DNA of 64,000 nt, taken from UHGV virus genome UHGV-0212524; one strand, written 5' to 3'. Positions 1 to 64,000 of this stretch are shown in pieces. Positions within the stretch are counted from its first letter, which is position 1. Each line of letters opens with the position of its first letter. The position numbers and the translations under genes were made by a program. The DNA is from a virus. The notes beneath the pieces are model-generated. The model had not been told where the DNA came from, did not search any database, and was given only the letters and a program-made list of their open reading frames with translations.

Positions 1-2
1 GA

Positions 3-230
3 TTGTTGTACGACCACTCGGATAGTTCAGAGTTAGCGTTTACCATTGAGACGCTCTCGGTACGTAAAGATTTGGATAACGTGGGTAAAGGGAAGTGGTC
101 TATTGAACGCGTAGAGGAGATTCTCGGCCACTTTAAAGCCAACAACAAATTTAAACGTTGGTGTACATTACCTGAGTTAGTAGAAGAGTTGAAAAAGCGG
201 GATTGCAAGCCGCTACCTTTTAACCCGTAG
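3..230 (+). CDS. hypothetical protein (5' end may lie outside the window)
   Basis: 75-aa ORF reaching the window edge; no recognisable motif. Confidence 0.35.
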   Translation: MLYDHSDSSELAFTIETLSVRKDLDNVGKGKWSIERVEEILGHFKANNKFKRWCTLPELVEELKKRDCKPLPFNP

Positions 231-276
231 TCTTTTTTACAACTGCGGCTATTTTAATGATTAGGAGAATATAGAG

Positions 277-672
277 ATGACCGCAATATTAGGTATAATG
301 TCAAGAAAAGCTGATGTCATTGAGACATTTATTGACCAATATAACAACTCACCGTATACGCGTCTTAGATTGCGTATACCCCAGAATAGCACAGAATGGG
401 TTCGTTGGTTTAGGATTTGGGATAAAACAATAAGTAAAATTGATCCGTTATTTAGAATTAGGGTTGAACCTGCTTATTGGATTGTAATGGAAATTTCGCT
501 ACTACGTATTATCGAAAAACGTCCTATTGACACCATGACGATGTTTGGGAAAGATACGTATAAAATGTTGACCAACGGTTTTGTAGGTAATGGAGAACAC
601 ACCTTGTATCAGGCAATGCTGGAAATGTGTTTGTTCGATTTAGTTACTTACGAATTGGGGATTTCAAAATGA
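277..672 (+). CDS. hypothetical protein
   Basis: 131-aa ORF; ATG preceded by AGGAG-type RBS; first of a tightly packed co-directional array. Confidence 0.55.
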   Translation: MTAILGIMSRKADVIETFIDQYNNSPYTRLRLRIPQNSTEWVRWFRIWDKTISKIDPLFRIRVEPAYWIVMEISLLRIIEKRPIDTMTMFGKDTYKMLTNGFVGNGEHTLYQAMLEMCLFDLVTYELGISK

Positions 673-1133
673 ATTGCTTCGAATCTAAAGAAATTGTTGA
701 GTTGTTTAAACAGCGTGAGAAAACCACTTTCCGTGACTTGTACGATTCCGATTACCGTCCTCTGTTTGCGGTATTGCTGAAACTGGATAAAGAACCCGAA
801 ATTGCATTAGCAGAAGTTCAACATCACCACATCAGTTTCGTATTAACTGAAAACAAGGAACGTTGGGTAGATGACATACTGGGTCGTATTGCGCTTTTGG
901 AAACACCACATCGTTGGGAAGTGGTTATTCAGAAATCGCTGTTCCCACGGGAAGATATTTTCAACAATTATCGTCCGAAACAGTATTACAACCACGACGG
1001 GTCGCCAAAACGTGCTTTCCTGGCACCGCAACACTTCGTAACCTACGTAACGTTGCGTTATAAAGACACCGTGGTGCCGTTTGACACCTACCTGGAAATG
1101 CGTGAGATAATTTTAGGGAAGAGTCCGTCATGA
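669..1133 (+). CDS. hypothetical protein
   Basis: ATG at 669 overlaps the upstream stop (ATGA) with GGGGA RBS; ORF track frame extends to 627. Confidence 0.5.
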   Translation: MNCFESKEIVELFKQREKTTFRDLYDSDYRPLFAVLLKLDKEPEIALAEVQHHHISFVLTENKERWVDDILGRIALLETPHRWEVVIQKSLFPREDIFNNYRPKQYYNHDGSPKRAFLAPQHFVTYVTLRYKDTVVPFDTYLEMREIILGKSPS

Positions 1134-1612
1134 TTCAATTTTCTGTTGGCGCAGAAAGACTGGCGTCGTTTAAAGAACGTGCTCAGTCTGCAATCAAAAA
1201 CGGTTACATTGAGAAAGGTGTTCGTGATACCTGTAAACTAATCAACGACCATCCGCACCTGGCGACAATGTGGAGCTGTGAAGGTCACGGTATGTATTCT
1301 AAGTCACCTGGAAATCTGCATATCGTTTTTGCAACAGACGCTATTGGAAGTCAGATTCCAATGCAGGTTATGACCGAACTTGCAAAATCAGATTTACCGA
1401 ATTTCTGGAATCTTAGTTTGTGTCGTCTTTATATACCAGACGCATACACGGATTTGGTATATCTTGAACCTGACTATGGATTAAATACCGATGACACGTC
1501 TTACTGGTCTTGGAAAATCGGATACATGTGCTTGATTAATCGGCCTGTATTAATTGAAGCACGTCAAGCTCTTTACAAAGCATTTCACACAGTATTAGTT
1601 GAGAATAAATAA
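1130..1612 (+). CDS. hypothetical protein
   Basis: 160-aa ORF; ATGA start/stop overlap with upstream gene. Confidence 0.55.
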   Translation: MIQFSVGAERLASFKERAQSAIKNGYIEKGVRDTCKLINDHPHLATMWSCEGHGMYSKSPGNLHIVFATDAIGSQIPMQVMTELAKSDLPNFWNLSLCRLYIPDAYTDLVYLEPDYGLNTDDTSYWSWKIGYMCLINRPVLIEARQALYKAFHTVLVENK

Positions 1613-2304
1613 TGGCTACCAAACAAAAGAAACCTCGTAACAAAAAGTATAACCCGAAAGCGGCTGCTAACCGTACTGCGCACACCATTGCTGAAAATGC
1701 GCTAAACCGTATTACTTTCGTCGGTAGCTCTATTCGTCCTATTGGTCCGTACGCAGGTCGTGGTTTCCAGTTCACAACGTCACCGCGTATGCGCATGGCA
1801 GCGACTGATATGTTAATCGGTGGTTTGTTTGACGAACCACGTAACTGGAAACTCTGGGTTGCGCATCTGTACGAAACAGATAATGGTGTACAAGCAGAAA
1901 CCGTCGTGGCCACGCTTGACGACTACACGTTAAGTGACTTCTGTCAGCACGGCGACAAAATCATCAAGTCGCTACGTGAGACAGAAGAAAACTACTTCGG
2001 CTATGCTTTCGTTGCTGCGCCTAATGAACGCTATGATTTCGACCAGGGAGAAGAACGCTTACTGGAAAACTTCATGCATTCTGGACTATTAGACAAATCC
2101 TTACACTTACCTGAAGAGGAACTGATGGTTTCGCGTAAGGATATGGTAACGTTGCTGTTAGCCGACCGTGGTCGTTTTGATATCACCGAGCCACATGTAC
2201 GTAAAGTACAGAAACTCGTGGATAAAGTAGACGAAACTGACCTGGACACTAATGAAGTCGCAACACGTATTCAAAGTGTAGTAAACCAGATTGAGGATTA
2301 CTAA
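1612..2304 (+). CDS. hypothetical protein with basic N-terminus
   Basis: 230-aa ORF; start coupled to upstream stop; N-terminal KQKKPRNKKYNPK. Confidence 0.55.
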   Translation: MATKQKKPRNKKYNPKAAANRTAHTIAENALNRITFVGSSIRPIGPYAGRGFQFTTSPRMRMAATDMLIGGLFDEPRNWKLWVAHLYETDNGVQAETVVATLDDYTLSDFCQHGDKIIKSLRETEENYFGYAFVAAPNERYDFDQGEERLLENFMHSGLLDKSLHLPEEELMVSRKDMVTLLLADRGRFDITEPHVRKVQKLVDKVDETDLDTNEVATRIQSVVNQIEDY

Positions 2305-2306
2305 AC

Positions 2307-2837
2307 GTGATAGCACGACTTGTGGGTTGGTTTAAGCAATGTCGTGCAAAGGCGGTCGAATGGCCGCCTATTACGCATGACGAGAAAGTGGCTCTTTTTT
2401 TGAGATATAACAAAGACTTGAAGAGATTAGGTGGATTAATGCGCTTAACGGAACGTCAGGTTTTTGCTAAGATTTCGAGCAGCGAGTTGCGTAAAGAAGT
2501 AATTCCACACCTATCCTTTTTAGGGCAGGTTTATGCAATGACGACAGAGGAATTTTTATCAACCCAAGGTAGCGAACGGCCACATATTCGGTTTTCCGTC
2601 GTAGGTGAACCTGATACGGTAGGTGAAATCGATTTTAAGATGCTGTATCGCAGAATAAAAGATGATGGGTTTATACATGTTAAACGATTATCAGAAACTT
2701 CTGTGGTGATTTATCATCGCACTGATCAGGATTTGTTAGGGTGTGTTATAAGGCTAACAAATTTACGTAGTTTTTACGTTGATTTACTTACAGACTTTTA
2801 TCCGGAACCTTGGTGTTTTATAGATGAAAATAAATGA
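2307..2837 (+). CDS. hypothetical protein
   Basis: 176-aa ORF; apparent GTG start 3 nt after upstream stop. Confidence 0.45.
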   Translation: MIARLVGWFKQCRAKAVEWPPITHDEKVALFLRYNKDLKRLGGLMRLTERQVFAKISSSELRKEVIPHLSFLGQVYAMTTEEFLSTQGSERPHIRFSVVGEPDTVGEIDFKMLYRRIKDDGFIHVKRLSETSVVIYHRTDQDLLGCVIRLTNLRSFYVDLLTDFYPEPWCFIDENK

Positions 2838-3036
2838 CGGATATATCATTTCAGCAATCGTTTCAACTGCGTTGATTGTAGCGATGTTGATGTTCTACGT
2901 TAAGACGTCTGACGAATCACGTAGAGACTCCCTTTATCGTGAATGTATGTCAGGCACTACTGTAGATAATCCACGCTACGCTGAATTAGTAATGGCGTGT
3001 ACGGAATACGCTAATCGAATGGGAGGAGGGAAATGA
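2824..3036 (+). CDS. small membrane protein
   Basis: 70 aa; single N-terminal hydrophobic helix; two spaced Cys; paralogous pattern with next ORF. Confidence 0.45.
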   Translation: MKINDGYIISAIVSTALIVAMLMFYVKTSDESRRDSLYRECMSGTTVDNPRYAELVMACTEYANRMGGGK

Positions 3037-3230
3037 AAATTTGGTTGCCGATTCTAGTTTTTATCGTTATTGCAGGGGCACTCGCAAGTGCTGAGTTAGA
3101 TAGCCGTACTTTAGAAACGAAACGTGAATTGTACCAGGACTGTATAAAGGATTATACACCGGGTACAGAGCTTCATGCACAAGCTGTAAAAAGTTGTGCG
3201 TTGATGGCTGAATCGCAGACTCGCTCCTAA
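3033..3230 (+). CDS. small secreted/membrane protein (paralog of 2824..3036)
   Basis: 65 aa; N-terminal signal-like hydrophobic segment; ATGA overlap with upstream gene. Confidence 0.45.
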   Translation: MKIWLPILVFIVIAGALASAELDSRTLETKRELYQDCIKDYTPGTELHAQAVKSCALMAESQTRS

Positions 3231-3604
3231 TGCGTATCTGGACGCTACAACTCGCTAAGTGGCGGTTAGCTAAGCAGAAAGGATTTCACGCGGTGGATAT
3301 CACCGTGAAGTCAGGTCGAAAGGAACTCGCCCCCGACTGGGATTTCCTAATGGCGTATAAATCTTCTGTCAAGGACGCTGCCGCTGAACGTGAGTACACG
3401 ATAAAGTATTTGTACAAACTCGAACGACTGTTAGATACTGATGCCGAAGTTTTAGTGTCGTTACTCAGACACGATGACTTGGTTTTGATGTGTTATTGTC
3501 CCGCAGGTAAGTTTTGTCATCGACACTTACTGGCGAACAAACTTCAAGAAGTGGGAATGATGTTTGGTATCGACGTTGTGTTGTGTGGAGAATTAACCGA
3601 ATAA
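3230..3604 (+). CDS. hypothetical protein with Cys/His cluster
   Basis: 124 aa; CYCPAGKFCHRH near C-terminus suggests metal binding; terminator follows. Confidence 0.5.
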   Translation: MRIWTLQLAKWRLAKQKGFHAVDITVKSGRKELAPDWDFLMAYKSSVKDAAAEREYTIKYLYKLERLLDTDAEVLVSLLRHDDLVLMCYCPAGKFCHRHLLANKLQEVGMMFGIDVVLCGELTE

Positions 3605-3670
3605 AAAATTCTATCGAAATCTTCCGGAAAAATCACTAATCATTCTTGATTTTTAACTACAGAATAGTCT

Positions 3671-3714
3671 CCTACCGCCCGATTCTATGGGCGGTAGGTG
3701 TTTTATTTTTTTTT
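3671..3714 (+). terminator. rho-independent terminator
   Basis: CCTACCGCCC..GGGCGGTAGG hairpin followed by a 14-nt T-rich run. Confidence 0.7.
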
Positions 3715-3730
3715 GATCTCGGAGGGTTAA

Positions 3731-4294
3731 GTGGCCACACCATACGTACCTGATTTGAGTCTGACCTCAGCAGAGCTAGTGGTCGCTTTAATCAATCACG
3801 ATAATGGGTTACAGCTTACGCTAAACGAAATACGTATTAGCGGGACCGTAACAAACTCATCTCCAACAACTTCGCGTCGTAACACCATTACCGAAATCAG
3901 TAAAATCAGAAAACCAGATGGTGCGTCTGTTGTGGTTTATTACGACAGACTCGACGCAGATGAAGTATTAACGTATGAACCCATTCTGATTTCGTTAGAC
4001 GGTACTGAAGACAACGTTCGTGACATTCTTAGTGTTGTAAATGAATTCTGCGGAACGAACTTACAACCCGAGGATTTACGTGCTTCAGATATCACTTTAG
4101 GTAACGATCCCATTTCCGTTAACGTTGCCGACGATTCTCCTGCGTGGATGAACGCGTTTATGGTGACGTTGTTTGATACAACCGAACGGGCATTAGCAAA
4201 CGAAGAAGATGCAATCTTCTGTATTGGTGACAATGCCGTTCTTACATTCGAGGTTACAGATGGCGACAGCACTGAAGAAGACGAGACTCCATGA
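3731..4294 (+). CDS. hypothetical protein, PDLSLTS paralog family (upstream flank of adhesin module)
   Basis: 187 aa; N-terminus ...PDLSLTSAELVVALINHD... and YYDRL / CGTNLQPEDL segments paralogous to 13858..14370. Confidence 0.6.
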   Translation: MATPYVPDLSLTSAELVVALINHDNGLQLTLNEIRISGTVTNSSPTTSRRNTITEISKIRKPDGASVVVYYDRLDADEVLTYEPILISLDGTEDNVRDILSVVNEFCGTNLQPEDLRASDITLGNDPISVNVADDSPAWMNAFMVTLFDTTERALANEEDAIFCIGDNAVLTFEVTDGDSTEEDETP

Positions 4295-4721
4295 GCTCGA
4301 AAGCTACGCAGGCACACCGCAGGGCGGGGTACTGCTGTATAGCAAAGACAATAAAGAATATAAAATTGATGTTGATAAGTTAGCCCCGGTTGCGACAGTC
4401 ACCACGGTTAACGGTTCGAATAATGCCGCCACGTTGGATTTCAATACCAGCACTGACATTATTCTGGTGTTAAACGATCCCACTACTACGGTGACGTTCG
4501 CAGCCCTTACTAACGTTGCGGAAAATACCCGTTTCGAAGTAATGCTAACGTTTAAGCAGGGAACAGGGGCGAATAAAGTAACCTGGCCTGAAAACGTTAA
4601 GTGGCCTCACGGTGCAAAACCGGTTTTATCCTACACGGCAAATGCGGAAGACACTCTGTCGCTTTATACCCTTGACGGGGGTGCCACTTGGAAAGGTTCT
4701 CTTCTTGCAGCGGGTTACTAA
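4260..4721 (+). CDS. short fibre-like protein sharing N-terminal anchor motif with the long tail fiber
   Basis: ATG at 4260 with GAGG RBS; N-terminal MATALKKTRLHELESYAGTPQGGVLLYSKDNKEYKI matches N-terminus of 7806..12272. Confidence 0.55.
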   Translation: MATALKKTRLHELESYAGTPQGGVLLYSKDNKEYKIDVDKLAPVATVTTVNGSNNAATLDFNTSTDIILVLNDPTTTVTFAALTNVAENTRFEVMLTFKQGTGANKVTWPENVKWPHGAKPVLSYTANAEDTLSLYTLDGGATWKGSLLAAGY

Positions 4722-7700
4722 ATGAGAAAACATTTTCAGCGTCACGCGATTAGCTACGCGTTATCGTTAGCTTACGGTCACCAATCCTTCGTTACCCGGA
4801 ATACGGGAACGACTAACGACGCACATATCGATCATTACATTCAAAACGAAGAAGGTGTTCTGTCGAATAACCGTCATTTCATCGCTGATACCATGGCGGA
4901 ATACCAACCGAACGGTGACGCAACGACCGAGGGTCAGTCGTTACACATTATCGGTTATTGCCACATGTATATCGCAACAAAAGACGAAAGATGGTTAGAT
5001 GCTGCGAAACACGCCTGGGATGCGTACAACACGTACTTCTACGCCGGACAGCCTATTCCGACAACACCCCAGCGTCGGATTTGTAACTGGTTAGTAAACG
5101 GGAAAGAACCGGTATTAGCACACTATCCTATTCACCCTACGGAACCTACCAACGGCGGGTATAAATGTGTTCCTGTAAGGTTTACAAATGGCCAATGTAA
5201 GATACCGCACGGTGCACCTTTCTGGGGAGAGTATTTGGATATCTGTACGTTTGCATATCGTGGCCACCCTGCCTGGGCCGCGATTAACGCAGATGTACAG
5301 ATTATCAAGGAAGACAAAGAAGGGTCGATTAATTGGGAAGACGTTTTAACTCACGTTATTACTAATCCTGATAAGCCTTACGAAAGCACAGCTTGGGTCG
5401 ATTGGCCAACACTGCTAAATAATACTACAGGTTACACCCCGCTTTGGGGCGGCTCTGCAACAAAAGCTCCTAAACACGACGTTGACTGGATAATTGCCTG
5501 GACGGGTAACAAAATCCAGGATGGTGAAATTATTGAGACGGGATTAGCAGACGCTGATAAAGGTACCGTACAGTTAAAAGACACACAGTTAAACGGTGTC
5601 TATTTAATTAACTACGCGGTAAAACTTCCTGTCGAACACGGCGGTTACGAATTTAAACGTAATGAGCCGTGGCACAACCGTCCGGTCCACACACCGTTCT
5701 TAGGGTCGAAAAACCAATACGGTAACGCCGCTGATGCTGAACTGTGGTTTATCGACGCCTGTTATTTGCTGTGGCGAATCACAGGTGAAGAGAAATACAA
5801 ACAAGCATTAGACTGTGCTTTCTACACCGCACATGAGTACACGTATATTGATGCGACAGATAAATTCTTCCGTCGTTCTACCGCTGCGGATACACCGTTT
5901 ACTGACGGTATTTCGTACGATTTCGATTACCCAGATACCGTAAGTGCCACCTACGGCCGTGATGAGAATGGAGACATTACCATCCACGTGCCTGAAGCGG
6001 CGCAGCACTTTATGGAGCAAAAAGCGGTTAGGTTCAGGATTAACAAAGACTCTAAACTACGTGTCACGTACGGTGGAGTTTGTAAGAATGGCGATCCTGT
6101 CTACTGTAAAGTGATGGTGAACATTAACCCTGCGAAAGCTGATACCGAGGAGGTAAACTGGTACGGTTTAACCTTACCTCGGTCTACGGTAAATACCGTT
6201 AAACAGTACGATGTTGACTTAGGCCAACTTTCCCGTATTACCACCCCAGAAGGGGGAGACTACCTGATAGCTGAAGCCCGTGCGTGTTCGGACTACGGTG
6301 GTTGTACGTGGGAAGAACGTTTTGAGGATAGCATTTACGATGGTCGCGCGGGTACCGTGGTAGAAGCGGAATTTCCTGATGACAGTGCCGGGTTTATTAT
6401 CGGGTTTTGGTTAACCGCTGAAGAGAAGGTAAAACCCGTTTCTATTGTTTACCGTGCAGACGCAGATTTTAACTTGCGTTTAGTCGACAGTGATAACTGG
6501 CTTTGGTGGTGGATGTTACCCAACACAAACAACGAATGGCGTCAGGTAACGTTGAATCCGGATGAAGCCACACTTTCCGGTTATCAGCCAGACCACACAG
6601 ACGCTGACCCTAAACCTTCAGCACCGAATTTCGATAAGGTGGATCAGGTCACGATTCTTCCTGACTCCACAGTTGACCATGCACACTTTGCTTACTATTG
6701 TGTTAACGATGTCCCACCGGTCTTTAATAAAGACGATGGTTATATTTTAACCTTCCGTATTGCCTTACGCGGTGGTGCAGAGTTTGATGCAAAGGTGGGT
6801 GATTGTACGATTGTAGATTACCGATTGGATTCGTTAGCGTACTGTCCGGGTACGATACCGTTCACGAACAGCTACTTAGAAGGTTCAGAACAGTTAGGTG
6901 CTTGGCACGGGATGCCTTATCCAGGTTATCAGTATCCGTTTATGTACAGTATCCACAAAGACGACCGGTATAAGTTGTGGTTAGATAACCAGATTCAATT
7001 CCTGCACGATTCGCAGTTGGCTTACCAACAGCAAATTGGGGAATTAGGACCTGGTTGCGCAGCTTATATCTGGAACCGTTGGGACAACTACAGCTACGGA
7101 GAAGCGGATACCTGGACGACGTTCCATTGGGGTGATGACCATCCTTGGGCAGGGTATCAGCCTCGCGCGTTTCATGCTGCGTGTCGGTGTTGGTACGAAC
7201 TGAAACTGCGAGGTAAAGACGTTCCCGAGGCGTTAACAACCTATATTGACAACTGGGTGAATTGGCTAGGTGGGTTTGTGGATCGGTTTAACGGCCACAC
7301 TCCTAACGAGTTCCCTACAGCACCGGATAAAGCTGTTTGGGTGGAAAACGACTTCACCGCACATATGTGTGGGTTGTGGTTAGCAGGGTGTTGCTGGGCA
7401 TTACTCGCCGGTGCAACGAATCCGAACTACGAAAAAGTGGTTAATGCGGCAATTAAGGAGTTAGGTGAAGGGTTTACGATTACCTCAATTCCGAATAAGC
7501 CGATTAATGGAGCGTGGTCTCCAGCCGCTCGAGAGTCTTCTGATAACGGAATGGCTTATGGGTTCTACACTGGAGAAGTGCTACGTGCGTTAGGTCTCTA
7601 CGTTACTTATAAAACCTACGGACCCAACGCTAATATTTATCGTGACTTAGCGATTACTGACCACAGTCAAGCGGTCTTAGACGTTACGTTAACGATAGAA

Positions 7701-7727
7701 GATGTTCCATTAAAACCGGAGCAATAA
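4722..7727 (+). CDS. large structural protein (1001 aa), function unknown
   Basis: ATG directly abuts upstream stop; Trp/Tyr-rich; sits between fibre-anchor gene and long tail fiber; terminator follows. Confidence 0.6.
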   Translation: MRKHFQRHAISYALSLAYGHQSFVTRNTGTTNDAHIDHYIQNEEGVLSNNRHFIADTMAEYQPNGDATTEGQSLHIIGYCHMYIATKDERWLDAAKHAWDAYNTYFYAGQPIPTTPQRRICNWLVNGKEPVLAHYPIHPTEPTNGGYKCVPVRFTNGQCKIPHGAPFWGEYLDICTFAYRGHPAWAAINADVQIIKEDKEGSINWEDVLTHVITNPDKPYESTAWVDWPTLLNNTTGYTPLWGGSATKAPKHDVDWIIAWTGNKIQDGEIIETGLADADKGTVQLKDTQLNGVYLINYAVKLPVEHGGYEFKRNEPWHNRPVHTPFLGSKNQYGNAADAELWFIDACYLLWRITGEEKYKQALDCAFYTAHEYTYIDATDKFFRRSTAADTPFTDGISYDFDYPDTVSATYGRDENGDITIHVPEAAQHFMEQKAVRFRINKDSKLRVTYGGVCKNGDPVYCKVMVNINPAKADTEEVNWYGLTLPRSTVNTVKQYDVDLGQLSRITTPEGGDYLIAEARACSDYGGCTWEERFEDSIYDGRAGTVVEAEFPDDSAGFIIGFWLTAEEKVKPVSIVYRADADFNLRLVDSDNWLWWWMLPNTNNEWRQVTLNPDEATLSGYQPDHTDADPKPSAPNFDKVDQVTILPDSTVDHAHFAYYCVNDVPPVFNKDDGYILTFRIALRGGAEFDAKVGDCTIVDYRLDSLAYCPGTIPFTNSYLEGSEQLGAWHGMPYPGYQYPFMYSIHKDDRYKLWLDNQIQFLHDSQLAYQQQIGELGPGCAAYIWNRWDNYSYGEADTWTTFHWGDDHPWAGYQPRAFHAACRCWYELKLRGKDVPEALTTYIDNWVNWLGGFVDRFNGHTPNEFPTAPDKAVWVENDFTAHMCGLWLAGCCWALLAGATNPNYEKVVNAAIKELGEGFTITSIPNKPINGAWSPAARESSDNGMAYGFYTGEVLRALGLYVTYKTYGPNANIYRDLAITDHSQAVLDVTLTIEDVPLKPEQ

Positions 7728-7748
7728 TAACCCGCTTATAAAAATGTT

Positions 7749-7780
7749 GGGGGAGGTGCTTTACCTCCCCCAGATCTTTT
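7749..7780 (+). terminator. hairpin terminator
   Basis: GGGGGAGGT..ACCTCCCCC hairpin after the 1001-aa gene; weak T tract. Confidence 0.55.
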
Positions 7781-7805
7781 AGCTCCCGATAGAGAATTAA
7801 ATATC

Positions 7806-10800
7806 ATGGCTAAAGCGGTAAAGAAAATTCGTTTACACGATTTACGTCCATACACCGGGGATATAGGTGAAGGTGTTTTACTTTTTTCCAAGGATGAGAA
7901 AGATTATAAGTTACCTGTCCGTGAGATCGTTGCAGATATTGACACCGTACGTAATGCGGTGTCTGATGCACAAACAGCAGCAACACAATCACAAGAAGCT
8001 GCAACTCAGGCTACACAAGCAAAGAATTTAGCAGAAACAGCAAAACAACAAACTGACACCGTTGCGGCTACAGTTGCTCAACAAGCGCAAACTGTAACCG
8101 AAAAAGCAACTGAAGTCGGTACAAAACACACTGAAGTGTTAGCCGCGAAAACGGCGGTAGATACCCAGGTTGTGTCCGTTAATGAGAAAGCGCAAGCGGT
8201 AGCGGCAAGCGAGGCCAACGTCACACAAGCGGTGACTACCGTTACGAAGAAAGCAGAAACTGTTGCCACACAAGCCGGTCAAGTCGAACAGTCGCTTACG
8301 GCAGTTAACGAAGCTGTCGCGTCGGTAGAGTCGTCAAAAGCCGCTGTAGAAGCTACAGCAACGCAAGTTACCACAGACAAAGAAACCGCAGAGAATGCGG
8401 CAACGCGTTCTGAGGCAGCGGCTAAGCGTGCAGAAGAAATCGCTGCAAAAGGTAACGTTGATGCAACAACGACCAGTAAAGGTATCGTTAGACTTAATAA
8501 TACCTTAAGCAGTGACTCTGTTACTGAAGCGGCTACGCCGTCAACGGTTAAGCAGTTAAATGAAGATTTGCAGTTAAAAGCAAACCGTCACAACCCAACT
8601 TTTACCGGTGTGGTAAAAGCACCAACACCTGCTTCGGATTCTAACGACACGAGCGTCTCAACGACCGCATGGGTACGGCAAGCGATTGCTGAATTAGTGG
8701 ACTCTTCACCCGAGACGTTAGATACGTTATCAGAAATTGCAGCTGCGTTAGGAAACGATCCTAACTTTGCGACAACGATGACGAACCAACTCGCGGGTAA
8801 ACAGCCGTTAAGTCCGTTACTGACAGCGATTGCCGCAGTCACCACCGCTGCAAACAAACTCCCTTACTTTACCGGTAGTAATCAGGTAGGGTTAGCGGAT
8901 TTCACCTCGACTGCGCGTGATTTGTTAGCGAAAGGGTCGACGGCAGATATCATTAACTTCCTGGGTTTGAAAACCACTGTTGATAAAGCTGCGGGTGCTA
9001 TGCAACGCAGTTCTAACGGTGCCGATATTCCAGATAAAGTCACCTTCGCGAAGAACATCGGGTTGTCAGCAGAGACGTATTTGAAGTTTAATGGGGAAAT
9101 GGCAGTAGATGCGGATATCAACACCTTCGGCCCAGTCGAAGCGTTTATGGGTGTCTGGTCTAAAGCCACGTCTACGAATGCAACAATTGCAAAGAACTTC
9201 CCGGAAGACGATGCAGTTGGTTACTTAGAGGTATTCAAAGCAGGTAACTACAGCGGAAGCCAACGTTTTACCATACGTAACGGTAACGTCTATACTCGTC
9301 GTTTAACAGGAACCTGGAACGGTACTAACGGCCCTTGGTCGCCCTGGAGAATGACAACTACCGCGAACCGTCCGCTCTCCACCACTATTGACCTTAACAC
9401 TTTAGGTGGTGTTGAACACATGGGTCAGTGGCGTAACTCCAGTTCTTCTCTTGCGACGTTCGATCGTCATTATCCCGAAGAAGGTGGTAATGCTCAAGGT
9501 GTATTAGAAGTAATGGAAGGTGGTCTCTACGGACGTATGCAACGTTACACCACTCGTCGTGGTACGATGTATGTCCGTGGGTTGACTGCGACTTGGGATG
9601 CGTCTAATCCACAGTGGGAAGATTGGATTCAAGTTGGGTATCAGGTAGACGGTGCCTACTATAAGGGTAGCTTTAATGACTTAACTAAACCTGGTCGTTT
9701 TAGTGTTACCGGTGAGGCTACTGACGGTCCGTTAACAGACTCTGCTGGCGCAACCTTGTTAGGTGTTTGCGAAGTTACCTTACGCTTAGACGGTTCAGGC
9801 GTTGAACAAAATTATACCACATACGGTACAGGCGCAACTACGAAAGGTCGCAAGTTCCAACGAATTCGTACAGGAAACGCCTGGAGCGAATGGCGAGAGA
9901 TTTTCACATCCTATTCACTCCCGTTGGCTTTAGGGATCGGTGGGGTTGCTGCCAAGGTCGATCCGTTAGACTGGCAAACCTTCGATTTCGTTCCTGGCCA
10001 GATGATAAGTACACCGTTGAATACCATGAAAAACATTCCTGCGGGAATGGATTGGGGTGTTATTGACGGTAACTTGGTCAGTATTCTCGTAGGGGCGTCA
10101 GAGGACACCGGTACTGGTCGGAGTATGTTGGTCTGGCGCGGTACAGTGTCTACTGCTAACTATCGCTTCTTTGCAGTACGTATCGCTGGCGAGAAGGGTA
10201 GCCGTACGATTACGCCACGACAGATGCCTGTGTTGAACGCAGCCCACACTTGGGCAGAGAAACAGACCTTTGCAAAAGGGTTAGCAGGTGAGTTAACCGG
10301 CAATGCTTCAACCGCCACTAAGCTCCAGACTGCGCGTAGAATTGGCGGGGTCGCTTTCGACGGCAGCGGCGACGTTAACCTCCCAGGTGTTAACCAACAA
10401 GGTAATCAAAACACCACAGGTAACGCCGCGACAGCCACTAAACTTCAAACCGCCAGAAATATTAACGGTGTGAAATTCGATGGCTCTGGAGACATCAATA
10501 TCAACACCTTGGTAGGTCGTGGACGGGTTACCGCTCTGACCGGGTCGAACAAGGGTACACCTGGTATCCAGATGTACGAAGTTTACAATAACGGTTATCC
10601 AACCGCCTATGGTAACTTGCTGCACTTAGGTGGTGCTAATGCGCTAGGCGAAGGTGAGTTGTTAATTGGTTGGTCGGGCACGAGTGGTGCACACGCACCC
10701 GTTTATATTCGTAGTCGACGCGATACGGCTGATGCGCCGTGGTCAGATTGGGCACAAGTTTATACTGCCCGTGACAGTATTCCTGGTGTAAATACCACCG

Positions 10801-12272
10801 GTAATCAGGATACTACTGGCAATGCCGCTACCGCGACGAAACTGAAAACCGCTCGCAGAATCGGCGGCGTTACCTTTGACGGTACTGGGGATATCAATTT
10901 ACCGGGGGTTAACCAGCAAGGCAACCAGAATACGACAGGTAATGCAGCGACCGCTACTAAGTTACAAACAGCACGTAAGATCGGCGGTGTTAACTTTGAC
11001 GGTTCGCAAGACATTAGTCTGCCCGGTGTAAACCAGACGGGTAATCAGTCGACTACCGGAAACGCAGCCACGGCAACAAAGTTGCAGACAGCGCGTACCA
11101 TTAACGGTATCGCATTTGACGGTACTAGAAATATATCGTTAGGGCCTGCCGATATAGGTTGTCCGGCTTCGCCCACTGGTTGGTTGGAGACTGGTAAAGA
11201 CGGCGGCGCAATAACTACAGCACAGCTAGTGACGTTATTGCAAAATAACGGCGCGTTTACCACAAAATCATGGGTTGCTCGCTGTGCATGGGCTTATGCT
11301 GCTAGTGCGTCCATACCGAACAGCGAGACGGGTTGTGGTGTTATTCCGTTAGCTGGGGCTGTTATAGAAGTGATTAGTAACAGCGCAAACAACTACACGA
11401 TCCGTATAACGACCCCCACAACGACGAGCGTCGGCGGCGCACTCACTAATGCGGAGTTTATCTACGTAAATAACGGTGATGCTTACTCACCAGGTTGGCG
11501 TCGCGCTTACAATACGAAAAACAAGCCAACTGCTGCGGATGTTGGGGCGTTGCCATTATCTGGCGGTCAATTGAATGGTGTGCTGACGCTGCAAAATGTG
11601 AGTCAGCCTCTCAAGACGCCGGGTGGCGGCATTCTGGCAAATGATGGAAATTTATACATCAATAAGTCAGGATTTGCAGGCTGGATTGATGCGCTGTTTT
11701 TGAAGAACAGCGGCGGTACTGTCACTGGCGATTTAACGGTTAACGGTAAACTGGTTACGAAGTATGCTGATTTCCGAATCGCTTACGGTAGCTGCGGTTT
11801 CATTTTACGTAATGATGGTGCCAATACCTATTTCTTAGTAACCGACTCCGGACAAGCCGCAACGGGTTCCTGGAACGGACTACGTCCGTTGTATTTTAAT
11901 AACTCTAACGGTCAAGTAACCTTTGGTCATAACATTTCTAGCAACGGTAACGGTTCGTTTAACGACGTACAGATTCGTTCTGACCGTCGCAACAAACGTA
12001 ATCTGGTGAAGCTGGATAAGGCTTTGGATCGGTTAGAAGCGCTTACCGGCTATCTGTACGAGGTTCAACATCCAGACGACGGTTGGAACACTTCGGTAGG
12101 TCTAATTGCTCAAGACGCATTAGAAGCGTTACCTGAACTTGTGTCTGAGGATGATGATGCCATTTCAGGCGAAAAACGTTTACGTCTAAACTACAATGGC
12201 GTTATTGCGCTGTTAGTAGAGGGTATGAAAGCGTTGCGTCAAGAGGTTAACGAAATTAAAGGAAGATCCTAA
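7806..12272 (+). CDS. long tail fiber protein with C-terminal intramolecular chaperone (peptidase S74-like) domain
   Basis: 1488 aa; A/T/Q-rich shaft; five tandem ~40-aa fibre repeats (TGNAATATKLQTAR.IGGV.FDGSGD); C-terminal SDRRNK (Ser-Lys dyad spacing) + LDKALDRLEAL. Confidence 0.85.
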   Translation: MAKAVKKIRLHDLRPYTGDIGEGVLLFSKDEKDYKLPVREIVADIDTVRNAVSDAQTAATQSQEAATQATQAKNLAETAKQQTDTVAATVAQQAQTVTEKATEVGTKHTEVLAAKTAVDTQVVSVNEKAQAVAASEANVTQAVTTVTKKAETVATQAGQVEQSLTAVNEAVASVESSKAAVEATATQVTTDKETAENAATRSEAAAKRAEEIAAKGNVDATTTSKGIVRLNNTLSSDSVTEAATPSTVKQLNEDLQLKANRHNPTFTGVVKAPTPASDSNDTSVSTTAWVRQAIAELVDSSPETLDTLSEIAAALGNDPNFATTMTNQLAGKQPLSPLLTAIAAVTTAANKLPYFTGSNQVGLADFTSTARDLLAKGSTADIINFLGLKTTVDKAAGAMQRSSNGADIPDKVTFAKNIGLSAETYLKFNGEMAVDADINTFGPVEAFMGVWSKATSTNATIAKNFPEDDAVGYLEVFKAGNYSGSQRFTIRNGNVYTRRLTGTWNGTNGPWSPWRMTTTANRPLSTTIDLNTLGGVEHMGQWRNSSSSLATFDRHYPEEGGNAQGVLEVMEGGLYGRMQRYTTRRGTMYVRGLTATWDASNPQWEDWIQVGYQVDGAYYKGSFNDLTKPGRFSVTGEATDGPLTDSAGATLLGVCEVTLRLDGSGVEQNYTTYGTGATTKGRKFQRIRTGNAWSEWREIFTSYSLPLALGIGGVAAKVDPLDWQTFDFVPGQMISTPLNTMKNIPAGMDWGVIDGNLVSILVGASEDTGTGRSMLVWRGTVSTANYRFFAVRIAGEKGSRTITPRQMPVLNAAHTWAEKQTFAKGLAGELTGNASTATKLQTARRIGGVAFDGSGDVNLPGVNQQGNQNTTGNAATATKLQTARNINGVKFDGSGDININTLVGRGRVTALTGSNKGTPGIQMYEVYNNGYPTAYGNLLHLGGANALGEGELLIGWSGTSGAHAPVYIRSRRDTADAPWSDWAQVYTARDSIPGVNTTGNQDTTGNAATATKLKTARRIGGVTFDGTGDINLPGVNQQGNQNTTGNAATATKLQTARKIGGVNFDGSQDISLPGVNQTGNQSTTGNAATATKLQTARTINGIAFDGTRNISLGPADIGCPASPTGWLETGKDGGAITTAQLVTLLQNNGAFTTKSWVARCAWAYAASASIPNSETGCGVIPLAGAVIEVISNSANNYTIRITTPTTTSVGGALTNAEFIYVNNGDAYSPGWRRAYNTKNKPTAADVGALPLSGGQLNGVLTLQNVSQPLKTPGGGILANDGNLYINKSGFAGWIDALFLKNSGGTVTGDLTVNGKLVTKYADFRIAYGSCGFILRNDGANTYFLVTDSGQAATGSWNGLRPLYFNNSNGQVTFGHNISSNGNGSFNDVQIRSDRRNKRNLVKLDKALDRLEALTGYLYEVQHPDDGWNTSVGLIAQDALEALPELVSEDDDAISGEKRLRLNYNGVIALLVEGMKALRQEVNEIKGRS
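10296..11160 (+). repeat. in-frame tandem coding repeats (phage tail-fibre repeat units) inside the long tail fiber gene
   Basis: Five degenerate ~120-nt units each encoding TGNAATATKL(Q/K)TAR.I(G/N)G(V/I).FDG(S/T)(G/Q/R)(D/N). Confidence 0.8.
11982..12269 (+). other. predicted autoproteolytic intramolecular chaperone domain (C-terminal 96 aa of tail fiber)
   Basis: Begins at D following Ser in IRS|DRRNK; Ser...Lys spacing of 5 as in S74 chaperone domains; location read from sequence. Confidence 0.6.
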
Positions 12273-13054
12273 TGGCAGTTGTCGGCGTAGGTGGTTGGAT
12301 TGGTTCTTCAGCAAAAGCTGAAACTGGTAACGATTGGATGTCTGGCGCGATGCGCACACTTGGTGTGCCGGTTCCAGGCTGGATGTCGCAATTGGCGGGA
12401 AAATCAAAAGAGGTTCAGTATTCGATCGGGGCTAATCACAATTACAATAAAGATACGCTTATTAACTATTTACGTTCTATAGGCTCTAATGCTGTCGTTG
12501 TGACCATTACAGGGGATTTAGTGTCTTATAGTAGCGGGGTTCCTTGTTTAGAATTCCCTAGCAATCTTCCAAATTCGTATATTACACTCATCATCAATCC
12601 TGGGGTTACAGTATACGGCAGAGGAGGCAACGGCGGTTCTAACTCACCAGGCGGTGCAGGTGGAACCGCAATACAGAACGGAATAGGAAACAGACTGCGT
12701 ATAACCAACCGTGGCGCTATTGCCGGAGGCGGTGGCGGCGGTGGCGGCGGTAACAGGGGTAGACTAATATTTGGTGGTGGCGGTGGTCGCCCATTCGGTG
12801 CTGGTGGGTCTTCCTCACATATGAGTTCCGGTGCAGCTGCTGGTACTATTTCCGCTCCTGGTAGAGGATCTGTTGGTGAGGGGTCTCTTAGTGCATATAC
12901 AGGCGGTTCGGGTGGTAATGTCGGTGCTGCTGGAGGAAGATGTAATACTCATGGTAACGGTACAGAATATAACGGCGGAGCCGCTGGTGCAGCCGTTAGA
13001 GGTAATGCGCCAAGATGGGACGCAGTAGGTGCAATATATGGTTCACGTGTTTAA
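12272..13054 (+). CDS. 38: tail fiber tip adhesin, gp38-like (T2/S16 type) with glycine-rich motifs
   Basis: 260 aa; N-terminus MAVVGVGGWIGSSAKAETGNDWMS and ITGDLVSYS as recalled for T2-type gp38; C-terminal half has multiple poly-Gly motifs. Confidence 0.7.
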   Translation: MAVVGVGGWIGSSAKAETGNDWMSGAMRTLGVPVPGWMSQLAGKSKEVQYSIGANHNYNKDTLINYLRSIGSNAVVVTITGDLVSYSSGVPCLEFPSNLPNSYITLIINPGVTVYGRGGNGGSNSPGGAGGTAIQNGIGNRLRITNRGAIAGGGGGGGGGNRGRLIFGGGGGRPFGAGGSSSHMSSGAAAGTISAPGRGSVGEGSLSAYTGGSGGNVGAAGGRCNTHGNGTEYNGGAAGAAVRGNAPRWDAVGAIYGSRV

Positions 13055-13114
13055 TTTGAAAAAGTATGGGGATACTCACTCCCCTCCTCACACCTTTCAA
13101 AAGGATAGGGTATA

Positions 13115-13618
13115 ATGGGGGTAGCATCTGGATGGGTCGGTTCTTCGGCCAAGAACGAAACGGGCGAACAATGGATGAGTGCTGCTGGTAGTAAATTAGG
13201 ATTGGGTAGACCTTTTATGATGAGTCAAATGGTGGGCCGATCTCTTGGCTGTAAAATCGCAACTGCTGCATATAGCGATTCAATGGCTAAATTTTGGGGT
13301 GCGGTGGGACCAAACTGGCCGTTAGCGCAGAAAAATAAAGGGACTATTCAGAATCCTGGTAGCTGCGGCGTAGGCACACTTATTGGTATCCAACTACTAT
13401 TGATCACATTGGCTGCTGATGCAAAACCAAGTTTAGCGGTCTATTTACAAGGTGGGAGAGCTTCTAACATCACCGTAAATCTAGGCGGCAACACTTGTAC
13501 GGTAGCCTATCAGCAGGTTATTAATGGTCAACATTATTACTGGACCTCTAACATTAGCACTGCTTTCCAAAACGTGATGAAATCAACCGGCACATTAAGA
13601 GATTTGAAGATTAGTTAA
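13115..13618 (+). CDS. gp38 N-domain paralog with unrelated, non-glycine-rich C-terminal domain
   Basis: 167 aa; N-terminus MGVASGWVGSSAKNETGEQWMSAAG parallels 12272..13054; C-terminal half lacks Gly-rich motifs. Confidence 0.6.
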   Translation: MGVASGWVGSSAKNETGEQWMSAAGSKLGLGRPFMMSQMVGRSLGCKIATAAYSDSMAKFWGAVGPNWPLAQKNKGTIQNPGSCGVGTLIGIQLLLITLAADAKPSLAVYLQGGRASNITVNLGGNTCTVAYQQVINGQHYYWTSNISTAFQNVMKSTGTLRDLKIS

Positions 13619-13639
13619 TAATTTTCAAGCGAATGTGCT

Positions 13640-13900
13640 TGAAAACGTAATCGGGGGGGGGGGTGAAATGTTTTTAGCCACCATTTTATGTCTCCCCAAG
13701 CATAGGAGGTAACCATACGTGGAACATTTCACGCCTGTTTGGGCGTTAACTTAAGTAAAAAACGATCACTCGAATCTGCTATAAAAAGCAATCGGGGGGT
13801 GGTGAAATGTTTATAGACAACTTTTTATGTCTCTCCAATCATAGGAGGTAACCATACGTGGAACAATTCACGCCTGATTTGTCGTTAACTTCACTTAACA
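13640..13900 (+). repeat. ~110-bp tandem duplication (two diverged copies) ahead of 13858..14370, with homopolymeric G tracts
   Basis: 13651..13757 and 13791..13897 align (ATCGGGGGG..GTGAAATGTTT..CATAGGAGGTAACCATACGTGGAAC..); first copy has G11 run and a start remnant that terminates after 11 codons. Confidence 0.8.
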
Positions 13901-14370
13901 TGGTTATTTCACTGGTTAACCATGACCTCCAGCTCGACCTGCAAGAGAACGAGGTTGAAGTCAGCGACGTAAAGACCAGTAACGAAATGGATCGTGACAC
14001 CACTGCTGTTGTAAAGATAAAACGTCCTGGTAACAGAACGTTACAAATCTATTACAACCGTTTAACCGCAGAGCGGTGGTTAAACCAGCAACCTATTCTG
14101 GTAAAGGTTTCCGGTAATGGTTTTACCGCACACGATCTAATCGACGGAATTAACGCGGCTTGCGGTTGTAATTTACAACCCGACGATCTTACCGACGAAT
14201 CATTTACCGTAGGGAAAGACGCTGTAACGTTACAGGTTTCACCCAACTCGTTAGGTTATAAAGGCCAATTCTCCGTTCTGGTTTTCGGTAACGACGAAGA
14301 AGCCGCTGTAGTAAAAGACAACGATTTAATCGTTACCGCAGATAATCGCGTCTTAACCTTTGGTGGTTAA
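13858..14370 (+). CDS. hypothetical protein, PDLSLTS paralog family (downstream flank of adhesin module)
   Basis: 170 aa; GTG start with AGGAGG RBS; N-terminus and YYNRL / CGCNLQPDDL paralogous to 3731..4294. Confidence 0.6.
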   Translation: MEQFTPDLSLTSLNMVISLVNHDLQLDLQENEVEVSDVKTSNEMDRDTTAVVKIKRPGNRTLQIYYNRLTAERWLNQQPILVKVSGNGFTAHDLIDGINAACGCNLQPDDLTDESFTVGKDAVTLQVSPNSLGYKGQFSVLVFGNDEEAAVVKDNDLIVTADNRVLTFGG

Positions 14371-14529
14371 TAGTGGCTGAACTGGTAGGAAAGGTACGCA
14401 TTCGCGAGCTACCGACACTTTCAGAAGACATCACTGGTGTGGTGGTGTTAGCGTCTATTGCCTGTTAAGATCGTTATTACGCATCTTACAGGGACAACGC
14501 TTTCTCAGAACGGAATGAAATAAATATTA

Positions 14530-14573
14530 GGTAGTAGGGGCTAAGCCCCTACTACCTTTCTTTTTTATTTTTT
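14530..14573 (+). terminator. rho-independent terminator
   Basis: GTAGTAGGGG-CTAA-GCCCCTACTAC hairpin + TTTCTTTTTTATTTTTT. Confidence 0.75.
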
Positions 14574-14574
14574 C

Positions 14575-14619
14575 TCAGATATATATTACCTAGGGGAGAG
14601 CGAAATTTACATTCGCTCT
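14575..14619 (+). promoter_or_regulatory. conserved promoter-like motif with stem-loop (copy 1 of 4)
   Basis: TCAGATATATATTACCTAGG followed by inverted repeat AGAGCGAA..TTCGCTCT; directly after a terminator. Confidence 0.5.
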
Positions 14620-14744
14620 ATTAGTTATAGCCGAAAGGAGGATTAGTTCTATCACCCGTATTATCTGTTCTGGTGAATTGGGTGAAGATAAAAAATCGTG
14701 TTTGATAAATTAGTTGAAGACTACGTTAAGAAAGAGGGACAATT

Positions 14745-15188
14745 ATGAAACCAAATACTACTAACGGCATTATGTTACTTTGTGATTCTGAAACGTTAGC
14801 AAATCGTATTCGTGGTTTGATGCAAGTACGTTGGCAGCAAAAGGTTTGCGTGGACTATGCTGCACCGTTTGTTCACGTTACCTGGCTACCAGAAGCTAAC
14901 GATTTTAAAGAGAGTATAACCACGAGAAGAATTAAAGATTGGTTAATGGCAATCATTAACAAACGGATTACCGTTATCAATTTCCAGTTGTTCGGTAGTA
15001 AAGAAGAACACGATACCTTAAAACGCTGTTTAAGGGGATTGGATCTTGCCTTTTCTGTTCGTGGAAACTGTTACACAGCGTTCTTCATCGGTTCTCTTGA
15101 GTTATTTCAGGGAACATTAAACATTCAACTAAAAGAAGATTACGGGATCGTAAATAAGATTGATTTCGAATTCCCAGCAATGATTTAA
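14745..15188 (+). CDS. hypothetical protein
   Basis: 147-aa ORF; AGAGGG RBS; first gene after terminator and promoter-like motif. Confidence 0.55.
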   Translation: MKPNTTNGIMLLCDSETLANRIRGLMQVRWQQKVCVDYAAPFVHVTWLPEANDFKESITTRRIKDWLMAIINKRITVINFQLFGSKEEHDTLKRCLRGLDLAFSVRGNCYTAFFIGSLELFQGTLNIQLKEDYGIVNKIDFEFPAMI

Positions 15189-15199
15189 GGAGGAGTAGC

Positions 15200-16042
15200 A
15201 TGTTTCAGTTCGAACTCACCGAAGAAGAAAAGGTTATCAACAAGTTTAAAATTTCCCCTATCCCTACTGAGGATCAAATTAAAGAAATCACTGAGCTACA
15301 AAACACGTACACGTTTTACTATAAAGTTAAATCAGAAGCGTTTAACATTTTCTGGGTAGAAGGCGAGGTCGATTTCCCTAACAAGCTCATTAGTGCGGTT
15401 ATGGATATTTTAGTACGGGCTGTTGAGACGCCTAAAGATCCAGAAATTCCGGATCAAATGACTTGTAGGCTAAAAGACAAGCCAACTGCGAAAGACGTCG
15501 CTTACTTCACAGACGAGATTCCACTTACCCCCAAACAGGCAGGTAAAATCGGTTCGATATTATACCTTTTTTACAACGACAAATTCACTTATCTGGTTGA
15601 AAACAACGTGCTTAAAGTGAACTATGAAGGTGCTACTTATCGCGCTTTTTTAAATAACCTATTGAATGACATAGAGAAAGAAAATATTCTGCTATTTACA
15701 GTTGAGGATATTAGCGAGGCCGATGCTGCCGAGTTTATTCGCGCAGTGAAAGATGAACACGAACACCATCTATTTATAATTTATCAAAGCAAATATCTTG
15801 AAGGTAACCTGAATCTCTTGATCCCAAACAAACCATGGGTTCTTAAAGTTCTGGAACCCCTTGCGCAGAAAATTAAGAGAGATGGTGAATATTTTAAACA
15901 CGTTCTCAAGAAATACGAAAAAGAAATCAGCGAACGACTTTCACGCCACTTTTTTGGACAGCTAGAAGCTCACGTTGGCGAATACGCCCAGCTGTTTGAT
16001 AGATTTTGTAACGAGATGAGAGAAGTTCGGAATCTTAAATAA
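15200..16042 (+). CDS. hypothetical protein (EAD..EF.R motif family)
   Basis: 280 aa; AGGAGG RBS; VEDISEADAAEFIRAVKDEHEH resembles repeats in 20001..21167. Confidence 0.55.
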   Translation: MFQFELTEEEKVINKFKISPIPTEDQIKEITELQNTYTFYYKVKSEAFNIFWVEGEVDFPNKLISAVMDILVRAVETPKDPEIPDQMTCRLKDKPTAKDVAYFTDEIPLTPKQAGKIGSILYLFYNDKFTYLVENNVLKVNYEGATYRAFLNNLLNDIEKENILLFTVEDISEADAAEFIRAVKDEHEHHLFIIYQSKYLEGNLNLLIPNKPWVLKVLEPLAQKIKRDGEYFKHVLKKYEKEISERLSRHFFGQLEAHVGEYAQLFDRFCNEMREVRNLK

Positions 16043-16084
16043 CGAAGGCTTAATTACCCCACTATTTACCTAAAGGAGCATTAA

Positions 16085-16600
16085 ATGTCTGTAACAATCA
16101 ACATGAATCTTTATACCAAACGTGAACGTCAAATCTTGGCTAATCAGCCAGGTGTTACTACGATTGACGGTAAACCTATCGACCCATTAAAAGTCGTTGT
16201 CGCACACAACTGTTTCGAGAAAGACTGGGACATCATGTATTTCCGTTGCCGTTCTGTCGCCAACGCACTTACCCAGCTCTCGAATTATCATCCTGGCCCA
16301 GTATTAAAAGACTGGGTTTGGTTAGTCCCTAAAACACCTTCAGCGATTGAGTATCCGTCGGGTATGGTCTATATTCGTCCTGTCGCTTATCCAGAACGTT
16401 TAAAAGAATATCTGGAGGTTATCTGGGACCGACCTCGTAAAGAGCTGGTGACGATTATCCGTTTACTTCAAATGTGCGATATCCCCAATGTTTCGAATCT
16501 GAAACTTACGTCTCGCGATATTAACCAGGCTTACTGGGAACTAGAGTGGACAGAACCGAAATTCGAAAACACTAACCGTATTTTCTTGCACCGGGGGTAA
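16085..16600 (+). CDS. hypothetical protein
   Basis: 171-aa ORF with AAGGAG RBS. Confidence 0.55.
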   Translation: MSVTINMNLYTKRERQILANQPGVTTIDGKPIDPLKVVVAHNCFEKDWDIMYFRCRSVANALTQLSNYHPGPVLKDWVWLVPKTPSAIEYPSGMVYIRPVAYPERLKEYLEVIWDRPRKELVTIIRLLQMCDIPNVSNLKLTSRDINQAYWELEWTEPKFENTNRIFLHRG

Positions 16601-16602
16601 AA

Positions 16603-16884
16603 ATGTTAGATTGGTTGTTGGGTTTAATTAACTCACGTCAACAGGAGCTTTATAAAGAAAACACGCGGTTACGGCAGCAGCTTAGTAACAATCGTCAAAC
16701 CAAACGACAGTTAATTCGGATGGTAAAACAACAGGCGCGCTGTATACGCGATATCGATTATCAGTATCACCGTCTGAATACCTTAGACCCAACAACAAAA
16801 GCTTTAGGCAGTACGATTGGACACGCACGGAAAGTCAGTCACGACGCGTTAGTTCGAATCGACACAATAGAAGAGAAGCTGTGA
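16603..16884 (+). CDS. small coiled-coil protein
   Basis: 93 aa; heptad-like Q/R/L-rich N-terminus; start 3 nt after upstream stop. Confidence 0.5.
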   Translation: MLDWLLGLINSRQQELYKENTRLRQQLSNNRQTKRQLIRMVKQQARCIRDIDYQYHRLNTLDPTTKALGSTIGHARKVSHDALVRIDTIEEKL

Positions 16885-16926
16885 TATAACCCCTCTCAGG
16901 AATTCCTGAGAGGGTGGAGTAACAAT

Positions 16927-17301
16927 ATGTCATTACTGTTATACAAATTCAGATGTTGGCTAGACACCTCGTTTAAAACCTGGGCTTGTGGTGAGAATGT
17001 CAGAACGATCGTTAAAGCAACAGACTGGTATACCGAAATTGTGGTACTCCCTGACGGTAAACTAATTAATGTTCAGGTACGCAATATCACCGTCAGGATA
17101 GGTCGTAAAGGCGGTGCTATTTTTCTTCCCGAACTCTATCTGGTTTCTGCATTGGAACTGAAAGCAGGACCGATGTTATTTGGTCGAACAGCGCAACACT
17201 ATTTCGATACGCTTATTAAACTTAGTAATAGTGTAAAGAAATTAGGTGAGTCGGTCCATAGATTTATTAAAGAAACTGAACGAACTACGGTGGAGATTTA
17301 A
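16927..17301 (+). CDS. hypothetical protein
   Basis: 124-aa ORF; GGAG RBS. Confidence 0.55.
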   Translation: MSLLLYKFRCWLDTSFKTWACGENVRTIVKATDWYTEIVVLPDGKLINVQVRNITVRIGRKGGAIFLPELYLVSALELKAGPMLFGRTAQHYFDTLIKLSNSVKKLGESVHRFIKETERTTVEI

Positions 17302-17304
17302 AAG

Positions 17305-17613
17305 ATGGAAAGTAAAATCACGAACACATCAGCACCTGAGAACATTGTCAACTATATTCTCAGTGGCGGATTGTTAGAAGACAATAAAGAAACGTGCGAT
17401 AAACTCGTTTCTCAACTACTGCCGATTCGTTCAGAATACTGCGAAGTCGTTATCTTGGGTTCTGAGTATTGCGTACGTTCTTACTGTCGTCGTTTCGAAG
17501 CCTTACGTGTTCCACGTACGTTAGGTGGCGTGATACTCTTAGTCTCTAACTTTCACAATGCACACGTTCGTGTTGCAACCTGGATTGCTAACGGTGGTAA
17601 CAATGGTTTTTAA
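17305..17613 (+). CDS. hypothetical Cys-containing small protein
   Basis: 102 aa; several Cys (CDK..CEVV..YCVRSYC). Confidence 0.5.
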   Translation: MESKITNTSAPENIVNYILSGGLLEDNKETCDKLVSQLLPIRSEYCEVVILGSEYCVRSYCRRFEALRVPRTLGGVILLVSNFHNAHVRVATWIANGGNNGF

Positions 17614-17911
17614 ATTGTTAGGTTTCGGAAAATGCAAAGAGTGTGCAAAGCACGAAGAATATATCAAGTTATTAGAAGAAACAGTTGAAACGCAAAAAGA
17701 ACTTATCTCTGAATACCGCGCGAAAACCGGTTCAGTGGAATATCTGACCATCCTTGTTTGTGCTATTGCTGAATTGGGTTGTGAGGGAAAATTACCTAAA
17801 GAAGAGATATTAAAATTATTAAAAGAAAAAACAGAGTTCTACCGTAAAGAAATTGATGATTATAAACGTGAAGTTATAAGAGCGAATTGGGAGGTTATTA
17901 ATGAAGCGTGA
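17603..17911 (+). CDS. hypothetical protein with N-terminal CxxC
   Basis: ATG at 17603 overlapping upstream gene end; KCKEC motif; Lys/Glu-rich. Confidence 0.45.
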   Translation: MVFKLLGFGKCKECAKHEEYIKLLEETVETQKELISEYRAKTGSVEYLTILVCAIAELGCEGKLPKEEILKLLKEKTEFYRKEIDDYKREVIRANWEVINEA

Positions 17912-18182
17912 AACGGTTGTATTTCGTAGTAATGGTGATGTGGTTTTGTATCGTGGTAAGAAACGTATTCGTACGTTAGAATACCGAGAAGCAAAACGTT
18001 TTGTTGAAGAGTGTGCATGGTTAATGCATTACGAAGGGAACTATCGTGCTATCTTAGAAGCACCGCGTTTAGAACGTGCGGTTGCACAGATGGCGATAGG
18101 TAATCCTAAGAACTGTTACCTGGCACGTAAGCCAAAATACCTACAGCGGCTTTCGTTAGGTAGCTTTATTGCGGGGTTTTAA
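17901..18182 (+). CDS. hypothetical protein
   Basis: 93-aa ORF; GGGAGG RBS. Confidence 0.5.
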   Translation: MKRETVVFRSNGDVVLYRGKKRIRTLEYREAKRFVEECAWLMHYEGNYRAILEAPRLERAVAQMAIGNPKNCYLARKPKYLQRLSLGSFIAGF

Positions 18183-18193
18183 TAAAAATAATT

Positions 18194-18255
18194 TCAGATA
18201 TATATTACCTAGGTGAGAGTTCAGCTACTCTCACTTAACTAAAACCATTTTAGGA
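18194..18255 (+). promoter_or_regulatory. conserved promoter-like motif + stem-loop + conserved 5'UTR/RBS (copy 2 of 4)
   Basis: TCAGATATATATTACCTAGG + GTGAGAGT..ACTCTCAC + CTTAACTAAAACCATTTTAGGAG immediately before ATG 18265. Confidence 0.55.
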
Positions 18256-18264
18256 GCATATACC

Positions 18265-18759
18265 ATGAACTTCACTAGACTTGATTACACTAACGAATTA
18301 GTTGACAAAGAAAAATACAAATTCACCGTTGACTTGGGTTACGGATTACTGGACGTAGAAAAAGATGTTCTGCACAAAGAATTCCGTGAGCAGTTCGGTG
18401 CTTTGTTCTGCGCAGGTTTCCGCAGAAACACTATTGATATCGGTTACAGCGCAACAGCGTATACCGATGAAGAAATGTTTAAGCTGGTAACACAGATTAT
18501 CGGAACGCGTGGAGCTAATCGTCTTAATTATTCCAACGAACTTGTTTCGAAAGAGCATTACAAGTTCACCGTTAGACTACCTGCACACCTCACAGAAGAA
18601 GATAAGAACATCCTCTACAAAGCCCTCCAAACCGAATTCGGTAAATCGCTCAAAGTAGGGTTCCGTAGTCGTAGTATCGATATCGGAATTAGTGTGGATG
18701 TGTGTAGTGACGATGACCTTTACGAATTAGTTTCGGAAGTTATCGGAAAACATCTCTAA
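18265..18759 (+). CDS. hypothetical protein made of two tandem ~80-aa repeats
   Basis: 164 aa; halves align (L.Y.NELV.KE.YKFTV.L...GFR.R.IDIG......D..L..LV...IG); preceded by conserved promoter-like motif. Confidence 0.6.
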   Translation: MNFTRLDYTNELVDKEKYKFTVDLGYGLLDVEKDVLHKEFREQFGALFCAGFRRNTIDIGYSATAYTDEEMFKLVTQIIGTRGANRLNYSNELVSKEHYKFTVRLPAHLTEEDKNILYKALQTEFGKSLKVGFRSRSIDIGISVDVCSDDDLYELVSEVIGKHL

Positions 18760-18805
18760 ACCTAAATTAACACTTCGACTTGTAAATCTAAAAGGAAAAA
18801 TAAAA

Positions 18806-19570
18806 ATGAAAACTATCGAATTCAAAAACAGCAACGTACGCGAGCAAGGACACATTATCACGAGCTTCCTGAAAAATTCTACACCGCATTTAGCTTATCA
18901 ATTCTACGGGAACGAACTTAAGATTGCCGGTTTTGATGAAGTTGAATTAAATAGGGCAAACGAATTCATTACCGACGTTATTGCCGACGAAGCTACCTGT
19001 TTAGTTCTGAACTTTGTTAAACCTGGAGAAGACATAAAGTCTGCCGAGAAGTTATTTATGGCAGTTTCTGAGAAACTATACGGTATCGTTGAGGTTGATA
19101 GCAATAACTATATTGTTTATTTTAAGCATTCTCCAAAGAAAAACCTCACTAAACTCAGAGAGTTTTTTGAACACAACCCTTCATACTGCGTAGATCTTTA
19201 CACCCTCGCTTACGACGGAAAAGTACATCCTAACAACCTTATTCGTTATGACTATATTCCGCATGTACCGGGAAGATTCGAGGCTACGGAATGGTTCTTA
19301 TTACACAAAGATCGGATTGCTTATTACAATTACGAAGAGATCAAAGGAATTGTAGACAAAATCAATGACGACTACTTACAAACTCGCGAAATGTTTTGCG
19401 TGACTGTAAGAGCTAACGGATTAACTTCGTTCACTTGTGACAACCGCGTCGGTCGTCGCGTCTACGATCTGCTAATAAAGGAACTCGACAAACTTACTCC
19501 GGTAAAAGTTGGTGTTAACTATTTAAATTGGATAAAGGCAGGATTAATTGATGAAAACCCTAAATTCTGA
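18806..19570 (+). CDS. hypothetical protein
   Basis: 254-aa ORF; AAGGAAA RBS. Confidence 0.55.
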   Translation: MKTIEFKNSNVREQGHIITSFLKNSTPHLAYQFYGNELKIAGFDEVELNRANEFITDVIADEATCLVLNFVKPGEDIKSAEKLFMAVSEKLYGIVEVDSNNYIVYFKHSPKKNLTKLREFFEHNPSYCVDLYTLAYDGKVHPNNLIRYDYIPHVPGRFEATEWFLLHKDRIAYYNYEEIKGIVDKINDDYLQTREMFCVTVRANGLTSFTCDNRVGRRVYDLLIKELDKLTPVKVGVNYLNWIKAGLIDENPKF

Positions 19571-19979
19571 TTTGCGTGATTACATTCGTAAATACCCAGC
19601 CAGTATTCCGGTACTGGCTTCACTCTCTTTATCGGGTATGGACCTTAATACCTTAACGGTAGAAAAATTCCACGAAGTGGTGAAGTCGTCGTATCAAATT
19701 GTTACCGATATGTCAGTGCGGAAACGTGCTGACTACCCAGACGGCGATTTCGGTACAGAGATGTTCACAGACTACGCAGTTGCGTATCTGATGGGACGTC
19801 ACTTTATCGATAAACTCAATACGGCTGTAGAAGGAGAAACAGTCACGGAAATTGTTAATGCTTGGCAGCAACGTATTGTGAGTGACGCTTACTGTCGTCA
19901 AGCCTTAAAGAAAATGTCGGCGGTAGCATTAACCAATGACCAACGTGCTTTAGAGTTCCTTAAGCACAACTACGAATAA
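19551..19979 (+). CDS. hypothetical protein (paralog of 21237..21668)
   Basis: ~142 aa; N-terminus L..D(L/I)R(D/N)YIR..P and overall length parallel 21237..21668. Confidence 0.55.
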   Translation: MKTLNSDLRDYIRKYPASIPVLASLSLSGMDLNTLTVEKFHEVVKSSYQIVTDMSVRKRADYPDGDFGTEMFTDYAVAYLMGRHFIDKLNTAVEGETVTEIVNAWQQRIVSDAYCRQALKKMSAVALTNDQRALEFLKHNYE

Positions 19980-20000
19980 TTTACCAAAAGGAAAAGTACC

Positions 20001-21167
20001 ATGTTTAATATTGAGATTACACCGCTCGTTAAAACTGAAATCCGTCCGGTTCCTGAAGCACAGTTACTCGATCAACTTTATCGTATATTCCTGGATAAAG
20101 GTGTGCATTTCCGTGTAGAACAAGTCAACGATGAAAGCATCGTGTTCTACTGGACTCACAGCAACGATTACCTTTGCGACACTATCGCGGTGGAAATCGG
20201 TGAGTTGCTCAACCCGGTAGAAACAACCGAGACAGAGCAACCGAAAGTCGAAGAGCAGCAGAAAGACGAACCGCACGTCCTCTGGTACGAAGGCGAAAAG
20301 ATTAAGGATATTAAAGAGGCGTTAGAGACCTTCTATCCCGATGATTTAGGCATTTACTGGGATAACAGCAAACTCGTCGTTCGATTGAAGAATGACGATC
20401 GTAACCTCATGGAAGAAGTACGTTCTGTCGCTGAGCTGATCGATAACGACACCGTTCGACTTATTTCGTTTCAAGGTATCGGAAAAGGTGAAGCGGACGA
20501 ATTCATGCGTATAGTTGTTCACGAACACAAGGAGAAAATTCGCCAGTCTAATTATGCTGGCGATACTCTAACTGTGCTTGTTGATAATGACCCTGTTGTT
20601 ATTAATCAACTGAACATCTGTATGCGTAAGTTAACAAAGAAAATTTTTCTTAACCAACTCGAAGAAGGGGAGCAACCGCGTGAAGAGTCCGATGTGTTGA
20701 AAGCCTTTACATACACTGGTCCAGATGCCGAAGCGATTAATGACACTTTGACAGCATTCTATTCTACCAAGGTAGAGACCAAACTCGAGGGCGAAAAACT
20801 CACCTTTAAATGGAAATGGTGGAACATTGCTTTTGAAGAAGAAATTCATAGTCTCATTAATGAGATTGTTGACAACCGTCTACGTCTTCTAACAATCACT
20901 ACTATTGGGAAAGAAGATGCCGATACGTTTATGCGTGATATCACTCGTTGGTTTCCTGAGAAAGTCCGTCAGTGGACTTACAAAAACGATACACTTACCA
21001 TTCTACTCAACTATGAACCCGGTATTATTGGAAAGTTAAAAACTCATCTGCGTGACTTGTGGTCAGTTCGTTTTCTTAATAATAACGAGCACTTACTCGA
21101 CGCGTACTTTAGAGAAATATCTTCTGGCGTAGGTTGCAACTGCCCTAACTGTCAGAAGCATCGCTAA
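20001..21167 (+). CDS. hypothetical protein with internal duplication and C-terminal CNCPNC
   Basis: 388 aa; two copies of ..IGKGEADEFMRIVVHEHKEKIRQ..DTLTVL.. / ..IGKEDADTFMRDITRWFPEKVRQ..DTLTIL..; ends GCNCPNCQKHR. Confidence 0.6.
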   Translation: MFNIEITPLVKTEIRPVPEAQLLDQLYRIFLDKGVHFRVEQVNDESIVFYWTHSNDYLCDTIAVEIGELLNPVETTETEQPKVEEQQKDEPHVLWYEGEKIKDIKEALETFYPDDLGIYWDNSKLVVRLKNDDRNLMEEVRSVAELIDNDTVRLISFQGIGKGEADEFMRIVVHEHKEKIRQSNYAGDTLTVLVDNDPVVINQLNICMRKLTKKIFLNQLEEGEQPREESDVLKAFTYTGPDAEAINDTLTAFYSTKVETKLEGEKLTFKWKWWNIAFEEEIHSLINEIVDNRLRLLTITTIGKEDADTFMRDITRWFPEKVRQWTYKNDTLTILLNYEPGIIGKLKTHLRDLWSVRFLNNNEHLLDAYFREISSGVGCNCPNCQKHR

Positions 21168-21184
21168 TTAACTAAAATCGTCCA

Positions 21185-21216
21185 AGGGGTGGTAAACCAC
21201 CCCTCTATTATTGTAT
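21185..21216 (+). terminator. hairpin terminator
   Basis: AGGGGTGG-TAAA-CCACCCCT followed by a T-rich stretch. Confidence 0.6.
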
Positions 21217-21236
21217 TTACCTAAAGGAGCATTAAA

Positions 21237-21668
21237 ATGTTTTTCGTATTAAAAGATGATATCCGTAACTACATTCGCAACAACCCGATTGCCCTGGGCG
21301 TTTTAGCAGGTTTCTGTCGTCCAAATACTGATTTCGATTTAGTTAAGTTAGAAGAATATCAGGAAATTGTGAATACTAACTACATGCACATCTGTAGCTG
21401 GGGTAAACGTCCTCGTGAAGAGTATCCCGCAGGTGAATTAGGCGACTCTATGCATCGTGACCAGAATCTGATGCACGAATTCGTTGAATACACACTGGAA
21501 AATCTTAACTATCCGCTTTTAGTCGACACTGTACCAGAAATGGTTGACGAGTGGTTAAGTCGTGTTTACAACGACCCTACTGCCAGCACTCTACTGAGTC
21601 AGATGTCGCAAACTTCTCGTGATATCGACACCCGGACCCTGATGTACCTAGCACACAACGTTCGCTAA
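21237..21668 (+). CDS. hypothetical protein (paralog of 19551..19979)
   Basis: 143 aa; AAGGAG RBS; terminator follows. Confidence 0.55.
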   Translation: MFFVLKDDIRNYIRNNPIALGVLAGFCRPNTDFDLVKLEEYQEIVNTNYMHICSWGKRPREEYPAGELGDSMHRDQNLMHEFVEYTLENLNYPLLVDTVPEMVDEWLSRVYNDPTASTLLSQMSQTSRDIDTRTLMYLAHNVR

Positions 21669-21675
21669 CCTCTCT

Positions 21676-21730
21676 CCGCTATAGGCTTCGGTCTATAGCG
21701 GAATTAATTTTCTTTCCCTTTTCTTTTTTG
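21676..21730 (+). terminator. rho-independent terminator
   Basis: CCGCTATAG..CTATAGCGG hairpin followed by a long T-rich tract. Confidence 0.65.
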
Positions 21731-21834
21731 TTATTTTGACGCTACTTTACTTACACCCTACCCGACTATTCCTATGCTGGCTGAGGGATGTAAAACGACC
21801 TCTTAAACCTTTTTACTTACTGTGAGTTAACGCG

Positions 21835-22683
21835 ATGTCTCTTACGTCAAAACAGAAACTGCTAAAACTCATCAACACTGAAAACAATATTAGTCCACCG
21901 TTGACTTTCAGTGATGTTGATATCGGAGAACCTACCGGTACTGGGGTTGATACCCAGGTGGTTCTGACCTCTAAACTCAAAGGCGATGAGTCTACTACTT
22001 TAACAGTGACTTACCACCGTCGTAATTTACCTGACTACTTAACCGGTGAGTTGGTATTCGGTAACGACAGTGTGGTAACCGCATCAGATTTGCTTAATGC
22101 GATCAACGCAAAATACAGCCTAAATATTTTACCCTCGGATATCGTTGACGCAAAAGTTGAAGGCGAAACCCATCAGCTTACCGCTAACGAGAAATCTTAC
22201 GAGTGGTGCGGTGTAGTAACGCTTACGCTGCATGATCCTATTGACCTGACTGAACTTTTACCAGTTACTCAATTAGAGAATCTGGTAGAGTATCCGTCCA
22301 CTAAGAAAGGTAACGCTGCGGTTTATTCACACCCGATTGATTTCACCGCAGAAAAAGATTACCTTGACCCGATTACTATCAACGACACCGTAGACTTGGT
22401 AGAGTTAGCCTCTAAACTGGATGGCGTCGTTGATGAGAAATGGGTAAGTGTACCTAAGAACGCGGCTAACAACCTGTACGGTGCTAAAGTTATTTACGAT
22501 GGTCCAACCGCAGGTTACGAAGGCGCAAATACGAAGTTCACTCGTGTGTTGGTGCTAACGCTCAGCCCGCTGTGTTCTAACCTGACCGGTAACCTGTTAA
22601 TTCACTTTAACGGTACCGATCGTCCGAAGTCGAAGATTGAATTAGCACAGACTAATCCGGTCTTACCGGGATTCTTAGATTAA
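21835..22683 (+). CDS. hypothetical protein, Y.(R/N)R family
   Basis: 282 aa; paralogous segments with 22697..23176 (DLL.(A/V)IN..YSL); weak RBS. Confidence 0.5.
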   Translation: MSLTSKQKLLKLINTENNISPPLTFSDVDIGEPTGTGVDTQVVLTSKLKGDESTTLTVTYHRRNLPDYLTGELVFGNDSVVTASDLLNAINAKYSLNILPSDIVDAKVEGETHQLTANEKSYEWCGVVTLTLHDPIDLTELLPVTQLENLVEYPSTKKGNAAVYSHPIDFTAEKDYLDPITINDTVDLVELASKLDGVVDEKWVSVPKNAANNLYGAKVIYDGPTAGYEGANTKFTRVLVLTLSPLCSNLTGNLLIHFNGTDRPKSKIELAQTNPVLPGFLD

Positions 22684-22696
22684 GAGGATTACAGTA

Positions 22697-23176
22697 ATGA
22701 CCAATCAAGAAACTATCTTCGACCTTATTAAAAAGGCTAACCCGGACGCTGAGTTCGACACCACCAAAGTCACGCTGGGCGATCCGGTTGTGACCACCGG
22801 TACTTACAATACCGAAATCACAGTTGCGTCAATTAAGAATCTCGGTTACACTAACGAACAAACGTTCCAGTATAACCGCATTGACGCAGGTTTGTATTTC
22901 CTGAACGTATTACCGAAACTGTTGGTAGAATCTGCAACGACTACCGCTGACTTACTGCCCGTCATTAACGAGCAGTACAGCCTAACCCTTACAGAAGACG
23001 ACGTGTGGGTAGAACAGGTTGGTGAGTTACCGTTGGACGGTAGCGCAATCGAACACGGTATTTTCTTCCGTCCTGAGTGTCTGACTTGGGTCGGCGGTTT
23101 TACGGTGCGTGTTGCACGTAAACCGGCTGTTGAAACACCGCCAGCTAAGCCATCACGCGCTAAGAAGAAAAAATAA
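22697..23176 (+). CDS. hypothetical protein, Y.(R/N)R family, Lys-rich C-terminus
   Basis: 159 aa; GAGG RBS; ends PAKPSRAKKKK; terminator follows. Confidence 0.55.
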   Translation: MTNQETIFDLIKKANPDAEFDTTKVTLGDPVVTTGTYNTEITVASIKNLGYTNEQTFQYNRIDAGLYFLNVLPKLLVESATTTADLLPVINEQYSLTLTEDDVWVEQVGELPLDGSAIEHGIFFRPECLTWVGGFTVRVARKPAVETPPAKPSRAKKKK

Positions 23177-23180
23177 TTAC

Positions 23181-23216
23181 AGGGTGGGGGTAATCCCCAC
23201 CCTCTTTTCTTTTTTG
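23181..23216 (+). terminator. rho-independent terminator
   Basis: AGGGTGGGG-GTAAT-CCCCACCCT + TCTTTTCTTTTTTG. Confidence 0.75.
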
Positions 23217-23239
23217 TGTAAAAGAGGAGTTAAACGAAA

Positions 23240-23830
23240 ATGGCTGAACGTTGGTCTAAAGAAGGTATCATTGAATCCAAAACCGATTTGGAAGGCGGGT
23301 ACGTCAACGACCCTGACGACTTAGGTGCAGAAACGAACCACGGTATCACGGTAACGACTGCACGTGAGTACGGTTACACAGGGAAGATGAAAGACCTTAC
23401 CCGTGCACAAGCATTCGATATCTACGATCGCGGTTGGTGGAAGAAGCTCAAACTTGATGAGATTTTCGCTATCTCACCGTTACTCGCGGACCGGATGTTT
23501 GATTTTGGTATTAACGCAGGTCGTGCCAACTGCGTGAAATCGCTACAGCGTATTCTCAACGTGTTGAACAACGAAGGTAAACTCTACGCGGACATCGATA
23601 CCGACGGCGGTATGGGGCCTAAAACGCTGGGCGCGTTGAACGCGTACCTGAAATATCGTAAAGATGAAGGGCTAAGCATTTTAATCTTTGCGTTAATCTC
23701 GCACCAAGTAACTTACTACACGGAAATCTCCGAAAAACGTAAGAGAAACGAGAAATACACCTACGGTTGGTACGGCCGCGTCTTCAGAGAAATGGCAGAT
23801 TATGCGGTAAAAGCGGGGTTAGTAAAATGA
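23240..23830 (+). CDS. endolysin candidate, GH108-type lysozyme domain with peptidoglycan-binding region
   Basis: 196 aa; EGGYVNDPDDLGAETNHGIT fits the GH108 N-terminal signature as recalled; AGAGGAG RBS. Confidence 0.65.
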   Translation: MAERWSKEGIIESKTDLEGGYVNDPDDLGAETNHGITVTTAREYGYTGKMKDLTRAQAFDIYDRGWWKKLKLDEIFAISPLLADRMFDFGINAGRANCVKSLQRILNVLNNEGKLYADIDTDGGMGPKTLGALNAYLKYRKDEGLSILIFALISHQVTYYTEISEKRKRNEKYTYGWYGRVFREMADYAVKAGLVK

Positions 23831-23931
23831 ACTGGTTTGCTAAACTCTTAGCGTTATTGTGGAAAGCGTTAACGTCTGGACGGAAACGTAAAGACGAAAA
23901 ACGTGGACAAGAGTTCTTCTGGTTTTTGTAA
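23827..23931 (+). CDS. small amphipathic peptide (34 aa), possible lysis-associated membrane peptide
   Basis: ATG overlaps endolysin stop; MNWFAKLLALLWKALTSGRKRKDEKRGQEFFWFL; below ORF-track length cut-off. Confidence 0.3.
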   Translation: MNWFAKLLALLWKALTSGRKRKDEKRGQEFFWFL

Positions 23932-23946
23932 GGAAAGGTGTGGGTA

Positions 23947-24612
23947 ATGGAAAAGCTTCAATATAAACGTTTAGATAATAAGTGGTTTGTATTAACGGAG
24001 GATTACCATTATCCGTTTACGTTACGTGAGATTTATCACGACCACGTACACTTAGACCGTGCGGTTTATTTAACCGGTGTATTACCTGACACGCAACTGT
24101 GGTTAACCGCTCCGAAAGGGTTCGTTACCGATTTAGCGTCAATTCCTGAACACTTACAGGGAATTTTCCATCCTGACGGACCGTGGGCACCTGCGGCCTG
24201 CATTCACGACTTACTCTATCAAAAATGTAACACGGAGCGTAGCTATCCCATGACACCGGGTGGTAACGTTTCGCGTATTATCGATAAAGAGTTCTCTGAC
24301 TTAACATTCCTGCGTATTATGCAGTCGTTGGAAATCTCGCCGTATATCTGCCAAACATTTTATAAAGCCGTGGCGGGGTTCGGTTGGGATGCTTACGTAG
24401 ACCCTAACGCGAAGCCGTCTTATACCACTAACGATTACCGTACGTTAGATTACAATCGAAACTATTTGTTCGTTCGTGAGTTTAAGGAGCCTGCTATTCC
24501 TGACCACGAACGTGTTGATATCACCACAGGTTGTCCCGTTAATGTCAAATACTTGAACATCAAACGGGCTTTTCTGTCTGGGAGGGAAGATGTTTCATCC
24601 AAATCCGAGTAA
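23947..24612 (+). CDS. hypothetical protein, possibly DUF1353-like
   Basis: ATG at 23947 with AGGAAAGG RBS; GFVTDLASIP resembles the DUF1353 signature as recalled. Confidence 0.45.
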   Translation: MEKLQYKRLDNKWFVLTEDYHYPFTLREIYHDHVHLDRAVYLTGVLPDTQLWLTAPKGFVTDLASIPEHLQGIFHPDGPWAPAACIHDLLYQKCNTERSYPMTPGGNVSRIIDKEFSDLTFLRIMQSLEISPYICQTFYKAVAGFGWDAYVDPNAKPSYTTNDYRTLDYNRNYLFVREFKEPAIPDHERVDITTGCPVNVKYLNIKRAFLSGREDVSSKSE

Positions 24613-25105
24613 CTTTAAACTCAAAGAGTTAGTACCACAATCGTACATCGCCAAATACGGTGATTCTGCAATTCGGTTTATGAACCCGTTGTTAATGATT
24701 TCGCTACAACAGATTCGTAACCGTTTCGGCAGAATGGTGATTAACTCGTCTGCTGCGCAACAGCGTGGCCTAAGAACCTTAGACTTTTTCATCAACCAAG
24801 AAAAGCCTAAGGGTGGTAACTATAAACAACGTGCGTTACAACTCTACTCTGATTCAGGGAGTCAGCACAAGTTCGGTAATGCATTTGACGCAACACTGTT
24901 AGACTCAACGGTAAAACAAGTCCACGACTATATCGCCGCTAATCCTGACGAATTTCCGTTCATTCACTTTATCGAATGCGACATCAGTTGGTTACATATC
25001 GACGTTCGTAACCAACCGAATATCACGTTCTGGTCACCGAATCGCGGTACTGTGAAAGTCGTGAAACAAAGCCCTATCGATTGGAGCGCCTTAGTTAAAA
25101 TCTAA
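24590..25105 (+). CDS. putative cell-wall peptidase (M15-like metallopeptidase)
   Basis: 171 aa; GGAGGG RBS; SQHKFGNAFD (H..G.A.D) and WLHIDVR resemble M15 Zn-ligand motifs. Confidence 0.45.
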   Translation: MFHPNPSNFKLKELVPQSYIAKYGDSAIRFMNPLLMISLQQIRNRFGRMVINSSAAQQRGLRTLDFFINQEKPKGGNYKQRALQLYSDSGSQHKFGNAFDATLLDSTVKQVHDYIAANPDEFPFIHFIECDISWLHIDVRNQPNITFWSPNRGTVKVVKQSPIDWSALVKI

Positions 25106-25195
25106 GCGCATAATCCTTAACTTAGGGTGATTGTACATTATTTTGTATAAACTGTCTTAGAACGCATTCTAGAGCGTTTTACGGACAAAATAAGC

Positions 25196-25222
25196 CTACC
25201 CTCCTGCTAAGCAGGAGGGTAT
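25196..25222. terminator. bidirectional hairpin between convergent genes
   Basis: TACCCTCCTGC..GCAGGAGGGTA inverted repeat between plus gene end (25105) and minus gene end (25226). Confidence 0.6.
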
Positions 25223-25225
25223 TTA

Positions 25226-25705
25226 TTATTCTACCGGGTGCAACATAGTGCCGGTATCCGGAATGCTGCCTTCGTGACATCTGAAGAACGTTACACCTTT
25301 ACCTTCACCCGTTTTGTAGTTGACGGTAGAATACGCAAACGTTGGGGTTTTCGACAGTAACCCGTTTACACGGTAATAGCGCTCACCGGTAACAACGTTT
25401 AAGTTACCGTCCACCTTGCCTAACAGGTCTTTATAAAGTTGCGGAGATTCAATTTTACCTTCGTCCCATGTAGCGACCCAATTCGCCCCTGTATCCATGA
25501 CTAACACCGAAAGGGGCATCAGTTTTAGGCTAGACGGTACCGGTTTAAAATCGTCGAATTCTTGAGAAGCAGCTGTACAGGTGTAAATGACCATATCGTG
25601 TTGGTCAACAGGTACGGTGGAGAACTGACCTTCTGCGTTCGGCTGAATAGCACAACTTGCCAATGTCATTACAAAAGCAACGACCACGAGAATGCGTTTT
25701 AGCAT
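25226..25705 (-). CDS. lipoprotein (signal peptide with lipobox LASC)
   Basis: Start at internal Met (MLKRILVVVAFVMTLASC) with AAGGGTGAG RBS; isolated on opposite strand between terminators. Confidence 0.6.
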   Translation of the reverse strand: MLKRILVVVAFVMTLASCAIQPNAEGQFSTVPVDQHDMVIYTCTAASQEFDDFKPVPSSLKLMPLSVLVMDTGANWVATWDEGKIESPQLYKDLLGKVDGNLNVVTGERYYRVNGLLSKTPTFAYSTVNYKTGEGKGVTFFRCHEGSIPDTGTMLHPVE

Positions 25706-25843
25706 AATCTCACCCTTATTAAAATTAAGAAAAATTAATTTTTTCAGGTTAGCGCCTACTGCCAACCGTCATATCTATATTTTAGGAAATGTCTAAAATA
25801 ACATTCTTATGCAATCCACCCCTACCACTTACGAGGTAAAAAG

Positions 25844-26380
25844 ATGGCTAAAACCTTCAAACTGCAGTTCGTCGAAGCTGTAATTGCTAAAAACCCAGGA
25901 ACCGCTTCTAATCTGACGGTTGATGATGTCGATTTTGGTGCTGTCGAAGCGCACAGCGGTACCGGTGGTCGTAACACCAAAATTACGCTGACCGCCAAGG
26001 CAGAAAGCCAGAACTTCAAAGGCGAGAAAGAATTCCACTACATTCGTCTGGCTTCTCAAGACCTGATCGGTGCCAAAGCTTACGAAAAAGCCGGTAGCCT
26101 CGATCTGGAAAACTCTGCCATTGTAACCAAACTGAACGAAGAAATGGTTACTAAAGGTTATGTCGATGACTATTTCGCTGAAAGCGAACTGACCATTGAG
26201 AAAACTGACGGGGATAGTGGTGCTAAAGTTTACACTGTCAAAGTAAACGATGCACACATTAAATTCCTGGCTGGTACTATTGCCACCTTCACTTATTCCA
26301 ACCCAGCTCCTGAGAAGGTAGCGCTGAGCGGTCTGGAAGGTGAACTTGATGGCTTCACTGCACCGGGTGTCGGTGGCTAA
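25844..26380 (+). CDS. hypothetical protein, LDGFTA paralog family
   Basis: 178 aa; NTKITLTA..NFKGEKEFHYIRL and C-terminal GELDGFTA shared with 26450..26980. Confidence 0.6.
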   Translation: MAKTFKLQFVEAVIAKNPGTASNLTVDDVDFGAVEAHSGTGGRNTKITLTAKAESQNFKGEKEFHYIRLASQDLIGAKAYEKAGSLDLENSAIVTKLNEEMVTKGYVDDYFAESELTIEKTDGDSGAKVYTVKVNDAHIKFLAGTIATFTYSNPAPEKVALSGLEGELDGFTAPGVGG

Positions 26381-26389
26381 GTAAGTTAA

Positions 26390-26422
26390 ATCGGGGGGGG
26401 TGACCTCCCCCGATATTTCTCT
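26390..26422 (+). terminator. hairpin terminator with G-run stem
   Basis: ATCGGGGGGGG-TGACC-TCCCCCGAT between the two LDGFTA paralogs. Confidence 0.55.
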
Positions 26423-26449
26423 AACTTGTTCTATTAAGGACCTAAGATA

Positions 26450-26980
26450 ATGGCCGCTACTAACCAGATGATGTTGGTCGCGCTTTATAATGCTGCTAAC
26501 GCTGAGCTACCGCATCAGATTACAGATAAAGAAGTGTCCTTTGGTCTCCCTACTGCGCTGGAAGGCGAAAGTAAGAATACCAAAGTTACCATGACCGCAC
26601 TACCGGGTTCTGAGAATTTCAAAGGCGAAATCGAACTGCATTACGATCGTCTGGAGCCGGGTGTTGTAGGACGGATTGAACTAACTGACGATCTGTCTCG
26701 TTGGGTTCAAGAAAATGAACTCCGCGCTTGGTTACAGCTATACATCAACAAAGTAAAACCTGACGACGCTATCGCGCCAGGTGACGTTGTGTACAGCACC
26801 GAAGACCAGAAAGACGAACATGAAAACGTCACTCTGCGTACCGTGACATGCACCGTTACTGAACAGAACCTCCGTTATAAACCGGGTGTAATGGCAACTT
26901 TCGTAATTACACCGAAGGTAGTCGATAATCGTATTGACCTGGCCACCACCGACGGTGAATTGGACGGTTTTACTGCTTAA
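26450..26980 (+). CDS. hypothetical protein, LDGFTA paralog family
   Basis: 176 aa; NTKVTMTA..NFKGEIELHYDRL and C-terminal DGELDGFTA. Confidence 0.6.
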   Translation: MAATNQMMLVALYNAANAELPHQITDKEVSFGLPTALEGESKNTKVTMTALPGSENFKGEIELHYDRLEPGVVGRIELTDDLSRWVQENELRAWLQLYINKVKPDDAIAPGDVVYSTEDQKDEHENVTLRTVTCTVTEQNLRYKPGVMATFVITPKVVDNRIDLATTDGELDGFTA

Positions 26981-27019
26981 CCGCTAAGTCAACTACTATA
27001 ACAAAAAATAATAAGTTTA

Positions 27020-27050
27020 CCTACCTCCTTTACGGAGGTAGGTATTTTTT
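27020..27050. terminator. bidirectional rho-independent terminator
   Basis: CCTACCTCC..GGAGGTAGG hairpin flanked by A-run and T-run; between convergent operons. Confidence 0.75.
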
Positions 27051-27723
27051 ATTCTAATCCCATTTCCAGCGCAAGTGCACGGATCGTGTCGTAGTCACGC
27101 TGTTCGGCGTACTGACGAATTTCACTTTTCTGGGCAGACATCGCGTTGTGTAGCTGTTGGTCACGTTTCACAATAGCCGCCATTAACGCTTTACATTGCT
27201 CCAGCGTAAACGGTTCTATACGTGTATTCGACGTGTCCAGCCAATAATCCGGTGCAGTTTCAGACTGGATATATTGACCCAGCATCTGACGAGAGGTTTC
27301 ATCCGCTTGGAAATGATGGCCGTCAACTTCGATATAACCGTGACGCTGGTCTTCGTATCGGTGTTCAATTTCCAACATGATTTTCTGGATATCTAAATAG
27401 ATATAGCGAGACGTCGAGCGCATATTCGAACGAATCTCGTCCAGGTTAATCTCCAGAACGTCAGTAATGAATTCTTTTGCTTTGTTCAGTGTAAACTTCG
27501 CCTCAATAGGAGACATTTCGTAAGTTTGCATCTGAGCTAAAGCTTCTTCATCACTCATCCCTTCAATCAACTTATAGTGCAGTAATGCACAGAACCCCGT
27601 ACGACCACGGTCTTCGTTACCTACACGTTCCATGTAGTTACCGTGGCGGTCAATTGGCAGATCGTGCGCGAAATAACGCGCCCGAATCTCTTCTTTCGTT
27701 AAGCTTTTGTTAGAAGCAGACAT
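27049..27723 (-). CDS. hypothetical protein, last gene of the radical-SAM/Cys-peptide operon
   Basis: 224 aa; overlaps upstream gene by 25 nt; bidirectional terminator follows. Confidence 0.6.
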   Translation of the reverse strand: MSASNKSLTKEEIRARYFAHDLPIDRHGNYMERVGNEDRGRTGFCALLHYKLIEGMSDEEALAQMQTYEMSPIEAKFTLNKAKEFITDVLEINLDEIRSNMRSTSRYIYLDIQKIMLEIEHRYEDQRHGYIEVDGHHFQADETSRQMLGQYIQSETAPDYWLDTSNTRIEPFTLEQCKALMAAIVKRDQQLHNAMSAQKSEIRQYAEQRDYDTIRALALEMGLE

Positions 27724-28265
27724 TCTTCTTCTCCAACCATACCTAATTCTTGCAGCAAGCCAAAATCAACCAACTGGAAGGTTTCAGAGAGATCGTTTGA
27801 CCACACCACGTTTGCAATGTCGCGTTCTTCATCCGTTAACTGTGGTAACACATTTTCGTTGAACGTCTGATGCTCTACGTAATAAGCATCGTAGATAGAC
27901 GTAGAACGCAAGCAACGGATTGGCAGACGCGGGAAAGACACCGCTAATGCAGCAATAGATGCGCTACTCGGATTCTCCGCAGAATAACGAAGCAATTCGA
28001 TCTTGTGGCGTGGGTAATCCAGTACGCGTTGTTCGAAACCCGGATTACGTTTTTCGATTTCCACAACGGACTCATGGCCTGTCTCTGTACAGTAAACGGG
28101 AATCATCACGTTTAGCCCGTACTTAATCAACAGAGGTTTAATCTCATCTGTAAAGTCTTCACCAGGGATAATGGCGTGAACGTTATAGAGTTTGTGTTTG
28201 CGCAGAAAACGCTCAACCAGGTGGAGTTTACGCTTCGTAAAATTGTGGATCAGAATTGATTTCAT
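27699..28265 (-). CDS. hypothetical protein
   Basis: Start at internal ATG 28265 (GAGG RBS); overlaps the radical SAM gene 3' end. Confidence 0.55.
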   Translation of the reverse strand: MKSILIHNFTKRKLHLVERFLRKHKLYNVHAIIPGEDFTDEIKPLLIKYGLNVMIPVYCTETGHESVVEIEKRNPGFEQRVLDYPRHKIELLRYSAENPSSASIAALAVSFPRLPIRCLRSTSIYDAYYVEHQTFNENVLPQLTDEERDIANVVWSNDLSETFQLVDFGLLQELGMVGEEECLLLTKA

Positions 28266-29562
28266 TATTTGCCTCAGTAGGTTGTGCATTTAACGCACGT
28301 TTAGCTTGCTCACGCTCACGCGTACATTTCGGACAGTAACAAACAGACGAATCGTGCAGTGACGATGCGTGGACGGTGCCTGTACGTTGACGCCAGTATT
28401 CTGCCGCCATCAGTTTTGCGGTCGTCCAACCACATTGACGTCGTTCAGCGTGGTACGCCTTACGGTCTTCCAGTGTCCCTTCACCGTTTTCGTAGGAAGC
28501 AGCTGCACAGCTCCCACAACCGTGTTTCATCGGACAACCTAAGCACGTTTCAGGATAGTTGGTGTATTGCGTCTGAATCTCTTCCAGCAGTTTCCCGCCG
28601 TCTAAGCTAACAAACTCACGACCGACTAACTCAAACACCGCAGAGCGTGACGTTACCGTTGACATGAATCGGTTACAACCATACACCTTACGGTCAAAAC
28701 CTAAACAAGTCATAAACGTCAACGTCCCACAGAACGGACGTAAACGTTCAGGGTTATAACGGTGCGTGTCGTCGTACAGCAGTTTATCACGCCAATCTGG
28801 GTCCCAAATCTGACGGAAATCCAGACCTTCAGGAATGATGTGGGACAACACGTTACGTGGATTGGTGTGCAGCCCTTTCTCAATCCAATAATCCATCACC
28901 TCGATCATCTGCAACGCAATATCCGTTGCCATGCTCCGTGGAAGGATATCTTCGTACGTCACGTTACCCGAAATCGTACCACCACCCGCAATATCGATTA
29001 ACGACTTCATACTCGCCGCGTAATGCGGGAGGGTTTCGGTTGTAAAGGTTGCCTTGATACCCAGTTCAGCAATACCCACTTCTTTTAAGTAGTTATAGCC
29101 ACGAACAGCGGCTTCGTAAGAACCCTGACGCGTCGTGGTAAAGATACGATAACGGTCATGGACTTCTGGCAGCCCGTCGATAGACACACCGATGGAGAGT
29201 TTGTCTTTCCAACGCTCGACGATCTCACGGTTTAACGGACGGTCTAACAACGTCCCGTTCGTGGAGATACTGAACATATACGGTCGATTATGCTCCTTAC
29301 ACAACTGTTCTGCGGTTTCAAACGCCGCTAACAGCAGTTTCGGTTGCATAAAAGGTTCGCCGCCGATGATATCAATAATGACGTCGATGTTCGGAATATC
29401 TTTATCACGCTCAAAACAGGCGTGTAAGAAATCCACGATATCCGCCGCTTTGTTATTACGCGGATACTTACGTTCGTAACAATACTCACAGTCTAAGTTA
29501 CAAGACAGGTTCGTTACCACCTGGTAAGTACGTTGTGAACGTGGTGCTTCATTATTGCTCAT
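28228..29562 (-). CDS. radical SAM enzyme with C-terminal SPASM-like Cys cluster
   Basis: 444 aa; CNLDCEYC (Cx3Cx2C) near N-terminus, GGEP motif, C-terminal CLGCPMKHGCGSC plus further Cys. Confidence 0.8.
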   Translation of the reverse strand: MSNNEAPRSQRTYQVVTNLSCNLDCEYCYERKYPRNNKAADIVDFLHACFERDKDIPNIDVIIDIIGGEPFMQPKLLLAAFETAEQLCKEHNRPYMFSISTNGTLLDRPLNREIVERWKDKLSIGVSIDGLPEVHDRYRIFTTTRQGSYEAAVRGYNYLKEVGIAELGIKATFTTETLPHYAASMKSLIDIAGGGTISGNVTYEDILPRSMATDIALQMIEVMDYWIEKGLHTNPRNVLSHIIPEGLDFRQIWDPDWRDKLLYDDTHRYNPERLRPFCGTLTFMTCLGFDRKVYGCNRFMSTVTSRSAVFELVGREFVSLDGGKLLEEIQTQYTNYPETCLGCPMKHGCGSCAAASYENGEGTLEDRKAYHAERRQCGWTTAKLMAAEYWRQRTGTVHASSLHDSSVCYCPKCTREREQAKRALNAQPTEANNEINSDPQFYEA

Positions 29563-30469
29563 CTTTGCTTATCCTTTTACGCTCTGCATAAATCACGCGT
29601 TTAATGTACTCGTAAGCACCTACCCCGATAGAGCAAGCAAGCTGATTGCACCCACCGTTTAAGATAGCCGGTGCATTCTGAAGCTGATGTTCTGTTCCAT
29701 CTGCGTTCAAATACAACTCTTCGCTACAGACATTACACTCGTTTTCGAAAATCTTGCTGACAGACACGCCGCACGATTCTCCGGTTTGGACGTTCAGCCG
29801 TTCCATATTCTCCTGAATCTTTAAATAACCATAAACGAAGTTCATGATGTGATCGGGAGACAACGGTTTTGGCATTTGGGCATCAAACATCAGAGAAAAC
29901 GCACGGGGACGATAGTGGTACATCGCACGATGTAAATCCACAATATCTTCATACCAGCGCTTATCGGCTAACTGGTCACGCGTAATCACAGCCCAGGTTT
30001 GGAAGTTATCGAGTTCGTATAACGCTTCCAGTGCTTCGTGGCTATCCTCTTCAATAAAGCGCATAAAAGGGCGCTCAGAACGTTTGTAGCCATCAATTGA
30101 TACAAACACATGCTCAAAGTCTTTTAGCAGCGTAAGATGCGATTTACGCAGTTTTAAGCCGTTGGTATACAAGTGATGCTCAAGGTGCGGATGAGACACT
30201 TTCAGTTCGTTAACGAAATCCTCAATCTTACGTTGGACGAGTAGCGGTTCACCACCCGTCCAATGTATTTCCTTAATAGCTGGATTCTCTTGTAGTAATT
30301 CCAGGATACGTTCGCGTTGAAAAGCACGAGACGAATCTTCACGATTCATGTAGTAGGCTCCACCGCAGAAACTACAGTCTAGGTTACACTTAGACGTCGT
30401 AACTACGGACAATATAGTGGGTTTATCGTACAACTTCGTCGAGATCCTGGATTCCACATTGTCTATCAT
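29552..30469 (-). CDS. radical SAM enzyme (second, shorter; possible twitch/partial SPASM)
   Basis: 305 aa; CNLDCSFC (Cx3Cx2C), TGGEPLL, C-terminal Cys (C..CNVC..GGCNQLAC); 11-nt overlap with next gene. Confidence 0.75.
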   Translation of the reverse strand: MIDNVESRISTKLYDKPTILSVVTTSKCNLDCSFCGGAYYMNREDSSRAFQRERILELLQENPAIKEIHWTGGEPLLVQRKIEDFVNELKVSHPHLEHHLYTNGLKLRKSHLTLLKDFEHVFVSIDGYKRSERPFMRFIEEDSHEALEALYELDNFQTWAVITRDQLADKRWYEDIVDLHRAMYHYRPRAFSLMFDAQMPKPLSPDHIMNFVYGYLKIQENMERLNVQTGESCGVSVSKIFENECNVCSEELYLNADGTEHQLQNAPAILNGGCNQLACSIGVGAYEYIKRVIYAERKRISKDEQ

Positions 30470-30489
30470 TGCAGGTTGCTCCAGTATTT

Positions 30490-31377
30490 TTAAATATAAT
30501 CGATGGCGAATAAAGGATCTTCGTCGAAGTTAACACCGGGTTTTAAAATCAGTGGCGAATTATACGCTTCCAGTAAACGGTTAAGTTCGTTGTAGCGGCT
30601 ATTCATCCGTTTGAGGTCTTCTAAGGTCACAACACGGTCAAGCATCGGCTTAACTGCTTCGGCTTCTTCGTCAGTCAGTTTAACTTTCGACAGCAAGAAG
30701 CTGACGAGTTTGGAAATGTCCGCTTCGGTAGCTGGGCTCTGACCAAAACGTACCTGAACCATATGCTGCATCCACGGTTTACGAATGCGTTTCGTAATCA
30801 CGTGTTCGTCAGTGATGGCTTTCCAAACCGAACGTTCACGAATCCATTCGAACTTATAGCTGTACGCCATTAAGTCGGCCAGATGCGTAATTCCGAGTTC
30901 TTGATAGCCTTCAATATCGATATACGGTTCCGTATCAAAATACTCTTTGGTATCTTTTTCAACCAACGCGTAATAGTTAGGGAACGCACCCAGGTAGTCT
31001 GGACTCCACCAACGACGGGCCATTGGTTTAGCATCGAGTTCTTCAAACGGTGTGAACATAAGTTCTAAGTCAACTGTATTATTTAACACACCGTCGCTAA
31101 AGAAATATTTACCGTCGATAAGTTTACCGCGTTGTGAGTTGTCACCGGTAAAGACAACGATGCTTTCGCCAACCATATCACGAATTTTGAACGTATTCTC
31201 AACCGTAAAGTTGTCACGATTAGCGATATGACGACCACGCACTTTCGGCCATTCCCCAGGAATCATGGCAATTAAGCGTACATCATCAGCAAGATGGTGA
31301 CGTACCGAATCAGGGGAAGAGATGTGAAGTGGATGATTGAACGTTGTCGTATATGCAAGATGTAGATCGTTCTTCAT
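30490..31377 (-). CDS. hypothetical protein between Cys-rich peptide genes and radical SAM enzymes
   Basis: 295 aa; GGAG RBS; no recognisable motif. Confidence 0.6.
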   Translation of the reverse strand: MKNDLHLAYTTTFNHPLHISSPDSVRHHLADDVRLIAMIPGEWPKVRGRHIANRDNFTVENTFKIRDMVGESIVVFTGDNSQRGKLIDGKYFFSDGVLNNTVDLELMFTPFEELDAKPMARRWWSPDYLGAFPNYYALVEKDTKEYFDTEPYIDIEGYQELGITHLADLMAYSYKFEWIRERSVWKAITDEHVITKRIRKPWMQHMVQVRFGQSPATEADISKLVSFLLSKVKLTDEEAEAVKPMLDRVVTLEDLKRMNSRYNELNRLLEAYNSPLILKPGVNFDEDPLFAIDYI

Positions 31378-31498
31378 TGATTACTCCAATTATTTCACGG
31401 GTAGTATCTTTAGCGTCTAGCTCAGACCCAACATAAACAGCAGCTTTGTTATCAAGGATGGTTTCGAAGGGCTTGGTATGGAACCACCACCAGAAGAC

Positions 31499-31708
31499 TT
31501 ACCTGCCTCCCCCTGCACCTTTACTACAGCTACCACTGCACGCCCAGCTACAACTCCCATTACAGTTATAGTGAGTTAACGGTAATCCTGCCAAGTTATT
31601 CGTTGAGGACACCGTACCCTGATTAGCAATATAGTTATTCGCATCTGTGGTTTTAATGTAGCCTTCAACCTGACCGATTCTGTCTCGAATATTTTTGAGG
31701 GAAATCAC
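31499..31708 (-). CDS. Cys-rich precursor-like peptide C (leader + short CxxxC core)
   Basis: 69 aa; GTG start with AGGAGGTGA RBS; leader MISLKNIRDRIGQVEG...; core YNCNGSCSWACSGSCSKGAGGGR. Confidence 0.7.
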   Translation of the reverse strand: MISLKNIRDRIGQVEGYIKTTDANNYIANQGTVSSTNNLAGLPLTHYNCNGSCSWACSGSCSKGAGGGR

Positions 31709-31718
31709 TTCTCACCTC

Positions 31719-32114
31719 CTATCGTCCTGTGCACGACGAGCAGCCACCGGTACAGCTACTGGAGCACGATGCTGTACAGCCGCCCGTACAAGTGCCCGAG
31801 CACGCATTAGCGCACCCACCCGAACAACTCCCCGAACACCCTGAACAGCTACTTGAACACCCTGACGTACAGTTTGCAGAGCATGAAGAACCGCAACCAC
31901 CAGACGCGTTCCCTGTACAGCCACCAGAGCAACTCGAGCAGGTAAAGGAACACGTGCCCGCACAGTCATAATGCGCACGATTCCGACCACCGAACAGGTC
32001 CGCGTTATTCGTGGCCTTATTGCGGATGTAGTTCTGTACACCTGTGGTGTTTTTCAGCGCGATACTATCGACGTTATTAAGACGTCTTACTAATTCAGCT
32101 AATCCAACCGCCAT
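31719..32114 (-). CDS. Cys-rich precursor-like peptide B (leader + long CxxxC-repeat core)
   Basis: 131 aa; AGGGGGA RBS; ~55-aa leader then ~75 aa of C/S/G/T/A/N with ~20 Cys mostly spaced Cx3C; ends GR. Confidence 0.7.
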   Translation of the reverse strand: MAVGLAELVRRLNNVDSIALKNTTGVQNYIRNKATNNADLFGGRNRAHYDCAGTCSFTCSSCSGGCTGNASGGCGSSCSANCTSGCSSSCSGCSGSCSGGCANACSGTCTGGCTASCSSSCTGGCSSCTGR

Positions 32115-32123
32115 TTCTTCCCC

Positions 32124-32516
32124 CTATCGACCAGAGCAACCGCCGGAGCAAGCACCCGAACAGTTATGCGAACAACGCCCAGTACAACTTCCAGTACAGG
32201 TACTTGTACAACTGCTAGAACAAGCCCCCGAGCAGCCAGAGCATCCCGAACAGTTGCCCCCACAGGACGAAGAGCAGCTACCCACGCACGACGCTGAACA
32301 GTTTCCTGAACAGCTCGAGCAACCGTGAGTACATCCGTTAGAACATGTCCACGAACACGCTCCTCCGCAGTCTAAACGCGAAGGCGTCCAACCGGAAAAC
32401 GAATCTGCCGCGTTATGCGCTTTCGATGCGACCTGCGCATTGACACGAGGGCCGGTAGCGACTGTATTTTCTACTGTGGTTAACCGATCGCGCATTTGTT
32501 TAACACTAATCGCCAT
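32124..32516 (-). CDS. Cys-rich precursor-like peptide A (leader + long CxxxC-repeat core)
   Basis: 130 aa; AAGGA RBS; leader MAISVKQMRDRLTTVEN...; core DCGGACSWTCSNGCTHGC...; ends GR. Confidence 0.7.
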   Translation of the reverse strand: MAISVKQMRDRLTTVENTVATGPRVNAQVASKAHNAADSFSGWTPSRLDCGGACSWTCSNGCTHGCSSCSGNCSASCVGSCSSSCGGNCSGCSGCSGACSSSCTSTCTGSCTGRCSHNCSGACSGGCSGR

Positions 32517-32540
32517 TACGCTTCCTTAAAATTAAAATAG

Positions 32541-32573
32541 AGGAGGAACCAGCCATAAGCATAGTTCCTCCTG
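32541..32573 (-). terminator. intra-operon hairpin (attenuator/terminator) between fibre gene and Cys-peptide genes
   Basis: AGGAGGAAC..GTTCCTCCT inverted repeat followed on the minus strand by a T-rich run, then RBS of peptide A. Confidence 0.5.
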
Positions 32574-32581
32574 TAATTAAA

Positions 32582-33787
32582 TTATTTCGTACCCGCTTCC
32601 GCCTGTACGTCATCACGAGACGTCAGGTTAGCGTTAACGTGTACTGGGGCCTGAACCACACCACCGTATCTCTTGTGGAGATAACCGGTGTGCGGGTTAT
32701 CTGCCGCGATGTGGTTTTGTAGGTTCTGGTTCGCTTGACTGATTGCGTTCGTGTTATTGTTAACTTGCTGTTTAAGCGCATCCAGGTTCTGTTGTACCTG
32801 ATCGATTTTCTGATCGGTTTCTTGACCCTGTTGCTCTAACGCGGCAACACGCTGAATAACCTGATTCAGTTTTGTGTTTAAATCGTTGATGCTCTTTTGC
32901 AGTTGTAACACTAACGAGTTCAGGTTCGCTAACGCTAAGGCCATTTTCTGGTAGTTTTGAGCAACCACGTTAAGTTGGTCGTTCCACGCTTCCAGAGAGT
33001 TGACAACAGCGTCAATACGCTTACCTAAAGCTTCGTCCGCTTTCTTCAGTGCATTGATTTCCGTAATCGTTGCGTCGATGGCAGACTGGACGTCACGAAT
33101 AAGCGCACGGATTTCAGTTTCTGTTAACCCGTTAACCTGATGAATATCAAGATGGTGAACGTTACCGGTTGCGTTGATGTGTGCATTTAAAGCGTCTAAG
33201 AAGTCATTTTTCAGGCTTTCTAAAATCGCTTTAATGTTCTCTAACTGTACCGCGTCACCGGAACTGATCGCATCTTTAATACCCGCCAATACGGTAATGA
33301 TATATTCAAAACCGTAGATGTCACCCACGTCTTTATACGTCGGTGCAGATGGGAATGTATCCGGTACGTTACGCAGGTCTTTAAACGCAATCGTACGGTT
33401 ATCGAGGTTTAATTCAGCAATCGCCTGTTCGATAGCCACAATGTTCGCAGACTGTGGACCACCAACGACCTGCGCAGATACCGTAATATCTGTTGGAATC
33501 GCTGTGTTAGTGACCACCACCGCCATAACAATCTCGCGGTTTTTAGTCAGCTTTTCATAAGTCGGGTGTGCAAAAATCAACTCATAATCGGTACCACGTT
33601 CGTAGGTTGCATCCGGTCGGTTAGCAACACGTAAACGGAACGTGTCCGCAAAGAACGGGCCGTCAGGAAAAGCAAAAGCACGGTTTACTTTACCTGTACC
33701 TAACGTAATCTGACGCTCTACAGCGTTAGACGTTAGCGAGCCCGTTAAATCTAAAGGATATTGATAAACAATGGAGGCCATGGCCAC
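32582..33787 (-). CDS. tail fibre-like protein with coiled-coil C-terminal half
   Basis: 401 aa; N-terminal FPDGPFF..RLRV....TDYEL module shared with three upstream giants; Q/N/L-rich coiled coil. Confidence 0.7.
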   Translation of the reverse strand: MAMASIVYQYPLDLTGSLTSNAVERQITLGTGKVNRAFAFPDGPFFADTFRLRVANRPDATYERGTDYELIFAHPTYEKLTKNREIVMAVVVTNTAIPTDITVSAQVVGGPQSANIVAIEQAIAELNLDNRTIAFKDLRNVPDTFPSAPTYKDVGDIYGFEYIITVLAGIKDAISSGDAVQLENIKAILESLKNDFLDALNAHINATGNVHHLDIHQVNGLTETEIRALIRDVQSAIDATITEINALKKADEALGKRIDAVVNSLEAWNDQLNVVAQNYQKMALALANLNSLVLQLQKSINDLNTKLNQVIQRVAALEQQGQETDQKIDQVQQNLDALKQQVNNNTNAISQANQNLQNHIAADNPHTGYLHKRYGGVVQAPVHVNANLTSRDDVQAEAGTK

Positions 33788-33821
33788 TCTCCTTTATTCG
33801 AGACGTCCTTGTCTCGAGTCA

Positions 33822-36800
33822 TTAAGATGTAAACATAAGATTGAACTGGAGTTTGTCGATATCGCGAGTTTCCGCCGGATTCACGGCATCGTACGCGGTC
33901 GCTACGTAAACGGTTAGCGTACCGTTAGCGTAAGACGATTTCACCGGTGGGTTAGTTCCGGTCTGACCATCTCGGACAATGAGCGTAGGTTCACTCGGGA
34001 GATTGTCAAACTGACCCTTGACCGCTTTATACACCAAACCAGATTGCGCAGCCAGTTCAGTGTCCGTAAAGACAAAGAACGGTGTGTCGATATCAGCCTG
34101 CTTGACGATGGTGTTCGATTCAACGTCAATCAACTGTACCGCCCCAAACTTCGTACGATAACTTTCATACTCGTTCTTCGGAATAACGAACGTGACATGA
34201 ACACGAACCTCCTCGGCAGGTTTAAACCCACTGTGCTCTTTTTCCAGGTACTGGTTGGCGGTTAACGTTACCGTTTGTTCAGTCATCGTACCACCGGCCT
34301 GGTTTAATGCATACCGAGCTTCAACAATACCGGTTGGTGCAGCAAGTCGTAGTTTCAGAGCACGATTCGCCGTTCCTGGATTACCTGGCACCTGAACACG
34401 CAAACTCAATGCTAAGTAAGCATTCGTTCCGGTAGTCGGTTTCGTATACGCACCAATCCATTTCATGTTCGCAGACGCTGCCTGCATGTTCTCAGAAGCA
34501 GTGGCTGTCGCAATGTTAGCAGCTACCGCTTTCTGCCAGAATTGGTCAGCGCAGTTCTCATACGCTACCCTGGCCACGCTCTTATAACCCGAATACGTTT
34601 CCTGAATTGGTAACTTAGGACGCGTCGTAATGCCGGACAGTGAACCCCATTTCTGACCGTCAACATACCCTTCACCTTTCGACGCAGACGCCGTAGGTGC
34701 TTTAACGGGCTTGTTAACCAGTGTTAATAGAGGACCCGTCTTTCTGTCAAACGCTGCTGCTACATCGTGTTGGTCGATAATTGCTGCGTGGTCTTCCAGT
34801 TCTTTCACACGACCCAAACGTTTTACTTTGTCGATACTGATACCAGTAATACGGCTGGAATCGGTGGTTACTGTCCCAACGAACAGTCTTGTTGAGGTAT
34901 CGGCTAACTGCTCCAAACCGATGCGGTATTGCGCGGTAGAACCCGACACCTCAGCGTGCACGTAGAACGTCTGGTTAGCGTGATTGGATGGGAACTCACT
35001 GCTTAAATCCACAGACCACGTTGGGAGTGTGTAACTGCTGCTACCGAAATCTAATTTGACTTCTTCTGTCAAATACAGAATCCAACCTTCCGCTGTTTCC
35101 ACACCGGCAATAATAACCGCCTGACCTCCGGTTGAGAACGTCGTGTCGTTAACGAACTCTGCGGCTGTATACGCGTTACCTGAACAGAAAACACGGTCAG
35201 CTTTAGAGTAAATCAACGCCATCTTGTCCCAATCACCGGCACCCATATAGCACCCAGATTCTGGTCTATGTTCAGGGGCCATCTGCCGTAACTGTGATTT
35301 ACCTGCAACGCGTGTCCAACCTGAACCAGGGTCGAAGGTATATTTAGCAGCGTAGCCCAGGGCGTTTAAGTCCCCGATATTTCGGGTAGTTAACGTATAA
35401 GGTAACCAGATACCGAAGTTAGTTCCATCCGCAGATGCAAAAATAGGCTGCCCCACGCGCCTCGTTTTACCTCCCGCTCCCCCATTTAGTGACTGATAAC
35501 TTAAACCATAATCGAGGTCTAAGAACCAGTCCACCAACTTAAAGGTGGCTGAGTTGAAACGTAAGTAGCCGTTCTCTTTAGATGGGCTCACCATGAAGTA
35601 ATAGATGTCAAGAATTCGACGTCCGTTACTTGAGGTTTTCATGCACGAAACTTGCAACAAGTCAAATTCGCACACGGTGTTGATACCCAACATCCAAAGA
35701 GCAAACAATGCATTACCGGTTTGATGTGCAGCACTAATACGTTCGTTCGCGTAACCATTTGCTTGACCAGATGGCGCACCGTCAACGATCATCCGAATCA
35801 TTTTCTGCCGATCGGCTTCTTCTAGCGTTAAGCGTTCGGAAGACAATGCGAAGTTACCGTAGATGTTACGATACGGGAACGTTTCTGCTTTGGTCAAATA
35901 CCAGCCGTTCAACTGTCCATGACGCTCCTCAGGGATCATGCACGCAGCCATACAGCTAAGCTGCTCGTAAAGCGTTGGATCGACTTCACGACGGTTGTTG
36001 TTCGGACCGTACCCACTATACCCAGAAACATCGTAAGGTTTGTTCGGATCAACTTCCACTTCGATCGTGTAACGGTTACGAGGGTTCGATAACCAGACCT
36101 TATTCGAACCACCAATCCCTACTGGATAAGACAAACCGATGGTGTAAATGGAGCCACGGCCTTTATCCCAGGTAAACGTTCCTTCGCCCGAGGTGTTGTT
36201 TGGGTTATCGTAACGCAGATAATCGAAAAGCTCTCTGCCTTGTGTACTCTTAATAGAAACATTAGGCATTTGGTCCGCATCGGCAATTTGCCAACAGGAA
36301 AGCATCATTCCTGTACCGTTGGGTTTAGCATACGTCGCGAAACAACGGTTGTTTGCCTGGCCACCACCCCACTTACGATTGGTTCCTACAGTTGAACCAT
36401 CTGCGAACGAGAGTGTAGTAGTAGCATCAGCCTTGATGGGGAAGCGTTCGCGGCCTTCTAACGTAACCTTGCCCGTCAACGTATCGATTGTAAAACTTGT
36501 TGCCCATTGAAGGAAATTAATCGTCGTACCGTCGGCCGCTGCAAACCACACGGTAGGCATATGGTTCACACGAATCACGCTATCGCGCACAGCACACGCG
36601 TGGTTACATTCTGGACCGTGAACAAAGTTACGCCCGATCGTCCATTTAGCACGACCCTCCGGTGTGAGATATGTAAAGAATTGACCCGTTTGCGACTCTT
36701 CGGTTTTCTGACCAATACGCAAGCAGAGGTTATCTCCGAATTGTCCCATCTCGCCGGTTAGAGTTACACGTTCAAATTCTAACGTAGTGTTAGTAGACAA

Positions 36801-39008
36801 ATCGGCCTTACGTAGACGCCAAGCTGCTACGGCGTAAGCGGAGTTATTTACCGTTGAACGGAGAAGATAAACGTAGTCCTCAACCAACACGACATCGTCA
36901 GCTTCCGGCCACGGGTTCCAGGTTTGTTCCACAGTACCACTGGGGTTGCCGTTACGGTACACGGGCATCGTAACGCGACATACCACCGTGTGCTTAGTGT
37001 GGTCCATCGAGCCATTAAACAGCACCAAATAACGGTTATTGTCAGAACCCAGGCAAATAATCGCTTCCTGGCCACCGATCAATATCGCTATTAGGGTCAC
37101 CCCAGGATATTTACTCATCCCGGCAGGGTGATATTTCACTGAGGTCTGCTGCGGATTTACAAACGCGTTTGACGTGTCAATGTCAGCATAGCCGTAATAA
37201 ATAGCTTCCGTACCCGGCACGCCGTTAGAACCGTTACGGAGCGAATAAACCTTACCCTGCTGATACCCAACAACCCCTTTCTGGTAGGACTGGTTTTTGG
37301 TATAGCCTGCGTAGTTACCTAACGCTGGGATAGGTAAGAAGTTCTTGTTACCGAATTTCGCTCCACCTACCGTCCACGCCGGTAAGATGGTATTCAGTTT
37401 ATCAGAGACCTTCTTAATCTCTTTTGCGAACAACCAGCCTTGACGCGACGTGACAGCTTTATCGTTAGTGGTGTCAATTGCATCCCAGAGCTGTAAGATA
37501 CCGTCAACCGTTGCACTACCAATCGGGACGTTATCCAAGTCAGCAGTGGTGTGGGTGTGCGTTTTCAAACTCTTGTTTTTCAACACGTTCGTTAACGCTT
37601 TTGTCACAGGCTTATCACTCGGTATGGTGTTATCCATCTTATCGATACCGAAATCGGTTTTCGTTAAGGTTAACACCATATTGTCGCCTGTTTTAACAAA
37701 CCCTTTACCGTTAACGGTATAGTCATCGTCAACGTACAAGTCCAAGCGGTCTTTTAATTCTGTTACAGCTTTCTGGGAGATAGCAGTACCTAACGCCGCA
37801 GACGTAGAGATATTCGTAATCGAGAACAACCCATAAACTGATTCGGACGCCGTGGGAATATTCGCGTTTAACGTAACCGGGTTAGTCTGTTTTGCGGTAC
37901 CGTACGGTTTTACAGTGTCTGACGCTTTGAAATACGCGTTTGCTTCAAGCAACGTTACTGACGTCAGATACATGTTCACCATTTCTGGTGTAACCAGGTA
38001 CACGGAGTTATAAACTGGCGCTAATACGTCCTGTTCCGACCCCGAGTGAACCCAAAGCGTATTCAGACCCGCACTGAATTCAACCGCTAAACCCGATTCG
38101 TTGTTGTCCTGGTCTGCTTTAATCACCAACGGTTGTGGCGAGGTAATTAACCACTTATCACCACGAATACTGATGATGTGGCCACCTGACGTTTTAAACG
38201 TTAATTCATTACCGTTCGTGGTACCCCATCGACCGTAAACGGTGCCGAGGGCTTCACCCATTAACTGGTCAACGTCCGATTGCTCAATACCCGCTGAACC
38301 CATCAGCGTAGCCAACTCGTCAATCGTCAACCCAAACGCTTTTGTAGCGTCAACAGCACGACCTAATACCGGGAGAGCAGCAATGTCATCAGTGGTATAA
38401 TGATGCGCGTTAGGGTTACGGTGATGCTGGTATAACTCTTCGTCGAAAACCTTTTTACCGTTCTCGTAAATCAAGTTAGTGACTTCACTGAACGCAGCAT
38501 CTAATTCCGTAGAACGTTTGATGATTTTCTTGCGAATGTCTTCTAACGCCTTAACAACCTCATCCCTCAGAATCGCTTCTTCTAAGTTAGCAGGCGGGTC
38601 GATAGGCTGAATAACCGGCGCATACGCCATTAGTTCAGACCAGTCCACGTTACGTGGGTCTTTCAGGTCAGTACGAACTAAGAACTTCCCGATTTCAGAT
38701 TGCGGTACACGGTATTGACGTGCTACCCCTAAAATCTCATATTCGATTTCTGTTGCAGTAAGCAACATAAACCCGCCGTAAATCTGATCTTGTTCAGCTT
38801 CTGCGAGTTCTTTAAAGTAATAGCCTAAATAGTAGTCCAACCCCTCAATCAGAGTACGACGTCCGTTAGGCGCGGTATCGTCGGCTACTGTGAGTTTTAA
38901 TCCGATACGATAAAAAGGTCCTTCAGGCGGAATGACCACGTTAAATCGGTTAGGGTACGTCGCTGTGCTTAGCGTACCGTTAAACTGCGCCGCGTCTTCT
39001 CTCGGCAT
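33822..39008 (-). CDS. giant tail fibre/spike-like structural protein (1728 aa)
   Basis: N-terminal IPPEGPFY..LKLTV....GLDYYL module; AGGAG RBS. Confidence 0.75.
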   Translation of the reverse strand: MPREDAAQFNGTLSTATYPNRFNVVIPPEGPFYRIGLKLTVADDTAPNGRRTLIEGLDYYLGYYFKELAEAEQDQIYGGFMLLTATEIEYEILGVARQYRVPQSEIGKFLVRTDLKDPRNVDWSELMAYAPVIQPIDPPANLEEAILRDEVVKALEDIRKKIIKRSTELDAAFSEVTNLIYENGKKVFDEELYQHHRNPNAHHYTTDDIAALPVLGRAVDATKAFGLTIDELATLMGSAGIEQSDVDQLMGEALGTVYGRWGTTNGNELTFKTSGGHIISIRGDKWLITSPQPLVIKADQDNNESGLAVEFSAGLNTLWVHSGSEQDVLAPVYNSVYLVTPEMVNMYLTSVTLLEANAYFKASDTVKPYGTAKQTNPVTLNANIPTASESVYGLFSITNISTSAALGTAISQKAVTELKDRLDLYVDDDYTVNGKGFVKTGDNMVLTLTKTDFGIDKMDNTIPSDKPVTKALTNVLKNKSLKTHTHTTADLDNVPIGSATVDGILQLWDAIDTTNDKAVTSRQGWLFAKEIKKVSDKLNTILPAWTVGGAKFGNKNFLPIPALGNYAGYTKNQSYQKGVVGYQQGKVYSLRNGSNGVPGTEAIYYGYADIDTSNAFVNPQQTSVKYHPAGMSKYPGVTLIAILIGGQEAIICLGSDNNRYLVLFNGSMDHTKHTVVCRVTMPVYRNGNPSGTVEQTWNPWPEADDVVLVEDYVYLLRSTVNNSAYAVAAWRLRKADLSTNTTLEFERVTLTGEMGQFGDNLCLRIGQKTEESQTGQFFTYLTPEGRAKWTIGRNFVHGPECNHACAVRDSVIRVNHMPTVWFAAADGTTINFLQWATSFTIDTLTGKVTLEGRERFPIKADATTTLSFADGSTVGTNRKWGGGQANNRCFATYAKPNGTGMMLSCWQIADADQMPNVSIKSTQGRELFDYLRYDNPNNTSGEGTFTWDKGRGSIYTIGLSYPVGIGGSNKVWLSNPRNRYTIEVEVDPNKPYDVSGYSGYGPNNNRREVDPTLYEQLSCMAACMIPEERHGQLNGWYLTKAETFPYRNIYGNFALSSERLTLEEADRQKMIRMIVDGAPSGQANGYANERISAAHQTGNALFALWMLGINTVCEFDLLQVSCMKTSSNGRRILDIYYFMVSPSKENGYLRFNSATFKLVDWFLDLDYGLSYQSLNGGAGGKTRRVGQPIFASADGTNFGIWLPYTLTTRNIGDLNALGYAAKYTFDPGSGWTRVAGKSQLRQMAPEHRPESGCYMGAGDWDKMALIYSKADRVFCSGNAYTAAEFVNDTTFSTGGQAVIIAGVETAEGWILYLTEEVKLDFGSSSYTLPTWSVDLSSEFPSNHANQTFYVHAEVSGSTAQYRIGLEQLADTSTRLFVGTVTTDSSRITGISIDKVKRLGRVKELEDHAAIIDQHDVAAAFDRKTGPLLTLVNKPVKAPTASASKGEGYVDGQKWGSLSGITTRPKLPIQETYSGYKSVARVAYENCADQFWQKAVAANIATATASENMQAASANMKWIGAYTKPTTGTNAYLALSLRVQVPGNPGTANRALKLRLAAPTGIVEARYALNQAGGTMTEQTVTLTANQYLEKEHSGFKPAEEVRVHVTFVIPKNEYESYRTKFGAVQLIDVESNTIVKQADIDTPFFVFTDTELAAQSGLVYKAVKGQFDNLPSEPTLIVRDGQTGTNPPVKSSYANGTLTVYVATAYDAVNPAETRDIDKLQFNLMFTS

Positions 39009-39042
39009 CGTAAAGACTCCTACTTTTAAATAAAATGGATAC

Positions 39043-39064
39043 CCCTCCCCATTACAGGGAGGGG
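39043..39064 (-). terminator. intra-operon hairpin between two giant structural genes
   Basis: CCCCTCCC..GGGAGGGG inverted repeat; T-rich tract follows on the minus strand before the next RBS. Confidence 0.5.
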
Positions 39065-39102
39065 TTACCTACGGACACACAACTGCCCGCAGGCAGCCTG
39101 TC

Positions 39103-42100
39103 CTAAGTACGATCCCCTAACTGCTTCCCGTTAAGTTCACGTTTCAGTACAGAAAGTATCCATTTCCACGCTTTACTCGTGATATGGTACGGATTGCGTT
39201 TCTCCATTAAGAACTGCTTTTCACCGCTACGCAGTTCGAAGCTCTGCGCATTAAGCTGATCCTGACGAGTGCTTTGCTCATCAGTCACGTCTAACGAACA
39301 GGTAAAGTTAAGCTCGTAACCTTCGGGATTATCACCCGGCGGGTCTAAGACAATATAGATGTCCTGACCTACACGTAAGTCGGTGGCCGTGATACTAATC
39401 GCTTTACCTACGTCAGCACTGGTTGACAGAGCAAACTCTGCGCTATCAGTAGACGCTAAGAATGGGTCTTTCCCTGCGTCGCCGATAATCACCTTACCTG
39501 GCCAGTTACTTTTTATCGTTCCTGACACTTTTGCAATTCGGTACTGTTGTTTATCGGCACCTTGTGCAAAACGGAGAATGAGTTTGTGACGATAACGACT
39601 TGCAGCAGCCTTAGTCGTACTCCACTCGTTGTTCCAGGAAGTATGCAGTTCGTTTTTCTTCGCCATCAGCGCACCGCGAGACAGCTTACGATCAAAGAAC
39701 TGCGCAGGTAACTGCCCATCGTGAGAAACCGCAACGTTTCCCTGACCAGTTGGCAAGGCAATGCTCTCCGTGGCACGGTATTTTTGACTAATCTCATAAG
39801 TCGCAGGGTCAATCACAGACTGACTATAATCAGCGTCTTTGTTATCAGCCAAATACCCAACGGATGAATCCAAATACGACTCAAACAACGAACGTAAGTA
39901 ATGATACTTATCAATGTCGATGTTGTTCGTAACCGGATCAATCAGTGCGTGGCTAATTGTTACTCGGCATTTCGCGCTCAGTTCTTTAAACGACAACCCT
40001 ATTCCGTCACCGGTGAAATAATCCACCAAGTCAAACGGGAATTGAATCTCCAATTGACGTTGTTTAACTGTCGTCGTCCCAAACTGCGAGAACGACAACG
40101 CTAAACGTAACACACGCGTACTTACGTTATAACGGTAACGAATCATCCCACGAGGTGCATGGTTTGCAGAGATTTTATCTCGGGTGGCACCCCAGCCAAT
40201 CAAATCGAGAATCGCGGGGTTGGTTTCTTCACCGTTGAACAACACGTCCTTAAACGTTGCATTCACCGCTGTTTCCCCAGACTCTTCCATTACCAACGGA
40301 ATGTCAGTAACGTCTGAAACTGAACGGGAACCAATCCCCAACTTACACGCTTTGTCCGTCAGGTCAATACGTACATAACGACGTTTAACACTCGCCCCTT
40401 GCGTTGACGTACATAGCACCAAATCTGGTGCGGCAGTAAGTGCTTGTGTTCCACCGACGTCGTCAACATCGAATGCAAACGAACCTTCGAACGTCGGTGC
40501 GTTGTTTTCTTTCGGGTTAAACGGTGTAAACCAGCAATACGGTGTAGCACCTTCAGGCATCACAACGTACTGAAGACTGGACTTCACGTTTTGGTTGTGT
40601 GCGTAAGTATAAAGACCGCGACTGACAAGATGGAAAACATCACCTGTTCCGGCTGTTAACGCTTTCCTAAAGATACACGCTCTTGGTTCGGCAATAGCAC
40701 GGTTTAATAACGGCAAACGTGGGTTATCCGTTAACGCCCAGTCCACAGAACTGAGTCCGTGTGCTTTACGCGTGTCGATGTGTTCACTAACCTCGGCACT
40801 TTTCCCGAAATCAAACGTGGTTTCGAACCCTACCGTTTTATTCGCGTAATTCTCACCAGCAACAATATCAACGTAACCGATATAACCACGTTCAGGATCA
40901 ACTGCGATGCTCTGAATCGGTTCAGCACGCGAATACAGAGAGCCTGTGAGCATGTTAACGTACAGATAGTGACGAATCCCTACGTGCGTGGTAACAAACT
41001 CCTGGAGAAGCTCTACGCGCGTTTCAGGGCCACTGAAGTAAACAGGGTAATCCCCATCGTAAACTTCAAACTGTACCGCTGCGGACTTAGCCGTGTCACT
41101 ACATTCAGCTTTAACCGCAATCGTGTAGTTTTCAACGTCTGCTGACGTTTCATACACTGCAACGAGTGGAGATTCGCCTGAAGCTGCTAGGTTACCGTTG
41201 ATATAAACGGTTACCGGTCCGCCCCCTGCGGCATAAACCCAGAGCTTCGATTGGTACGCCCTTACACGCGTTTTTGCCAGAACCGTAACGACTGACTGGT
41301 CACCCATCTGTGTAGCAGTTTTACCTACCGGGACAGACTGGAACCCCATCAACGGCGGTTCTTCAATACCCGTCCAGTTGATTCCCGTACCGTTACTCAC
41401 CTTACCCGTAGGCCAGGTCAGTTCAAGCTGGTTATTCGGTGAGAACCAGTTAAACATCGGGGTGGTTTGCAGGTCAATCGCACCAGTAACGGTGCTGTCG
41501 CCTTTCGTCCCGTCCAGCAAATAGAAATATTTCAAATCCTGAACGGAGATTGACGTACCCTGGCTATTAAAGCGCCAGTCTGCACCTTTCACAGCAGCAA
41601 AATCAGTTACCGTGCCTTCTTTCGCGTTTGCAATTGCAGCAGCCACCACATCTAAACGGGCTGAAAGCTCTTTTAAGATGTTCGGTACCACCGCACGGTT
41701 TTCAACTAAGCCGTTCTGGTTAGTTGCGTAACGACCGATGCCGTAAATCGACTGCGAGGCTTTATAAATGCCTAACTCTGACCAGTCGTGATGGTGTCCG
41801 ACGTCTGCTAAACCACTAACCGAAGCATTCAGTGCGGTTGACAACGGTTTGTCGAGGTCTGCGGTGTTATCCGCTTGCCCTAATCCCAGGTCAGCTTTTG
41901 TGATTGTCCTGGAACCGTCGTTCATCGGTTTACCGTTAATCATGGTCGTTTTAGTCACGTACCCTGATAAGTCGGTTGAATACGGCGTTAATGACGCAGG
42001 GGTTGCAGCAACCCCAACCGTTTCTGTGCCTTTACCGGTTTTAAGTTTAACAACACCTTTTTCAGCGGTGGTCGCTTTCGTCGGGTCGATAGTCCCCACG

Positions 42101-43287
42101 ATAGGATCGGCACGAGAACCTTTACCGGTAAAACTAATCCCGTTACGGCCTTCGATATACACTTTGGAGTCATCAGGATCGCTACCGCCACTCCCGCCAG
42201 CATCAGGGTCTTGCTGATACTCCATCAGCGCTGTGGTGGTCAACAACGGGTTACCGTTCAGAGTGAGTTTGTTCATCCCTAAAGCGTCACCGGTTGACTC
42301 GATACGTAAGGTGTTTTTACCCGCACGCCAGTTAATGTAACGTCCCGCACCTGTGCCTTCCAGATGCCCTACCGCCAATACCACAGAACCGTTGGATTTT
42401 AACGTAAAGCCATCATTCGCAAAAATGATTTCGGACTCACCATTTTTCGAACGGAACTGTGCGCGGTTTCCAGACACCGTACAGTTAAACACGCCCCGTA
42501 CTTCCGAAGAAATCCAGTGGGAGATATACGTGTCAATAACTGACTGTGGTAAACGAAACGCTTTCAGTTCTTCCGTTAACGCTTTTAATTTTAACCCGTA
42601 CGCCATAAAGGTGTCAGGTGTTTTCAGGTTAACGGGATGGGCATTAATTTGTGCGCTCGTGGTTTCGTGCGGGTTCGTCGCGGCGATATGTGCTGGGTAG
42701 TTAAACGCTTCGATTTCTTTCCCCAACGCAGCCACTAGCGCTTTAACTTCGGCTAATTTATCTTTAATTAGCTGGTTAGCATCATCGGTTTTCAGCTCGA
42801 TATCGTGAATCGCTGACGCTAAATATTTTTTGTTCAGCAAGTCCGCCCAGGACGTTGCCGCTGGCGTAGCCGGGTATAACGACGGTCTACCGTCTAACAA
42901 CAGCCAGTCTGCACTGACCGGGTTATTCAAATATTTCACCAGCTCGTCGAGCATGTCAACGAACGGGTCGTAGAACGTACCGCCGAGCATTTGCCCTTCA
43001 AAGGTTACAATGCCTTTGATGGATGGGTTGATAAGGTGTACCCCACAATACACGTTGGCTGCTACCGAGTCATCCAGTTCCGTCAGCTGATATTGCAGTT
43101 CGTAATCCACCCCACGGCTCAGTGGGGTGGTTGAACCTGGTTGTCTGACGACTAAGTCTTCAAAGAACGGGCGATGGTCTAAAATCACCACCCGGTCGTT
43201 GTTGTTTTCTGACCCGATGATACGCTCCTCTAAGAAGTGATTCTCGGTTTTCGTCCCCCGAGGATCGTAAGGATACGCTTTCATCAA
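39103..43287 (-). CDS. giant tail fibre/spike-like structural protein (1394 aa)
   Basis: N-terminal DHRPFFEDLVV......GVDYEL module. Confidence 0.75.
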   Translation of the reverse strand: MMKAYPYDPRGTKTENHFLEERIIGSENNNDRVVILDHRPFFEDLVVRQPGSTTPLSRGVDYELQYQLTELDDSVAANVYCGVHLINPSIKGIVTFEGQMLGGTFYDPFVDMLDELVKYLNNPVSADWLLLDGRPSLYPATPAATSWADLLNKKYLASAIHDIELKTDDANQLIKDKLAEVKALVAALGKEIEAFNYPAHIAATNPHETTSAQINAHPVNLKTPDTFMAYGLKLKALTEELKAFRLPQSVIDTYISHWISSEVRGVFNCTVSGNRAQFRSKNGESEIIFANDGFTLKSNGSVVLAVGHLEGTGAGRYINWRAGKNTLRIESTGDALGMNKLTLNGNPLLTTTALMEYQQDPDAGGSGGSDPDDSKVYIEGRNGISFTGKGSRADPIVGTIDPTKATTAEKGVVKLKTGKGTETVGVAATPASLTPYSTDLSGYVTKTTMINGKPMNDGSRTITKADLGLGQADNTADLDKPLSTALNASVSGLADVGHHHDWSELGIYKASQSIYGIGRYATNQNGLVENRAVVPNILKELSARLDVVAAAIANAKEGTVTDFAAVKGADWRFNSQGTSISVQDLKYFYLLDGTKGDSTVTGAIDLQTTPMFNWFSPNNQLELTWPTGKVSNGTGINWTGIEEPPLMGFQSVPVGKTATQMGDQSVVTVLAKTRVRAYQSKLWVYAAGGGPVTVYINGNLAASGESPLVAVYETSADVENYTIAVKAECSDTAKSAAVQFEVYDGDYPVYFSGPETRVELLQEFVTTHVGIRHYLYVNMLTGSLYSRAEPIQSIAVDPERGYIGYVDIVAGENYANKTVGFETTFDFGKSAEVSEHIDTRKAHGLSSVDWALTDNPRLPLLNRAIAEPRACIFRKALTAGTGDVFHLVSRGLYTYAHNQNVKSSLQYVVMPEGATPYCWFTPFNPKENNAPTFEGSFAFDVDDVGGTQALTAAPDLVLCTSTQGASVKRRYVRIDLTDKACKLGIGSRSVSDVTDIPLVMEESGETAVNATFKDVLFNGEETNPAILDLIGWGATRDKISANHAPRGMIRYRYNVSTRVLRLALSFSQFGTTTVKQRQLEIQFPFDLVDYFTGDGIGLSFKELSAKCRVTISHALIDPVTNNIDIDKYHYLRSLFESYLDSSVGYLADNKDADYSQSVIDPATYEISQKYRATESIALPTGQGNVAVSHDGQLPAQFFDRKLSRGALMAKKNELHTSWNNEWSTTKAAASRYRHKLILRFAQGADKQQYRIAKVSGTIKSNWPGKVIIGDAGKDPFLASTDSAEFALSTSADVGKAISITATDLRVGQDIYIVLDPPGDNPEGYELNFTCSLDVTDEQSTRQDQLNAQSFELRSGEKQFLMEKRNPYHITSKAWKWILSVLKRELNGKQLGDRT

Positions 43288-43297
43288 AAAATTCTCC

Positions 43298-46200
43298 TTA
43301 ATCGCGAATGATTACCGCCTGCACTTTATTGTTGGTGTCGATAAACGACATTACGCGCTCCTTGTTAAGATAAGGAGGTATCGGTAACGCAGCGTAATCC
43401 GCCAGGCTGTTATTAAACTCGGTTGCCACTAGCGCATTAAGCGTTTCAGGGTCTGAGCTTGTCCCGGCCAATTCCATGACGCGTACACGATTTAACGAGG
43501 AGTAGTTGCTGATATAATCCAACAGCGTACCGTAGAGTTTGTTCCCGGTTATGCTGTCTGTCGTAGAACGGATATTAGCACGCACTTCGTCCTCATAAAG
43601 TCCCCCTAAACCGTAGTAAATAGGGGTGTACGGATCGTTAACGATAGGCGCGAGGTTGAACCCAGTTAAACGGTCGGTCAGCGAGATTTTCTGCGTAGTA
43701 CCACCTGCCGCCGTACAGCTTACGTATTTATCTGCCGCAGACAAATACACCACAATAGTGTAAACAGTACCTGCTAAGGTCAGCGTTGCGTTAAACGTTA
43801 ATTCGTTATTCGCACCACGCGTGTGGGTAAATGATACGTCAGGATGTAACGTACTCCACGGTGCTGGGGTAACGCGTTTGGTCGGCGTGAAACCTAACAC
43901 CACGGATTTCCCGTTACCGAAGTTTAAACCAAACCCGGCGTAACAATACTCACCGTTACTGTCGGTTAAACGATAACCACGGGTGATAAGTAACGACAAC
44001 CGCATAAACTCGTCTTCGGTATTTTTCCAGCAAGCCAGGATGGTTTCTAGCACCGTTCCGGTTTTTGCGTTGCTTTCGGTTTCCCAACTGACTCGCATCC
44101 CCGCATTGTTAAATACCGGGAACAGGTTGTGGATAAACCCGTGAACGTTATCACTTACCCCTTTTGCATCAAACACCCACTTCGACGCAAGCTGGTCGTA
44201 TTTCACACCATCGAGTGCTTTATATCCACCGCCAACCACATAACGCCAGTCTGCTTCGCCACGCACAACCGCTTGAAGTCCAGAAGCCCAGCAGGGCGCA
44301 CCTACTGTTAAATTGCTTAACCCCAGCACTGCACGTGAAGCAGAACGCTGAATGTGTGCGTTATCATTGGCGACGTGGTCTTTCAGCTCACGGAAATCGC
44401 CTAACCGTGTCACGTTACGTAGTTCAGTAACGAACACTTCAGAAAGGTCGTTAATACCGATTAGACCCACGCGCGTCATGGTATCCGTTTCAGCCTGACT
44501 GTAGCTGTCGTGAATAATGTACTTCGCTTTGTTATCGACAATGTCAACAAAAATCCCTGCGTAAATTTCCTTATTCAGATTCGGGAAACGTTCAGTGACG
44601 TTAACCGACATCAACGGCACGTCGTACGTTTCGCCGCCAACGAAATACGTGGAAGCAGGAAGTGTCACTAGGATTTTGTCTTTAACCGTAACGTCAATTA
44701 GGTCGTTACCGGACTTACCAAAGCGAATAATGTCAACGCGCGCACCCGAGTCAACCCCGCCGACGGTATTCTCCAAATCTTCAATCTGGGAAGTCTGCGC
44801 CATCACCACACTACCGTCGAGCGCTAAAGTGGCATCATCCACTTCCAGACCGAATTTAATCAGGCCCCGTTTCGTGGTGTCTGCGTTCGCAACACCGAAT
44901 ACGGAAGACGGGTGTTGGTGAACCTTCGGTGAGTATTTGTCCAGCTCGGTCTGCTGTGCAACAGAAATCGGTAAGTCAACGTCCGGGGTATTCGCAACGT
45001 TACCTAAACCAAAGGTAATTTTGTCGATAGTAACCGAACTGGTAAGCTGCATGTCGTTGATGTACGACTTGGCGGCAACTAACTTACCGGTAAACTCTGC
45101 GTCCAGTTTTTCAATTAACGCAGGGGTTGCTGCGAGGTTTTCAGCCGTACCGAATTCGTCCGTTAACTGCCAACACGCTAACGTAGTAACGTCTTCGGCA
45201 ACCGGAAGAATAAACGTTGCGACAAACGGCGACGCTTTAATCCCGCTACCCGTAAGTTCCACTGTAGCTGTAGTTGCACCGTAGAATAATCCCGTACCGC
45301 CTGCGGTATTGCCCGGCAAATACGGCGCTACCGTAGTGGGGTCTAAGAGTTTCTTACCGCGCCACAGTAATCCACGGTCATCAGGATATAGCACAAGCTG
45401 GTTATCTCCCGCTTGCAACGTTACCGGGTTGTTACCCACGTTAACGTCAGTAGAACCTTGACCGATGAACTTAATGGATTTCGGATCAACGACAAACTGA
45501 GCACCTAAACGTCTCTCGTCAACAACGCCAGGTGCTTTCTTAATGGTAACCGTGTTACCTTTGTTTTGCGAACTAATATTGACGCCGTCAGCAACATTAT
45601 TGATCAGCGATTTAAAGTGGTGCTGATTCTCTAATGCTTCTAACGCAGCGTCCATGTTATTGAAGTTAATCCGACCGCTATACGTTTTACTGTTTACGGT
45701 AATAACGACGTCAAACACATTCCCTGTACGCTTCAGTTGAAAACGTAGCGTAAAATCCCCATCCGGTATTGCCGGATTAGGAGCTTGCGAAATATACCGA
45801 ACTGCCGGTACAGGACTACCGTAACCGTGCAACGCCAGTTCGATAGTAAGAGTACCGGACCAGACTTCACCGGTAATCTCTACGTACTTACCGGAGTTAC
45901 TACCGGGATTTTCGTAGAAACGAAAACCAACCCTACCGACCGCTTCATTACCAGACGCTGTTTTACGTCCGGTAACAATAAAGTCAATATCTTGCAGGTT
46001 GGCAGGTACCGCATTAAAGTTAGCACTGAAACCGCTTTTCGTTCCTGTATAACGAAGCGCACCGTGATATCTGTGGCCACTACTAACATAGCTTTCACTA
46101 AAATAAGGACTCACGTACTTCGACATCGACACTGGGTCGACTTCAGTAGTAAATGACGTAAAGCCGGGGAGCGTTGTAATCGTGCCGTTAACGTTCTTGC

Positions 46201-47620
46201 TCGCTGATTCACGAAGCAGTTTTTTCTGGGCGGTTAACGTTGCCTGCGTTGGGTACTTAGCGTTTACGTAATCGGTTAATTGCTCCTTAGTTTTCCCGTA
46301 GGCTAATGCTGCGTCGGATGCAATGCCGTTTAATTCTAACGCACGAATCGGACCCCAGGTGTCAGCGTGTGGGTTATCCTTACGGGTGACGTGTTCGTGC
46401 GCAGGCGCGTTGCGATAGAGCTGTTCTACTAACTGATGGTACTTAACGATTAACTGATAAACGTCGTTACTTACGTCTGCTTCTGGCGCACCAGGTAACG
46501 CAAGGAATTGAGCATAATCGTTCTCAGCCGCCCACCAGTTTAAGTTAACGTTGGTTTTGTACTTCAGCCACTTCGCAACATCCGTTTTGGTGTAACCTGC
46601 TGAGAATTCGTCTGGCGGTGTGTCAACGTTAAAGGTGTAGTCCATGGACTGTTTGTTAGTCGTCACCTCGATAACGTATACACCGTTACCCGGTTGACGA
46701 ACAACGCTAAACGTTAATTCGCCTTTTAATTCATCGTCGGTCAAACCGTTGATTAACGTATAATCATAATCGGTCGAACCACTGCCTAACGCAACTGTCA
46801 GTCGTAGGCTGATTTTACGTTGTTTTAATTGGAGACGAAGGATACTTGCGCCACCGTTCGCGTAGCACAACATCCAATCGATTTGTTCGTTCGGATTAAT
46901 ACTCCCCATATTCGGAAAAATAGCCGGAATACGGTATTTCATCGACAGGGAATATTCATTTAACGTGGTGGTTTTGTACGTAACGGAGAAACGGCGTTTA
47001 GCGGTATTGTAAGTATACCCACCTTTGTTGTCGTACGTTGCGTACTGTTCAGACGTGATAACCGTACCATTAGCACGATGCTCGATATCTAACGTGTTAC
47101 GTGCAATCGGGTCTACCCGATTCACCACGTTACCTAACGAATCACCTAAGCCTGCAATGGCCTGCATTAATTCCAGTTCACCTTTCCAGTTTTCCCAGTC
47201 GAACTGAATATCGACCGGTGGAAAGTAAACTTCGCCGATAACGGTATCCCATTGACACGCAGACGGGTATTTATCTTTATTGAGTTCGCGTTCTGCGGTA
47301 ATCTGTTCTTGGGTCGCTTCACCACAACCTACGGCGTGGTAATCTACCGTGAAATTCGATTTGTATTTGTCATTAACAATCCAAATCATCCCGTGCACGA
47401 GATAGGCTGTGCGCAACATACCGGTCTCGTACGGGTGTGTAATAACGTAATCGTCGCCTAAGGTCAGTATTTTGCCGCCGCTCTTGACCACCAGGGATGT
47501 GGTGAAAAAAGGGGCGTGGGCAGGTACCAACATTCGGTACTTCGTACCAATGACGGCGACCGCTTCACCGGTTATTTTATTCCCCGGTTCTTTGAAGTGT
47601 GGGTCTAGGACGACAGCCAT
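43298..47620 (-). CDS. giant tail fibre/baseplate-like structural protein (1440 aa), first gene of minus-strand operon
   Basis: N-terminal PAHAPFFTTSLVV......GDDYVI module; 10-nt gap to next gene. Confidence 0.75.
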   Translation of the reverse strand: MAVVLDPHFKEPGNKITGEAVAVIGTKYRMLVPAHAPFFTTSLVVKSGGKILTLGDDYVITHPYETGMLRTAYLVHGMIWIVNDKYKSNFTVDYHAVGCGEATQEQITAERELNKDKYPSACQWDTVIGEVYFPPVDIQFDWENWKGELELMQAIAGLGDSLGNVVNRVDPIARNTLDIEHRANGTVITSEQYATYDNKGGYTYNTAKRRFSVTYKTTTLNEYSLSMKYRIPAIFPNMGSINPNEQIDWMLCYANGGASILRLQLKQRKISLRLTVALGSGSTDYDYTLINGLTDDELKGELTFSVVRQPGNGVYVIEVTTNKQSMDYTFNVDTPPDEFSAGYTKTDVAKWLKYKTNVNLNWWAAENDYAQFLALPGAPEADVSNDVYQLIVKYHQLVEQLYRNAPAHEHVTRKDNPHADTWGPIRALELNGIASDAALAYGKTKEQLTDYVNAKYPTQATLTAQKKLLRESASKNVNGTITTLPGFTSFTTEVDPVSMSKYVSPYFSESYVSSGHRYHGALRYTGTKSGFSANFNAVPANLQDIDFIVTGRKTASGNEAVGRVGFRFYENPGSNSGKYVEITGEVWSGTLTIELALHGYGSPVPAVRYISQAPNPAIPDGDFTLRFQLKRTGNVFDVVITVNSKTYSGRINFNNMDAALEALENQHHFKSLINNVADGVNISSQNKGNTVTIKKAPGVVDERRLGAQFVVDPKSIKFIGQGSTDVNVGNNPVTLQAGDNQLVLYPDDRGLLWRGKKLLDPTTVAPYLPGNTAGGTGLFYGATTATVELTGSGIKASPFVATFILPVAEDVTTLACWQLTDEFGTAENLAATPALIEKLDAEFTGKLVAAKSYINDMQLTSSVTIDKITFGLGNVANTPDVDLPISVAQQTELDKYSPKVHQHPSSVFGVANADTTKRGLIKFGLEVDDATLALDGSVVMAQTSQIEDLENTVGGVDSGARVDIIRFGKSGNDLIDVTVKDKILVTLPASTYFVGGETYDVPLMSVNVTERFPNLNKEIYAGIFVDIVDNKAKYIIHDSYSQAETDTMTRVGLIGINDLSEVFVTELRNVTRLGDFRELKDHVANDNAHIQRSASRAVLGLSNLTVGAPCWASGLQAVVRGEADWRYVVGGGYKALDGVKYDQLASKWVFDAKGVSDNVHGFIHNLFPVFNNAGMRVSWETESNAKTGTVLETILACWKNTEDEFMRLSLLITRGYRLTDSNGEYCYAGFGLNFGNGKSVVLGFTPTKRVTPAPWSTLHPDVSFTHTRGANNELTFNATLTLAGTVYTIVVYLSAADKYVSCTAAGGTTQKISLTDRLTGFNLAPIVNDPYTPIYYGLGGLYEDEVRANIRSTTDSITGNKLYGTLLDYISNYSSLNRVRVMELAGTSSDPETLNALVATEFNNSLADYAALPIPPYLNKERVMSFIDTNNKVQAVIIRD

Positions 47621-47687
47621 TATCTACTCCTATAGTCCGTGGGCGTCGAGTTCATACTATGACTTGAATCTATTGAGGAAAAGAGCT

Positions 47688-48950
47688 GTGACTACTGCTT
47701 ATCAAGTGCGGCCTGACAGCGCTTTTGGCTTCTCTCGAGAGACCCGTACCTGGGGAGCCATCGACGTCACGCAACCCTTAGAAACCTTGTGTTCTGATTA
47801 CCATATTTTCGAAGTCGGTCTGAGTGCGCTTGGTAAAGACTATACGTTAATTAGCCAATATCACCTCGCTGACTTACAAAACCGTACCGATACGTTACAA
47901 GACTGGCTGAATGAAAAAGCCGGTGTGGTTATCTCTGCGTTGAAAGACGGTTTACCGACGTTAGAGTTTGATTGGGCACACTACCAATCGATTAATGCCG
48001 ATGTTCCAGTAGAAACCTACCTGTGTCCTCCCGGTTACCATTACAGTCAAGATTTCAGTATAGACGATGCTGACGACGTTGTGATTGTTTGCGAAGATAA
48101 ATGGAAAGACAAATACCGTAACGGGGTGTTGTACAACATCAACGGTCAATGGGTACCACATCAGTCGGATACAGTTGGTGTACGTTTACCGGGCGCGGGT
48201 AAGATAGTACGTCGTGCAGGGACACCGGATATCGGCTGCATGGTCTTTAGTAAATTGGGGAATGTTAAAACGTACCCCATTGCTAACTTGACCCTAAACA
48301 AACTCGACACCACCCGTGACTATTATTCCACGTTAATGATTTCTTTACCGGAATCTATTACGGGTAAAACCGTGGGGTTTGTTATCGGGGGTCTGATACA
48401 CTGGTTACCGGTTACTGGGTACTTCTCCGACAAAGCCATTATGGTCTCGTTACCGAACTTTGACGTTGCGCGTACTGTGTTAGAAACCCGACGTTATTAC
48501 GACTGGGATAGCATCGGTGTTGGCGATCTGTCATCCCCGACCAGCGTACAGCGTATCCGCAACCCAGAAACATTAAAGGCGCTTTTAACCCACGAGTCGT
48601 CGTTTATCTTTACGGTGGATAATCCGTATCTGGAAGAAGAAGTTGTGGGGGTTTCTCACAACGCTATCTGGGGACGTTTATACCTTAAAGATCCTAATGA
48701 CCCTGATGGGGAAAAACAGCTGGGCTATCTGTTAAACCGCTTCGGTAAAACCGTTGCTTATTGGCCGACGTGGGAAGAAGGGGAATGGGTATTTAACACC
48801 ACGGAATTCGACAGTCAAAACTACGTGTTCCGTGAGGCCCGTTGGTATAACCAGAAGAAAATTAACGATGCACAGGCAATCGTAGGACCTTTCGGTCCCT
48901 GGGAAAAAGTCTATTTGGAAATGCATCGTTTCCGTGCAAGAAAAAAATAA
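47688..48950 (+). CDS. hypothetical protein (421 aa), divergent from structural operon
   Basis: GTG at 47688 with GAGGA RBS preferred over 47472, which would overlap the minus gene by ~150 nt. Confidence 0.55.
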   Translation: MTTAYQVRPDSAFGFSRETRTWGAIDVTQPLETLCSDYHIFEVGLSALGKDYTLISQYHLADLQNRTDTLQDWLNEKAGVVISALKDGLPTLEFDWAHYQSINADVPVETYLCPPGYHYSQDFSIDDADDVVIVCEDKWKDKYRNGVLYNINGQWVPHQSDTVGVRLPGAGKIVRRAGTPDIGCMVFSKLGNVKTYPIANLTLNKLDTTRDYYSTLMISLPESITGKTVGFVIGGLIHWLPVTGYFSDKAIMVSLPNFDVARTVLETRRYYDWDSIGVGDLSSPTSVQRIRNPETLKALLTHESSFIFTVDNPYLEEEVVGVSHNAIWGRLYLKDPNDPDGEKQLGYLLNRFGKTVAYWPTWEEGEWVFNTTEFDSQNYVFREARWYNQKKINDAQAIVGPFGPWEKVYLEMHRFRARKK

Positions 48951-48955
48951 GTAAC

Positions 48956-48995
48956 CTCCTACCCTCTAAGAGGGTAGGAGTAGCACGTTTTTTTC
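48956..48995. terminator. bidirectional rho-independent terminator
   Basis: CTCCTACCCTC..GAGGGTAGGAG hairpin with flanking A and T runs between convergent genes. Confidence 0.65.
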
Positions 48996-48997
48996 AC

Positions 48998-49207
48998 TTA
49001 GTCTTTTTTGTAGACAATCGCGTTACCGTGCAGTTTGTTGTTACCGGAAATACCGATAACTTTAAACGCTTCACCGCCGATCTTTTCAGCTTCGACAGCC
49101 AGCTTAGCAGTAACGTCGTCTACGGTATCACCGAAAGCGCTTACGTTACCAATTTTCTTGAACTCTTCAGGAATGTGTTCAGCAGAAGAGAATTCTTTAA
49201 TAGCCAT
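48998..49207 (-). CDS. small DUF1471-like (YhcN/BhsA-like) protein lacking a signal peptide
   Basis: 69 aa; AFKVIGISGNNKLHGNAIVYKK resembles the conserved core of enterobacterial DUF1471 proteins as recalled. Confidence 0.45.
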   Translation of the reverse strand: MAIKEFSSAEHIPEEFKKIGNVSAFGDTVDDVTAKLAVEAEKIGGEAFKVIGISGNNKLHGNAIVYKKD

Positions 49208-49267
49208 AGCTACTCTCCAGTTAAAGAAAGGAAGGACTGTATCGTGTTACAACCAAAGCATAAGATA

Positions 49268-49289
49268 GCTCCTCCCCGAAGGGAGGAGT
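49268..49289. terminator. intergenic hairpin
   Basis: GCTCCTCCC-CGAA-GGGAGGAG stem-loop between two minus-strand genes. Confidence 0.4.
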
Positions 49290-49406
49290 GAGTGCGCGAA
49301 AAAAGTGGCCTGCTTAACTAAACGATGAGGTTTAAGAAAAGTGTTGATAAGAAGCTTACCAACGTCAGGTCACAATATATAATACCAGCGTAAGAAAAAG
49401 GGGAAA

Positions 49407-50372
49407 TCAGCGTGGGCCTGAAGTTGGGCCATGGACGCCGTCGTGGATGTGTACGCTGAAGGTAATACCGGAAATCACCGCATCCTTAACCGTAAAGATA
49501 CCCACGCCTTCGCCCGTACCACCGTATTTGAAGTTCTTAGCAACTTCCAAATTACCGGTGAACATCGCTTCGTTACCTTCTTGCTTAAAGTTCGGCGTTT
49601 TATACGTTGTTGAACCAGAAGCTTCAGTTAGCCAGGTTTCTGTTTTAAAGGTAACCGATTTCGACGCTTCGGTATTCCGAACTTCGCATTTCTCATTAAT
49701 CGTTTTCGTTTCCAGGTTAATCGAACGTTTTGCGTAAATGAACGCATCTTCTTTGTTGATGTTCACTTTCGAGAGCATCGCGTTCTCAAAACCTAAATCG
49801 TCTTCCACCGAGTTAATGTAATACTTATTCCCTTTATGGTCAACGCACTGCCACGACCCGTTAGCGTTATCGAATTGGAATAACCACGCCGCTTTCTCCC
49901 CATTCACCATACTTGTTCTTAGGGTAACGTGTTTGTCAATCGTTGAGACGTTTAACACATACGCGTTCGACAAGTCATCCGCCATCTGGTTTTCCGGGTC
50001 AGCCGACCACGCGTAAACCGCATCCTCTAATCGCTTAACGTTAGCGAAATTCAAATCAATCCAAAAATAAATATCAGTTTGCCCTAGACGTAGCAAGATA
50101 ACGTAATCTTCTCGCTTAACGTCTGGGGAATTAATTCGGTTGGAATTAAATTTCCACCACTTTGCAGTAATCGTGTTACCGGTTTTAATCGTTAGGTTGT
50201 CGATAGCACCCCCAGTATCGTGTACCTTTTCAGCGGTTGAGGAAACTGATTGTACAACGGTAGGGTTCGCAAAGTTGGTTTCAATTGGTATCACTTTTAC
50301 CCGATCTGTACCACGGGGTTTGTCTTCCGCGACGATACCAATCGAGAAAAAGTCAACGCTGGATTTCTCCAT
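49407..50372 (-). CDS. hypothetical structural protein with C-terminal HxH motif (possible central spike)
   Basis: 321 aa; C-terminus FSVHIHDGVHGPTSGP; assignment speculative. Confidence 0.5.
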   Translation of the reverse strand: MEKSSVDFFSIGIVAEDKPRGTDRVKVIPIETNFANPTVVQSVSSTAEKVHDTGGAIDNLTIKTGNTITAKWWKFNSNRINSPDVKREDYVILLRLGQTDIYFWIDLNFANVKRLEDAVYAWSADPENQMADDLSNAYVLNVSTIDKHVTLRTSMVNGEKAAWLFQFDNANGSWQCVDHKGNKYYINSVEDDLGFENAMLSKVNINKEDAFIYAKRSINLETKTINEKCEVRNTEASKSVTFKTETWLTEASGSTTYKTPNFKQEGNEAMFTGNLEVAKNFKYGGTGEGVGIFTVKDAVISGITFSVHIHDGVHGPTSGPR

Positions 50373-50400
50373 TAGGTCGTTCCTTAGATCGGAAATGAAT

Positions 50401-50453
50401 TCAGATATATTTTACTTAAGTGAATAGGGGCTGAACTCGCACTTCAGCCCCTA
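50401..50453 (+). promoter_or_regulatory. conserved promoter-like motif with downstream stem-loop (copy 3 of 4, diverged)
   Basis: TCAGATATATTTTACTTAAG + hairpin TAGGGGCTGAA..TTCAGCCCCTA; ~50 nt upstream of small ORF 50505..50582. Confidence 0.45.
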
Positions 50454-50504
50454 TGGGCACGTTTCTTTCGAAACGGAGTTACCATGTGATTAGGAGACAG
50501 ACCA

Positions 50505-50582
50505 ATGTCTACTGAGAAGAAAAGCGGATTGGACGAAGTCATCGTACTGTTCAAACGCTACAACCCGGCTATTCCTCGGTAA
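50505..50582 (+). CDS. small ORF (25 aa)
   Basis: ATG with AGGAGA RBS downstream of promoter-like motif; MSTEKKSGLDEVIVLFKRYNPAIPR. Confidence 0.25.
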   Translation: MSTEKKSGLDEVIVLFKRYNPAIPR

Positions 50583-50758
50583 TCATAGTATTACTTAAAA
50601 TTTACAGATTGTCCCTTTATTCTGCTACTCGGGATACCGGTAGGGGGTAGGGGGCAATATGTATACGGATATAAATAGCGGAGGTATACGTAGTATACCG
50701 ACATACTCTTCCCAGAGGAACGTAGTGACTCCCTTATTCCATTTTAGGAGAATATATC
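50583..50758. promoter_or_regulatory. non-coding region with direct repeat GGTAGGG x2 and palindrome GGTATAC-gta-GTATACC
   Basis: 176-bp gene-free stretch ahead of the 50759 paralog cluster; tandem GGTAGGG (50639..50652); perfect 7-bp inverted repeat (50683..50699); extra GTATAC at 50662. Confidence 0.35.
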
Positions 50759-51316
50759 ATGATTACTATCGAAATGAAACAACAAGCTATTGAGTTTGTT
50801 AAGCTGGGTGCAGGTAAACACCAACTTGATTATCCTTGCGTTATACAGTCTAACGTTATCCGGCCAGGTACAATGATTACCGGTCTTCAAGTTGAAGAAT
50901 TTGATGGAGATGCTGTGGTTTGGGAACGCCGTTTCTCACGACTTAATTATCATAGTGTCGGAGATAGTTTTACCGAAATATTCCGTCATCTGTTTTCCGG
51001 TACCGGATGGAAAGTAACGAGTGCGTTCTACGGTGGCAATGTTATTACCCTTCTAGACAGAGGAGATGCACGTTATCTCGTGAACTTTACTTTCGCAAGA
51101 CGCTACGCATATTTCCCTAACCCACTTACGTGTACGTTAAGTAACCCAGGAATACTACTAACAGATAAAGAAGCAGAGGCACTACTTACAGAACTGAAAA
51201 AGGACGGTTGTGATATTGATGACTGGGAAACATTGGTAGGGACAGCAAAAGCACACGGTTGGCATACAGTGCGCAAACTCGGTCAGCAACTGTTGTTCTT
51301 AGCTTATAACGTTTAA
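50759..51316 (+). CDS. hypothetical protein, GW..V...G.QLLF C-terminal module family
   Basis: 185 aa; AGGAG RBS; C-terminus GWHTVRKLGQQLLFLAYNV. Confidence 0.6.
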   Translation: MITIEMKQQAIEFVKLGAGKHQLDYPCVIQSNVIRPGTMITGLQVEEFDGDAVVWERRFSRLNYHSVGDSFTEIFRHLFSGTGWKVTSAFYGGNVITLLDRGDARYLVNFTFARRYAYFPNPLTCTLSNPGILLTDKEAEALLTELKKDGCDIDDWETLVGTAKAHGWHTVRKLGQQLLFLAYNV

Positions 51317-51345
51317 GTAACGAACAACCCTAAAGGAGAGTAAAA

Positions 51346-52497
51346 ATGCGAAATATTATTTCTAAACCAGGACATGTCAAGATCCTAAAAGAACTGATGG
51401 ACAGATGCTATAATCAGACTTGGCCTCTGCCAAGCTTAACCATCGAGTCTTCATTACAACGCGAGTTGTTTGGTTATAACTTGGGCTGCTGTGTACTGAG
51501 TGAATACGATGAGATTATCGCGCCTGTCGATGTCTGTACTTACGATGAAGAAATTGAAGGTTACCAGTTCGAGGTTTACACAAATTCTGGACTAAATTAC
51601 CGTAAACTCGTTGTTAGAGAAAAGAGTAGCGGCCGGAAGATTATGTTTAAGGTCTTCCCAAGCGGTAAAGTCAGTAGTTTATGTTTTCAGCTTGAGCAAG
51701 TGTCCTTTCACGGTGCAGCTATTTTAACTAAACCAGAACTCGCGTTATTAAGTGGGTTAATTGGTTTTGAAGCAAAAACCATCAAAGTTGAGCAGGAACT
51801 CACACGAAACGATTTCGGCTCGACCTGGTACGAAAGTTTCTTCCGCTACGAAATGTTAAGTGATAAAGCTATCAAGCTCACTTACCGTTCTACCGACGAT
51901 CTCGTTTACCACATTTTAATTAGCGGCGAACCCCACCTGATTATTGAAGACAAAGGAGAAAATCAAATGTCTGCCTTAAGAGACGAATTAGCCCAATTCA
52001 TTCGTGACGTCGAAGAGAAAAGCAAGAGCGAACACATTTTCTCACAACGCTATCCTGAACTTATTGACGAGACCACCGATAGTGTCGTCGACGGTATACG
52101 CATTTTCCCAAGTGGTCTTGCAATCTACCGACTGCCCAGCGTTAACCAGCTTAAAGTCATGGAAATGCTAAAAGACGTTTTAGCAGAAGCGGGTTGGGAA
52201 TATCGTTTCGATTGCAATTTCGAAGGGATGGCGTTATTCGTTACAAAGAAAAATTATACGTTGTCAATCGATCTGCCCAAAAGTCAATATTACAGTTTCT
52301 TCCCGAAAGCGGATGACCGCACTGAAAAAGAACCTGCGTTGTTACTCGATGCGGCAGAATCCAATACGCTAATGATGCGTCTGCGGATGGTTGACAAAAA
52401 GTTAAATACCGGCCATTTAACGACGATCGGTAAAGATTACGGTTGGAAATCTGTCGAACCGTACGGCAGTCAGCTGCTGTTTGTTGCTGACCTTTAA
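51346..52497 (+). CDS. hypothetical protein, GW..V...G.QLLF C-terminal module family
   Basis: 383 aa; AGGAG RBS; C-terminus GWKSVEPYGSQLLFVADL. Confidence 0.6.
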   Translation: MRNIISKPGHVKILKELMDRCYNQTWPLPSLTIESSLQRELFGYNLGCCVLSEYDEIIAPVDVCTYDEEIEGYQFEVYTNSGLNYRKLVVREKSSGRKIMFKVFPSGKVSSLCFQLEQVSFHGAAILTKPELALLSGLIGFEAKTIKVEQELTRNDFGSTWYESFFRYEMLSDKAIKLTYRSTDDLVYHILISGEPHLIIEDKGENQMSALRDELAQFIRDVEEKSKSEHIFSQRYPELIDETTDSVVDGIRIFPSGLAIYRLPSVNQLKVMEMLKDVLAEAGWEYRFDCNFEGMALFVTKKNYTLSIDLPKSQYYSFFPKADDRTEKEPALLLDAAESNTLMMRLRMVDKKLNTGHLTTIGKDYGWKSVEPYGSQLLFVADL

Positions 52498-52523
52498 TAA
52501 GTGAAAATACACTTTCTCTAACT

Positions 52524-52547
52524 GCCGCGCTTTAGTCGCGGCTTTTG
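52524..52547 (+). terminator. rho-independent terminator
   Basis: GCCGCG-CTTTAGT-CGCGGC + TTTTG. Confidence 0.6.
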
Positions 52548-52564
52548 TTAAGAAGGAAATAGAA

Positions 52565-53338
52565 ATGAAAGTCCATTTAGACGATATCTTTAAAACCGAA
52601 CCGTATATGATCGAAGGCCCGCTAACGTCGCTACTATTTGCCGATAGACTAGATCGAACGTTGCAATTACAATCGGTCGAATCTGCACCGATTAACGATG
52701 TAGAGCGCTACGAGCGCATCAACCATACGCGGGGTGAGTATCGTCGCTATAAGCCAAACTCACTAACCATCAAGCTTTGGAAAGTGAGCACAGGTAAAGT
52801 ATTAACTTATCGCGCTGTTGGTAGTTATTACATTCAACAGGCCAAAGAGTGGTTAGAAAAAGTTAAAGAACTGAACTTCGATCTACTGAGCAAAAAACTG
52901 CGCGATCATAACGCCAGTTTGCCGATACGTAATTATTTCTCCACGATTGAAAATAGTCGTTGCTTCGTTTCCAGCAAGTCTATGATATCGCCTGGGGCTG
53001 ATGTTCAAACAACACTGAAAGATGTGATTGTGAAGAAAATCTTTCATGAATCTGAACACGTTGGATTTCGTATCTATTTAACGCACAAGAGGCCATTTAC
53101 CGTGATTCATGTTGTTACCGCACCCGAAGGCTCGGCAGTCGTACGTGAACTTCCTGACGCACGTGACCGTAGCCCTAATGAGCCACTTTACTTAATGTCA
53201 GGAACAAAATCAGAATCTTTGATGTCCCGTTACAGCATGGTTGATGTTGTTGATACTGCTATGAAGTTAGGTTGGAAAGAAGTACAGCAGCACGGCAAAC
53301 AATTGCTGTTTATCGCAGATGTAAATCTCAATAACTAA
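52565..53338 (+). CDS. hypothetical protein, GW..V...G.QLLF C-terminal module family
   Basis: 257 aa; C-terminus GWKEVQQHGKQLLFIADV. Confidence 0.6.
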   Translation: MKVHLDDIFKTEPYMIEGPLTSLLFADRLDRTLQLQSVESAPINDVERYERINHTRGEYRRYKPNSLTIKLWKVSTGKVLTYRAVGSYYIQQAKEWLEKVKELNFDLLSKKLRDHNASLPIRNYFSTIENSRCFVSSKSMISPGADVQTTLKDVIVKKIFHESEHVGFRIYLTHKRPFTVIHVVTAPEGSAVVRELPDARDRSPNEPLYLMSGTKSESLMSRYSMVDVVDTAMKLGWKEVQQHGKQLLFIADVNLNN

Positions 53339-53350
53339 AGAGGTGGTACC

Positions 53351-53929
53351 GTGTACCGATTAATAGAAATGAGAAAAGACGTTTGGTTGGAAAACCTCGT
53401 CGATGGGGAGCTTGAGGGAATAGAGCTTTCCTTACCAGAGAGAGCGGACACGGTATTGGCCTTTCTGGTAAAACAGGCAGACCGTGAGCCGGTAGGAATT
53501 TTCACTGTGGACTATAAAGATCCGCGAGGAATTCATTTACGGAACATTTGCAGTGGTTTGGAAAACTTACCGGCTAATCCGTTCTTAAACTACGCAAAAC
53601 GTAAACTCCAACCGGGACAACACCTCTGGGTAACGTTATCGCCTGACGTTAGGATCATACGTGACGATTACTCGGCGTTTGTACAGGCAACGAAAGTCAG
53701 TCTGTATAACCCGAACGCAGAGCGTACCGATATGCCGTTTATAATTACCTTAGAAGACGATGGAACGCAAGAAGGTATCGAGGCAATTACGGAATTAGTA
53801 AACTCTTATCCGGTTGCCACTATCGAGATAGAAAACCCAAGCCGTTTACAATTGGGTGACCTGCTCGAATGGATCGAACTGAATACAGAATTCTTAATCA
53901 ATTCTCGTCAGTATCGATTCGACGTTTAA
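53351..53929 (+). CDS. hypothetical protein
   Basis: 192 aa; GTG start with AGAGGTGG RBS; terminator follows. Confidence 0.5.
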   Translation: MYRLIEMRKDVWLENLVDGELEGIELSLPERADTVLAFLVKQADREPVGIFTVDYKDPRGIHLRNICSGLENLPANPFLNYAKRKLQPGQHLWVTLSPDVRIIRDDYSAFVQATKVSLYNPNAERTDMPFIITLEDDGTQEGIEAITELVNSYPVATIEIENPSRLQLGDLLEWIELNTEFLINSRQYRFDV

Positions 53930-53933
53930 CAAC

Positions 53934-53962
53934 GGTGGGGTGTAAACCCCACCTTTTTTTTG
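53934..53962 (+). terminator. rho-independent terminator
   Basis: GGTGGGG-TGTAAA-CCCCACC + TTTTTTTT. Confidence 0.8.
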
Positions 53963-53984
53963 TTCTCTAACATTAAAAATAATC

Positions 53985-54046
53985 TCAGATATATATTACT
54001 TAGGTGAGAGTACAAAAGCTCTCACTTAACTAAAACCATTTTAGGA
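53985..54046 (+). promoter_or_regulatory. conserved promoter-like motif + stem-loop + conserved 5'UTR/RBS (copy 4 of 4)
   Basis: TCAGATATATATTACTTAGG + GTGAGAG..CTCTCAC + CTTAACTAAAACCATTTTAGGAG before ATG 54056; near-identical to copy 2. Confidence 0.55.
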
Positions 54047-54055
54047 GTATTAACG

Positions 54056-54427
54056 ATGAAAAGCGAATTGTTCAAAGACCCGTTTGTTGTATTACTGATC
54101 GTTACTCGCGCTGCCACTAACCCAGAAGACCTGAAACGTTTACTTGCCAACGAAGCATACCTTATCGAACAGCGTGACGCGCAGTTAGCCAAACCACACG
54201 CTGAAGGCCAGGTGAAAGACCTTATCTCTATTTTCCGTAACGAAGAATGGCGTAAAAACAACCAGCTGTCCGACAACCTGACGGTTGCAATTGCAAAACT
54301 CTTGACACTGTTCAATCTTGACAAAGACATTAACCAAAGCCTTTCTACAGAAGAACGTCTGGAGATGATAAGAGGTATCGGAGATAGCTATACGCAGATT
54401 AAAGCATTCCCCAACACAGTTATTTAA
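54056..54427 (+). CDS. hypothetical protein
   Basis: 123 aa; TAGGAG RBS within conserved promoter/5'UTR unit. Confidence 0.55.
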   Translation: MKSELFKDPFVVLLIVTRAATNPEDLKRLLANEAYLIEQRDAQLAKPHAEGQVKDLISIFRNEEWRKNNQLSDNLTVAIAKLLTLFNLDKDINQSLSTEERLEMIRGIGDSYTQIKAFPNTVI

Positions 54428-54473
54428 TTTCATGTTTTGTGGGAACTTCCCCATAACCCGAAGGAGCATTTCA

Positions 54474-54935
54474 ATGAAAACCTTTACCACATTCTTAATA
54501 ACCATTTTAACTTTCGGCCTCAATAGCGCACACGCCGCTATCAATAGCTGGGAACAAATACAAAACCCTGGCCAGGTAGTTTACGAAATCGAAGACACCG
54601 CCGGAAACGGACTGTCTATCAACTGTGACACTGAAACTGCGAATCGCAAATTTTACGGTCGGATGGTTTGGTATTACGGGGAACCCGTAGGTGCAACTAA
54701 CGCTGAAGATAACACGATGGATATTGTCGTAAACGGCAAAACCTATAACATCCCTACCGTGGACGGTAGTGACAAAGCAGAACTCGCTTGGGTTGCTTTC
54801 GTTAATGCTATCGGTAATGCCAAAACTTTCAGTGTGAGTATCAATGGTAACGATGCCGCTAACTTTACCGTAGAAGGCGATCGTTTATCTGAAACTTTCT
54901 TCCAGAACTGTGGACACACCCGTCCTAACAAATAA
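54474..54935 (+). CDS. secreted small protein (signal peptide), first of five
   Basis: Start at internal ATG with AAGGAG RBS; MKTFTTFLITILTFGLNSAHA signal-like N-terminus. Confidence 0.55.
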   Translation: MKTFTTFLITILTFGLNSAHAAINSWEQIQNPGQVVYEIEDTAGNGLSINCDTETANRKFYGRMVWYYGEPVGATNAEDNTMDIVVNGKTYNIPTVDGSDKAELAWVAFVNAIGNAKTFSVSINGNDAANFTVEGDRLSETFFQNCGHTRPNK

Positions 54936-54963
54936 CTAATAATCTTTTTTAGAGTGCGTGAAA

Positions 54964-55350
54964 ATGAATATCAGAACTATACTTTATACCATCATTATTT
55001 TCTGTGCAATCGGTATTACTGGCACTTATGCTTTCGGCGATTCGGACGTCCGCCATTACGAACCGGCTCCTGACTCACCCATTATCAACCCGGACGAGTC
55101 ACCTACGTTAATGCGCAGTTTCGGTAAACTGCAAGTTTATCGCTTAGTACGCGGTGAAACGTGTACCGGATTACTCATTGCCGACACCCGTGCACAAGTC
55201 TACCAACGTCTGACGGATATCGCCTGCGAACAACCAAAAGTCATGTCGGTCAGTATTCATCCGTTAGAGGTCGGAAACTATACTGCTGTGGACTTCTTCC
55301 ATAATGCAGAACTGATTGGCCGTATTACTTTAAATCGTAGCGCTGAATAA
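54964..55350 (+). CDS. secreted small protein (signal peptide)
   Basis: MNIRTILYTIIIFCAIGITGTYAFG hydrophobic N-terminus; 2 Cys in mature part; start uncertain (54958 GTG or 54964 ATG). Confidence 0.5.
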   Translation: MNIRTILYTIIIFCAIGITGTYAFGDSDVRHYEPAPDSPIINPDESPTLMRSFGKLQVYRLVRGETCTGLLIADTRAQVYQRLTDIACEQPKVMSVSIHPLEVGNYTAVDFFHNAELIGRITLNRSAE

Positions 55351-55368
55351 TTTAATGGAGAATTTACA

Positions 55369-55851
55369 ATGAAACGTTTACATACCCTGATGTTCTTCGT
55401 GGCTATTCTGTTCACAGGCTTTACCTTTAACGCAGAAGCGGCTACCGTAAAACAAGCACTTAGCTGTAACCCGGAAGCCTGGGCTGAACAACCTGGAGCG
55501 TGTCCTGATATCAACACACTCTATACTGACGATGCGACTTATAAAGCCGCAATCGATAAAGCGTTGAAACCGGTCGGACTAGACGGATTATTCGGTAAAG
55601 ATGGTGTAATGAATGGTCCTGGCGGCGATGTTATTCCCGTGCAAATCAACGGCAAAGTCTGGCTTGAGTCTACCGCTTGCAAAAGCAATGCTTGTGGTTG
55701 GGAATACATCACGACGCTTTATAACCCTCAGACCCATGTCGTAGTAGGTTACTATTACAACGTCGACCCAGGTTATCTGGTTTGGTTTGGCGATATCGGC
55801 GTTAATGAATTCGCCTATCTGGTTAAGAAATACGTAGCTGCGGTTAACTAA
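55369..55851 (+). CDS. secreted small protein (signal peptide)
   Basis: MKRLHTLMFFVAILFTGFTFNAEA signal peptide with AxA-like site; 4 Cys in mature part. Confidence 0.55.
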   Translation: MKRLHTLMFFVAILFTGFTFNAEAATVKQALSCNPEAWAEQPGACPDINTLYTDDATYKAAIDKALKPVGLDGLFGKDGVMNGPGGDVIPVQINGKVWLESTACKSNACGWEYITTLYNPQTHVVVGYYYNVDPGYLVWFGDIGVNEFAYLVKKYVAAVN

Positions 55852-55866
55852 TTTAAGGAGTCTGTC

Positions 55867-56277
55867 ATGAAAACGTTTATCAAAACTTTACTCGTTGCTG
55901 TAACTGTTCTGTTCTCTCTTAACGTAGCAGCAAAAACAGTAAAACTACCGGCGGGTATCAAATACGTCAACAGTACCGACGAATTCTACTGCACAGAAAT
56001 TGACGGTCTGTATTGCCAGACAAAGAATTTGTTTGAATACAAAGGTAACAGGTATGTTTTCGTTGTTGAGCAAGGCGGTGCCTGGTGCTACGACAGCCCT
56101 ATGTCGGTGCTCAATCTGGAAACTTGGAAAGCACAGAAAATTGAATACAAAGACAACCAACTGTGTTCAGGCGAAAACAAACCGTTCTTCAAAATCAAAA
56201 ATGGTGTGCCGACTGTAGGTGTTATCGACACCTCTGGAGCACCCATCGTTGTCGCTCAGGACAAACTTAAAATCTAA
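55867..56277 (+). CDS. secreted small protein (signal peptide)
   Basis: MKTFIKTLLVAVTVLFSLNVAA signal peptide; 4 Cys; AAGGAG RBS. Confidence 0.55.
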   Translation: MKTFIKTLLVAVTVLFSLNVAAKTVKLPAGIKYVNSTDEFYCTEIDGLYCQTKNLFEYKGNRYVFVVEQGGAWCYDSPMSVLNLETWKAQKIEYKDNQLCSGENKPFFKIKNGVPTVGVIDTSGAPIVVAQDKLKI

Positions 56278-56287
56278 GGAGTAAACC

Positions 56288-56677
56288 ATGCGTCTTATCT
56301 GCGCTTTGTTGGCGTTTTTCTCAATCGGAGTTATGGCTTCTACACACATCGACGATTTATTACTTACCCCGGCAACGAACACAGACTATCACTACAACCC
56401 ACCGGGTTTTGAAGTCTGCGAAGGCGATGCAGGCGAGTGCCAAGAAGTTGGCGCAGATGGACGCTATATACTCGTAAAAGCAGACGGCGGAACAACCTGC
56501 CCTGCGGGTTATTATTTCGTACTTGACGCTGTAGCAAAAGAGGTGCTTCCTGTAACGACCAAAACGTGTGACCCCACAGTTGTACTAACGCTTGCGAAAA
56601 GCAAATCACGTGACCGTCATCTTATCGTCATCGAAGAACGCGGTGAGATGCTAGGCGCTATCGAATTAGATTACTGA
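56288..56677 (+). CDS. secreted small protein (signal peptide)
   Basis: MRLICALLAFFSIGVMAS signal-like N-terminus; 4 Cys; AAGGAG RBS; terminator follows. Confidence 0.55.
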   Translation: MRLICALLAFFSIGVMASTHIDDLLLTPATNTDYHYNPPGFEVCEGDAGECQEVGADGRYILVKADGGTTCPAGYYFVLDAVAKEVLPVTTKTCDPTVVLTLAKSKSRDRHLIVIEERGEMLGAIELDY

Positions 56678-56688
56678 TGTGTAGTCTT

Positions 56689-56726
56689 GACCCCGGTTCG
56701 TTCCGATTCGTCCGGGGTCCTTTTTA
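56689..56726 (+). terminator. rho-independent terminator
   Basis: GACCCCGG..CCGGGGTC hairpin + CTTTTTAC after the secreted-protein cluster. Confidence 0.7.
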
Positions 56727-56756
56727 CGACCTGTTTTACCTAAAGGAGAATTAAAA

Positions 56757-57233
56757 ATGCGTTTATCTAATGTTTATCAAGCGGCCCAATTCCATCACGA
56801 ACTGACGGCTAAGCCTGAGTATATTCGCCACAACTTAACGGTGGCTTGGAAACTGTTATTGATTGCTGATGCAGCACGACACAACGACCAGGAAACTATT
56901 ATCAAAACCGTGCGTACTTTACGCCCTATTGATCTGGAAACAATTTGGTCGTTTGACTTAACTCGAATTTATCATCGTCGCTTTAATGCGGCGGTGGATG
57001 CGATACGTCCTTATTTCCACTATTTGCAAGCAACATCAGACTGTGGTCCATCCTTAGAGTGGGTCTTGGTACAAAGCGTATGGAGCGATTACATTTATCT
57101 CCTATCTTTAGAGACGGGTGAATGCATTATCGCTAACGAGGTATTCTCAACCAACGCTGAAATGTATCGTTCCCACGCTACTATCCAGGGTGTCTCACAG
57201 CCTATCTTATCACTCACGCACTTAGGGCTGTGA
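56757..57233 (+). CDS. hypothetical protein
   Basis: 158 aa; AAGGAG RBS; flanked by terminators. Confidence 0.55.
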   Translation: MRLSNVYQAAQFHHELTAKPEYIRHNLTVAWKLLLIADAARHNDQETIIKTVRTLRPIDLETIWSFDLTRIYHRRFNAAVDAIRPYFHYLQATSDCGPSLEWVLVQSVWSDYIYLLSLETGECIIANEVFSTNAEMYRSHATIQGVSQPILSLTHLGL

Positions 57234-57241
57234 TTAGCCCG

Positions 57242-57270
57242 GCCCCGCTGTGTACGGGGCTTCTTTTTTG
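57242..57270 (+). terminator. rho-independent terminator
   Basis: GCCCCG-CTGTGTA-CGGGGC + TTCTTTTTTG. Confidence 0.75.
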
Positions 57271-57287
57271 CCCAAGGAAACTGAAAC

Positions 57288-57896
57288 ATGAACGAAATTA
57301 CTTTGGTTCGTTTTATTGAAGCGATGCGTCAAAACGAAGCTAATCCACACTCTCCGTTATTTATTGATTTGATGGAAGAAGAAGTAGAAGGGTTCTTAGC
57401 GTACCCGCGTTTGAAAGCATATTTTGAACGTAAAACACCAACCGCTTACGAAAAGCTAATGTACGCGTTAGATAACCGTACTACGTTGAACACCACACCG
57501 TTTAAAGCGCTGGAAGCAATAGACCCTACCGGGGGTGCAGGTATCCCACAACGTGTTGTGTTCTACTACATCGACAACGGGCGTATTAAGGCCGACGTTG
57601 TAAATTGGATCTCTGAAGGGGAAATCCCAGAAACGCGTACCTTTAACCTCTGCCCAGTGGAAGAAGGTTGGGTTGCAGGAACACATTATTCCTATCCGTA
57701 CCAAAGCATCAAATCGCCATATCTGTATCCGGTGTATTTGGATGACGTTACACCAGGGAAATGTGTTCCCGTTACCAATCTGATTTGTTTACTGACGATG
57801 GAAGTTGTTGCGTCAGATGCAGGCCAGGCTTGGGTTGAGCAATCGAAAAATATCCAAAACTGGCAGGAGATGGGTTACAAACTCTACCAGCCGTAA
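57288..57896 (+). CDS. hypothetical protein
   Basis: 202 aa; AAGGAAA RBS; terminator follows. Confidence 0.55.
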   Translation: MNEITLVRFIEAMRQNEANPHSPLFIDLMEEEVEGFLAYPRLKAYFERKTPTAYEKLMYALDNRTTLNTTPFKALEAIDPTGGAGIPQRVVFYYIDNGRIKADVVNWISEGEIPETRTFNLCPVEEGWVAGTHYSYPYQSIKSPYLYPVYLDDVTPGKCVPVTNLICLLTMEVVASDAGQAWVEQSKNIQNWQEMGYKLYQP

Positions 57897-57902
57897 TACC
57901 GC

Positions 57903-57950
57903 GAGAGAACCTTCGGGTTCTCTCCCTTCTCTTTTATTTTTTTTCTTTTT
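57903..57950 (+). terminator. rho-independent terminator
   Basis: GAGAGAACC-TTCG-GGTTCTCTC + long T-rich tract. Confidence 0.8.
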
Positions 57951-57980
57951 ACACCACGCTCCGTGAATATGGAGGTGGAC

Positions 57981-60485
57981 ATGTTAAAAGTTGAACGTAT
58001 TGTACTTAAAGGATTTACCGGAATGGGGTTACACGAAATCGAAACCTTCGATTTTACTATCCATTCCCCAACCACCATTATCCTCGGTGGTAACGGCTGC
58101 GGTAAGACCAGCTTACTGTCCGTGTTTCTACCTATCGCACCTTCGAAATCCGAATTCCGTGACGGGGGTTCTTACACCAATATCTGTTTGGTTAACGACC
58201 ATCGTTACAAATTTAAGGTTGCACGTAAAGGCAACTCATTGGTTTGCGATATCGAGAACCTGACGACGGGTACCAAAATCGTCGAGCAAGGTAATGCGAA
58301 AGTGTATAACTCTCGCGTAGAAGAAATCACGGGCATTACAAAAGAGATTAAAGAGTTACTGAACGGGGAAGTGCTTTTAACGGATGCAGGAACGGAACTG
58401 CGCCGTAAGTGGTTCTACCGTTTAAGTACGTCAGACTTAACTTACGCGTTAGGTTTTTATCAACGTTTACGAAAAAACCTGACGATGCTAAACGGTGGTA
58501 TTGAAATCACCAGCCGCAAGATTGCAGAGTTGCGTACCCGCGTAATTGATAACGAAGAGGAACGTCAGCAATTAGCAACGCGGTTAAAAGCGTTAGAAGC
58601 GGATTTACGTGAACTCAACAAACAGATTGAACAACTGCCTGGTCTGAATCGTGACGTTACGGTGGCAACGATTCAATCGCTATTGCTTAAAATCGAAGCA
58701 CCGATTAATGCTATCTTGGAACACCGTGGCGGATTACCTACGGAAGAACAAGTAGAGGAAGCACGACGGATTGAAGCCACTGCCCGTGAAGCGGTGGTCT
58801 CTGCTGAAACAGAACTATCCATGCTAAACAAAGATTTGTCTTTGTTGATGGACGAGTCCACTCGCCAAGATTACCTGATGCGGAATCACGAGGGGTTAAA
58901 AAACACGGTTGCGAAACTACGCGAGTTAATAAAGCAGTGGGACACTGAGCACCTTTTCCCTGAACTGTTTGCAGAGACCGTTAACATCGACCAGCTTAAA
59001 GCAGCAACCGATGCGCGTGTCTGGGGACAACGTTTAGGAACAACACTGGATGCTATTAAGTCAACGGAGCGGTTGAACGTACTGGAAGAGAAACTGTTGA
59101 CCTTAGACCAAAACTCATCTGGGTTGCGTGACAGGTTACAGCGTGTTGAAAATGTATTGCAGAATCTCAACCACGAACGGAATCACTATTTGGAAACCGC
59201 CGAGGTTGATTGTCCGCAGTGTCAATTTAAATTCCGTCCGGGTGTCCGTCGTTCTTTGCCTGAATTGGAAGAAGCCATTCGTGGACAAATGGAGCAACGT
59301 AATACGTTACAGACTCAACTTGATTCCGTATTGCGAGACCGTACGGAATTAGAGTCGGACGTTAATTACATGCGTCAAGTACGGGAAATCGTTTTAACAT
59401 ACTCGAAAGACCCGGTATTGAGTTTGTTCTTTAAACGTCTCCAGGAGCGGAATGTCTTTACGGATAACCGCAGTCAGTTTGGCAGTCTGTGCGCAGAGTT
59501 CGATCGTGAACTTTATTCCGCAATTGAGTACCACGAAACGAAACAGCGTTTTGCTAAAGCGGAAAAAGAGTGGGAAAATGCGGTTGCAGCGGTAGGTAAC
59601 GTTGACGGTGCACTACAGCAGAAAATTGCCTTCCAGCAGGAACGTTTGGGTAAGGCAACAGAAACGCTCTCAGAGCGCCGTAGAGAGCACGCAGTTGCTA
59701 ATGATACCTTTTGTTATCTAAACGAACTTAAAGTCACTGTAGACAATTTTAATGCGGTTTTTGAGCGTTTAGAGAACGACGTTAAGGTAACATTAACCAA
59801 CACGGTGGTCGAAACGTTATTAAACGCCCGAGAAAACAAGTTGGATGCGTTCACCACAGCACGGGAAAGGTACCGTCAGATGGAAAACGAACTCAACCAA
59901 CTTACTGCGTTAGAAAAGGAGTTATCGGATTTACAAGCGCAGCAATTTAATAACAAGCTGATGATTCAAGCGTTCTCGCCCGAGAAAGGGGTATTACGCA
60001 AATACTTCTACAACGCTATCGTGAGAATCACAGAATTAATGACGCGATATATCGAACAAGTCTGGACCTACCCTATGCGGGTCATGCCGTGTGACTTAAC
60101 CGACGGTGACTTAGACTACACGTTCCCAGTGCAGTTGAAAACTCATCCTGAACCGGTACCTGACGTGCGGAAAGGGTCGAAAGCGCAGCGGGCCATCTTT
60201 AATTTGATGTTTCGTTTAACCGCTTACAAAGCCCTGAAACTTCATCAGTATCCGCTACTGTTGGATGAACCGTCAGAAGGGATGGATGAGGAACACCGAA
60301 ATAATCTTGTCGGGTTTATTAAAACCCTGGCGAATTCCGGTGAGTTCTCTCAGTTACTGGTGGTATCTCACGAAGCAGAAATTCATTCAAAACTTAACGA
60401 AGCCGCATACTGTGTTATTGAACCTGAAGGCGTAACACTGCCTGCGGTTTACAACGAAGGAGTAAAAATTGTCTACGCAAACTGA
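57981..60485 (+). CDS. Rad50/SbcC-like ATPase (Walker A/B, coiled coil, central CxxC zinc hook)
   Basis: Start at ATG 57981 (GGAGGTG RBS); GGNGCGKTS Walker A; long coiled coil; central CPQC; LLLDEPSEGMD Walker B; VVSHEAE. Confidence 0.6.
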   Translation: MLKVERIVLKGFTGMGLHEIETFDFTIHSPTTIILGGNGCGKTSLLSVFLPIAPSKSEFRDGGSYTNICLVNDHRYKFKVARKGNSLVCDIENLTTGTKIVEQGNAKVYNSRVEEITGITKEIKELLNGEVLLTDAGTELRRKWFYRLSTSDLTYALGFYQRLRKNLTMLNGGIEITSRKIAELRTRVIDNEEERQQLATRLKALEADLRELNKQIEQLPGLNRDVTVATIQSLLLKIEAPINAILEHRGGLPTEEQVEEARRIEATAREAVVSAETELSMLNKDLSLLMDESTRQDYLMRNHEGLKNTVAKLRELIKQWDTEHLFPELFAETVNIDQLKAATDARVWGQRLGTTLDAIKSTERLNVLEEKLLTLDQNSSGLRDRLQRVENVLQNLNHERNHYLETAEVDCPQCQFKFRPGVRRSLPELEEAIRGQMEQRNTLQTQLDSVLRDRTELESDVNYMRQVREIVLTYSKDPVLSLFFKRLQERNVFTDNRSQFGSLCAEFDRELYSAIEYHETKQRFAKAEKEWENAVAAVGNVDGALQQKIAFQQERLGKATETLSERRREHAVANDTFCYLNELKVTVDNFNAVFERLENDVKVTLTNTVVETLLNARENKLDAFTTARERYRQMENELNQLTALEKELSDLQAQQFNNKLMIQAFSPEKGVLRKYFYNAIVRITELMTRYIEQVWTYPMRVMPCDLTDGDLDYTFPVQLKTHPEPVPDVRKGSKAQRAIFNLMFRLTAYKALKLHQYPLLLDEPSEGMDEEHRNNLVGFIKTLANSGEFSQLLVVSHEAEIHSKLNEAAYCVIEPEGVTLPAVYNEGVKIVYAN

Positions 60486-60669
60486 TTGGTGGCGTCAGTT
60501 ACTAAGCGTTTTAGGGTTTAGCGTCATGGTGCTGGTTGCCATTCTGTACGTGCTATTTTGTATAACGGCGATTTTATGGGTGGTCTTAGCGTACGCGATT
60601 AGACTCGCCTGGGGTTCAATTTGGCACCAACGCGAATGTGAGTGGCGGTGTGTTGGAGGGAAGTCATGA
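60469..60669 (+). CDS. small membrane protein (two hydrophobic helices)
   Basis: 66 aa; TTG start with GAAGGAG RBS; overlaps ATPase gene end. Confidence 0.4.
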   Translation: MSTQTDWWRQLLSVLGFSVMVLVAILYVLFCITAILWVVLAYAIRLAWGSIWHQRECEWRCVGGKS

Positions 60670-60776
60670 TTGAGGGTATTCTGTTAACACTTGGGTCGTT
60701 GTGGGTTATTGGGAAATCTCTCAACTGGCTGATTAATAAGTACGGATGGGCTTTCAAAGGCTCTACGCACAGTTAA
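60666..60776 (+). CDS. small hydrophobic peptide (36 aa)
   Basis: ATGA overlap with upstream stop; MIEGILLTLGSLWVIGKSLNWLINKYGWAFKGSTHS. Confidence 0.3.
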   Translation: MIEGILLTLGSLWVIGKSLNWLINKYGWAFKGSTHS

Positions 60777-60784
60777 GTTAGAAC

Positions 60785-60814
60785 CCCCTCCTGGGTAACT
60801 GGGAGGGCGTTTTA
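60785..60814 (+). terminator. hairpin terminator
   Basis: CCCTCC..GGAGGG stem + GCGTTTTAC. Confidence 0.5.
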
Positions 60815-60826
60815 CGAGGGAAAACC

Positions 60827-60955
60827 ATGACTGTTGTCAATACTACCAATGCTGCAATCGGCGCTTTATATAACGCGGAACTAACATGGGGTGCGGGTTT
60901 TATTACCGTACTGCTTCTCGCCGCAGCCGCTTTTATCATTGGACGTTGGTTTTAA
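60827..60955 (+). CDS. small hydrophobic peptide (42 aa)
   Basis: ATG after hairpin; MTVVNTTNAAIGALYNAELTWGAGFITVLLLAAAAFIIGRWF. Confidence 0.3.
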   Translation: MTVVNTTNAAIGALYNAELTWGAGFITVLLLAAAAFIIGRWF

Positions 60956-60987
60956 TTTCATCTTTTTGCGTCTGTAAGGTCTGATAA

Positions 60988-61431
60988 ATGGAAATTTATT
61001 TGTTGAACGCACTTTCTAAAATCGGTGAAGAACAAGCGAAAGATTTACTCGCACTCCATTACCGTTACTTAGATCACCAAGCAACGATGCTGAAAATCAA
61101 AACCGCTGTACCGAAATTAAACGTGCGTCAACTGATCGAAGGCAACTGTGTTGTTCTGATTTATATCGACGATGTTGCGGTAGGTTATTGCAGTTACCGT
61201 AATCGCAACGGGGTACTCAAAATTCGTTCGTTATACGTGCTGCCTGATTACCGTCAGCGCGGGGTAATGAAAGAAATCTTCAAAGCGATAGCCGCTGATG
61301 AAGCATTCGGTGAAATTGCCATTGGGATGTACACGAAGTGCAAAGAAGCGAAAGAGTATTTCATTCGTCGTGGCTACAAAGCAACCTATTCTCACGATAA
61401 AGAATGGGTGGATTTCAGCAAAACTTTCTAA
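60988..61431 (+). CDS. GNAT-family acetyltransferase-like protein
   Basis: 147 aa; VLPDYRQRGVMKEIFKAI resembles the GNAT acetyl-CoA-binding motif. Confidence 0.45.
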   Translation: MEIYLLNALSKIGEEQAKDLLALHYRYLDHQATMLKIKTAVPKLNVRQLIEGNCVVLIYIDDVAVGYCSYRNRNGVLKIRSLYVLPDYRQRGVMKEIFKAIAADEAFGEIAIGMYTKCKEAKEYFIRRGYKATYSHDKEWVDFSKTF

Positions 61432-61497
61432 AACAATAAAGGCTCTCTTGACGTTCCTCACTATGAGTGTGAGATTTTTACGTCAGGAGAGCTACTT

Positions 61498-61734
61498 ATG
61501 TTAAACAGTTTCGGTGTAGGTGGAATGGATACAAGCATTTGCTGGAAAGAATACGAACGCGCAAAAGCATTTCTCCAGCATCCCAACGTGGGCAAGATCG
61601 GTCAGGTGTGTTTTGGTAAACCTGAACTGACGGCCTGTATTCAAGGCGCGTTAGGAACGCTGCCACCTGAATCACCTTTCGAGCCTAAGGAGAATCCAGA
61701 TGTTACCAGGAACCCAAACCCCGTACCTATTTAG
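61498..61734 (+). CDS. hypothetical protein
   Basis: 78 aa; AGGAGAG RBS. Confidence 0.45.
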   Translation: MLNSFGVGGMDTSICWKEYERAKAFLQHPNVGKIGQVCFGKPELTACIQGALGTLPPESPFEPKENPDVTRNPNPVPI

Positions 61735-62074
61735 TGAACCACTGGATAACAGCGACATCTTACAAATCTGTTATCAGTGTCACGAAATCGGTGGCAGTGA
61801 ACTTACGCGGGTTAATAAACTACTGTGGCTGATTCCAGAAATCGAATTACCGTTCGTTAAACCGAGTTTGTGGCGTCGTGGTGCGTGTCGTGAAGCGTAT
61901 ATGCTGTCAAGATTTAACATTAATCTGGAGAAGGTCTGGGAGAAGATGAACGACGCCCAAACCCGAGAACAGATTACGCACACGCTGGAATTGCACCTTG
62001 CCATGAAACGCCTCGGTCTCGAGCATGAAGGGCTAGAGTCCGTTATCAGTCAATGGGTGAAAAGGAATCGTTAA
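61700..62074 (+). CDS. hypothetical protein
   Basis: 124 aa; AAGGAG RBS; overlaps upstream ORF end. Confidence 0.5.
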   Translation: MLPGTQTPYLFSEPLDNSDILQICYQCHEIGGSELTRVNKLLWLIPEIELPFVKPSLWRRGACREAYMLSRFNINLEKVWEKMNDAQTREQITHTLELHLAMKRLGLEHEGLESVISQWVKRNR

Positions 62075-62147
62075 TGTCTAAAACGTATATAGCGATTTTG
62101 GTTGAGTTAGCGATTGGCGGAACGCGGTTTATCCCTGTGCATCAATT

Positions 62148-62672
62148 ATGCTTACCTCACTCGGTAAGACCGTTATGCTAACGATACTTCCAGAATCGGT
62201 TATTGACAACGACCTGTTTAACGCCCCTGAGCGCTTCAAGGTCGTTACGATAAATTGCGTAGGGGCAATGGGTCGGGGTATCGCTTTAGCGTGCAGAGAA
62301 CGCTATCCTGAGCTTTATCAGGACTACCGAGAACGTTGCTTCGCTAACGAAATACGAATAGGGAATGTGTACGTTTATCCCGAGGAAAACTGCATTCTCT
62401 TACCAACAAAAACACATTGGAAACTGAAATCCCAGGTTTCTTATGTTATCGCGGGTATCACCGCGTTGGCAGATGCCGCAGAAAACTTAGAGGGTGGGGT
62501 GGCTTTACCGCCGTTAGGGATGGCTAACGGTTGGTTGACAAAAGCTGAACGTCAACAAATCTTTTTGTTTATCGAAAAGAAACTCGTACCAAGGAGACAA
62601 CAATACTGTTTCTATTTACCCGATACGCTTTACCAAGAAGCAAAACCTTTAATTCCAAACCTTTTTAAATAG
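62148..62672 (+). CDS. macro-domain-like protein (putative ADP-ribose binding/hydrolase)
   Basis: 174 aa; VVTINCVGAMGRGIALA and GVALPPLGMANGWL resemble the two glycine-rich macro-domain loops; start uncertain. Confidence 0.45.
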   Translation: MLTSLGKTVMLTILPESVIDNDLFNAPERFKVVTINCVGAMGRGIALACRERYPELYQDYRERCFANEIRIGNVYVYPEENCILLPTKTHWKLKSQVSYVIAGITALADAAENLEGGVALPPLGMANGWLTKAERQQIFLFIEKKLVPRRQQYCFYLPDTLYQEAKPLIPNLFK

Positions 62673-62772
62673 ATATTATCATTAGGGCACACAACAAAGG
62701 AGTTCCAGCTGTCCGCGCCGTGATTTCGTTCTACGGAACACGGAAATGTATAAATCCAACTGGAGAACTAGT

Positions 62773-63459
62773 ATGTTTCGTATTTTCTTTCTTTTACTGG
62801 TAACACTTTTCGCGTTTAACGCATACGCATCCAAATCCGCGCCCAATGCCAAACACCATCGTGAATTCGAAATGATTCAAGACCGTTTCGAACGGGTAAA
62901 ACCGTTGATTGTGGAAATCTCTCGAAAGCAGGGTGTCGATCCTAATTTGATGACCACGCTAATCTATCGAGAGTCACGGTTTAATCCGAAGGCGTATAAT
63001 CGAACGTCTAAAGCGCACAGTCTGGTTCAGATGCTACCGAGCACAAAGCGCAATTTGCTAAAACTCTACGGTGCCGAAATCGGACTTAGTCGCAATGCGG
63101 ATTTGTACAATCCTCGTAATGCGGTGCTATTGGCTTCCGTCTACGTTAAACATTTAGAAAAGGGGTTGACTAAACGACTCAAACGCAAGCCCACTATTGC
63201 AGAAATTGCATTGGCTTATCACTGGGGTGAAAGTGGTGCACACGCCAGGATTAAAAGCAAGTCTCGGGCAGCACAACGAGAAATGGCGAGCTTTATGAAA
63301 GATGCAACGTTCTACAGTGCGAAAATCGACAAGCCTGTAGCATCTCGTCAGCTTGCGTTTGCGAAGAAACCAGAACGCCAGATTCAGTTAGCGGAAGTTA
63401 ACCGAATTTGGGATACGATAAACACCAGTTTTCCATTTAAACAAGGAGTCACCCTTTGA
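62773..63459 (+). CDS. secreted lytic transglycosylase (SLT domain)
   Basis: Start at internal ATG (GGAGAA RBS); signal peptide MFRIFFLLLVTLFAFNAYA; YRESRFNPKAYN...LVQMLPST fits SLT ES..NP..Q motif. Confidence 0.6.
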   Translation: MFRIFFLLLVTLFAFNAYASKSAPNAKHHREFEMIQDRFERVKPLIVEISRKQGVDPNLMTTLIYRESRFNPKAYNRTSKAHSLVQMLPSTKRNLLKLYGAEIGLSRNADLYNPRNAVLLASVYVKHLEKGLTKRLKRKPTIAEIALAYHWGESGAHARIKSKSRAAQREMASFMKDATFYSAKIDKPVASRQLAFAKKPERQIQLAEVNRIWDTINTSFPFKQGVTL

Positions 63460-63965
63460 GCATCGTTGTAACCGATTGGTATAAAGGTATCACTAAGGCT
63501 ACCCAACTTACTGCCCAGGACGTATATAGCATCGTTCGTAGCAGTAGCGAAGACCAGATAAAGTCCGACGAAGACTTTGCAACGCGTCATGAGTTTTACG
63601 ATGCCCTTAAAACGGCTTTCGGTGATGACGAAGAAGAAGGTTTAGAGTTTGACTGGAACGTCAACCTTGCCTTGTTGTGGATTTGCGGATTACGTCCGAG
63701 TGTGAAAGACACGGAGCAAGGGAAAGTTCTGTTGTGGCACTACACCGGTAAATACAATCCAAACCAGGTCTTTAAAGAAGCGTATATGGAAGCCACTGTA
63801 GAGTTACAGAATCTGCTGTTGGGTGAGAACACCTACTGCCAGCGTAGCTTCCTGACGATTCTGGAGAAACTGGCGACTACGCACAAAATCTGGCGTCAGG
63901 CAGATGCCCCTGAACACATCTTCGTTCTGGAATTTGCCGTGATTCCAAACCAGCCGTTCTTTTAA
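63456..63965 (+). CDS. hypothetical acidic protein
   Basis: 169 aa; TTG start with AAGGAG RBS overlapping upstream stop; hairpin follows. Confidence 0.45.
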   Translation: MSIVVTDWYKGITKATQLTAQDVYSIVRSSSEDQIKSDEDFATRHEFYDALKTAFGDDEEEGLEFDWNVNLALLWICGLRPSVKDTEQGKVLLWHYTGKYNPNQVFKEAYMEATVELQNLLLGENTYCQRSFLTILEKLATTHKIWRQADAPEHIFVLEFAVIPNQPFF

Positions 63966-63970
63966 TACTT

Positions 63971-63996
63971 GCCCCTAATCCGATTGGATTAGGGGT
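63971..63996 (+). terminator. hairpin at window end
   Basis: CCCCTAATCC-GATT-GGATTAGGGG perfect hairpin after last CDS. Confidence 0.5.
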
Positions 63997-64000
63997 ACTT

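What the first reader, a model, noticed from the sequence alone, without database searches (positions are those of the whole stretch)
32582..47620. Four consecutive fibre-like proteins (401 to 1728 aa) share an N-terminal P-F-(F/Y) ... L.V ... G.DY.L module
The N-termini of the 1440-, 1394-, 1728- and 401-aa proteins align over about 45 residues, then diverge. A shared anchor with different distal domains suggests a multi-fibre or branched adsorption apparatus carrying several receptor-binding or depolymerase specificities.
Basis: seen in the sequence. Interest (0 to 1): 0.5.

Follow-up and report, generated by a model that had tools for sequence, protein, structure and literature searches.

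The report
Jumbo-phage baseplate fibre paralogue set

Summary
The four minus-strand ORFs at 32582-47620 (1440, 1394, 1728 and 401 aa) share a real N-terminal module, and it is larger than reported: about 160 aa in all four, about 215 aa between p401 and p1394, and about 550 colinear aa among the three large proteins.

The module is the phiKZ gp131-like N-terminal domain. A profile built only from the window hits phiKZ gp131, gp135, gp134 and gp133 (E 6e-22 to 1e-8). The divergent neighbour (47688-48950) is a gp130 homologue.

The orthologues are SPN3US gp167-170. gp168-170 are published as "Paralog family C", baseplate/tail-fibre candidates. All four are virion proteins by mass spectrometry. 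A 2026 phiKZ cryo-EM atlas places six such N-domains plus a six-helix bundle beneath gp130 at each of 12 fibre sites.

Identity to orthologues falls from 70-86% at the N-terminus to about 30% at the C-termini of the three large proteins. Predicted distal folds are beta-propeller (p1728) and lectin/PA14-like beta-sandwich (p1394). No beta-helix depolymerase fold was found.

New here: p401 is a fourth family member. Two ancient N-domain types suggest a 3+3 hexamer rule. p1440 has a lineage-specific 200-aa insertion.

Verdict: new member of a known kind, modest interest.

The parts
43298..47620 (-). p1440, a large 'A-type' gp131-like fibre paralogue and orthologue of SPN3US gp170 / Asesino gp190. 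Layout: N-domain aa 1-~150, insertion A (~aa 177-379), helix/NPH segment (~aa 386-454), insertion B, shaft (~aa 705-950), a domain shared with p1728 (aa 965-1114), then a variable C-terminus.
39103..43287 (-). p1394, a large 'A-type' paralogue and orthologue of SPN3US gp169 / Asesino gp189. The probable true start is ATG 43284.
33822..39008 (-). p1728, a large 'A-type' paralogue and orthologue of SPN3US gp168 / Asesino gp188.
32582..33787 (-). p401, the small 'B-type' paralogue and orthologue of SPN3US gp167 / Asesino gp187. It has the N-domain plus helix (aa ~1-220), a long coiled coil (~aa 220-360) and a C-terminal NPH motif. The probable true start is ATG 33781.
47171..47620 (-). gp131-like N-terminal domain of p1440 (aa 1-150)
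42808..43287 (-). gp131-like N-terminal domain of p1394 (aa 1-160)
38499..39008 (-). gp131-like N-terminal domain of p1728 (aa 1-170)
33278..33787 (-). gp131-like N-terminal domain of p401 (aa 1-170). Its best phiKZ match is gp135.
47688..48950 (+). Homologue of phiKZ gp130 / SPN3US gp171 (420 aa from GTG 47688), the predicted docking platform for the fibre N-domains. It is transcribed divergently from p1440 across a 67-bp spacer.
   Evidence: the phiKZ, SPN3US, Asesino, CR5 and 201phi2-1 loci show the same divergent arrangement
34809..37301 (-). Distal beta-rich region of p1728 (aa ~570-1400), predicted to hold beta-propeller domain(s) plus beta-sandwich. It is followed by a disordered linker (aa ~1400-1465) and a C-terminal beta-sandwich.
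39106..41610 (-). Distal region of p1394 (aa 560-1394), predicted to be lectin/PA14-like beta-sandwich domains.
   Evidence: AlphaFold2 model with mean pLDDT 69.3; Foldseek hits to Pleurotus lectin, legume lectins and PA14
45509..46138 (-). Lineage-specific insertion B of p1440 (aa ~495-704). It is absent from SPN3US gp170 and Asesino gp190, and its fold was not determined.

Best explanation
These four genes are the baseplate-peripheral fibre set of an SPN3US-like (Seoulvirus/Erskinevirus-related) nucleus-forming jumbo phage. They belong to the phiKZ gp131-like family, published in SPN3US as 'Paralog family C'.

The shared N-terminal domain (about 160 aa) and the helix that follows it form the docking and oligomerisation module. 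By homology with phiKZ, six such domains and a six-helix bundle assemble beneath the gp130 homologue, which is encoded divergently next door, on the outer rim of the baseplate.

Beyond a colinear shaft carrying fibre motifs (NPH, DKP..S, HxH), the three large chains diverge. Their distal domains are beta-propeller and lectin-like beta-sandwich, evolve fast, and most likely bind host surface carbohydrate. On this reading the fibres act like short tail fibres that anchor and orient the virion.

Status of each step. Shown: homology, synteny, the conservation gradient and the predicted folds. Taken from the literature on orthologues: virion and tail location, and placement under gp130. Inferred: carbohydrate binding, and co-assembly of the four chains.

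My specific inference is a 3+3 ('A3B3') hexamer made of three copies of p401 (B type) plus one each of p1440, p1394 and p1728 (A type). This mirrors the arrangement proposed for phiKZ: gp131 x3 plus gp133, gp134 and gp135.

The confidence given (0.75) is for family identity and the anchor-plus-variable-tip mechanism. I rate the A3B3 composition separately at about 0.3-0.4.
For: Family identity:
- A profile built from the window's four N-termini hits phiKZ gp131 (6e-22), gp135 (6e-22), gp134 (7e-11) and gp133 (1e-8) at their N-termini.
- BLASTP and hhalign confirm this.
- The + strand neighbour matches gp130 (E 2.5e-11).
- The gene order (gp130 homologue divergent from the paralogue run) is the same in phiKZ, 201phi2-1, SPN3US, Proteus phage 7, Asesino and CR5.

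Virion location:
- SPN3US gp168-170 are tail-associated 'baseplate/tail fiber candidates' (PMC5694885, PMC5105663).
- gp167 is in virions with spectral count per unit mass of 1.90, against 1.00-1.41 for gp168-170.
- The 201phi2-1 paralogues are virion proteins by mass spectrometry, according to the GenBank notes.

Anchor role:
- The phiKZ cryo-EM atlas places six gp131-like N-domains and a six-helix bundle beneath gp130 at 12 fibre sites (PMC13250141).
- The first 100 aa are 70-86% identical to the orthologues, and identity falls to about 30% at the C-termini of the three large proteins.
- The module is N-terminal in nearly all of the 150 best representatives listed, out of 3,201 with E <= 1e-3.
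- Elsewhere it is fused to fibre-tip domains: Peptidase_S74 in 10 of 64, PKD in 4, and single cases of Collar, YadA and collagen.

Distal folds: propeller and lectin/PA14-like.

A3B3 hypothesis:
- The N-domain tree separates a B-type clade (p401, CR5_158, Goslar gp25, phiKZ gp133-135, 201phi2-1 gp218-220; 98/100 bootstrap) from the A type (gp131, Goslar gp29, the three large window proteins).
- Gene counts are 3A+1B here, 1A+3B in phiKZ and 1A+1B in Goslar.
- Shaft landmark spacing is nearly equal in the three A chains: 293, 286 and 282 aa.
- The three large SPN3US orthologues are roughly equimolar, and gp167 is 1.5-2.4 times more abundant.
Against: - There is no structure or experiment for this phage or for SPN3US fibres. 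The phiKZ fibre base was fitted with AlphaFold models into maps of about 4.4-6 A, and the authors call the hexamer composition a 'candidate'.
- Homology to gp131 stops after about 200-240 aa. The gp131 C-terminal propeller (4GBF) is not among the top fold matches.
- The p1394 model is only moderate (mean pLDDT 69), and p1440's distal parts were not modelled.
- Spectral counts are a crude measure of stoichiometry. The observed gp167 excess (1.5-2.4 fold) is below the 3-fold that A3B3 predicts.
- Goslar was sampled over only 40 kb.
- A separate T-even-like fibre and gp38 adhesin cluster may supply primary receptor recognition.
Confidence: 0.75

Rival explanations
1. Independent fibres. Each paralogue forms its own homotrimeric fibre, and the shared N-domain is only a common plug that lets different fibres occupy equivalent baseplate sockets. 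This would give a true multi-fibre apparatus, for example two homotrimers per site, rather than a mixed hetero-oligomer.
For: Trimeric homo-oligomers are the norm for phage fibres (general knowledge). Six N-domains per site could equally be two homotrimers. Goslar has only two paralogues in the sampled region, which fits two homotrimers. In other phages the module is fused to Peptidase_S74, a homotrimer-folding chaperone. SPN3US spectral counts do not reach a 3:1:1:1 ratio.
Against: The phiKZ atlas fitted four different paralogue N-termini into a single site. Exactly four paralogues occur in a 1+3 or 3+1 pattern in two very distant clades. The three large chains have equal shaft spacing and roughly equimolar abundance.
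Confidence: 0.3
2. Structural periphery only. The four proteins build or brace the outer baseplate and fibre network, and do not determine host specificity. Receptor recognition would be carried out by the separate T-even-like long fibre and gp38 adhesins and by the 1001-aa tail protein at 4.2-13.6 kb.
For: The window has a complete, recognisable receptor-binding module elsewhere: Gp38 (Pfam E 3e-69), Gp34_trimer and Peptidase_S74 in a 1488-aa fibre, and a PHROG 'tail protein'. The gp38 gene is 80-83% identical in nucleotide sequence to Krischvirus gp38. The four proteins have no Pfam receptor-binding domain.
Against: The steep fall in identity toward the C-termini and a lineage-specific domain insertion are typical of host-interacting tips. 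The distal folds resemble lectins, sialidases and phage receptor-binding proteins. The phiKZ authors assign host adsorption to these fibres.
Confidence: 0.15
3. Enzymatic tailspikes. The distal domains are polysaccharide depolymerases that degrade capsule or O-antigen, as in phages with several tailspikes (CBA120, PhiK64-1, RaK2).
Against: No right-handed beta-helix was found in either model. No glycoside-hydrolase Pfam or NCBIfam sequence signal was found. Identities are 5-12% with rmsd of 4-5 A, so the matches are at fold level only. Lectins and Kelch propellers score equally well. No catalytic residues were identified.
Confidence: 0.07

Closest known systems
phiKZ gp131 / gp133 / gp134 / gp135 fibre complex (Sycheva et al. 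2012; phiKZ structural atlas, Nat Commun 2026, PMC13250141)
   Same: The N-terminal domain is homologous. Both have four tandem paralogues next to a divergently transcribed gp130 homologue. The NPH and HxH fibre motifs follow the domain. Distal domains vary, and one window protein has a predicted beta-propeller, as gp131 does.
   Different: The proportions are inverted: three large (1394-1728 aa) plus one small (401 aa) here, against one 771-aa plus three of about 460 aa in phiKZ. Beyond about 240 aa there is no sequence similarity, and 4GBF is not a top fold match. The window chains are 2-4 times longer, with lectin-like domains and inserted domains.
SPN3US 'Paralog family C' gp168-170, with gp167 (Thomas et al. 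2016, PMC5105663; Ali et al. 2017, PMC5694885)
   Same: These are direct orthologues in the same order and orientation. Overall identity is 46-50% for the large proteins and 77% for p401. They are virion/tail proteins annotated as baseplate/tail-fibre candidates.
   Different: The published family lists only gp168-170. The small gp167 orthologue is shown here to carry the same module. p1440 is about 200 aa longer than gp170 because of an insertion. The distal thirds are only about 30% identical, consistent with different host specificity.
T4 short tail fibres (gp12) and the gp10/gp11 attachment network
   Same: The proposed role is the same: baseplate-attached fibres that bind surface polysaccharide and hold the virion upright during contraction. 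The phiKZ authors draw this analogy.
   Different: No sequence or fold relationship was detected. T4 gp12 is a homotrimer attached through gp10 and gp11, not a six-domain base beneath a gp130-like protein.
Branched multi-receptor-binding systems with modular N-terminal adaptors (CBA120 TSP1-4, G7C gp63.1/gp66, PhiK64-1/RaK2-type hyperbranched fibres)
   Same: The architectural principle is the same: conserved N-terminal attachment modules with interchangeable distal specificity domains, encoded by consecutive genes.
   Different: From my own knowledge, those systems use T4 gp10-like adaptor domains and beta-helix depolymerases. Here the adaptor is the gp131-like domain, and no beta-helix was found.
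Chimallivirus DUF7941 'fibre cloud' proteins (Goslar gp22/23, phiKZ gp126/127; bioRxiv 10.64898/2026.04.21.720040)
   Same: These are also a Chimalliviridae-specific paralogue family. They are associated with the peripheral baseplate and carry carbohydrate-binding domains.
   Different: It is a different family. The four window proteins have no Pfam hit at all, DUF7941 included. DUF7941 proteins are proposed to be present in very high copy number as head-to-tail filaments.

Membership tests
gp131-like baseplate fibre family (phiKZ gp131/133/134/135; SPN3US Paralog family C) | N-terminal domain homologous to phiKZ gp131-N | tested here: met
   The window-only profile hits gp131 (6e-22), gp135 (6e-22), gp134 (7e-11) and gp133 (1e-8). 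BLASTP gives 1.7e-13 to 4e-4. hhalign probability is 95-97%.
gp131-like baseplate fibre family | The domain sits at the extreme N-terminus and is followed by a helix and NPH-type fibre motifs | tested here: met
   The module occupies residues about 1-170 in all four proteins and in nearly all of the 150 best representatives listed. NPH, DKP and HxH landmarks are present. The consensus of 64 diverse members shows the same motifs.
gp131-like baseplate fibre family | Several tandem paralogues adjacent to, and divergent from, a gp130 homologue | tested here: met
   The ORF at 47688-48950 (+) matches gp130 at E 2.5e-11. The same layout is seen in phiKZ, 201phi2-1, SPN3US, Proteus phage 7, Asesino and CR5.
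gp131-like baseplate fibre family | The proteins are virion (tail/baseplate) components | not testable with these tools
   Not testable for this phage. The SPN3US orthologues gp167-170 are detected in virions, and gp168-170 are absent from tailless particles (PMC5694885). The 201phi2-1 paralogues are virion proteins according to the GenBank notes.
gp131-like baseplate fibre family | Six N-domains plus a six-helix bundle dock beneath gp130 | not testable with these tools
   This is known only from phiKZ cryo-EM. It would need cryo-EM or multimer modelling, and no N-domain structure is in the PDB copy.
gp131-like baseplate fibre family | C-terminal seven-bladed beta-propeller like gp131C (PDB 4GBF) | tested here: inconclusive
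   The distal region of p1728 is propeller-like. However, there is no sequence similarity to gp131C, 4GBF is not among the top matches, and the number of blades was not determined. p1394 is lectin-like instead.
Beta-helix tailspike depolymerases | Right-handed parallel beta-helix catalytic domain | tested here: not met
DUF7941 chimallivirus filament family | DUF7941 domain | tested here: not met
   The three large proteins have no Pfam-A hits at E <= 0.1, and p401 has only coiled-coil noise.
T-even long tail fibre / gp38 adhesin system | gp34/gp37-type shaft domains, Peptidase_S74 chaperone, Gp38 adhesin | tested here: not met
   These domains are absent from the four proteins. They occur in a separate + strand cluster at 7806-13618.

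The most novel reading that the evidence does not exclude
The fibre base follows a conserved 'A3B3' rule across Chimalliviridae: three A-type (gp131-like) and three B-type (gp133-135-like) N-domains per site. Either trimer may be a homotrimer or, after gene triplication, a heterotrimer.

In this phage the three large A-type chains (p1440, p1394, p1728) would form one heterotrimeric shaft. That shaft would splay into three different distal heads (propeller, lectin-like, and one with inserted domains). Three copies of p401 would form a coiled-coil partner. Each of the 12 fibres would then be a single branched organelle showing three different glycan-binding specificities.
Probability: 0.3. Interest if true: 0.55.

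Novelty: new member of a known kind. Interest (0 to 1): 0.3.

Why it matters
Host recognition by nucleus-forming jumbo phages is still poorly understood, and these phages are attractive for therapy because they evade many bacterial defences.

This locus shows that the gp131-like N-domain is a very widespread plug: at least 3,201 clusters at 50% identity, and it is not represented in Pfam. It carries very different distal domains.

The window also gives a concrete, testable stoichiometric prediction (A3B3, with a heterotrimer of three large chains) for the SPN3US genetic model system, where amber mutants already exist. If correct, it would explain why two distant clades each keep exactly four paralogues. 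It would also indicate which segments could be swapped to retarget such phages.

For the scan itself, the main value is negative. The feature is real, but current literature largely explains it.

Tried and rejected
- Word-indexed homologue search with the module alignment returned only 8 hits, mostly fragments. It was replaced by the exhaustive HMMER search.
- PDB sequence searches with the four proteins and with the module profile found nothing significant. The only hint was a weak, motif-level hit to a 'tail collar fibre' (9d93, E 0.06). phiKZ gp131 itself retrieves only its C-terminal crystal structure 4GBF, so the N-domain fold could not be compared with a solved structure.
- Pfam gave no domain for the three large proteins, and only coiled-coil noise for p401.
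- BLASTP self-comparison of each of the four proteins reported no internal duplication. tblastn of p1440 insertion B against 50,697 phage records found no match.
- An exact-sequence look-up of p1728 in public assemblies found nothing on record, and the window phage has no relative above 80% identity in the phage collection.
- hhalign of the p1728 and p1394 family profiles against full-length gp131 found no similarity beyond the N-terminal 200-240 aa, so 'orthologue of gp131 throughout' was rejected.
- The Erwinia RAY paper's 'gp131' is an unrelated helicase.
- Chance similarity was rejected. A beta-helix depolymerase was rejected for the two regions modelled.
- Both structure-prediction jobs went on distal regions, so the N-domain, the p401 coiled coil and the p1440 inserts remain unmodelled.
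Full report
OBSERVATION

The interval 32582-47620 holds exactly four consecutive minus-strand ORFs of 1440, 1394, 1728 and 401 aa (translations). All four carry P-F-(F/Y), L.V and G.DY.(L/I) within their first ~70 residues.

I tested significance in three independent ways.

1. Leave-one-out. An HMM built from three N-termini (150 aa each) was searched against all 408 six-frame ORFs of the window. It recovered the omitted protein as the best non-training hit each time (E 1.7e-4, 1.8e-4, 7.3e-4, 2.2e-6). The best noise hit was 0.078 or worse.
2. An external profile. PHROG 2163 matches all four N-termini (E 6e-16 to 7e-103).
3. A cross-genome test. A profile built only from the window finds the N-termini of phiKZ gp131, gp135, gp134 and gp133 (E 6e-22 to 1e-8).

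No fifth copy exists in the window.

All four share about 160 aa. p401 and p1394 share about 215 aa (hhalign E 2e-13). The three large proteins are colinear over about 550 residues (p1728 23-557 vs p1394 32-571, E 1e-42; p1394 1-569 vs p1440 1-970, E 4e-27). p1440 carries about 400 aa of inserted sequence within that region. A further distal segment is shared by p1728 (1289-1439) and p1440 (965-1114).

WHAT IT IS

The window comes from a jumbo phage related to Erwinia phages Asesino and phiEaH2 and to Salmonella phage SPN3US. It is not itself in the phage collection: nucleotide identity is at most about 78%, and p401 is 77% identical in amino acids to its best matches.

The same four-gene block, in the same order, occurs in Asesino (gp190-187), SPN3US (gp170-167), Proteus phage 7 and CR5.

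In SPN3US, gp168, gp169 and gp170 are published as 'Paralog family C'. They are described as low-abundance 'baseplate/tail fiber candidates', similar to phiKZ gp131 and missing from tailless particles (PMC5694885 and PMC5105663). The 201phi2-1 GenBank record already annotates gp216-220 as mutual paralogues and as virion proteins. So the paralogy and the general role were known.

The small protein was not assigned to family C in that paper. Its SPN3US orthologue gp167 is nevertheless a virion protein (70% coverage, spectral count per unit mass 1.90, against 1.00-1.41 for gp168-170), and here it clearly carries the module.

The + strand gene next to p1440 has its true start at GTG 47688, which matches the N-termini of Asesino gp191 and SPN3US gp171. 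It is a homologue of phiKZ gp130 (E 2.5e-11). In phiKZ, gp130 likewise lies divergently beside gp131-135.

HOW IT MOST LIKELY WORKS

The 2026 phiKZ structural atlas (PMC13250141) locates independent fibre-attachment sites beneath gp130 on the outer baseplate. [quoted passage not shown] The proposed composition is gp131 x3 plus gp133, gp134 and gp135, and there are twelve such fibres, described as functioning like T4 short tail fibres. The homology of the module and of the gp130 neighbour, together with the conserved synteny, supports transferring that architecture to this phage. This transfer is an inference.

Three findings fit an anchor-plus-variable-tip design.

- Identity to the SPN3US and Asesino orthologues is 70-86% in the first 100 residues. 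It falls to about 30% at the C-termini of the three large proteins.
- Across 1.84 billion representative proteins the module is found in 3,201 clusters (1,985 at E <= 1e-10). In the 150 best hits listed it sits almost always at residues about 1-170, on proteins of 159-2,488 aa.
- In 64 diverse carriers the downstream domains include Peptidase_S74 (10 of 64), PKD (4), and single cases of Collar, YadA head, collagen and Gp53-like_C.

The module itself has no Pfam family.

DISTAL DOMAINS

An AlphaFold2 model of p1728 residues 540-1728 was built on 53 sequences. It has mean pLDDT 85.3 and is almost entirely beta-strand.

- Foldseek matches tandem WD40 propellers, GH32/GH43 propeller glycosidases, Sema domains, neuraminidase and podophage nozzle proteins.

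The model of p1394 residues 540-1394 was built on 13 sequences and has mean pLDDT 69.3. It matches Pleurotus lectin, legume lectins, the PA14 domain of anthrax protective antigen and a PA14 sugar-binding domain.

These are fold-level resemblances only (5-13% identity). They make carbohydrate recognition plausible, but they do not demonstrate binding or catalysis. No beta-helix depolymerase fold appeared. Homology to gp131 ends after about 200-240 residues.

The distal parts of p1440 were not modelled. Its insertion B (about aa 495-704) is absent from SPN3US gp170 and Asesino gp190, and it has no match in the phage collection.

A STOICHIOMETRIC INFERENCE

A neighbour-joining tree of N-domains from five phages separates two types.

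- B type (98/100 bootstrap): p401, CR5_158, Goslar gp25, phiKZ gp133-135 and 201phi2-1 gp218-220.
- A type: gp131, 201phi2-1 gp216, Goslar gp29 and the three large window and CR5 proteins.

The gene counts beside the gp130 homologue are 3A+1B in the SPN3US-like phages, 1A+3B in phiKZ and 201phi2-1, and 1A+1B in the sampled Goslar region.

Combined with the phiKZ proposal (gp131 x3 plus one each of three B-type chains), this suggests a conserved A3B3 hexamer. Here it would be p401 x3 plus one each of p1440, p1394 and p1728.

Two observations are consistent with this. The NPH-to-HxH shaft spacing is nearly equal in the three A chains (293, 286 and 282 aa once p1440's insertion is removed). The three large SPN3US orthologues are roughly equimolar, while gp167 is 1.5-2.4 times more abundant.

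This is an inference only. Spectral counts are crude, and homotrimeric fibres remain a serious rival.

CONTEXT THAT TEMPERS THE INTERPRETATION

The window also carries a separate + strand fibre cluster:

- a 170-aa fibre protein (4209-4721);
- a 1001-aa tail protein (4722-7727);
- a 1488-aa T-even-like long-fibre mosaic with Gp34_trimer and Peptidase_S74 domains (7806-12272);
- a Gp38 adhesin (12272-13054, Pfam E 3e-69, 80-83% nucleotide identity to Krischvirus gp38);
- a second gp38-like ORF (13115-13618).

Primary receptor recognition may therefore belong to those proteins. The four gp131-like proteins would then act as secondary, short-fibre-like anchors, as the phiKZ authors suggest for phiKZ.

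COMPARISON AND NOVELTY

The four proteins meet every defining feature of the gp131-like family that could be tested here: N-domain homology, N-terminal position with fibre motifs, and tandem paralogues beside a gp130 homologue. Virion location and placement under gp130 rest on orthologues in the literature. They are not DUF7941 filament proteins, not T-even fibres, and not beta-helix tailspikes in the regions modelled.

The finding is therefore a new member of a known kind. The increments are: the small protein as a family member, the predicted distal folds, the lineage-specific insertion, and the A3B3 hypothesis.

VERDICT

Interest is 0.3.

Noticed in passing
window 28228-32516 (minus strand): Directly downstream of p401 on the same strand lie two paralogous 130/131-aa ORFs (32124-32516 and 31719-32114; PHROG 6085). 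Each has a ~50-aa leader followed by about 80 aa of Cys/Ser/Gly-rich CxxxC-type repeats. After them come a 295-aa ORF and two radical-SAM genes (29552-30469 and 28228-29562). The 444-aa enzyme best matches TIGR04115, 'radical SAM peptide maturase, CXXX-repeat target family' (E 6e-36), and the PapB ranthipeptide maturase. The Cys-rich ORFs score 19.5 and 17.6 bits on the TIGR04114 target repeat (cutoff 20). All of these scores are below the curated cutoffs. The radical-SAM pair is conserved in SPN3US, Asesino, Proteus phage 7 and CR5. SPN3US gp163-166 do not appear in the virion mass-spectrometry tables. A search for papers combining radical SAM, jumbo phage, cysteine-rich and SPN3US found none. 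This looks like a RiPP-like peptide-modification cassette in a jumbo phage next to the fibre operon.
   Followed up: partly
window 4209-13618 (plus strand): This is a separate host-recognition cluster in a stretch of raised G+C (0.47-0.50, against about 0.40-0.42 on either side). It holds a 170-aa fibre protein, a 1001-aa tail protein (PHROG 2871; the matching gene in Proteus phage 7 is annotated as a glycosyl hydrolase), a 1488-aa mosaic long tail fibre (Gp34_trimer and Peptidase_S74), a Gp38 adhesin that is 80-83% identical in nucleotide sequence to Krischvirus RB49/JSE gp38, and a second gp38-like ORF. It looks like a module shared horizontally with T-even coliphages.
   Followed up: partly
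p1440 homologues in public assemblies: Proteins 87-93% identical to p1440 sit on contigs of about 215-227 kb that are labelled as isolate assemblies of Salmonella enterica (many serovars), E. coli and Shigella sonnei. The SPN3US-type 1237-aa version sits on contigs of about 240 kb in Salmonella assemblies. This jumbo-phage lineage seems to be co-assembled often with enterobacterial isolates, through a carrier state, pseudolysogeny or contamination.
   Followed up: no
window 45509-46138 (p1440 aa ~495-704): This roughly 200-aa insertion is present only in the window lineage. It is absent from SPN3US gp170 and Asesino gp190, and tblastn finds no match in 50,697 phage records. Its fold and origin are unknown.
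   Followed up: partly
database proteins P0043 (1313 aa) and P0059 (1821 aa): These two representatives match the module profile through 17 and 15 separate short stretches (profile positions about 42-75, the PFF...G.DY hairpin region) rather than through one N-terminal domain. That sub-motif may occur elsewhere as a tandem repeat.
   Followed up: no
window 27049-27723 (minus strand) and 49407-50372 (minus strand): The fibre locus is flanked on one side by a DUF4376 protein (Pfam E 6e-11) downstream of the radical-SAM genes. On the other side is a 'baseplate assembly protein' (PHROG 3216, E 5e-112) beyond the gp130 homologue. Both have counterparts in the SPN3US locus.
   Followed up: no

What the first reader, a model, noticed from the sequence alone, without database searches (positions are those of the whole stretch)
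50759..53338. Three tandem paralogs with variable N-terminal regions and a conserved C-terminal module
The C-termini align (..GWHTVRKLGQQLLFLAYNV / ..GWKSVEPYGSQLLFVADL / ..GWKEVQQHGKQLLFIADV) with a preceding conserved (M/L)..R..MVD segment in two of them, while the N-terminal regions differ in length (185, 383, 257 aa). This is a polymorphic-protein-like layout with a shared docking or targeting module and diversified effector parts.
Basis: seen in the sequence. Interest (0 to 1): 0.5.

Follow-up and report, generated by a model that had tools for sequence, protein, structure and literature searches.

The report
Jumbo-phage tandem accessory-gene cassette family
Three neighbouring genes of a giant (about 222 kb) enterobacterial phage are true paralogs that share a small, previously undescribed C-terminal protein module found only in this clade of jumbo phages; they behave as fast-shuffling, probably early-expressed accessory genes whose biochemical function is still unknown.

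Summary
ORFs A (50759-51316, 185 aa), B (51346-52497, 383 aa) and C (52565-53338, 257 aa) are paralogs. The universally shared core is a ~65-70 aa C-terminal module (PDxxDR[ST]xN[DE]P loop, strand, two helices, GWxxVxxxGxQLLFxA hairpin). The N-terminal regions of B and C are unrelated to it and to each other.

The window is a phiKZ-like jumbo phage related to SPN3US and phiEaH2. Relatives carry one such gene at the same position after the baseplate gene. Sister phages carry a probable fourth copy, lost here by a precise deletion. An exhaustive search of 1.84 billion proteins found only about 55 clusters. Every member traced to a genome is from a jumbo phage of Enterobacterales or Shewanella, with unrelated partner domains or none.

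No Pfam, PDB, defence-system or literature match exists. The genes are under purifying but relaxed selection, recombine at gene and domain borders, and follow a conserved early-promoter-like motif. The modular layout is supported. A polymorphic-toxin or effector identity is not. Function is inferred only: early host-interaction adaptors.

The parts
50402..50416 (+). Promoter-like motif CAGATATATTTTACT, predicted early (virion RNA polymerase type) promoter of the array
   Evidence: Only 4 occurrences of the relaxed pattern in 64 kb, all on the + strand and all intergenic upstream of + strand genes. Conserved at the same position in six sister phages, and about 100 nt upstream of the family gene in Phobos and CR5. 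Resembles the AT-rich early consensus described for phiKZ-related phages (PMC5312081). Activity not tested.
50425..50451 (.). Conserved GC-rich hairpin (AGGGGCTGAA-loop-TTCAGCCCCT) at the start of the leader
   Evidence: Read from the sequence. The leader is 98% identical to L017. Role unknown.
50759..51316 (+). Paralog A, 185 aa: consists only of the shared ~175-aa unit. The C-terminal module is about residues 116-185 (nt 51104-51313), with a degenerate loop motif (PNPLTCTLSNP).
   Evidence: AF2 model pLDDT 82, pTM 0.71. dN/dS 0.19-0.26.
51346..51960 (+). Paralog B, N-terminal domain (residues 1-205), unrelated to the shared unit
   Evidence: hhalign probability below 1% against the unit. Replaced independently of the unit in orthologs P0089-P0095 (35% vs 93% identity). 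AF2 confidence only moderate.
51961..52497 (+). Paralog B, shared unit (residues 206-383). Module about residues 316-383 (nt 52291-52494).
   Evidence: AF2 pLDDT about 85 for this part.
52524..52542 (+). Terminator-like hairpin GCCGCG...CGCGGC followed by TTTT, between B and C
   Evidence: and sequence. Consensus match only.
52565..53338 (+). Paralog C, 257 aa: own N-terminal region (about residues 1-146) plus the shared part. Canonical module at residues ~192-257 (nt 53138-53335), LPDARDRSPNEPLYLMS...GWKEVQQHGKQLLFIADV.
   Evidence: (phrog_26772 E 3.8e-11, C-terminus only).
53351..53929 (+). Gene D (192 aa, phrog_20879). Not a family member, but lies in the same predicted transcription unit.
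   Evidence: (module score about 0).
53934..53953 (+). Strong terminator-like hairpin plus T-run, closing the predicted unit
53986..54000 (+). Second copy of the promoter-like motif (CAGATATATATTACT), start of the next unit
   Evidence: (repeat D3).

Best explanation
SHOWN. A, B and C are a tandem expansion of an accessory protein family.
- Every member that could be traced to a genome comes from a phiKZ-like (chimallivirus-type) jumbo phage of Enterobacterales or Shewanella. Most of the metagenome clusters were not placed.
- Its hallmark is a ~65-70 aa C-terminal alpha/beta module: a conserved P-D-x-x-D-R-S/T-x-N-D/E-P loop, a short strand, two helices and a terminal hairpin (GWxxVxxxGxQLLFxA).
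- A, B, C and the phiEaH2-type proteins additionally share a ~110-aa alpha/beta region in front of it. B and C have further, unrelated N-terminal parts.
- Most relatives have one gene at this position, the first rightward gene after the divergently oriented baseplate gene. This lineage has three, and sister phages have four.
- The array evolves by cassette gain and loss, and by recombination at gene and domain borders. The fourth gene was lost here by recombination between the near-identical Shine-Dalgarno/start sequences AGGAGAAnATAnCATG.
- All copies are under purifying but relaxed selection.

INFERRED. The array plus gene D is an early operon read from a virion-RNA-polymerase-type promoter.

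INFERRED. The proteins are non-virion, cytoplasmic host-interaction factors (host takeover or counter-defence). The invariant module would be the common handle that binds a constant partner or mediates oligomerisation. The interchangeable front parts would give target specificity.
For: Paralogy and module.

Family size and architectures: 55 clusters in 1.84e9 representatives, most matching only the last ~70 profile positions at the C-terminus, with stand-alone forms.

Taxonomic restriction to jumbo phages.

Synteny with a single copy in SPN3US (SPN3US_0175), phiEaH2, Phobos, CR5 and Huxley.

Four-gene array in L005, L013, L014, L015 and L017. The extra gene aligns end-to-end with C (hhalign 67%, E 5e-5). 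Deletion junction.

Discordant identities (A 81/88/75/44%; B N-domain 94/75/35/92%; B unit 98/76/93/53%; C 97/75/75/90%) against 91-100% for the three structural-side genes upstream. dN/dS is 0.10-0.26 for the family against 0.03-0.10 for those neighbours.

Promoter-like motif and terminators.

Other: the SPN3US ortholog gp175 does not appear in the text of the SPN3US papers searched, including the virion mass-spectrometry paper. The module is near-neutral or acidic. AF2 models are confident for the unit.
Against: - No functional annotation, domain fusion or structural homolog ties the family to any activity.
- Early expression rests on a sequence motif only.
- No overall positive selection was detected (dN/dS below 0.3), so an arms race is not demonstrated. 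The mosaicism could reflect general recombination in accessory regions.
- The partner of the module is unknown.
- Absence of the SPN3US ortholog from virions is absence of mention in the main texts searched, not a direct test.
Confidence: 0.45

Rival explanations
1. The module is a winged-helix-type nucleic-acid-binding domain, and the family are phage transcription or DNA-associated regulators whose N-terminal parts sense or oligomerise.
Confidence: 0.15
2. The proteins are virion-assembly or host-range accessories of the adjacent baseplate/tail module (chaperones, adaptors or minor fibre components), diversifying with host receptors.
For: The array sits immediately next to the baseplate gene and large structural genes. 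It shows high variability and cassette turnover, as seen for host-range genes.
Against: The genes are on the opposite strand, behind an early-type promoter motif, in a block of non-structural genes. In Phobos the neighbouring genes are annotated as virion structural proteins and the family gene is not. SPN3US gp175 is not mentioned in the SPN3US papers searched. Members also occur elsewhere in genomes, for example inside a tRNA cluster in FBKp24 and next to phoH in PhiEaH1. The constant part is C-terminal, whereas fibre proteins usually keep the N-terminus constant.
Confidence: 0.1
3. The module is a localisation tag that delivers interchangeable cargo domains to a structure specific to nucleus-forming phages (nuclear shell, import machinery or the early infection vesicle).
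For: Every traced member comes from a chimallivirus-type jumbo phage. The position is extreme C-terminal, and the module is portable with a strictly conserved exposed loop. A close relative, Asesino, is an experimentally nucleus-forming phage (PMC11724907).
Against: The module is absent from most chimalliviruses, including the phiKZ/PhiPA3 group and Goslar (none appear in the tblastn hit lists). It therefore cannot be a general import signal. No interaction or localisation data exist. Stand-alone modules without cargo are common.
Confidence: 0.1
4. It is a polymorphic toxin/immunity-like or other conflict system with diversified effector domains.
For: Tandem paralogs, modular recombination and a shared terminal module.
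Against: Reversed polarity. No toxin, peptidase, nuclease or secretion domain. No small immunity-like gene paired with each copy. A has no effector part at all.
Confidence: 0.03

Closest known systems
PHROG families phrog_26772, phrog_33648 (SPN3US gp175 type), phrog_24489 (phiEaH2 gp097 type) and phrog_18480 (Huxley/Machina type), all 'unknown function'
   Same: They share the C-terminal module. B and C hit the C-terminal ends of these profiles, and so do stand-alone modules and other architectures. They occupy the same genomic position after the baseplate gene in SPN3US, phiEaH2, Phobos, CR5 and Huxley.
   Different: PHROGs splits them into separate families, and none covers A or the N-terminal parts of B and C. 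Published phages have one copy at the syntenic position by tblastn, whereas this lineage has three or four. No published phage has orthologs of A, B or C.
Polymorphic toxin systems (Rhs, CDI and related; Zhang et al. 2012, cited within PMC7824862)
   Same: Modular proteins in which one end is constant and the other is swapped by recombination. Tandem arrays of variants.
   Different: The constant end here is C-terminal, not N-terminal. There are no toxin or trafficking domains and no immunity genes. The context is a phage early operon rather than a secretion system.
Winged-helix domains (e.g. RepE, Stn1, plant O-methyltransferase dimerisation domain)
Early, virion-RNA-polymerase-transcribed accessory gene blocks of phiKZ-related phages
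   Same: An AT-rich, highly conserved promoter-like element upstream (CAGATATATWTTACY against the AR9 early consensus AAATATATATTAT-(6N)-G). Small non-structural genes of unknown function. Strong intrinsic terminators.
   Different: Transcription was not measured for this phage or any close relative. The exact consensus for this clade is defined here from sequence only.

Membership tests
Module family (unifying phrog_26772/33648/24489/18480) | Significant match to a module profile built from other members | tested here: met
   HMM without window sequences: C 67, B 47 and A 47 bits against at most 4.4 bits in 900 shuffles. PHROG hits for C (3.8e-11) and B (1.6e-4), none for A. A is linked through B.
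Module family (unifying phrog_26772/33648/24489/18480) | Loop motif P-D-x-x-D/E-R-S/T-x-N-D/E-P followed by the terminal GWxxVxxxGxQLLF hairpin, at the C-terminus | tested here: met
   C is canonical. B is nearly so (PKADDRTEKEP). A has a degenerate loop (PNPLTCTLSNP) but an intact hairpin. 26 of 26 aligned modules match both relaxed patterns.
Module family (unifying phrog_26772/33648/24489/18480) | Encoded by a phiKZ-like jumbo phage, typically as the first rightward gene after the baseplate gene | tested here: met
   Baseplate protein is 63-73% identical to SPN3US, phiEaH2, Asesino and Stratton. Synteny.
Polymorphic toxin systems | Constant N-terminal trafficking/secretion region with a variable C-terminal toxin domain | tested here: not met
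   The constant part is C-terminal and the variable part N-terminal.
Polymorphic toxin systems | Recognisable toxin domain and cognate immunity gene downstream of each variant | tested here: not met
   No Pfam, NCBIfam or PADLOC domain. No small paired ORFs between A, B and C: the intergenic gaps are 29 and 67 nt.
Winged-helix DNA-binding domains | Significant structural similarity to solved winged-helix domains | tested here: inconclusive
Winged-helix DNA-binding domains | Basic, conserved recognition helix or wing suited to nucleic-acid contact | tested here: not met
   Module median pI 6.7. A, B and C modules have pI 5.1-5.7.
Early (virion RNA polymerase) genes of phiKZ-related phages | Extended, highly conserved AT-rich promoter element upstream | tested here: met
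   CAGATATATTTTACT at 50402-50416. There are four near-identical intergenic copies in the window, conserved in position in sister phages. Literature description in PMC5312081.
Early (virion RNA polymerase) genes of phiKZ-related phages | Transcript present within minutes of infection, independent of new protein synthesis | not testable with these tools
   No transcriptome of this phage or a close relative was available. The SPN3US infection proteome paper (PMC6384053) is not held.
Anti-phage defence or counter-defence catalogues | Match to a PADLOC model | tested here: not met
   Only a 15.8-bit chance-level hit of the B N-domain to DpdF.

The most novel reading that the evidence does not exclude
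The C-terminal module is a portable, sequence-defined docking tag specific to a clade of nucleus-forming jumbo phages. It would attach interchangeable cargo or specificity domains to one constant phage or host structure, such as the nuclear shell or import apparatus, the early infection vesicle, or a conserved host hub protein. Stand-alone modules would act as competitors or regulators. The tandem array would then be a toolkit of early effectors sharing one address label.
Probability: 0.1. Interest if true: 0.8.

Novelty: new variant of a known kind. Interest (0 to 1): 0.4.

Why it matters
Jumbo phages that build a nucleus-like compartment carry hundreds of genes of unknown function, and the early accessory genes are where host takeover and counter-defence functions are expected.

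This work does three things. It defines a small undescribed protein module, absent from Pfam and PDB, that unifies four separate 'unknown' PHROG families. It shows that the module is recombined with many unrelated partner domains. It also documents a lineage in which the gene has expanded to three or four copies, with very recent cassette loss.

That gives experimenters a compact, testable target. The SPN3US ortholog gp175 lies in a phage with an established amber-mutant collection (PMC5105663, PMC5694885). If the module proves to be a common docking handle, it would be a useful tool and a clue to how these phages organise early infection. If not, this remains one more ordinary lineage-specific phage gene family.

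Tried and rejected
- **B's N-domain or C's N-region as extra copies of the unit:** rejected, hhalign probabilities below 1%.
- **Gene D (phrog_20879) as a co-evolving partner:** its distribution is narrower than the module's, and it is not always adjacent (it is SPN3US gp177, not gp176). No support.
- **TAGTATTAC in the leader as a promoter motif:** not enriched, 17 matches against 17.8 expected. Replaced by the CAGATATATWTTACY motif.
- **Sigma-70-type promoters in the region:** not above shuffled expectation.
- **Known RNA families in 50300-53950:** none.
- **Domain fusions that could hint at function:** 20 module-bearing proteins scanned against Pfam and 10 against PHROGs, nothing informative. 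P0128 and P0141 from the exhaustive search are spurious repeat-protein hits.
- **PDB sequence searches with the unit and module profiles:** nothing.
- **The search for related loci with the module alignment:** failed, because no stretch was conserved enough.
- **Prohead-protease cleavage motif (S/A/G-x-E, recalled from memory) in the conserved loop:** does not fit the sequences. Dropped without a formal test.
- **SPN3US infection proteomics paper (PMC6384053):** not held.
Full report
**1. What is in the sequence**

All lie on the + strand with the quoted C-terminal strings, and each has a good Shine-Dalgarno site.

BLASTP among them gives B-C 38% over 65 aa (50 bits), A-B 22% over 110 aa (39 bits) and A-C 28% over 64 aa (29 bits). 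With ortholog alignments, profile-profile comparison gives:
- A vs B: 97.6% probability, E 3e-12, 167 columns (A 6-181 = B 211-381).
- C vs B: 97.1%, E 7e-11, 107 columns (C 147-257 = B 271-383).
- A vs C: 83.5%, E 8e-6, 56 columns.

A module HMM built only from proteins of other phages scores C 67, B 47 and A 47 bits. No value exceeds 4.4 bits in 900 shuffles, and the next two genes score about 0. The window holds exactly three copies.

Two corrections apply. The shared part is much longer than 50 aa for A/B, because A is nothing but the shared unit. And the N-terminal parts of B (1-205) and C (1-146) are unrelated to the unit and to each other.

**2. Where it is**

The window has no megablast match in the phage collection for 50700-54000. 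The adjacent minus-strand gene 49407-50372 is a baseplate protein (phrog_3216, E 5e-112). It is 63-73% identical to those of Erwinia phages Stratton, phiEaH2 and Asesino and of the Salmonella phage SPN3US group. These are phiKZ-like jumbo phages, and Asesino is experimentally nucleus-forming (PMC11724907, listed).

In SPN3US (SPN3US_0175), phiEaH2 (gp097), Phobos (gp176), CR5 (CR5_165) and Huxley (gp185), a single gene with the same C-terminus but different length (223-412 aa) occupies the same position. It sits after the divergently oriented baseplate gene, first or second in the rightward block (a 105-aa gene comes first in SPN3US and phiEaH2), and upstream of an SMC-domain gene.

Nearly identical phages (about 96% nt) are deposited as circular 'plasmids' of about 222 kb. 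One is in Enterobacter ludwigii (NZ_CP134650.1) and one in E. coli 98232 (NZ_CP173450.1). All genes there are annotated 'hypothetical protein'. Many more relatives exist in Salmonella, Shigella and E. coli read sets and in metagenomes.

**3. The family**

PHROG matches of B and C fall only on the C-terminal ends of four separate 'unknown function' families: phrog_26772, 33648, 24489 and 18480.

An exhaustive HMMER search of 1.84 billion representative proteins with the unit profile found only 55 clusters at E <= 1e-3. Most match only the last ~70 profile positions, almost always at the extreme C-terminus of proteins of 72-534 aa. The set includes stand-alone 72-150 aa proteins, some with an insertion between the two halves, and one with the module at the N-terminus (P0145); PhiEaH1 gp105, found by tblastn, has the same arrangement.

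tblastn places the module only in jumbo phages: the SPN3US group, Erskinevirus, Derbicusvirus, Machinavirus, PhiEaH1/Ea277G, the ~300-kb Klebsiella/Serratia phages (a stand-alone gene inside a tRNA cluster in FBKp24) and Shewanella SXP01.

The consensus is (I/L)PDxx(D/E)R(S/T)xN(D/E)PxYLMSxK ... A(K)xxGWxxVxxxGxQLLF(I/V)A. Nothing matches in Pfam, NCBIfam, PADLOC or PDB sequences, and no member is fused to a known domain. I found no paper describing the family. SPN3US gp175 is not mentioned in the text of three SPN3US papers searched, including the virion mass-spectrometry paper.

**4. Structure**

AlphaFold2 models are confident for the unit: A has pLDDT 82 and pTM 0.71, and B residues 208-383 have pLDDT about 85. 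B's N-domain is only moderately confident.

The unit runs as follows: helix; beta strands; helix; a three- to four-stranded meander; the conserved loop; then strand-helix-helix-hairpin, which is the module.

The module is near-neutral or acidic: median pI 6.7, and 5.1-5.7 in A, B and C. This argues against a classical DNA-recognition domain.

**5. Evolution**

Five sister loci (L005, L013, L014, L015, L017) have a fourth gene of 244-250 aa between the leader and A. Its profile aligns end-to-end with C (hhalign 67%, E 5e-5, 234 columns). The start (M.ELLDDIF) and the end (GWG.AEIT...LLLIK) are similar, so it is probably a degenerate fourth paralog.

The window and the E. ludwigii record lack it. 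The junction lies inside a 16-nt microhomology, AGGAGAAnATAnCATG, with which both the fourth gene and A begin. This is a precise in-register cassette loss.

Amino-acid identities between the window and four relatives (L015/L014/L013/L005) are discordant:

| Region | Identity (%) |
|---|---|
| A | 81/88/75/44 |
| B N-domain | 94/75/35/92 |
| B unit | 98/76/93/53 |
| C | 97/75/75/90 |
| Structural-side genes upstream | 91-100 |

This indicates recombination at gene borders and at the B domain junction. dN/dS is 0.19-0.26 for A, 0.13-0.23 for B and 0.10-0.15 for C, against 0.03-0.10 for the structural neighbours. Selection is therefore purifying but relaxed, with no gene-wide positive selection.

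**6. Expression signals (inference)**

A 15-nt motif, CAGATATAT(A/T)TTAC(C/T), occurs four times in the window. All four copies are on the + strand and intergenic: 14576, 18195, 50402 and 53986.

The copies at 50402 and 53986 bracket the array plus gene D, and they are conserved in position in all sister loci. The same motif lies about 100 nt upstream of the family gene in Phobos and CR5, and occurs in the SPN3US, phiEaH2 and Huxley loci.

It resembles the AR9 early consensus AAATATATATTAT-(6N)-G. [quoted passage not shown]

Terminator-like hairpins follow B (52524-52542) and D (53934-53953). I therefore predict an early transcription unit: promoter 50402, leader, A, B, C, D.

**7. Interpretation**

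Shown:
- A real tandem paralog array.
- A new portable C-terminal module.
- Restriction of all traced members to one clade of jumbo phages.
- Cassette turnover and domain-level recombination.
- Purifying selection.

Inferred:
- Early expression and a non-virion, cytoplasmic location.
- A role as modular host-interaction (takeover or counter-defence) factors, in which the constant module binds a constant partner or oligomerises and the variable front parts give specificity.

Rivals are listed with their tests: a winged-helix regulator, a baseplate-associated assembly or host-range factor, a compartment-targeting tag, and a polymorphic toxin. The literal polymorphic-toxin reading fails on polarity, domain content and the absence of immunity genes.

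**8. Verdict**

The finding is a real feature, more extensive than described, and belongs to an uncharacterised jumbo-phage family. It is a new variant of a familiar phenomenon: lineage-specific, recombining accessory-gene cassettes in large phages. It is moderately interesting because it defines a compact undescribed module with a testable adaptor hypothesis, but no evidence yet points to an unprecedented mechanism.

Noticed in passing
window 14576-14590, 18195-18209, 50402-50416, 53986-54000 (+); also L003:4140, L004:3986, L001:8687, L002:7450, L012:4233 and 7300: Recurrent intergenic motif CAGATATAT(A/T)TTAC(C/T), always on the + strand upstream of + strand genes and conserved across several genera of enterobacterial jumbo phages. 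It is probably the early (virion RNA polymerase) promoter consensus of this clade.
   Followed up: partly
whole window; NZ_CP134650.1 (L016) and NZ_CP173450.1 (L017): This ~222-kb jumbo phage is not in the phage collection. It is deposited as circular 'plasmids' in complete assemblies of Enterobacter ludwigii (gull cloaca) and E. coli (human urine). Relatives appear in many Salmonella, Shigella and E. coli isolate read sets, which suggests a carrier state or pseudolysogeny, or culture contamination.
   Followed up: partly
L005:5234-5971, L013:3671-4405, L014:3635-4387, L015:5651-6388, L017:2887-3639; window junction about 50741-50761: Sister phages have a 244-250 aa gene ahead of A, a probable degenerate fourth paralog closest to C. 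The window lost it through a 16-nt microhomology spanning the Shine-Dalgarno site and start codon.
   Followed up: yes
window 50425-50451 and 50505-50582 (+): The conserved 386-nt leader contains a GC-rich hairpin right after the promoter-like motif, and a 25-codon ORF (MSTEKKSGLDEVIVLFKRYNPAIPR) with a good Shine-Dalgarno site. SPN3US and phiEaH2 have a 105-aa gene at this place instead.
   Followed up: no
window 48998-49207 (-): A 69-aa DUF1471 / YdgH-BhsA-like gene, a bacterial periplasmic stress-protein family, sits inside the phage structural block. It is conserved in all relatives, and the identical protein accession occurs in two 'plasmid' records.
   Followed up: no
window 54432-56677 (+): A run of five small proteins (129-167 aa) with signal-peptide-like N-termini. 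Relatives carry YfjT-family (PF27224) genes here. Identity to relatives is uneven (64-96%), and gene E (54056-54427) is present or absent between sister phages, so this is another cassette-turnover zone.
   Followed up: no
window 47472-48950 (+): The mechanical ORF call (492 aa, TTG) over-extends into the 1440-aa structural gene on the other strand. Relatives annotate 420 aa, corresponding to a start at 47688 (phrog_3337, annotated as a putative virion structural protein in Phobos and Huxley).
   Followed up: partly
L001:6331-8679 (SPN3US gp176-gp179) and L002:5111-7442: Four consecutive genes of about 175-195 aa follow the family gene in SPN3US and phiEaH2. The window's gene D matches only one of them (SPN3US gp177). 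They may form a second tandem paralog family.
   Followed up: no
BFVD hits (e.g. Erwinia phage Wellington): Groups of BFVD accessions with neighbouring prefixes match the unit fold, and one hit is named as Erwinia phage Wellington. tblastn shows only one module copy per published genome, so more divergent paralogs may exist elsewhere in those genomes.
   Followed up: no

Follow-up and report, generated by a model that had tools for sequence, protein, structure and literature searches.

The window analysed here, a stretch of 64,000 nucleotides from the virus genome UHGV-0212524, belongs to a SPN3US/Asesino-like jumbo phage and carries an accessory operon of six genes, w0 to w5, in which five consecutive plus-strand genes (w1 to w5, positions 54474 to 56677, products of 128 to 160 aa) encode small proteins with predicted Sec-type signal peptides. 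One of these proteins, w3, resembles the lysozyme inhibitor Ivy in sequence profile and predicted fold. Because the five products are predicted to be exported, one of them is Ivy-like and part of the block has been captured by Escherichia coli together with its promoter, the cassette probably serves to shield the host cell from other phages at the level of its envelope. Our full best explanation, that of an exported early operon giving superinfection exclusion, is held at a little under an even chance.

The activities of nucleus-forming jumbo phages at the cell envelope are poorly known, and the cassette provides five small, easily expressed candidates, one of which (w3) comes with a predicted mechanism, the plugging of a muramidase active site. 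Islands known for defence genes carry the same genes, annotated as hypothetical, in more than 40% of the complete genomes of E. coli. An assigned function would thus clarify uncharacterised E. coli genes, namely yfjS, yfjT and an Ivy-like/w4-like pair, and would provide a case of a strictly lytic giant phage whose genes have been domesticated. In practice, such exclusion factors also matter for the design of phage cocktails and the prediction of host range.

Architecture of the operon and its relatives among jumbo phages

The original prediction, made from the letters of the DNA and a list of open reading frames, had placed the genes between terminators and behind a promoter-like motif, and both elements were found (Table 1). 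The terminator that closes the cassette is conserved 3' of SPN3US gp183, of Asesino gp204 and of the w5 genes of sister phages. The motif, with the consensus TCAGATATATATTACyTAGGkGAGAG, is present in three copies, near positions 14581, 18200 and 53991 of the window, and a hairpin equivalent to the one at the 5' end of the operon also lies 3' of the two other copies. It likewise precedes SPN3US gp180 and the sister-phage cassettes, while in Asesino it is found one gene farther upstream, before gp200. Since the virion RNA polymerases of jumbo phages have been described as using AT-rich motifs of such kind for early promoters (PMC7598289), we infer from its sequence that the motif is an early promoter, which would make the operon an early one. 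The ATG of w1 is preceded, 7 nt on its 5' side, by an AAGGAG ribosome-binding site. For w2, a GTG start at 54958 had been proposed, giving a product of 130 aa, but the alignment of its orthologs begins at the ATG used in Table 1.

Table 1. Genes and signals of the exported-protein cassette, with positions in the window (arrows mark predicted signal-peptide cleavage)
Feature	Position	Strand	Description
Upstream intrinsic terminator	53934..53953	+	8-bp stem with 6 GC pairs, T8; -17 kcal/mol, z = -3.1; closes the preceding unit
Promoter motif TCTCAGATATATATTACTTAGGTGAGAG	53983..54010	+	Conserved phage motif with core TATATTAC at 53992-53999; presumed early promoter, virion RNA polymerase
5' hairpin	54000..54029	+	Directly 3' of the promoter core; -15.8 kcal/mol, z = -6.0
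w0	54056..54427	+	123 aa, without signal peptide; variable accessory gene, operon slot 1
w1	54474..54935	+	153 aa; predicted exported YfjT-family protein; AHA↓A; 2 mature Cys
w2	54964..55350	+	128 aa; predicted exported or membrane-anchored; TYA↓F (or ITG↓T); 2 conserved Cys; gp180/gp201 ortholog
w3	55369..55851	+	160 aa; predicted exported Ivy-superfamily protein; AEA↓A; 4 Cys; CKSNAC hairpin loop at residues 104-109
w4	55867..56277	+	136 aa; predicted exported; VAA↓K; 4 Cys; ortholog of SPN3US gp182/Asesino gp203; w5 paralog
w5	56288..56677	+	129 aa; predicted exported; VMA↓S; 4 Cys; seven-strand beta meander (model); ortholog of SPN3US gp183/Asesino gp204
Cassette-closing terminator	56689..56725	+	GACCCCGG...CCGGGGTC then CTTTTT; -20.6 kcal/mol, z = -3.3

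Corresponding cassettes are present in SPN3US (gp180 to gp183) and Asesino (gp201 to gp204), members of Seoulvirus/Erskinevirus in which these genes are annotated as hypothetical proteins. Orthologs of w2, w4 and w5 were identified there at 34 to 51% identity (50/45%, 34/36% and 48/51% to the SPN3US/Asesino proteins, respectively), and the position is the same as in the window, upstream of gp184-gp185 and an SMC-like gene. In contrast to the window phage, SPN3US and Asesino have neither w0 nor the YfjT-like w1, and a third paralog of the w4/w5 type (gp181/gp202) occupies the slot that is taken here by the Ivy-like w3. Variation extends to the sister phages, in whose first slots up to two YfjT genes (or none) are found and w0 may be present or absent; this last gene, which matches phrog_27024 (function unknown), is present in L013 (42% identity) and absent from L007 and L017. 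Such turnover is typical of arms-race accessory loci. Among the sequenced phages, w4 is found in SPN3US-like jumbo phages of roughly 233 to 249 kb only (34 records), and members of the w2, w4 and w5 families come exclusively from jumbo phages and from E. coli captures thereof. Nucleotide searches with positions 54000 to 57300 (megablast and blastn) and tblastn searches with w1 and w3 gave no match among 50,697 phage records.

Predicted export and conserved cysteines

Signal peptides were scored with a heuristic of our own, which combines the n-, h- and c-regions with the -3/-1 rule, across the 69 likely genes of the window. The five consecutive signal-peptide genes that had been claimed for this locus stood out clearly, w1 to w5 scoring between 5.1 and 6.2; scores of at least 5 were otherwise obtained for two genes, a lipobox protein (25226-25705, minus strand) and an endolysin with an SLT domain (62773-63459), and with 7 positives among 69 genes the chance of a run of five is at most 1.2e-4. 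Conservation points in the same direction: the AxA-type cleavage site falls in one alignment column across 15 diverged homologs of w5, and the signal sequence of w3, MKRLHTLMFFVAILFTGFTFNAEA with predicted cleavage before an Ala, is kept in its E. coli homologs. Taken at the level of heuristic scores and conserved export signals, w1 to w5 are proteins predicted to reach the periplasm via Sec. The longest hydrophobic segment of the five is that of w2, which may therefore be retained as an uncleaved signal anchor. A literature search found nothing on signal peptides in SPN3US.

The expectation of two to four cysteines in the mature proteins was also borne out (Table 1), and these residues are largely conserved in the family alignments, those of w2 to w5 being all invariant or nearly so. 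In w1, C51 occupies an invariant column and the C-terminal Cys is conserved among phage homologs.

Protein families represented in the cassette

Three independent profiles relate w3 to Ivy, with E values of 0.025 (Pfam), 5e-4 (NCBIfam) and 3e-4 (hhalign). The scores lie below the curated cut-offs, namely at 15.2 bits for PF08816 (gathering score 21) and 19.8 bits for the NCBIfam equivalog NF007443 (threshold 180), and w3 is thus regarded as a divergent member of the Ivy superfamily and not as an Ivy equivalog. Its predicted structure, a model of moderate confidence (pLDDT 69, about 70 near the loop), consists mostly of beta strands, as does that of w5, and contains the central antiparallel sheet packed on helices that characterises the Ivy fold. 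The C-K-x-x-x-C-G element of w3 aligns with the inhibitory loop CKPHDCG of Ivy, with Asn and Ala in place of the key His and Asp; the E. coli island alleles read CKAHAC, CKANAC or CKANTC, so that some of them retain the His. Compared with the characterised proteins (E. coli YkfE; P. aeruginosa Ivyp1/p2; PF08816; PDB 1GPQ, 1XS0 and 1UUZ), identity is 16 to 26%, and w3 differs in having an additional stretch at the N-terminus that holds a further pair of Cys (C33 and C45) and in being encoded by a lytic jumbo phage and CP4-type islands instead of a chromosomal ivy locus. No match to w3 was found in PHROGs, and a literature search found no phage-encoded Ivy. The lysozyme inhibitor families MliC/PliC, PliG and PliI gave neither a profile nor a fold match.

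The products had been described as unrelated in sequence, which does not hold for w4 and w5, as their families are paralogous (hhalign probability 95%, E 3.6e-8). The w5 family is further related to gp181/gp202 (hhalign probability 89%) and more distantly to YfjS of E. coli K-12 (hhalign probability 65%, E 6e-5; PHROG match E 4e-5), which is a lipoprotein of the cryptic prophage CP4-57, unlike w5. A relationship between w2 and the w5 family is suggestive (PHROG E 0.0035, hhalign E 0.022). The proteins related to w4, w5 and gp181 (phrog_5248, phrog_8968, phrog_17072 and YfjS) share a pattern of a signal peptide, C-x6-10-C, ILV..GG..C(P)xG(YY)..L(D/N) and a fourth Cys, which reads CPAGYYF.LD...CDP in the w5 family; w4 and w5 thereby belong to a small beta-meander family. 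The AlphaFold2 model of w5 (pLDDT 77) had no specific match in the PDB, and its matches in BFVD, a set of predicted viral protein structures, were uncharacterised proteins of Erwinia jumbo phages alone. Profile searches of the PDB returned nothing for the w5 family and two chance-level matches (E about 1) for the w2 family. Two further candidate relationships were discarded: the match of the w5 profile to P0064, a protein of 2220 aa, came from a repeated motif and was judged spurious, and kinship between w3 and w5 was rejected at an hhalign probability of 3.5%.

By sequence comparison w1 is a member of the YfjT family, named after a protein of the E. coli cryptic prophage CP4-57. BLASTP aligns it with K-12 YfjT at 23% identity over 133 aa (E 2e-14), both proteins match phrog_3429, and PF27224 is precomputed on w1 homologs at 74 to 96% identity. 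The similarity is full-length and includes the signal peptide and the two Cys, the C-terminal one of YfjT being a residue of its own in a different alignment column from that of w1. The YfjT/w1-family profile had weak immunoglobulin V-like matches alone in the PDB (E 0.03), a hint at most, and a literature search on the function of YfjT or YfjS found nothing. None of the PHROG families matched by w1, w2 (phrog_9424, E 6e-42), w4 and w5 has a known function.

Copies of the cassette in E. coli CP4-type islands

A phage-derived copy of the cassette is carried in CP4-type islands by about 42 to 44% of complete E. coli genomes, with intact copies in 2300 and 2366 of 5426 genomes. The block comprises the promoter motif, a decayed w2 (a frameshifted pseudogene), intact homologs of w3 and w4, the latter directly 3' of the Ivy-like gene, and the first codons of w5 as a truncated remnant. 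Positions 55362 to 56310 of the window align with the island at 78% DNA identity; at the protein level identity is 63 to 86% for w3 and 68 to 76% for w4, the intergenic sequence is the same as that of the phage and the GC content of the genes is phage-like. The island cassette differs from that of the phage in being chromosomal and partly decayed, with its first gene fused to the Ivy-like ORF. A phage homolog of the 180-aa exported protein in its first slot was not found in the phage collection. Retention of two intact genes in more than 40% of genomes fits a cell-protective role.

Possible function of the cassette and alternative explanations

The likeliest function would be the early periplasmic inhibition of incoming muramidases. 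In the proposed sequence of events, the conserved motif would be read early by the virion RNA polymerase to drive w0 to w5, the conserved terminator ending the unit; w1 to w5 would pass through the Sec pathway to the periplasm, where their even-numbered conserved Cys would pair as disulfides; and the disulfide-bracketed hairpin loop C-K-S-N-A-C of w3 would plug the active-site cleft of a muramidase of the lysozyme or lytic-transglycosylase type. Starting within minutes of infection, the proteins would in this way jointly shield the envelope of the infected cell from the peptidoglycan-cleaving and envelope-penetrating proteins of other incoming phages. The same block was captured by E. coli CP4-type islands, which retained two intact genes. 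The muramidase inhibition, its target and the exclusion phenotype are all proposed here as the reading that best suits these features. The suggestion of periplasmic inhibitors in the original prediction finds structural support for w3, in the Ivy profiles, the fold and the aligned loop, but not for w1, w2, w4 and w5, in which no inhibitor fold or family was recognisable.

Superinfection exclusion is suggested by analogy, by the presumed early promoter and by capture of the cassette in E. coli islands. A parallel exists in Spackle (gp61.3) and Imm of T4, small proteins made early, exported by means of a signal peptide and active in the periplasm once a cell is infected; Spackle is an early periplasmic inhibitor of the gp5 tail lysozyme, a muramidase (PMC7677548), and w3 is proposed to work in this manner. 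The likeness would be one of function only (early, exported, periplasmic): no homology of w1 to w5 to Spackle or Imm was detected in Pfam or PHROGs, the cassette differs in having five genes in one operon and in the mainly beta-stranded models of w3 and w5, and PADLOC gave no match to w1 to w5 at E values up to 0.1. A broader reading joins these elements, in that a fast-evolving early periplasmic operon would constitute a multi-target superinfection-exclusion battery, repeatedly captured with its promoter and reused by E. coli as an envelope-level anti-phage defence in more than 40% of strains; as a whole this is somewhat unlikely. Within it, w3 would be the first phage-borne muramidase inhibitor of the Ivy type, w4, w5 and YfjS would form a beta-meander family not recognised before, and E. 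coli would have domesticated jumbo-phage exclusion genes in the form of yfjS, yfjT and the common gene pair annotated as "hypothetical".

Other roles have to be weighed against superinfection exclusion. The phage's own endolysin (62773-63459), with an N-terminus that resembles a signal peptide or SAR (signal-arrest-release) sequence and an SLT lytic transglycosylase domain, is an equally direct candidate target for w3, and w3, perhaps with its neighbours, might hold this Sec-exported/SAR-type enzyme inactive until lysis is triggered, a brake comparable in logic to the lysis inhibition by RI and RIII of T4. An inhibitor made early would be in place ahead of a late endolysin, and Ivy-type proteins, which inhibit C-type lysozyme, also weakly inhibit lytic transglycosylases in vitro (PMC10139938; PMC3660660). 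Nevertheless, we regard this control of lysis timing as unlikely, given that the endolysin context is shared by SPN3US and Asesino, whose cassettes contain no Ivy-like gene, that sister phages differ in their Ivy alleles and in the YfjT-like and w0 slots, a turnover unexpected for a core lysis function, and that in E. coli islands, which have no phage endolysin, the genes resembling Ivy and w4 are retained and must therefore be useful on their own. A similar objection, that gene content varies among sister phages, speaks against a core role in host take-over, in which host lytic transglycosylases or other periplasmic enzymes would be inhibited so as to stabilise or reshape the sacculus during the long infection cycle, or envelope stress signalling would be blocked. 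The Ivy fold of w3 and the early promoter motif are compatible with such a role, and Ivy has been proposed as a regulator of endogenous lytic transglycosylases, but E. coli Ivy inhibits these enzymes weakly and an in vivo effect was not found (PMC10139938). Moreover, it would be strange for E. coli to maintain an inhibitor of its own enzymes at the frequency observed, and we consider host take-over improbable.

Classical Ivy guards against vertebrate lysozyme, and the immunity proteins of type VI systems are small, periplasmic and often organised in orphan arrays. The cassette could in this respect be an orphan immunity array that guards the infected or island-bearing cell against external peptidoglycan toxins that do not come from phages, such as type VI muramidase or amidase effectors, muramidase bacteriocins or the animal lysozyme of the gut. 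It would encode small periplasmic disulfide proteins, one with a lysozyme-inhibitor fold, and these build up as variable arrays in the mobile islands of a gut bacterium. We nonetheless judge this quite unlikely, as the proteins bear no likeness to known immunity families in Pfam, NCBIfam or PADLOC, a distribution of the w2, w4 and w5 families limited to jumbo phages and the copies captured by E. coli does not suit it, and the sole phenotype on record concerns a phage. That w1 to w5 are virion or injected proteins instead of exported periplasmic factors is very improbable, even if the virions of jumbo phages contain many small proteins to which no function has been assigned. All five carry Sec-type signal peptides with conserved cleavage sites, and their genes form part of an early-type operon outside the structural modules. 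Virion location had been named as a check on the predicted export, and none of gp174 to gp192 is present among the 83 proteins of the SPN3US virion proteome (PMC5105663, Table S4); the virion reading was rejected on the absence of these orthologs.

The phenotype mentioned above comes from a CRISPRi study of E. coli O121, in which knockdown of hypo_04657 reportedly raised the fitness of phage T7; the effect in clonal tests with T7 was tiny, with EOP values of 1.09, 1.5 and 1.0 (bioRxiv 10.1101/2024.04.20.590424). The sgRNA for hypo_04657 maps exactly inside the island ORF. The resemblance to the Ivy fold and the CKANTC loop were also recognised, independently, in that preprint. CRISPRi on hypo_04657 would also be polar on the w4-like gene.

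An operon of predicted exported proteins in a jumbo-phage lineage

The five consecutive forward-strand genes described in the original prediction (w1 to w5) are present, and it was also right that terminators flank the cassette that they form with the preceding gene, w0. The start of w2 is taken as the ATG at 54964 and not the GTG at 54958, as ortholog alignments begin at the ATG. Signal peptides on all five products, likewise predicted, are supported by an explicit rule (positive n-region, a hydrophobic core of 8 or more uncharged residues, small residues at -3/-1) run on 69 likely genes of the window, under which w1-w5 score 5.1-6.2; a score of at least 5 is otherwise reached by two genes only, encoding a lipobox protein and the putative endolysin, and the probability of a run of five positives, given 7 positive genes in 69, is at most 1.2e-4. 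Across 15 diverged w5 homologs the A-x-A-type cleavage site occupies one column, the signal sequences themselves having diverged. The longest hydrophobic segment of the five belongs to w2, which could be a signal anchor. Family alignments show the mature cysteines to be invariant, or almost so, in w2-w5, and in w1 the first cysteine alone is an invariant column; conserved cysteines in even numbers are consistent with disulfide formation in the periplasm.

The SMC-like protein encoded just downstream has counterparts in Erwinia phage Asesino (gp207, 69% identity) and Salmonella phage SPN3US (gp186, 57%), and the gene order around it is that of these jumbo phages of ~240 kb. No DNA-level match to the cassette region was found among 50,697 phage records, while near-identical metagenomic contigs of 168-228 kb exist. 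On these grounds of sequence and gene order, the window is assigned to an SPN3US/Asesino-like jumbo-phage lineage without a sequenced isolate.

Features of the window, sister-phage contigs and E. coli loci
Feature	Location	Strand	Description
Paralog pair, first gene	51346-52497	+	383 aa
Paralog pair, second gene	52565-53338	+	257 aa
Upstream terminator	53934-53953		strong
Promoter motif	53983-54010	+	TCTCAGATATATATTACTTAGGTGAGAG, 28 nt, 3' of upstream terminator
w0	54056-54427	+	123 aa
w1	54474-54935	+	153 aa; predicted cleavage AHA/A; 2 mature Cys
w2	54964-55350	+	128 aa; predicted cleavage TYA/F; 2 mature Cys
w3	55369-55851	+	160 aa; predicted cleavage AEA/A; 4 mature Cys
w4	55867-56277	+	136 aa; predicted cleavage VAA/K; 4 mature Cys
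w5	56288-56677	+	129 aa; predicted cleavage VMA/S; 4 mature Cys
Downstream terminator	56689-56725		-20.6 kcal/mol
SMC-like gene	57963-60485		840 aa
Putative endolysin	62773-63459	+	SLT-domain lytic transglycosylase
Lipobox protein	25226-25705	-	159 aa
Tandem YfjT-family genes	L017 3598-4551		151 and 152 aa
yfjS-yfjT	L010 12682-13616		E. coli K-12 CP4-57
Island motif	L016 4931-4958		TTTCAGATATATATTACCT
Island motif	L011 4676-4703		one core mismatch
Island motif	L003 7031-7058		TTTCAGATATATGTTACCCGGGTGAGAT
First slot of island cassette	L003 7098-7640		180-aa exported protein
w2 pseudogene	L003 7687-7979		frameshifted
w5 remnant	L011 ~5860-5890		stop-truncated (MRFSAHY*)
sgRNA site	L011 4810-4829		in island ORF
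sgRNA site	L016 5065-5084		in island ORF

The downstream terminator is kept after SPN3US gp183, Asesino gp204 and the w5 genes of sister phages. The window contains three copies of the promoter motif (~14581, 18200 and 53991, all on the + strand), and a stable hairpin and a ribosome-binding site come after every copy; the hairpin after the copy at 53991 (54000-54035) has z = -6, and two of the three copies share a TTAACTAAAACCATTTTAGGAG leader after the motif. Motif and stable 5' hairpin thus look like a modular 5' end of early transcripts. In SPN3US the motif also lies directly upstream of gp180, in Asesino it precedes gp200, and in three contigs of sister phages it precedes the cassette. According to a review, the early promoters that the virion polymerase of jumbo phages reads are marked by a conserved AT-rich motif, ~10 nt long and with its centre near -10 (PMC7598289), from which we infer early transcription of the cassette. 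What had been called the promoter-like motif gene corresponds to w0, whose product is without a signal peptide; some sister phages have the gene and others lack it. Its weak matches, one to an AbiA/DRT model of PADLOC (E 0.006) and one to the SXP/RAL-2 family of Pfam (E 0.002), are probably due to chance. Upstream of the cassette, two products share a C-terminal segment of ~60 residues (BLASTP E 1e-10) and are therefore paralogs.

Family relations and variation of the cassette

Orthologs of w2 (SPN3US gp180/Asesino gp201), w4 (gp182/gp203) and w5 (gp183/gp204) are found in the reference phages in conserved order and at 34-51% identity. The five proteins had been held to be unrelated in sequence, a view contradicted by the profile-profile alignment of the w5 and w4 families (probability 95%, E 3.6e-8); the w5 family also aligns with gp181/gp202 (probability 89%), and w2 is only suggestively related to it (E 0.0035 against w5's PHROG; hhalign E 0.022, with cysteines aligned). 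Among 1.84 billion representative proteins, the w5 profile obtained 15 matches at E <=0.001, of which 11 were read: nine are full-length, all with a signal peptide and ILV..GG..CPAGYY..L(D/N)...C, and the other two are scrambled fragments. Homologs of w4 among sequenced phages are restricted to 34 SPN3US-like jumbo phages of ~233-249 kb. The w5 model, a seven-strand beta meander (pLDDT 77), has no specific PDB match, and in BFVD, a collection of predicted viral protein structures, it matches uncharacterised Erwinia jumbo-phage proteins only. New here is a small family of exported beta-meander proteins, specific to jumbo phages and linked to E. coli YfjS.

By homology, w1 is a YfjT-family protein: a 133-residue alignment with YfjT of E. 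coli K-12 (b2637, in cryptic prophage CP4-57) has E 2e-14, both proteins match phrog_3429, and close phage homologs of w1 carry a precomputed PF27224 (YfjT) annotation. The lipoprotein YfjS, YfjT's neighbour, matches w5's PHROG (E 4e-5) and the w5 family through a C-x-G-YY-L-D...C motif (hhalign probability 65%, E 6e-5). The adjacent yfjS and yfjT genes thus belong to w5-like and w1 families, so that this uncharacterised K-12 pair mirrors the phage cassette; no published function for either was found in the literature searched.

After the promoter, the window has the order w0 - YfjT - w2 - Ivy - w4 - w5, L007 has YfjT - w2 - Ivy - w4 - w5, L013-15 have w0 - w2 - Ivy - w4 - w5, L017/18 have YfjT - YfjT' - w2 - Ivy - w4 - w5, and SPN3US and Asesino have w2 - (w4/w5-type paralog) - w4 - w5. 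Compared with the last two, the window has w3 in the gp181/gp202 slot and an extra gene, w1. Judged from these gene orders, the operon head is a hot spot at which exported proteins are gained and lost. The tandem YfjT-family genes of L017 are strongly diverged (79% vs 31% identity to w1), which indicates that the first slot underwent a duplication or acquired such genes more than once.

A divergent Ivy-superfamily protein

Ivy, the bacterial inhibitor of vertebrate lysozyme, carries the conserved inhibitory loop CKPHDC (10.1101/2024.04.20.590424; PMC3660660). w3 matches Pfam Ivy below threshold (E 0.025, residues 90-133) and the NCBIfam "Ivy family C-type lysozyme inhibitor" at E 5e-4 (residues 53-133), and its family profile aligns with E. 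coli Ivy (hhalign E 3e-4). In an HMM search of PDB sequences, CKPHDC-G is the exact counterpart of CK(A/S)(N/H)AC-G, which the w3 model places at a hairpin tip between strands 96-104 and 112-119. Both loop cysteines, the lysine and the glycine after the loop are shared, whereas Ser-Asn-Ala in w3 replaces Pro-His-Asp; related alleles have CKAHAC, CKANAC and CKANTC. Because fold and loop architecture agree but the canonical motif is absent and scores lie below curated thresholds, w3 is assigned, on profiles and model, as a divergent Ivy-superfamily member and not an Ivy equivalog. The Ivy fold is new for a protein of a lytic jumbo phage.

Capture by E. coli islands

Homologs of w3 with 63-86% protein identity are encoded in E. 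coli chromosomes within CP4-type islands, with a dynamin-like GTPase/YjcZ/patatin block on one side and DUF932/antirestriction/RadC/DUF987/CbeA-CbtA on the other. In two island types a 136-aa gene 68-76% identical to w4 comes next after the Ivy-like gene, separated from it by the same 15-nt spacer, and island DNA is 78% identical to window 55362-56310. In a third type, a w2 pseudogene that is 81% identical to w2 over its last 54 codons lies just upstream, and a w5 remnant (ribosome-binding site and first codons) lies 3' of the w4-like gene in L011. The phage promoter motif (TTTCAGATATATATTAC...) is kept in every island version, behind a terminator and before the captured exported-protein genes. 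These genes are phage-like in composition (GC 41-48%, GC3 0.45-0.49; window GC 45.5%; K-12 yfjT GC3 0.60). Among 5426 complete E. coli genomes, 2300 have the Ivy-like ORF and 2366 the w4-like gene, both annotated as hypothetical proteins.

Since w2, w4, w5 and the motif are native to an entire group of jumbo phages, capture of the cassette by E. coli from a phage of the window's lineage is the most economical interpretation. w3 shares 84% identity with one E. coli allele (CKSNAC in both) and only 62% with sister phages, while w4 groups with sister phages (82%), a pattern that indicates more than one exchange. This clear evidence of capture of a phage operon with its promoter, two genes being kept in >40% of genomes, is new. 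The protein in the first slot of the L003 cassette is without homologs in the phage collection and PHROGs; in L011 and L016 its N-terminus forms a fusion with the Ivy-like ORF.

Possible functions

For the periplasmic inhibitors originally proposed, w3 is Ivy-like by three profiles and the loop alignment; the findings on structure and evolution are solid, but all statements on function are ones that we infer. Our tentative preference, just short of an even chance, is for a periplasmic battery that acts early against the muramidases of incoming phages: the exported proteins would shield the infected cell's envelope from other phages' peptidoglycan-cleaving or penetration proteins, with w3 as a putative loop-in-cleft muramidase inhibitor. 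Neither early exclusion proteins that are exported nor Ivy-type inhibitors are a new kind, and T4 Spackle, an early periplasmic phage protein that inhibits tail lysozyme and excludes superinfecting phage (PMC7677548), is a precedent for the former. It has been reported that knockdown of the Ivy-like E. coli O121 hypo_04657 (loop CKANTC) increases T7 fitness (PHAGEPACK preprint, 10.1101/2024.04.20.590424), and exact mapping of the sgRNA into island ORFs identifies this gene as a captured w3 homolog. Clonal efficiency-of-plating in the preprint was only 1.09, 1.5 and 1.0 (10.1101/2024.04.20.590424), and CRISPRi there would have a polar effect on the w4-like gene; the T7 phenotype is a lead, not proof.

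The cassette might instead control the phage's own putative SLT endolysin (Pfam E 3e-14), whose signal-peptide or SAR-like (signal-arrest-release) N-terminus, MFRIFFLLLVTLFAFNAYA/S, would let it reach the periplasm without a canonical holin. This is rather unlikely, however, as SPN3US and Asesino are without an Ivy-like gene and E. coli keeps one without the endolysin; intact w3 and w4 in E. coli without phage lysis genes, together with variable operon content, favour a cell-protective arms-race role over core lysis. The enzymes that Ivy proteins inhibit are C-type lysozyme and, with only a weak effect in vitro, lytic transglycosylases (PMC10139938). Immunity against animal lysozyme or muramidase toxins of non-phage origin is considered unlikely, and inhibition of host lytic transglycosylases distinctly improbable. 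That the products are virion proteins, which would have contradicted the original prediction, is very improbable indeed, given that the SPN3US virion proteome of 83 proteins jumps from gp173 to gp193 (PMC5105663 Table S4). Elsewhere in the window, the lipobox protein, which matches no Pfam family, carries a classical lipobox (MLKRILVVVAFVMTLASC) and is possibly a spanin-like or exclusion lipoprotein.
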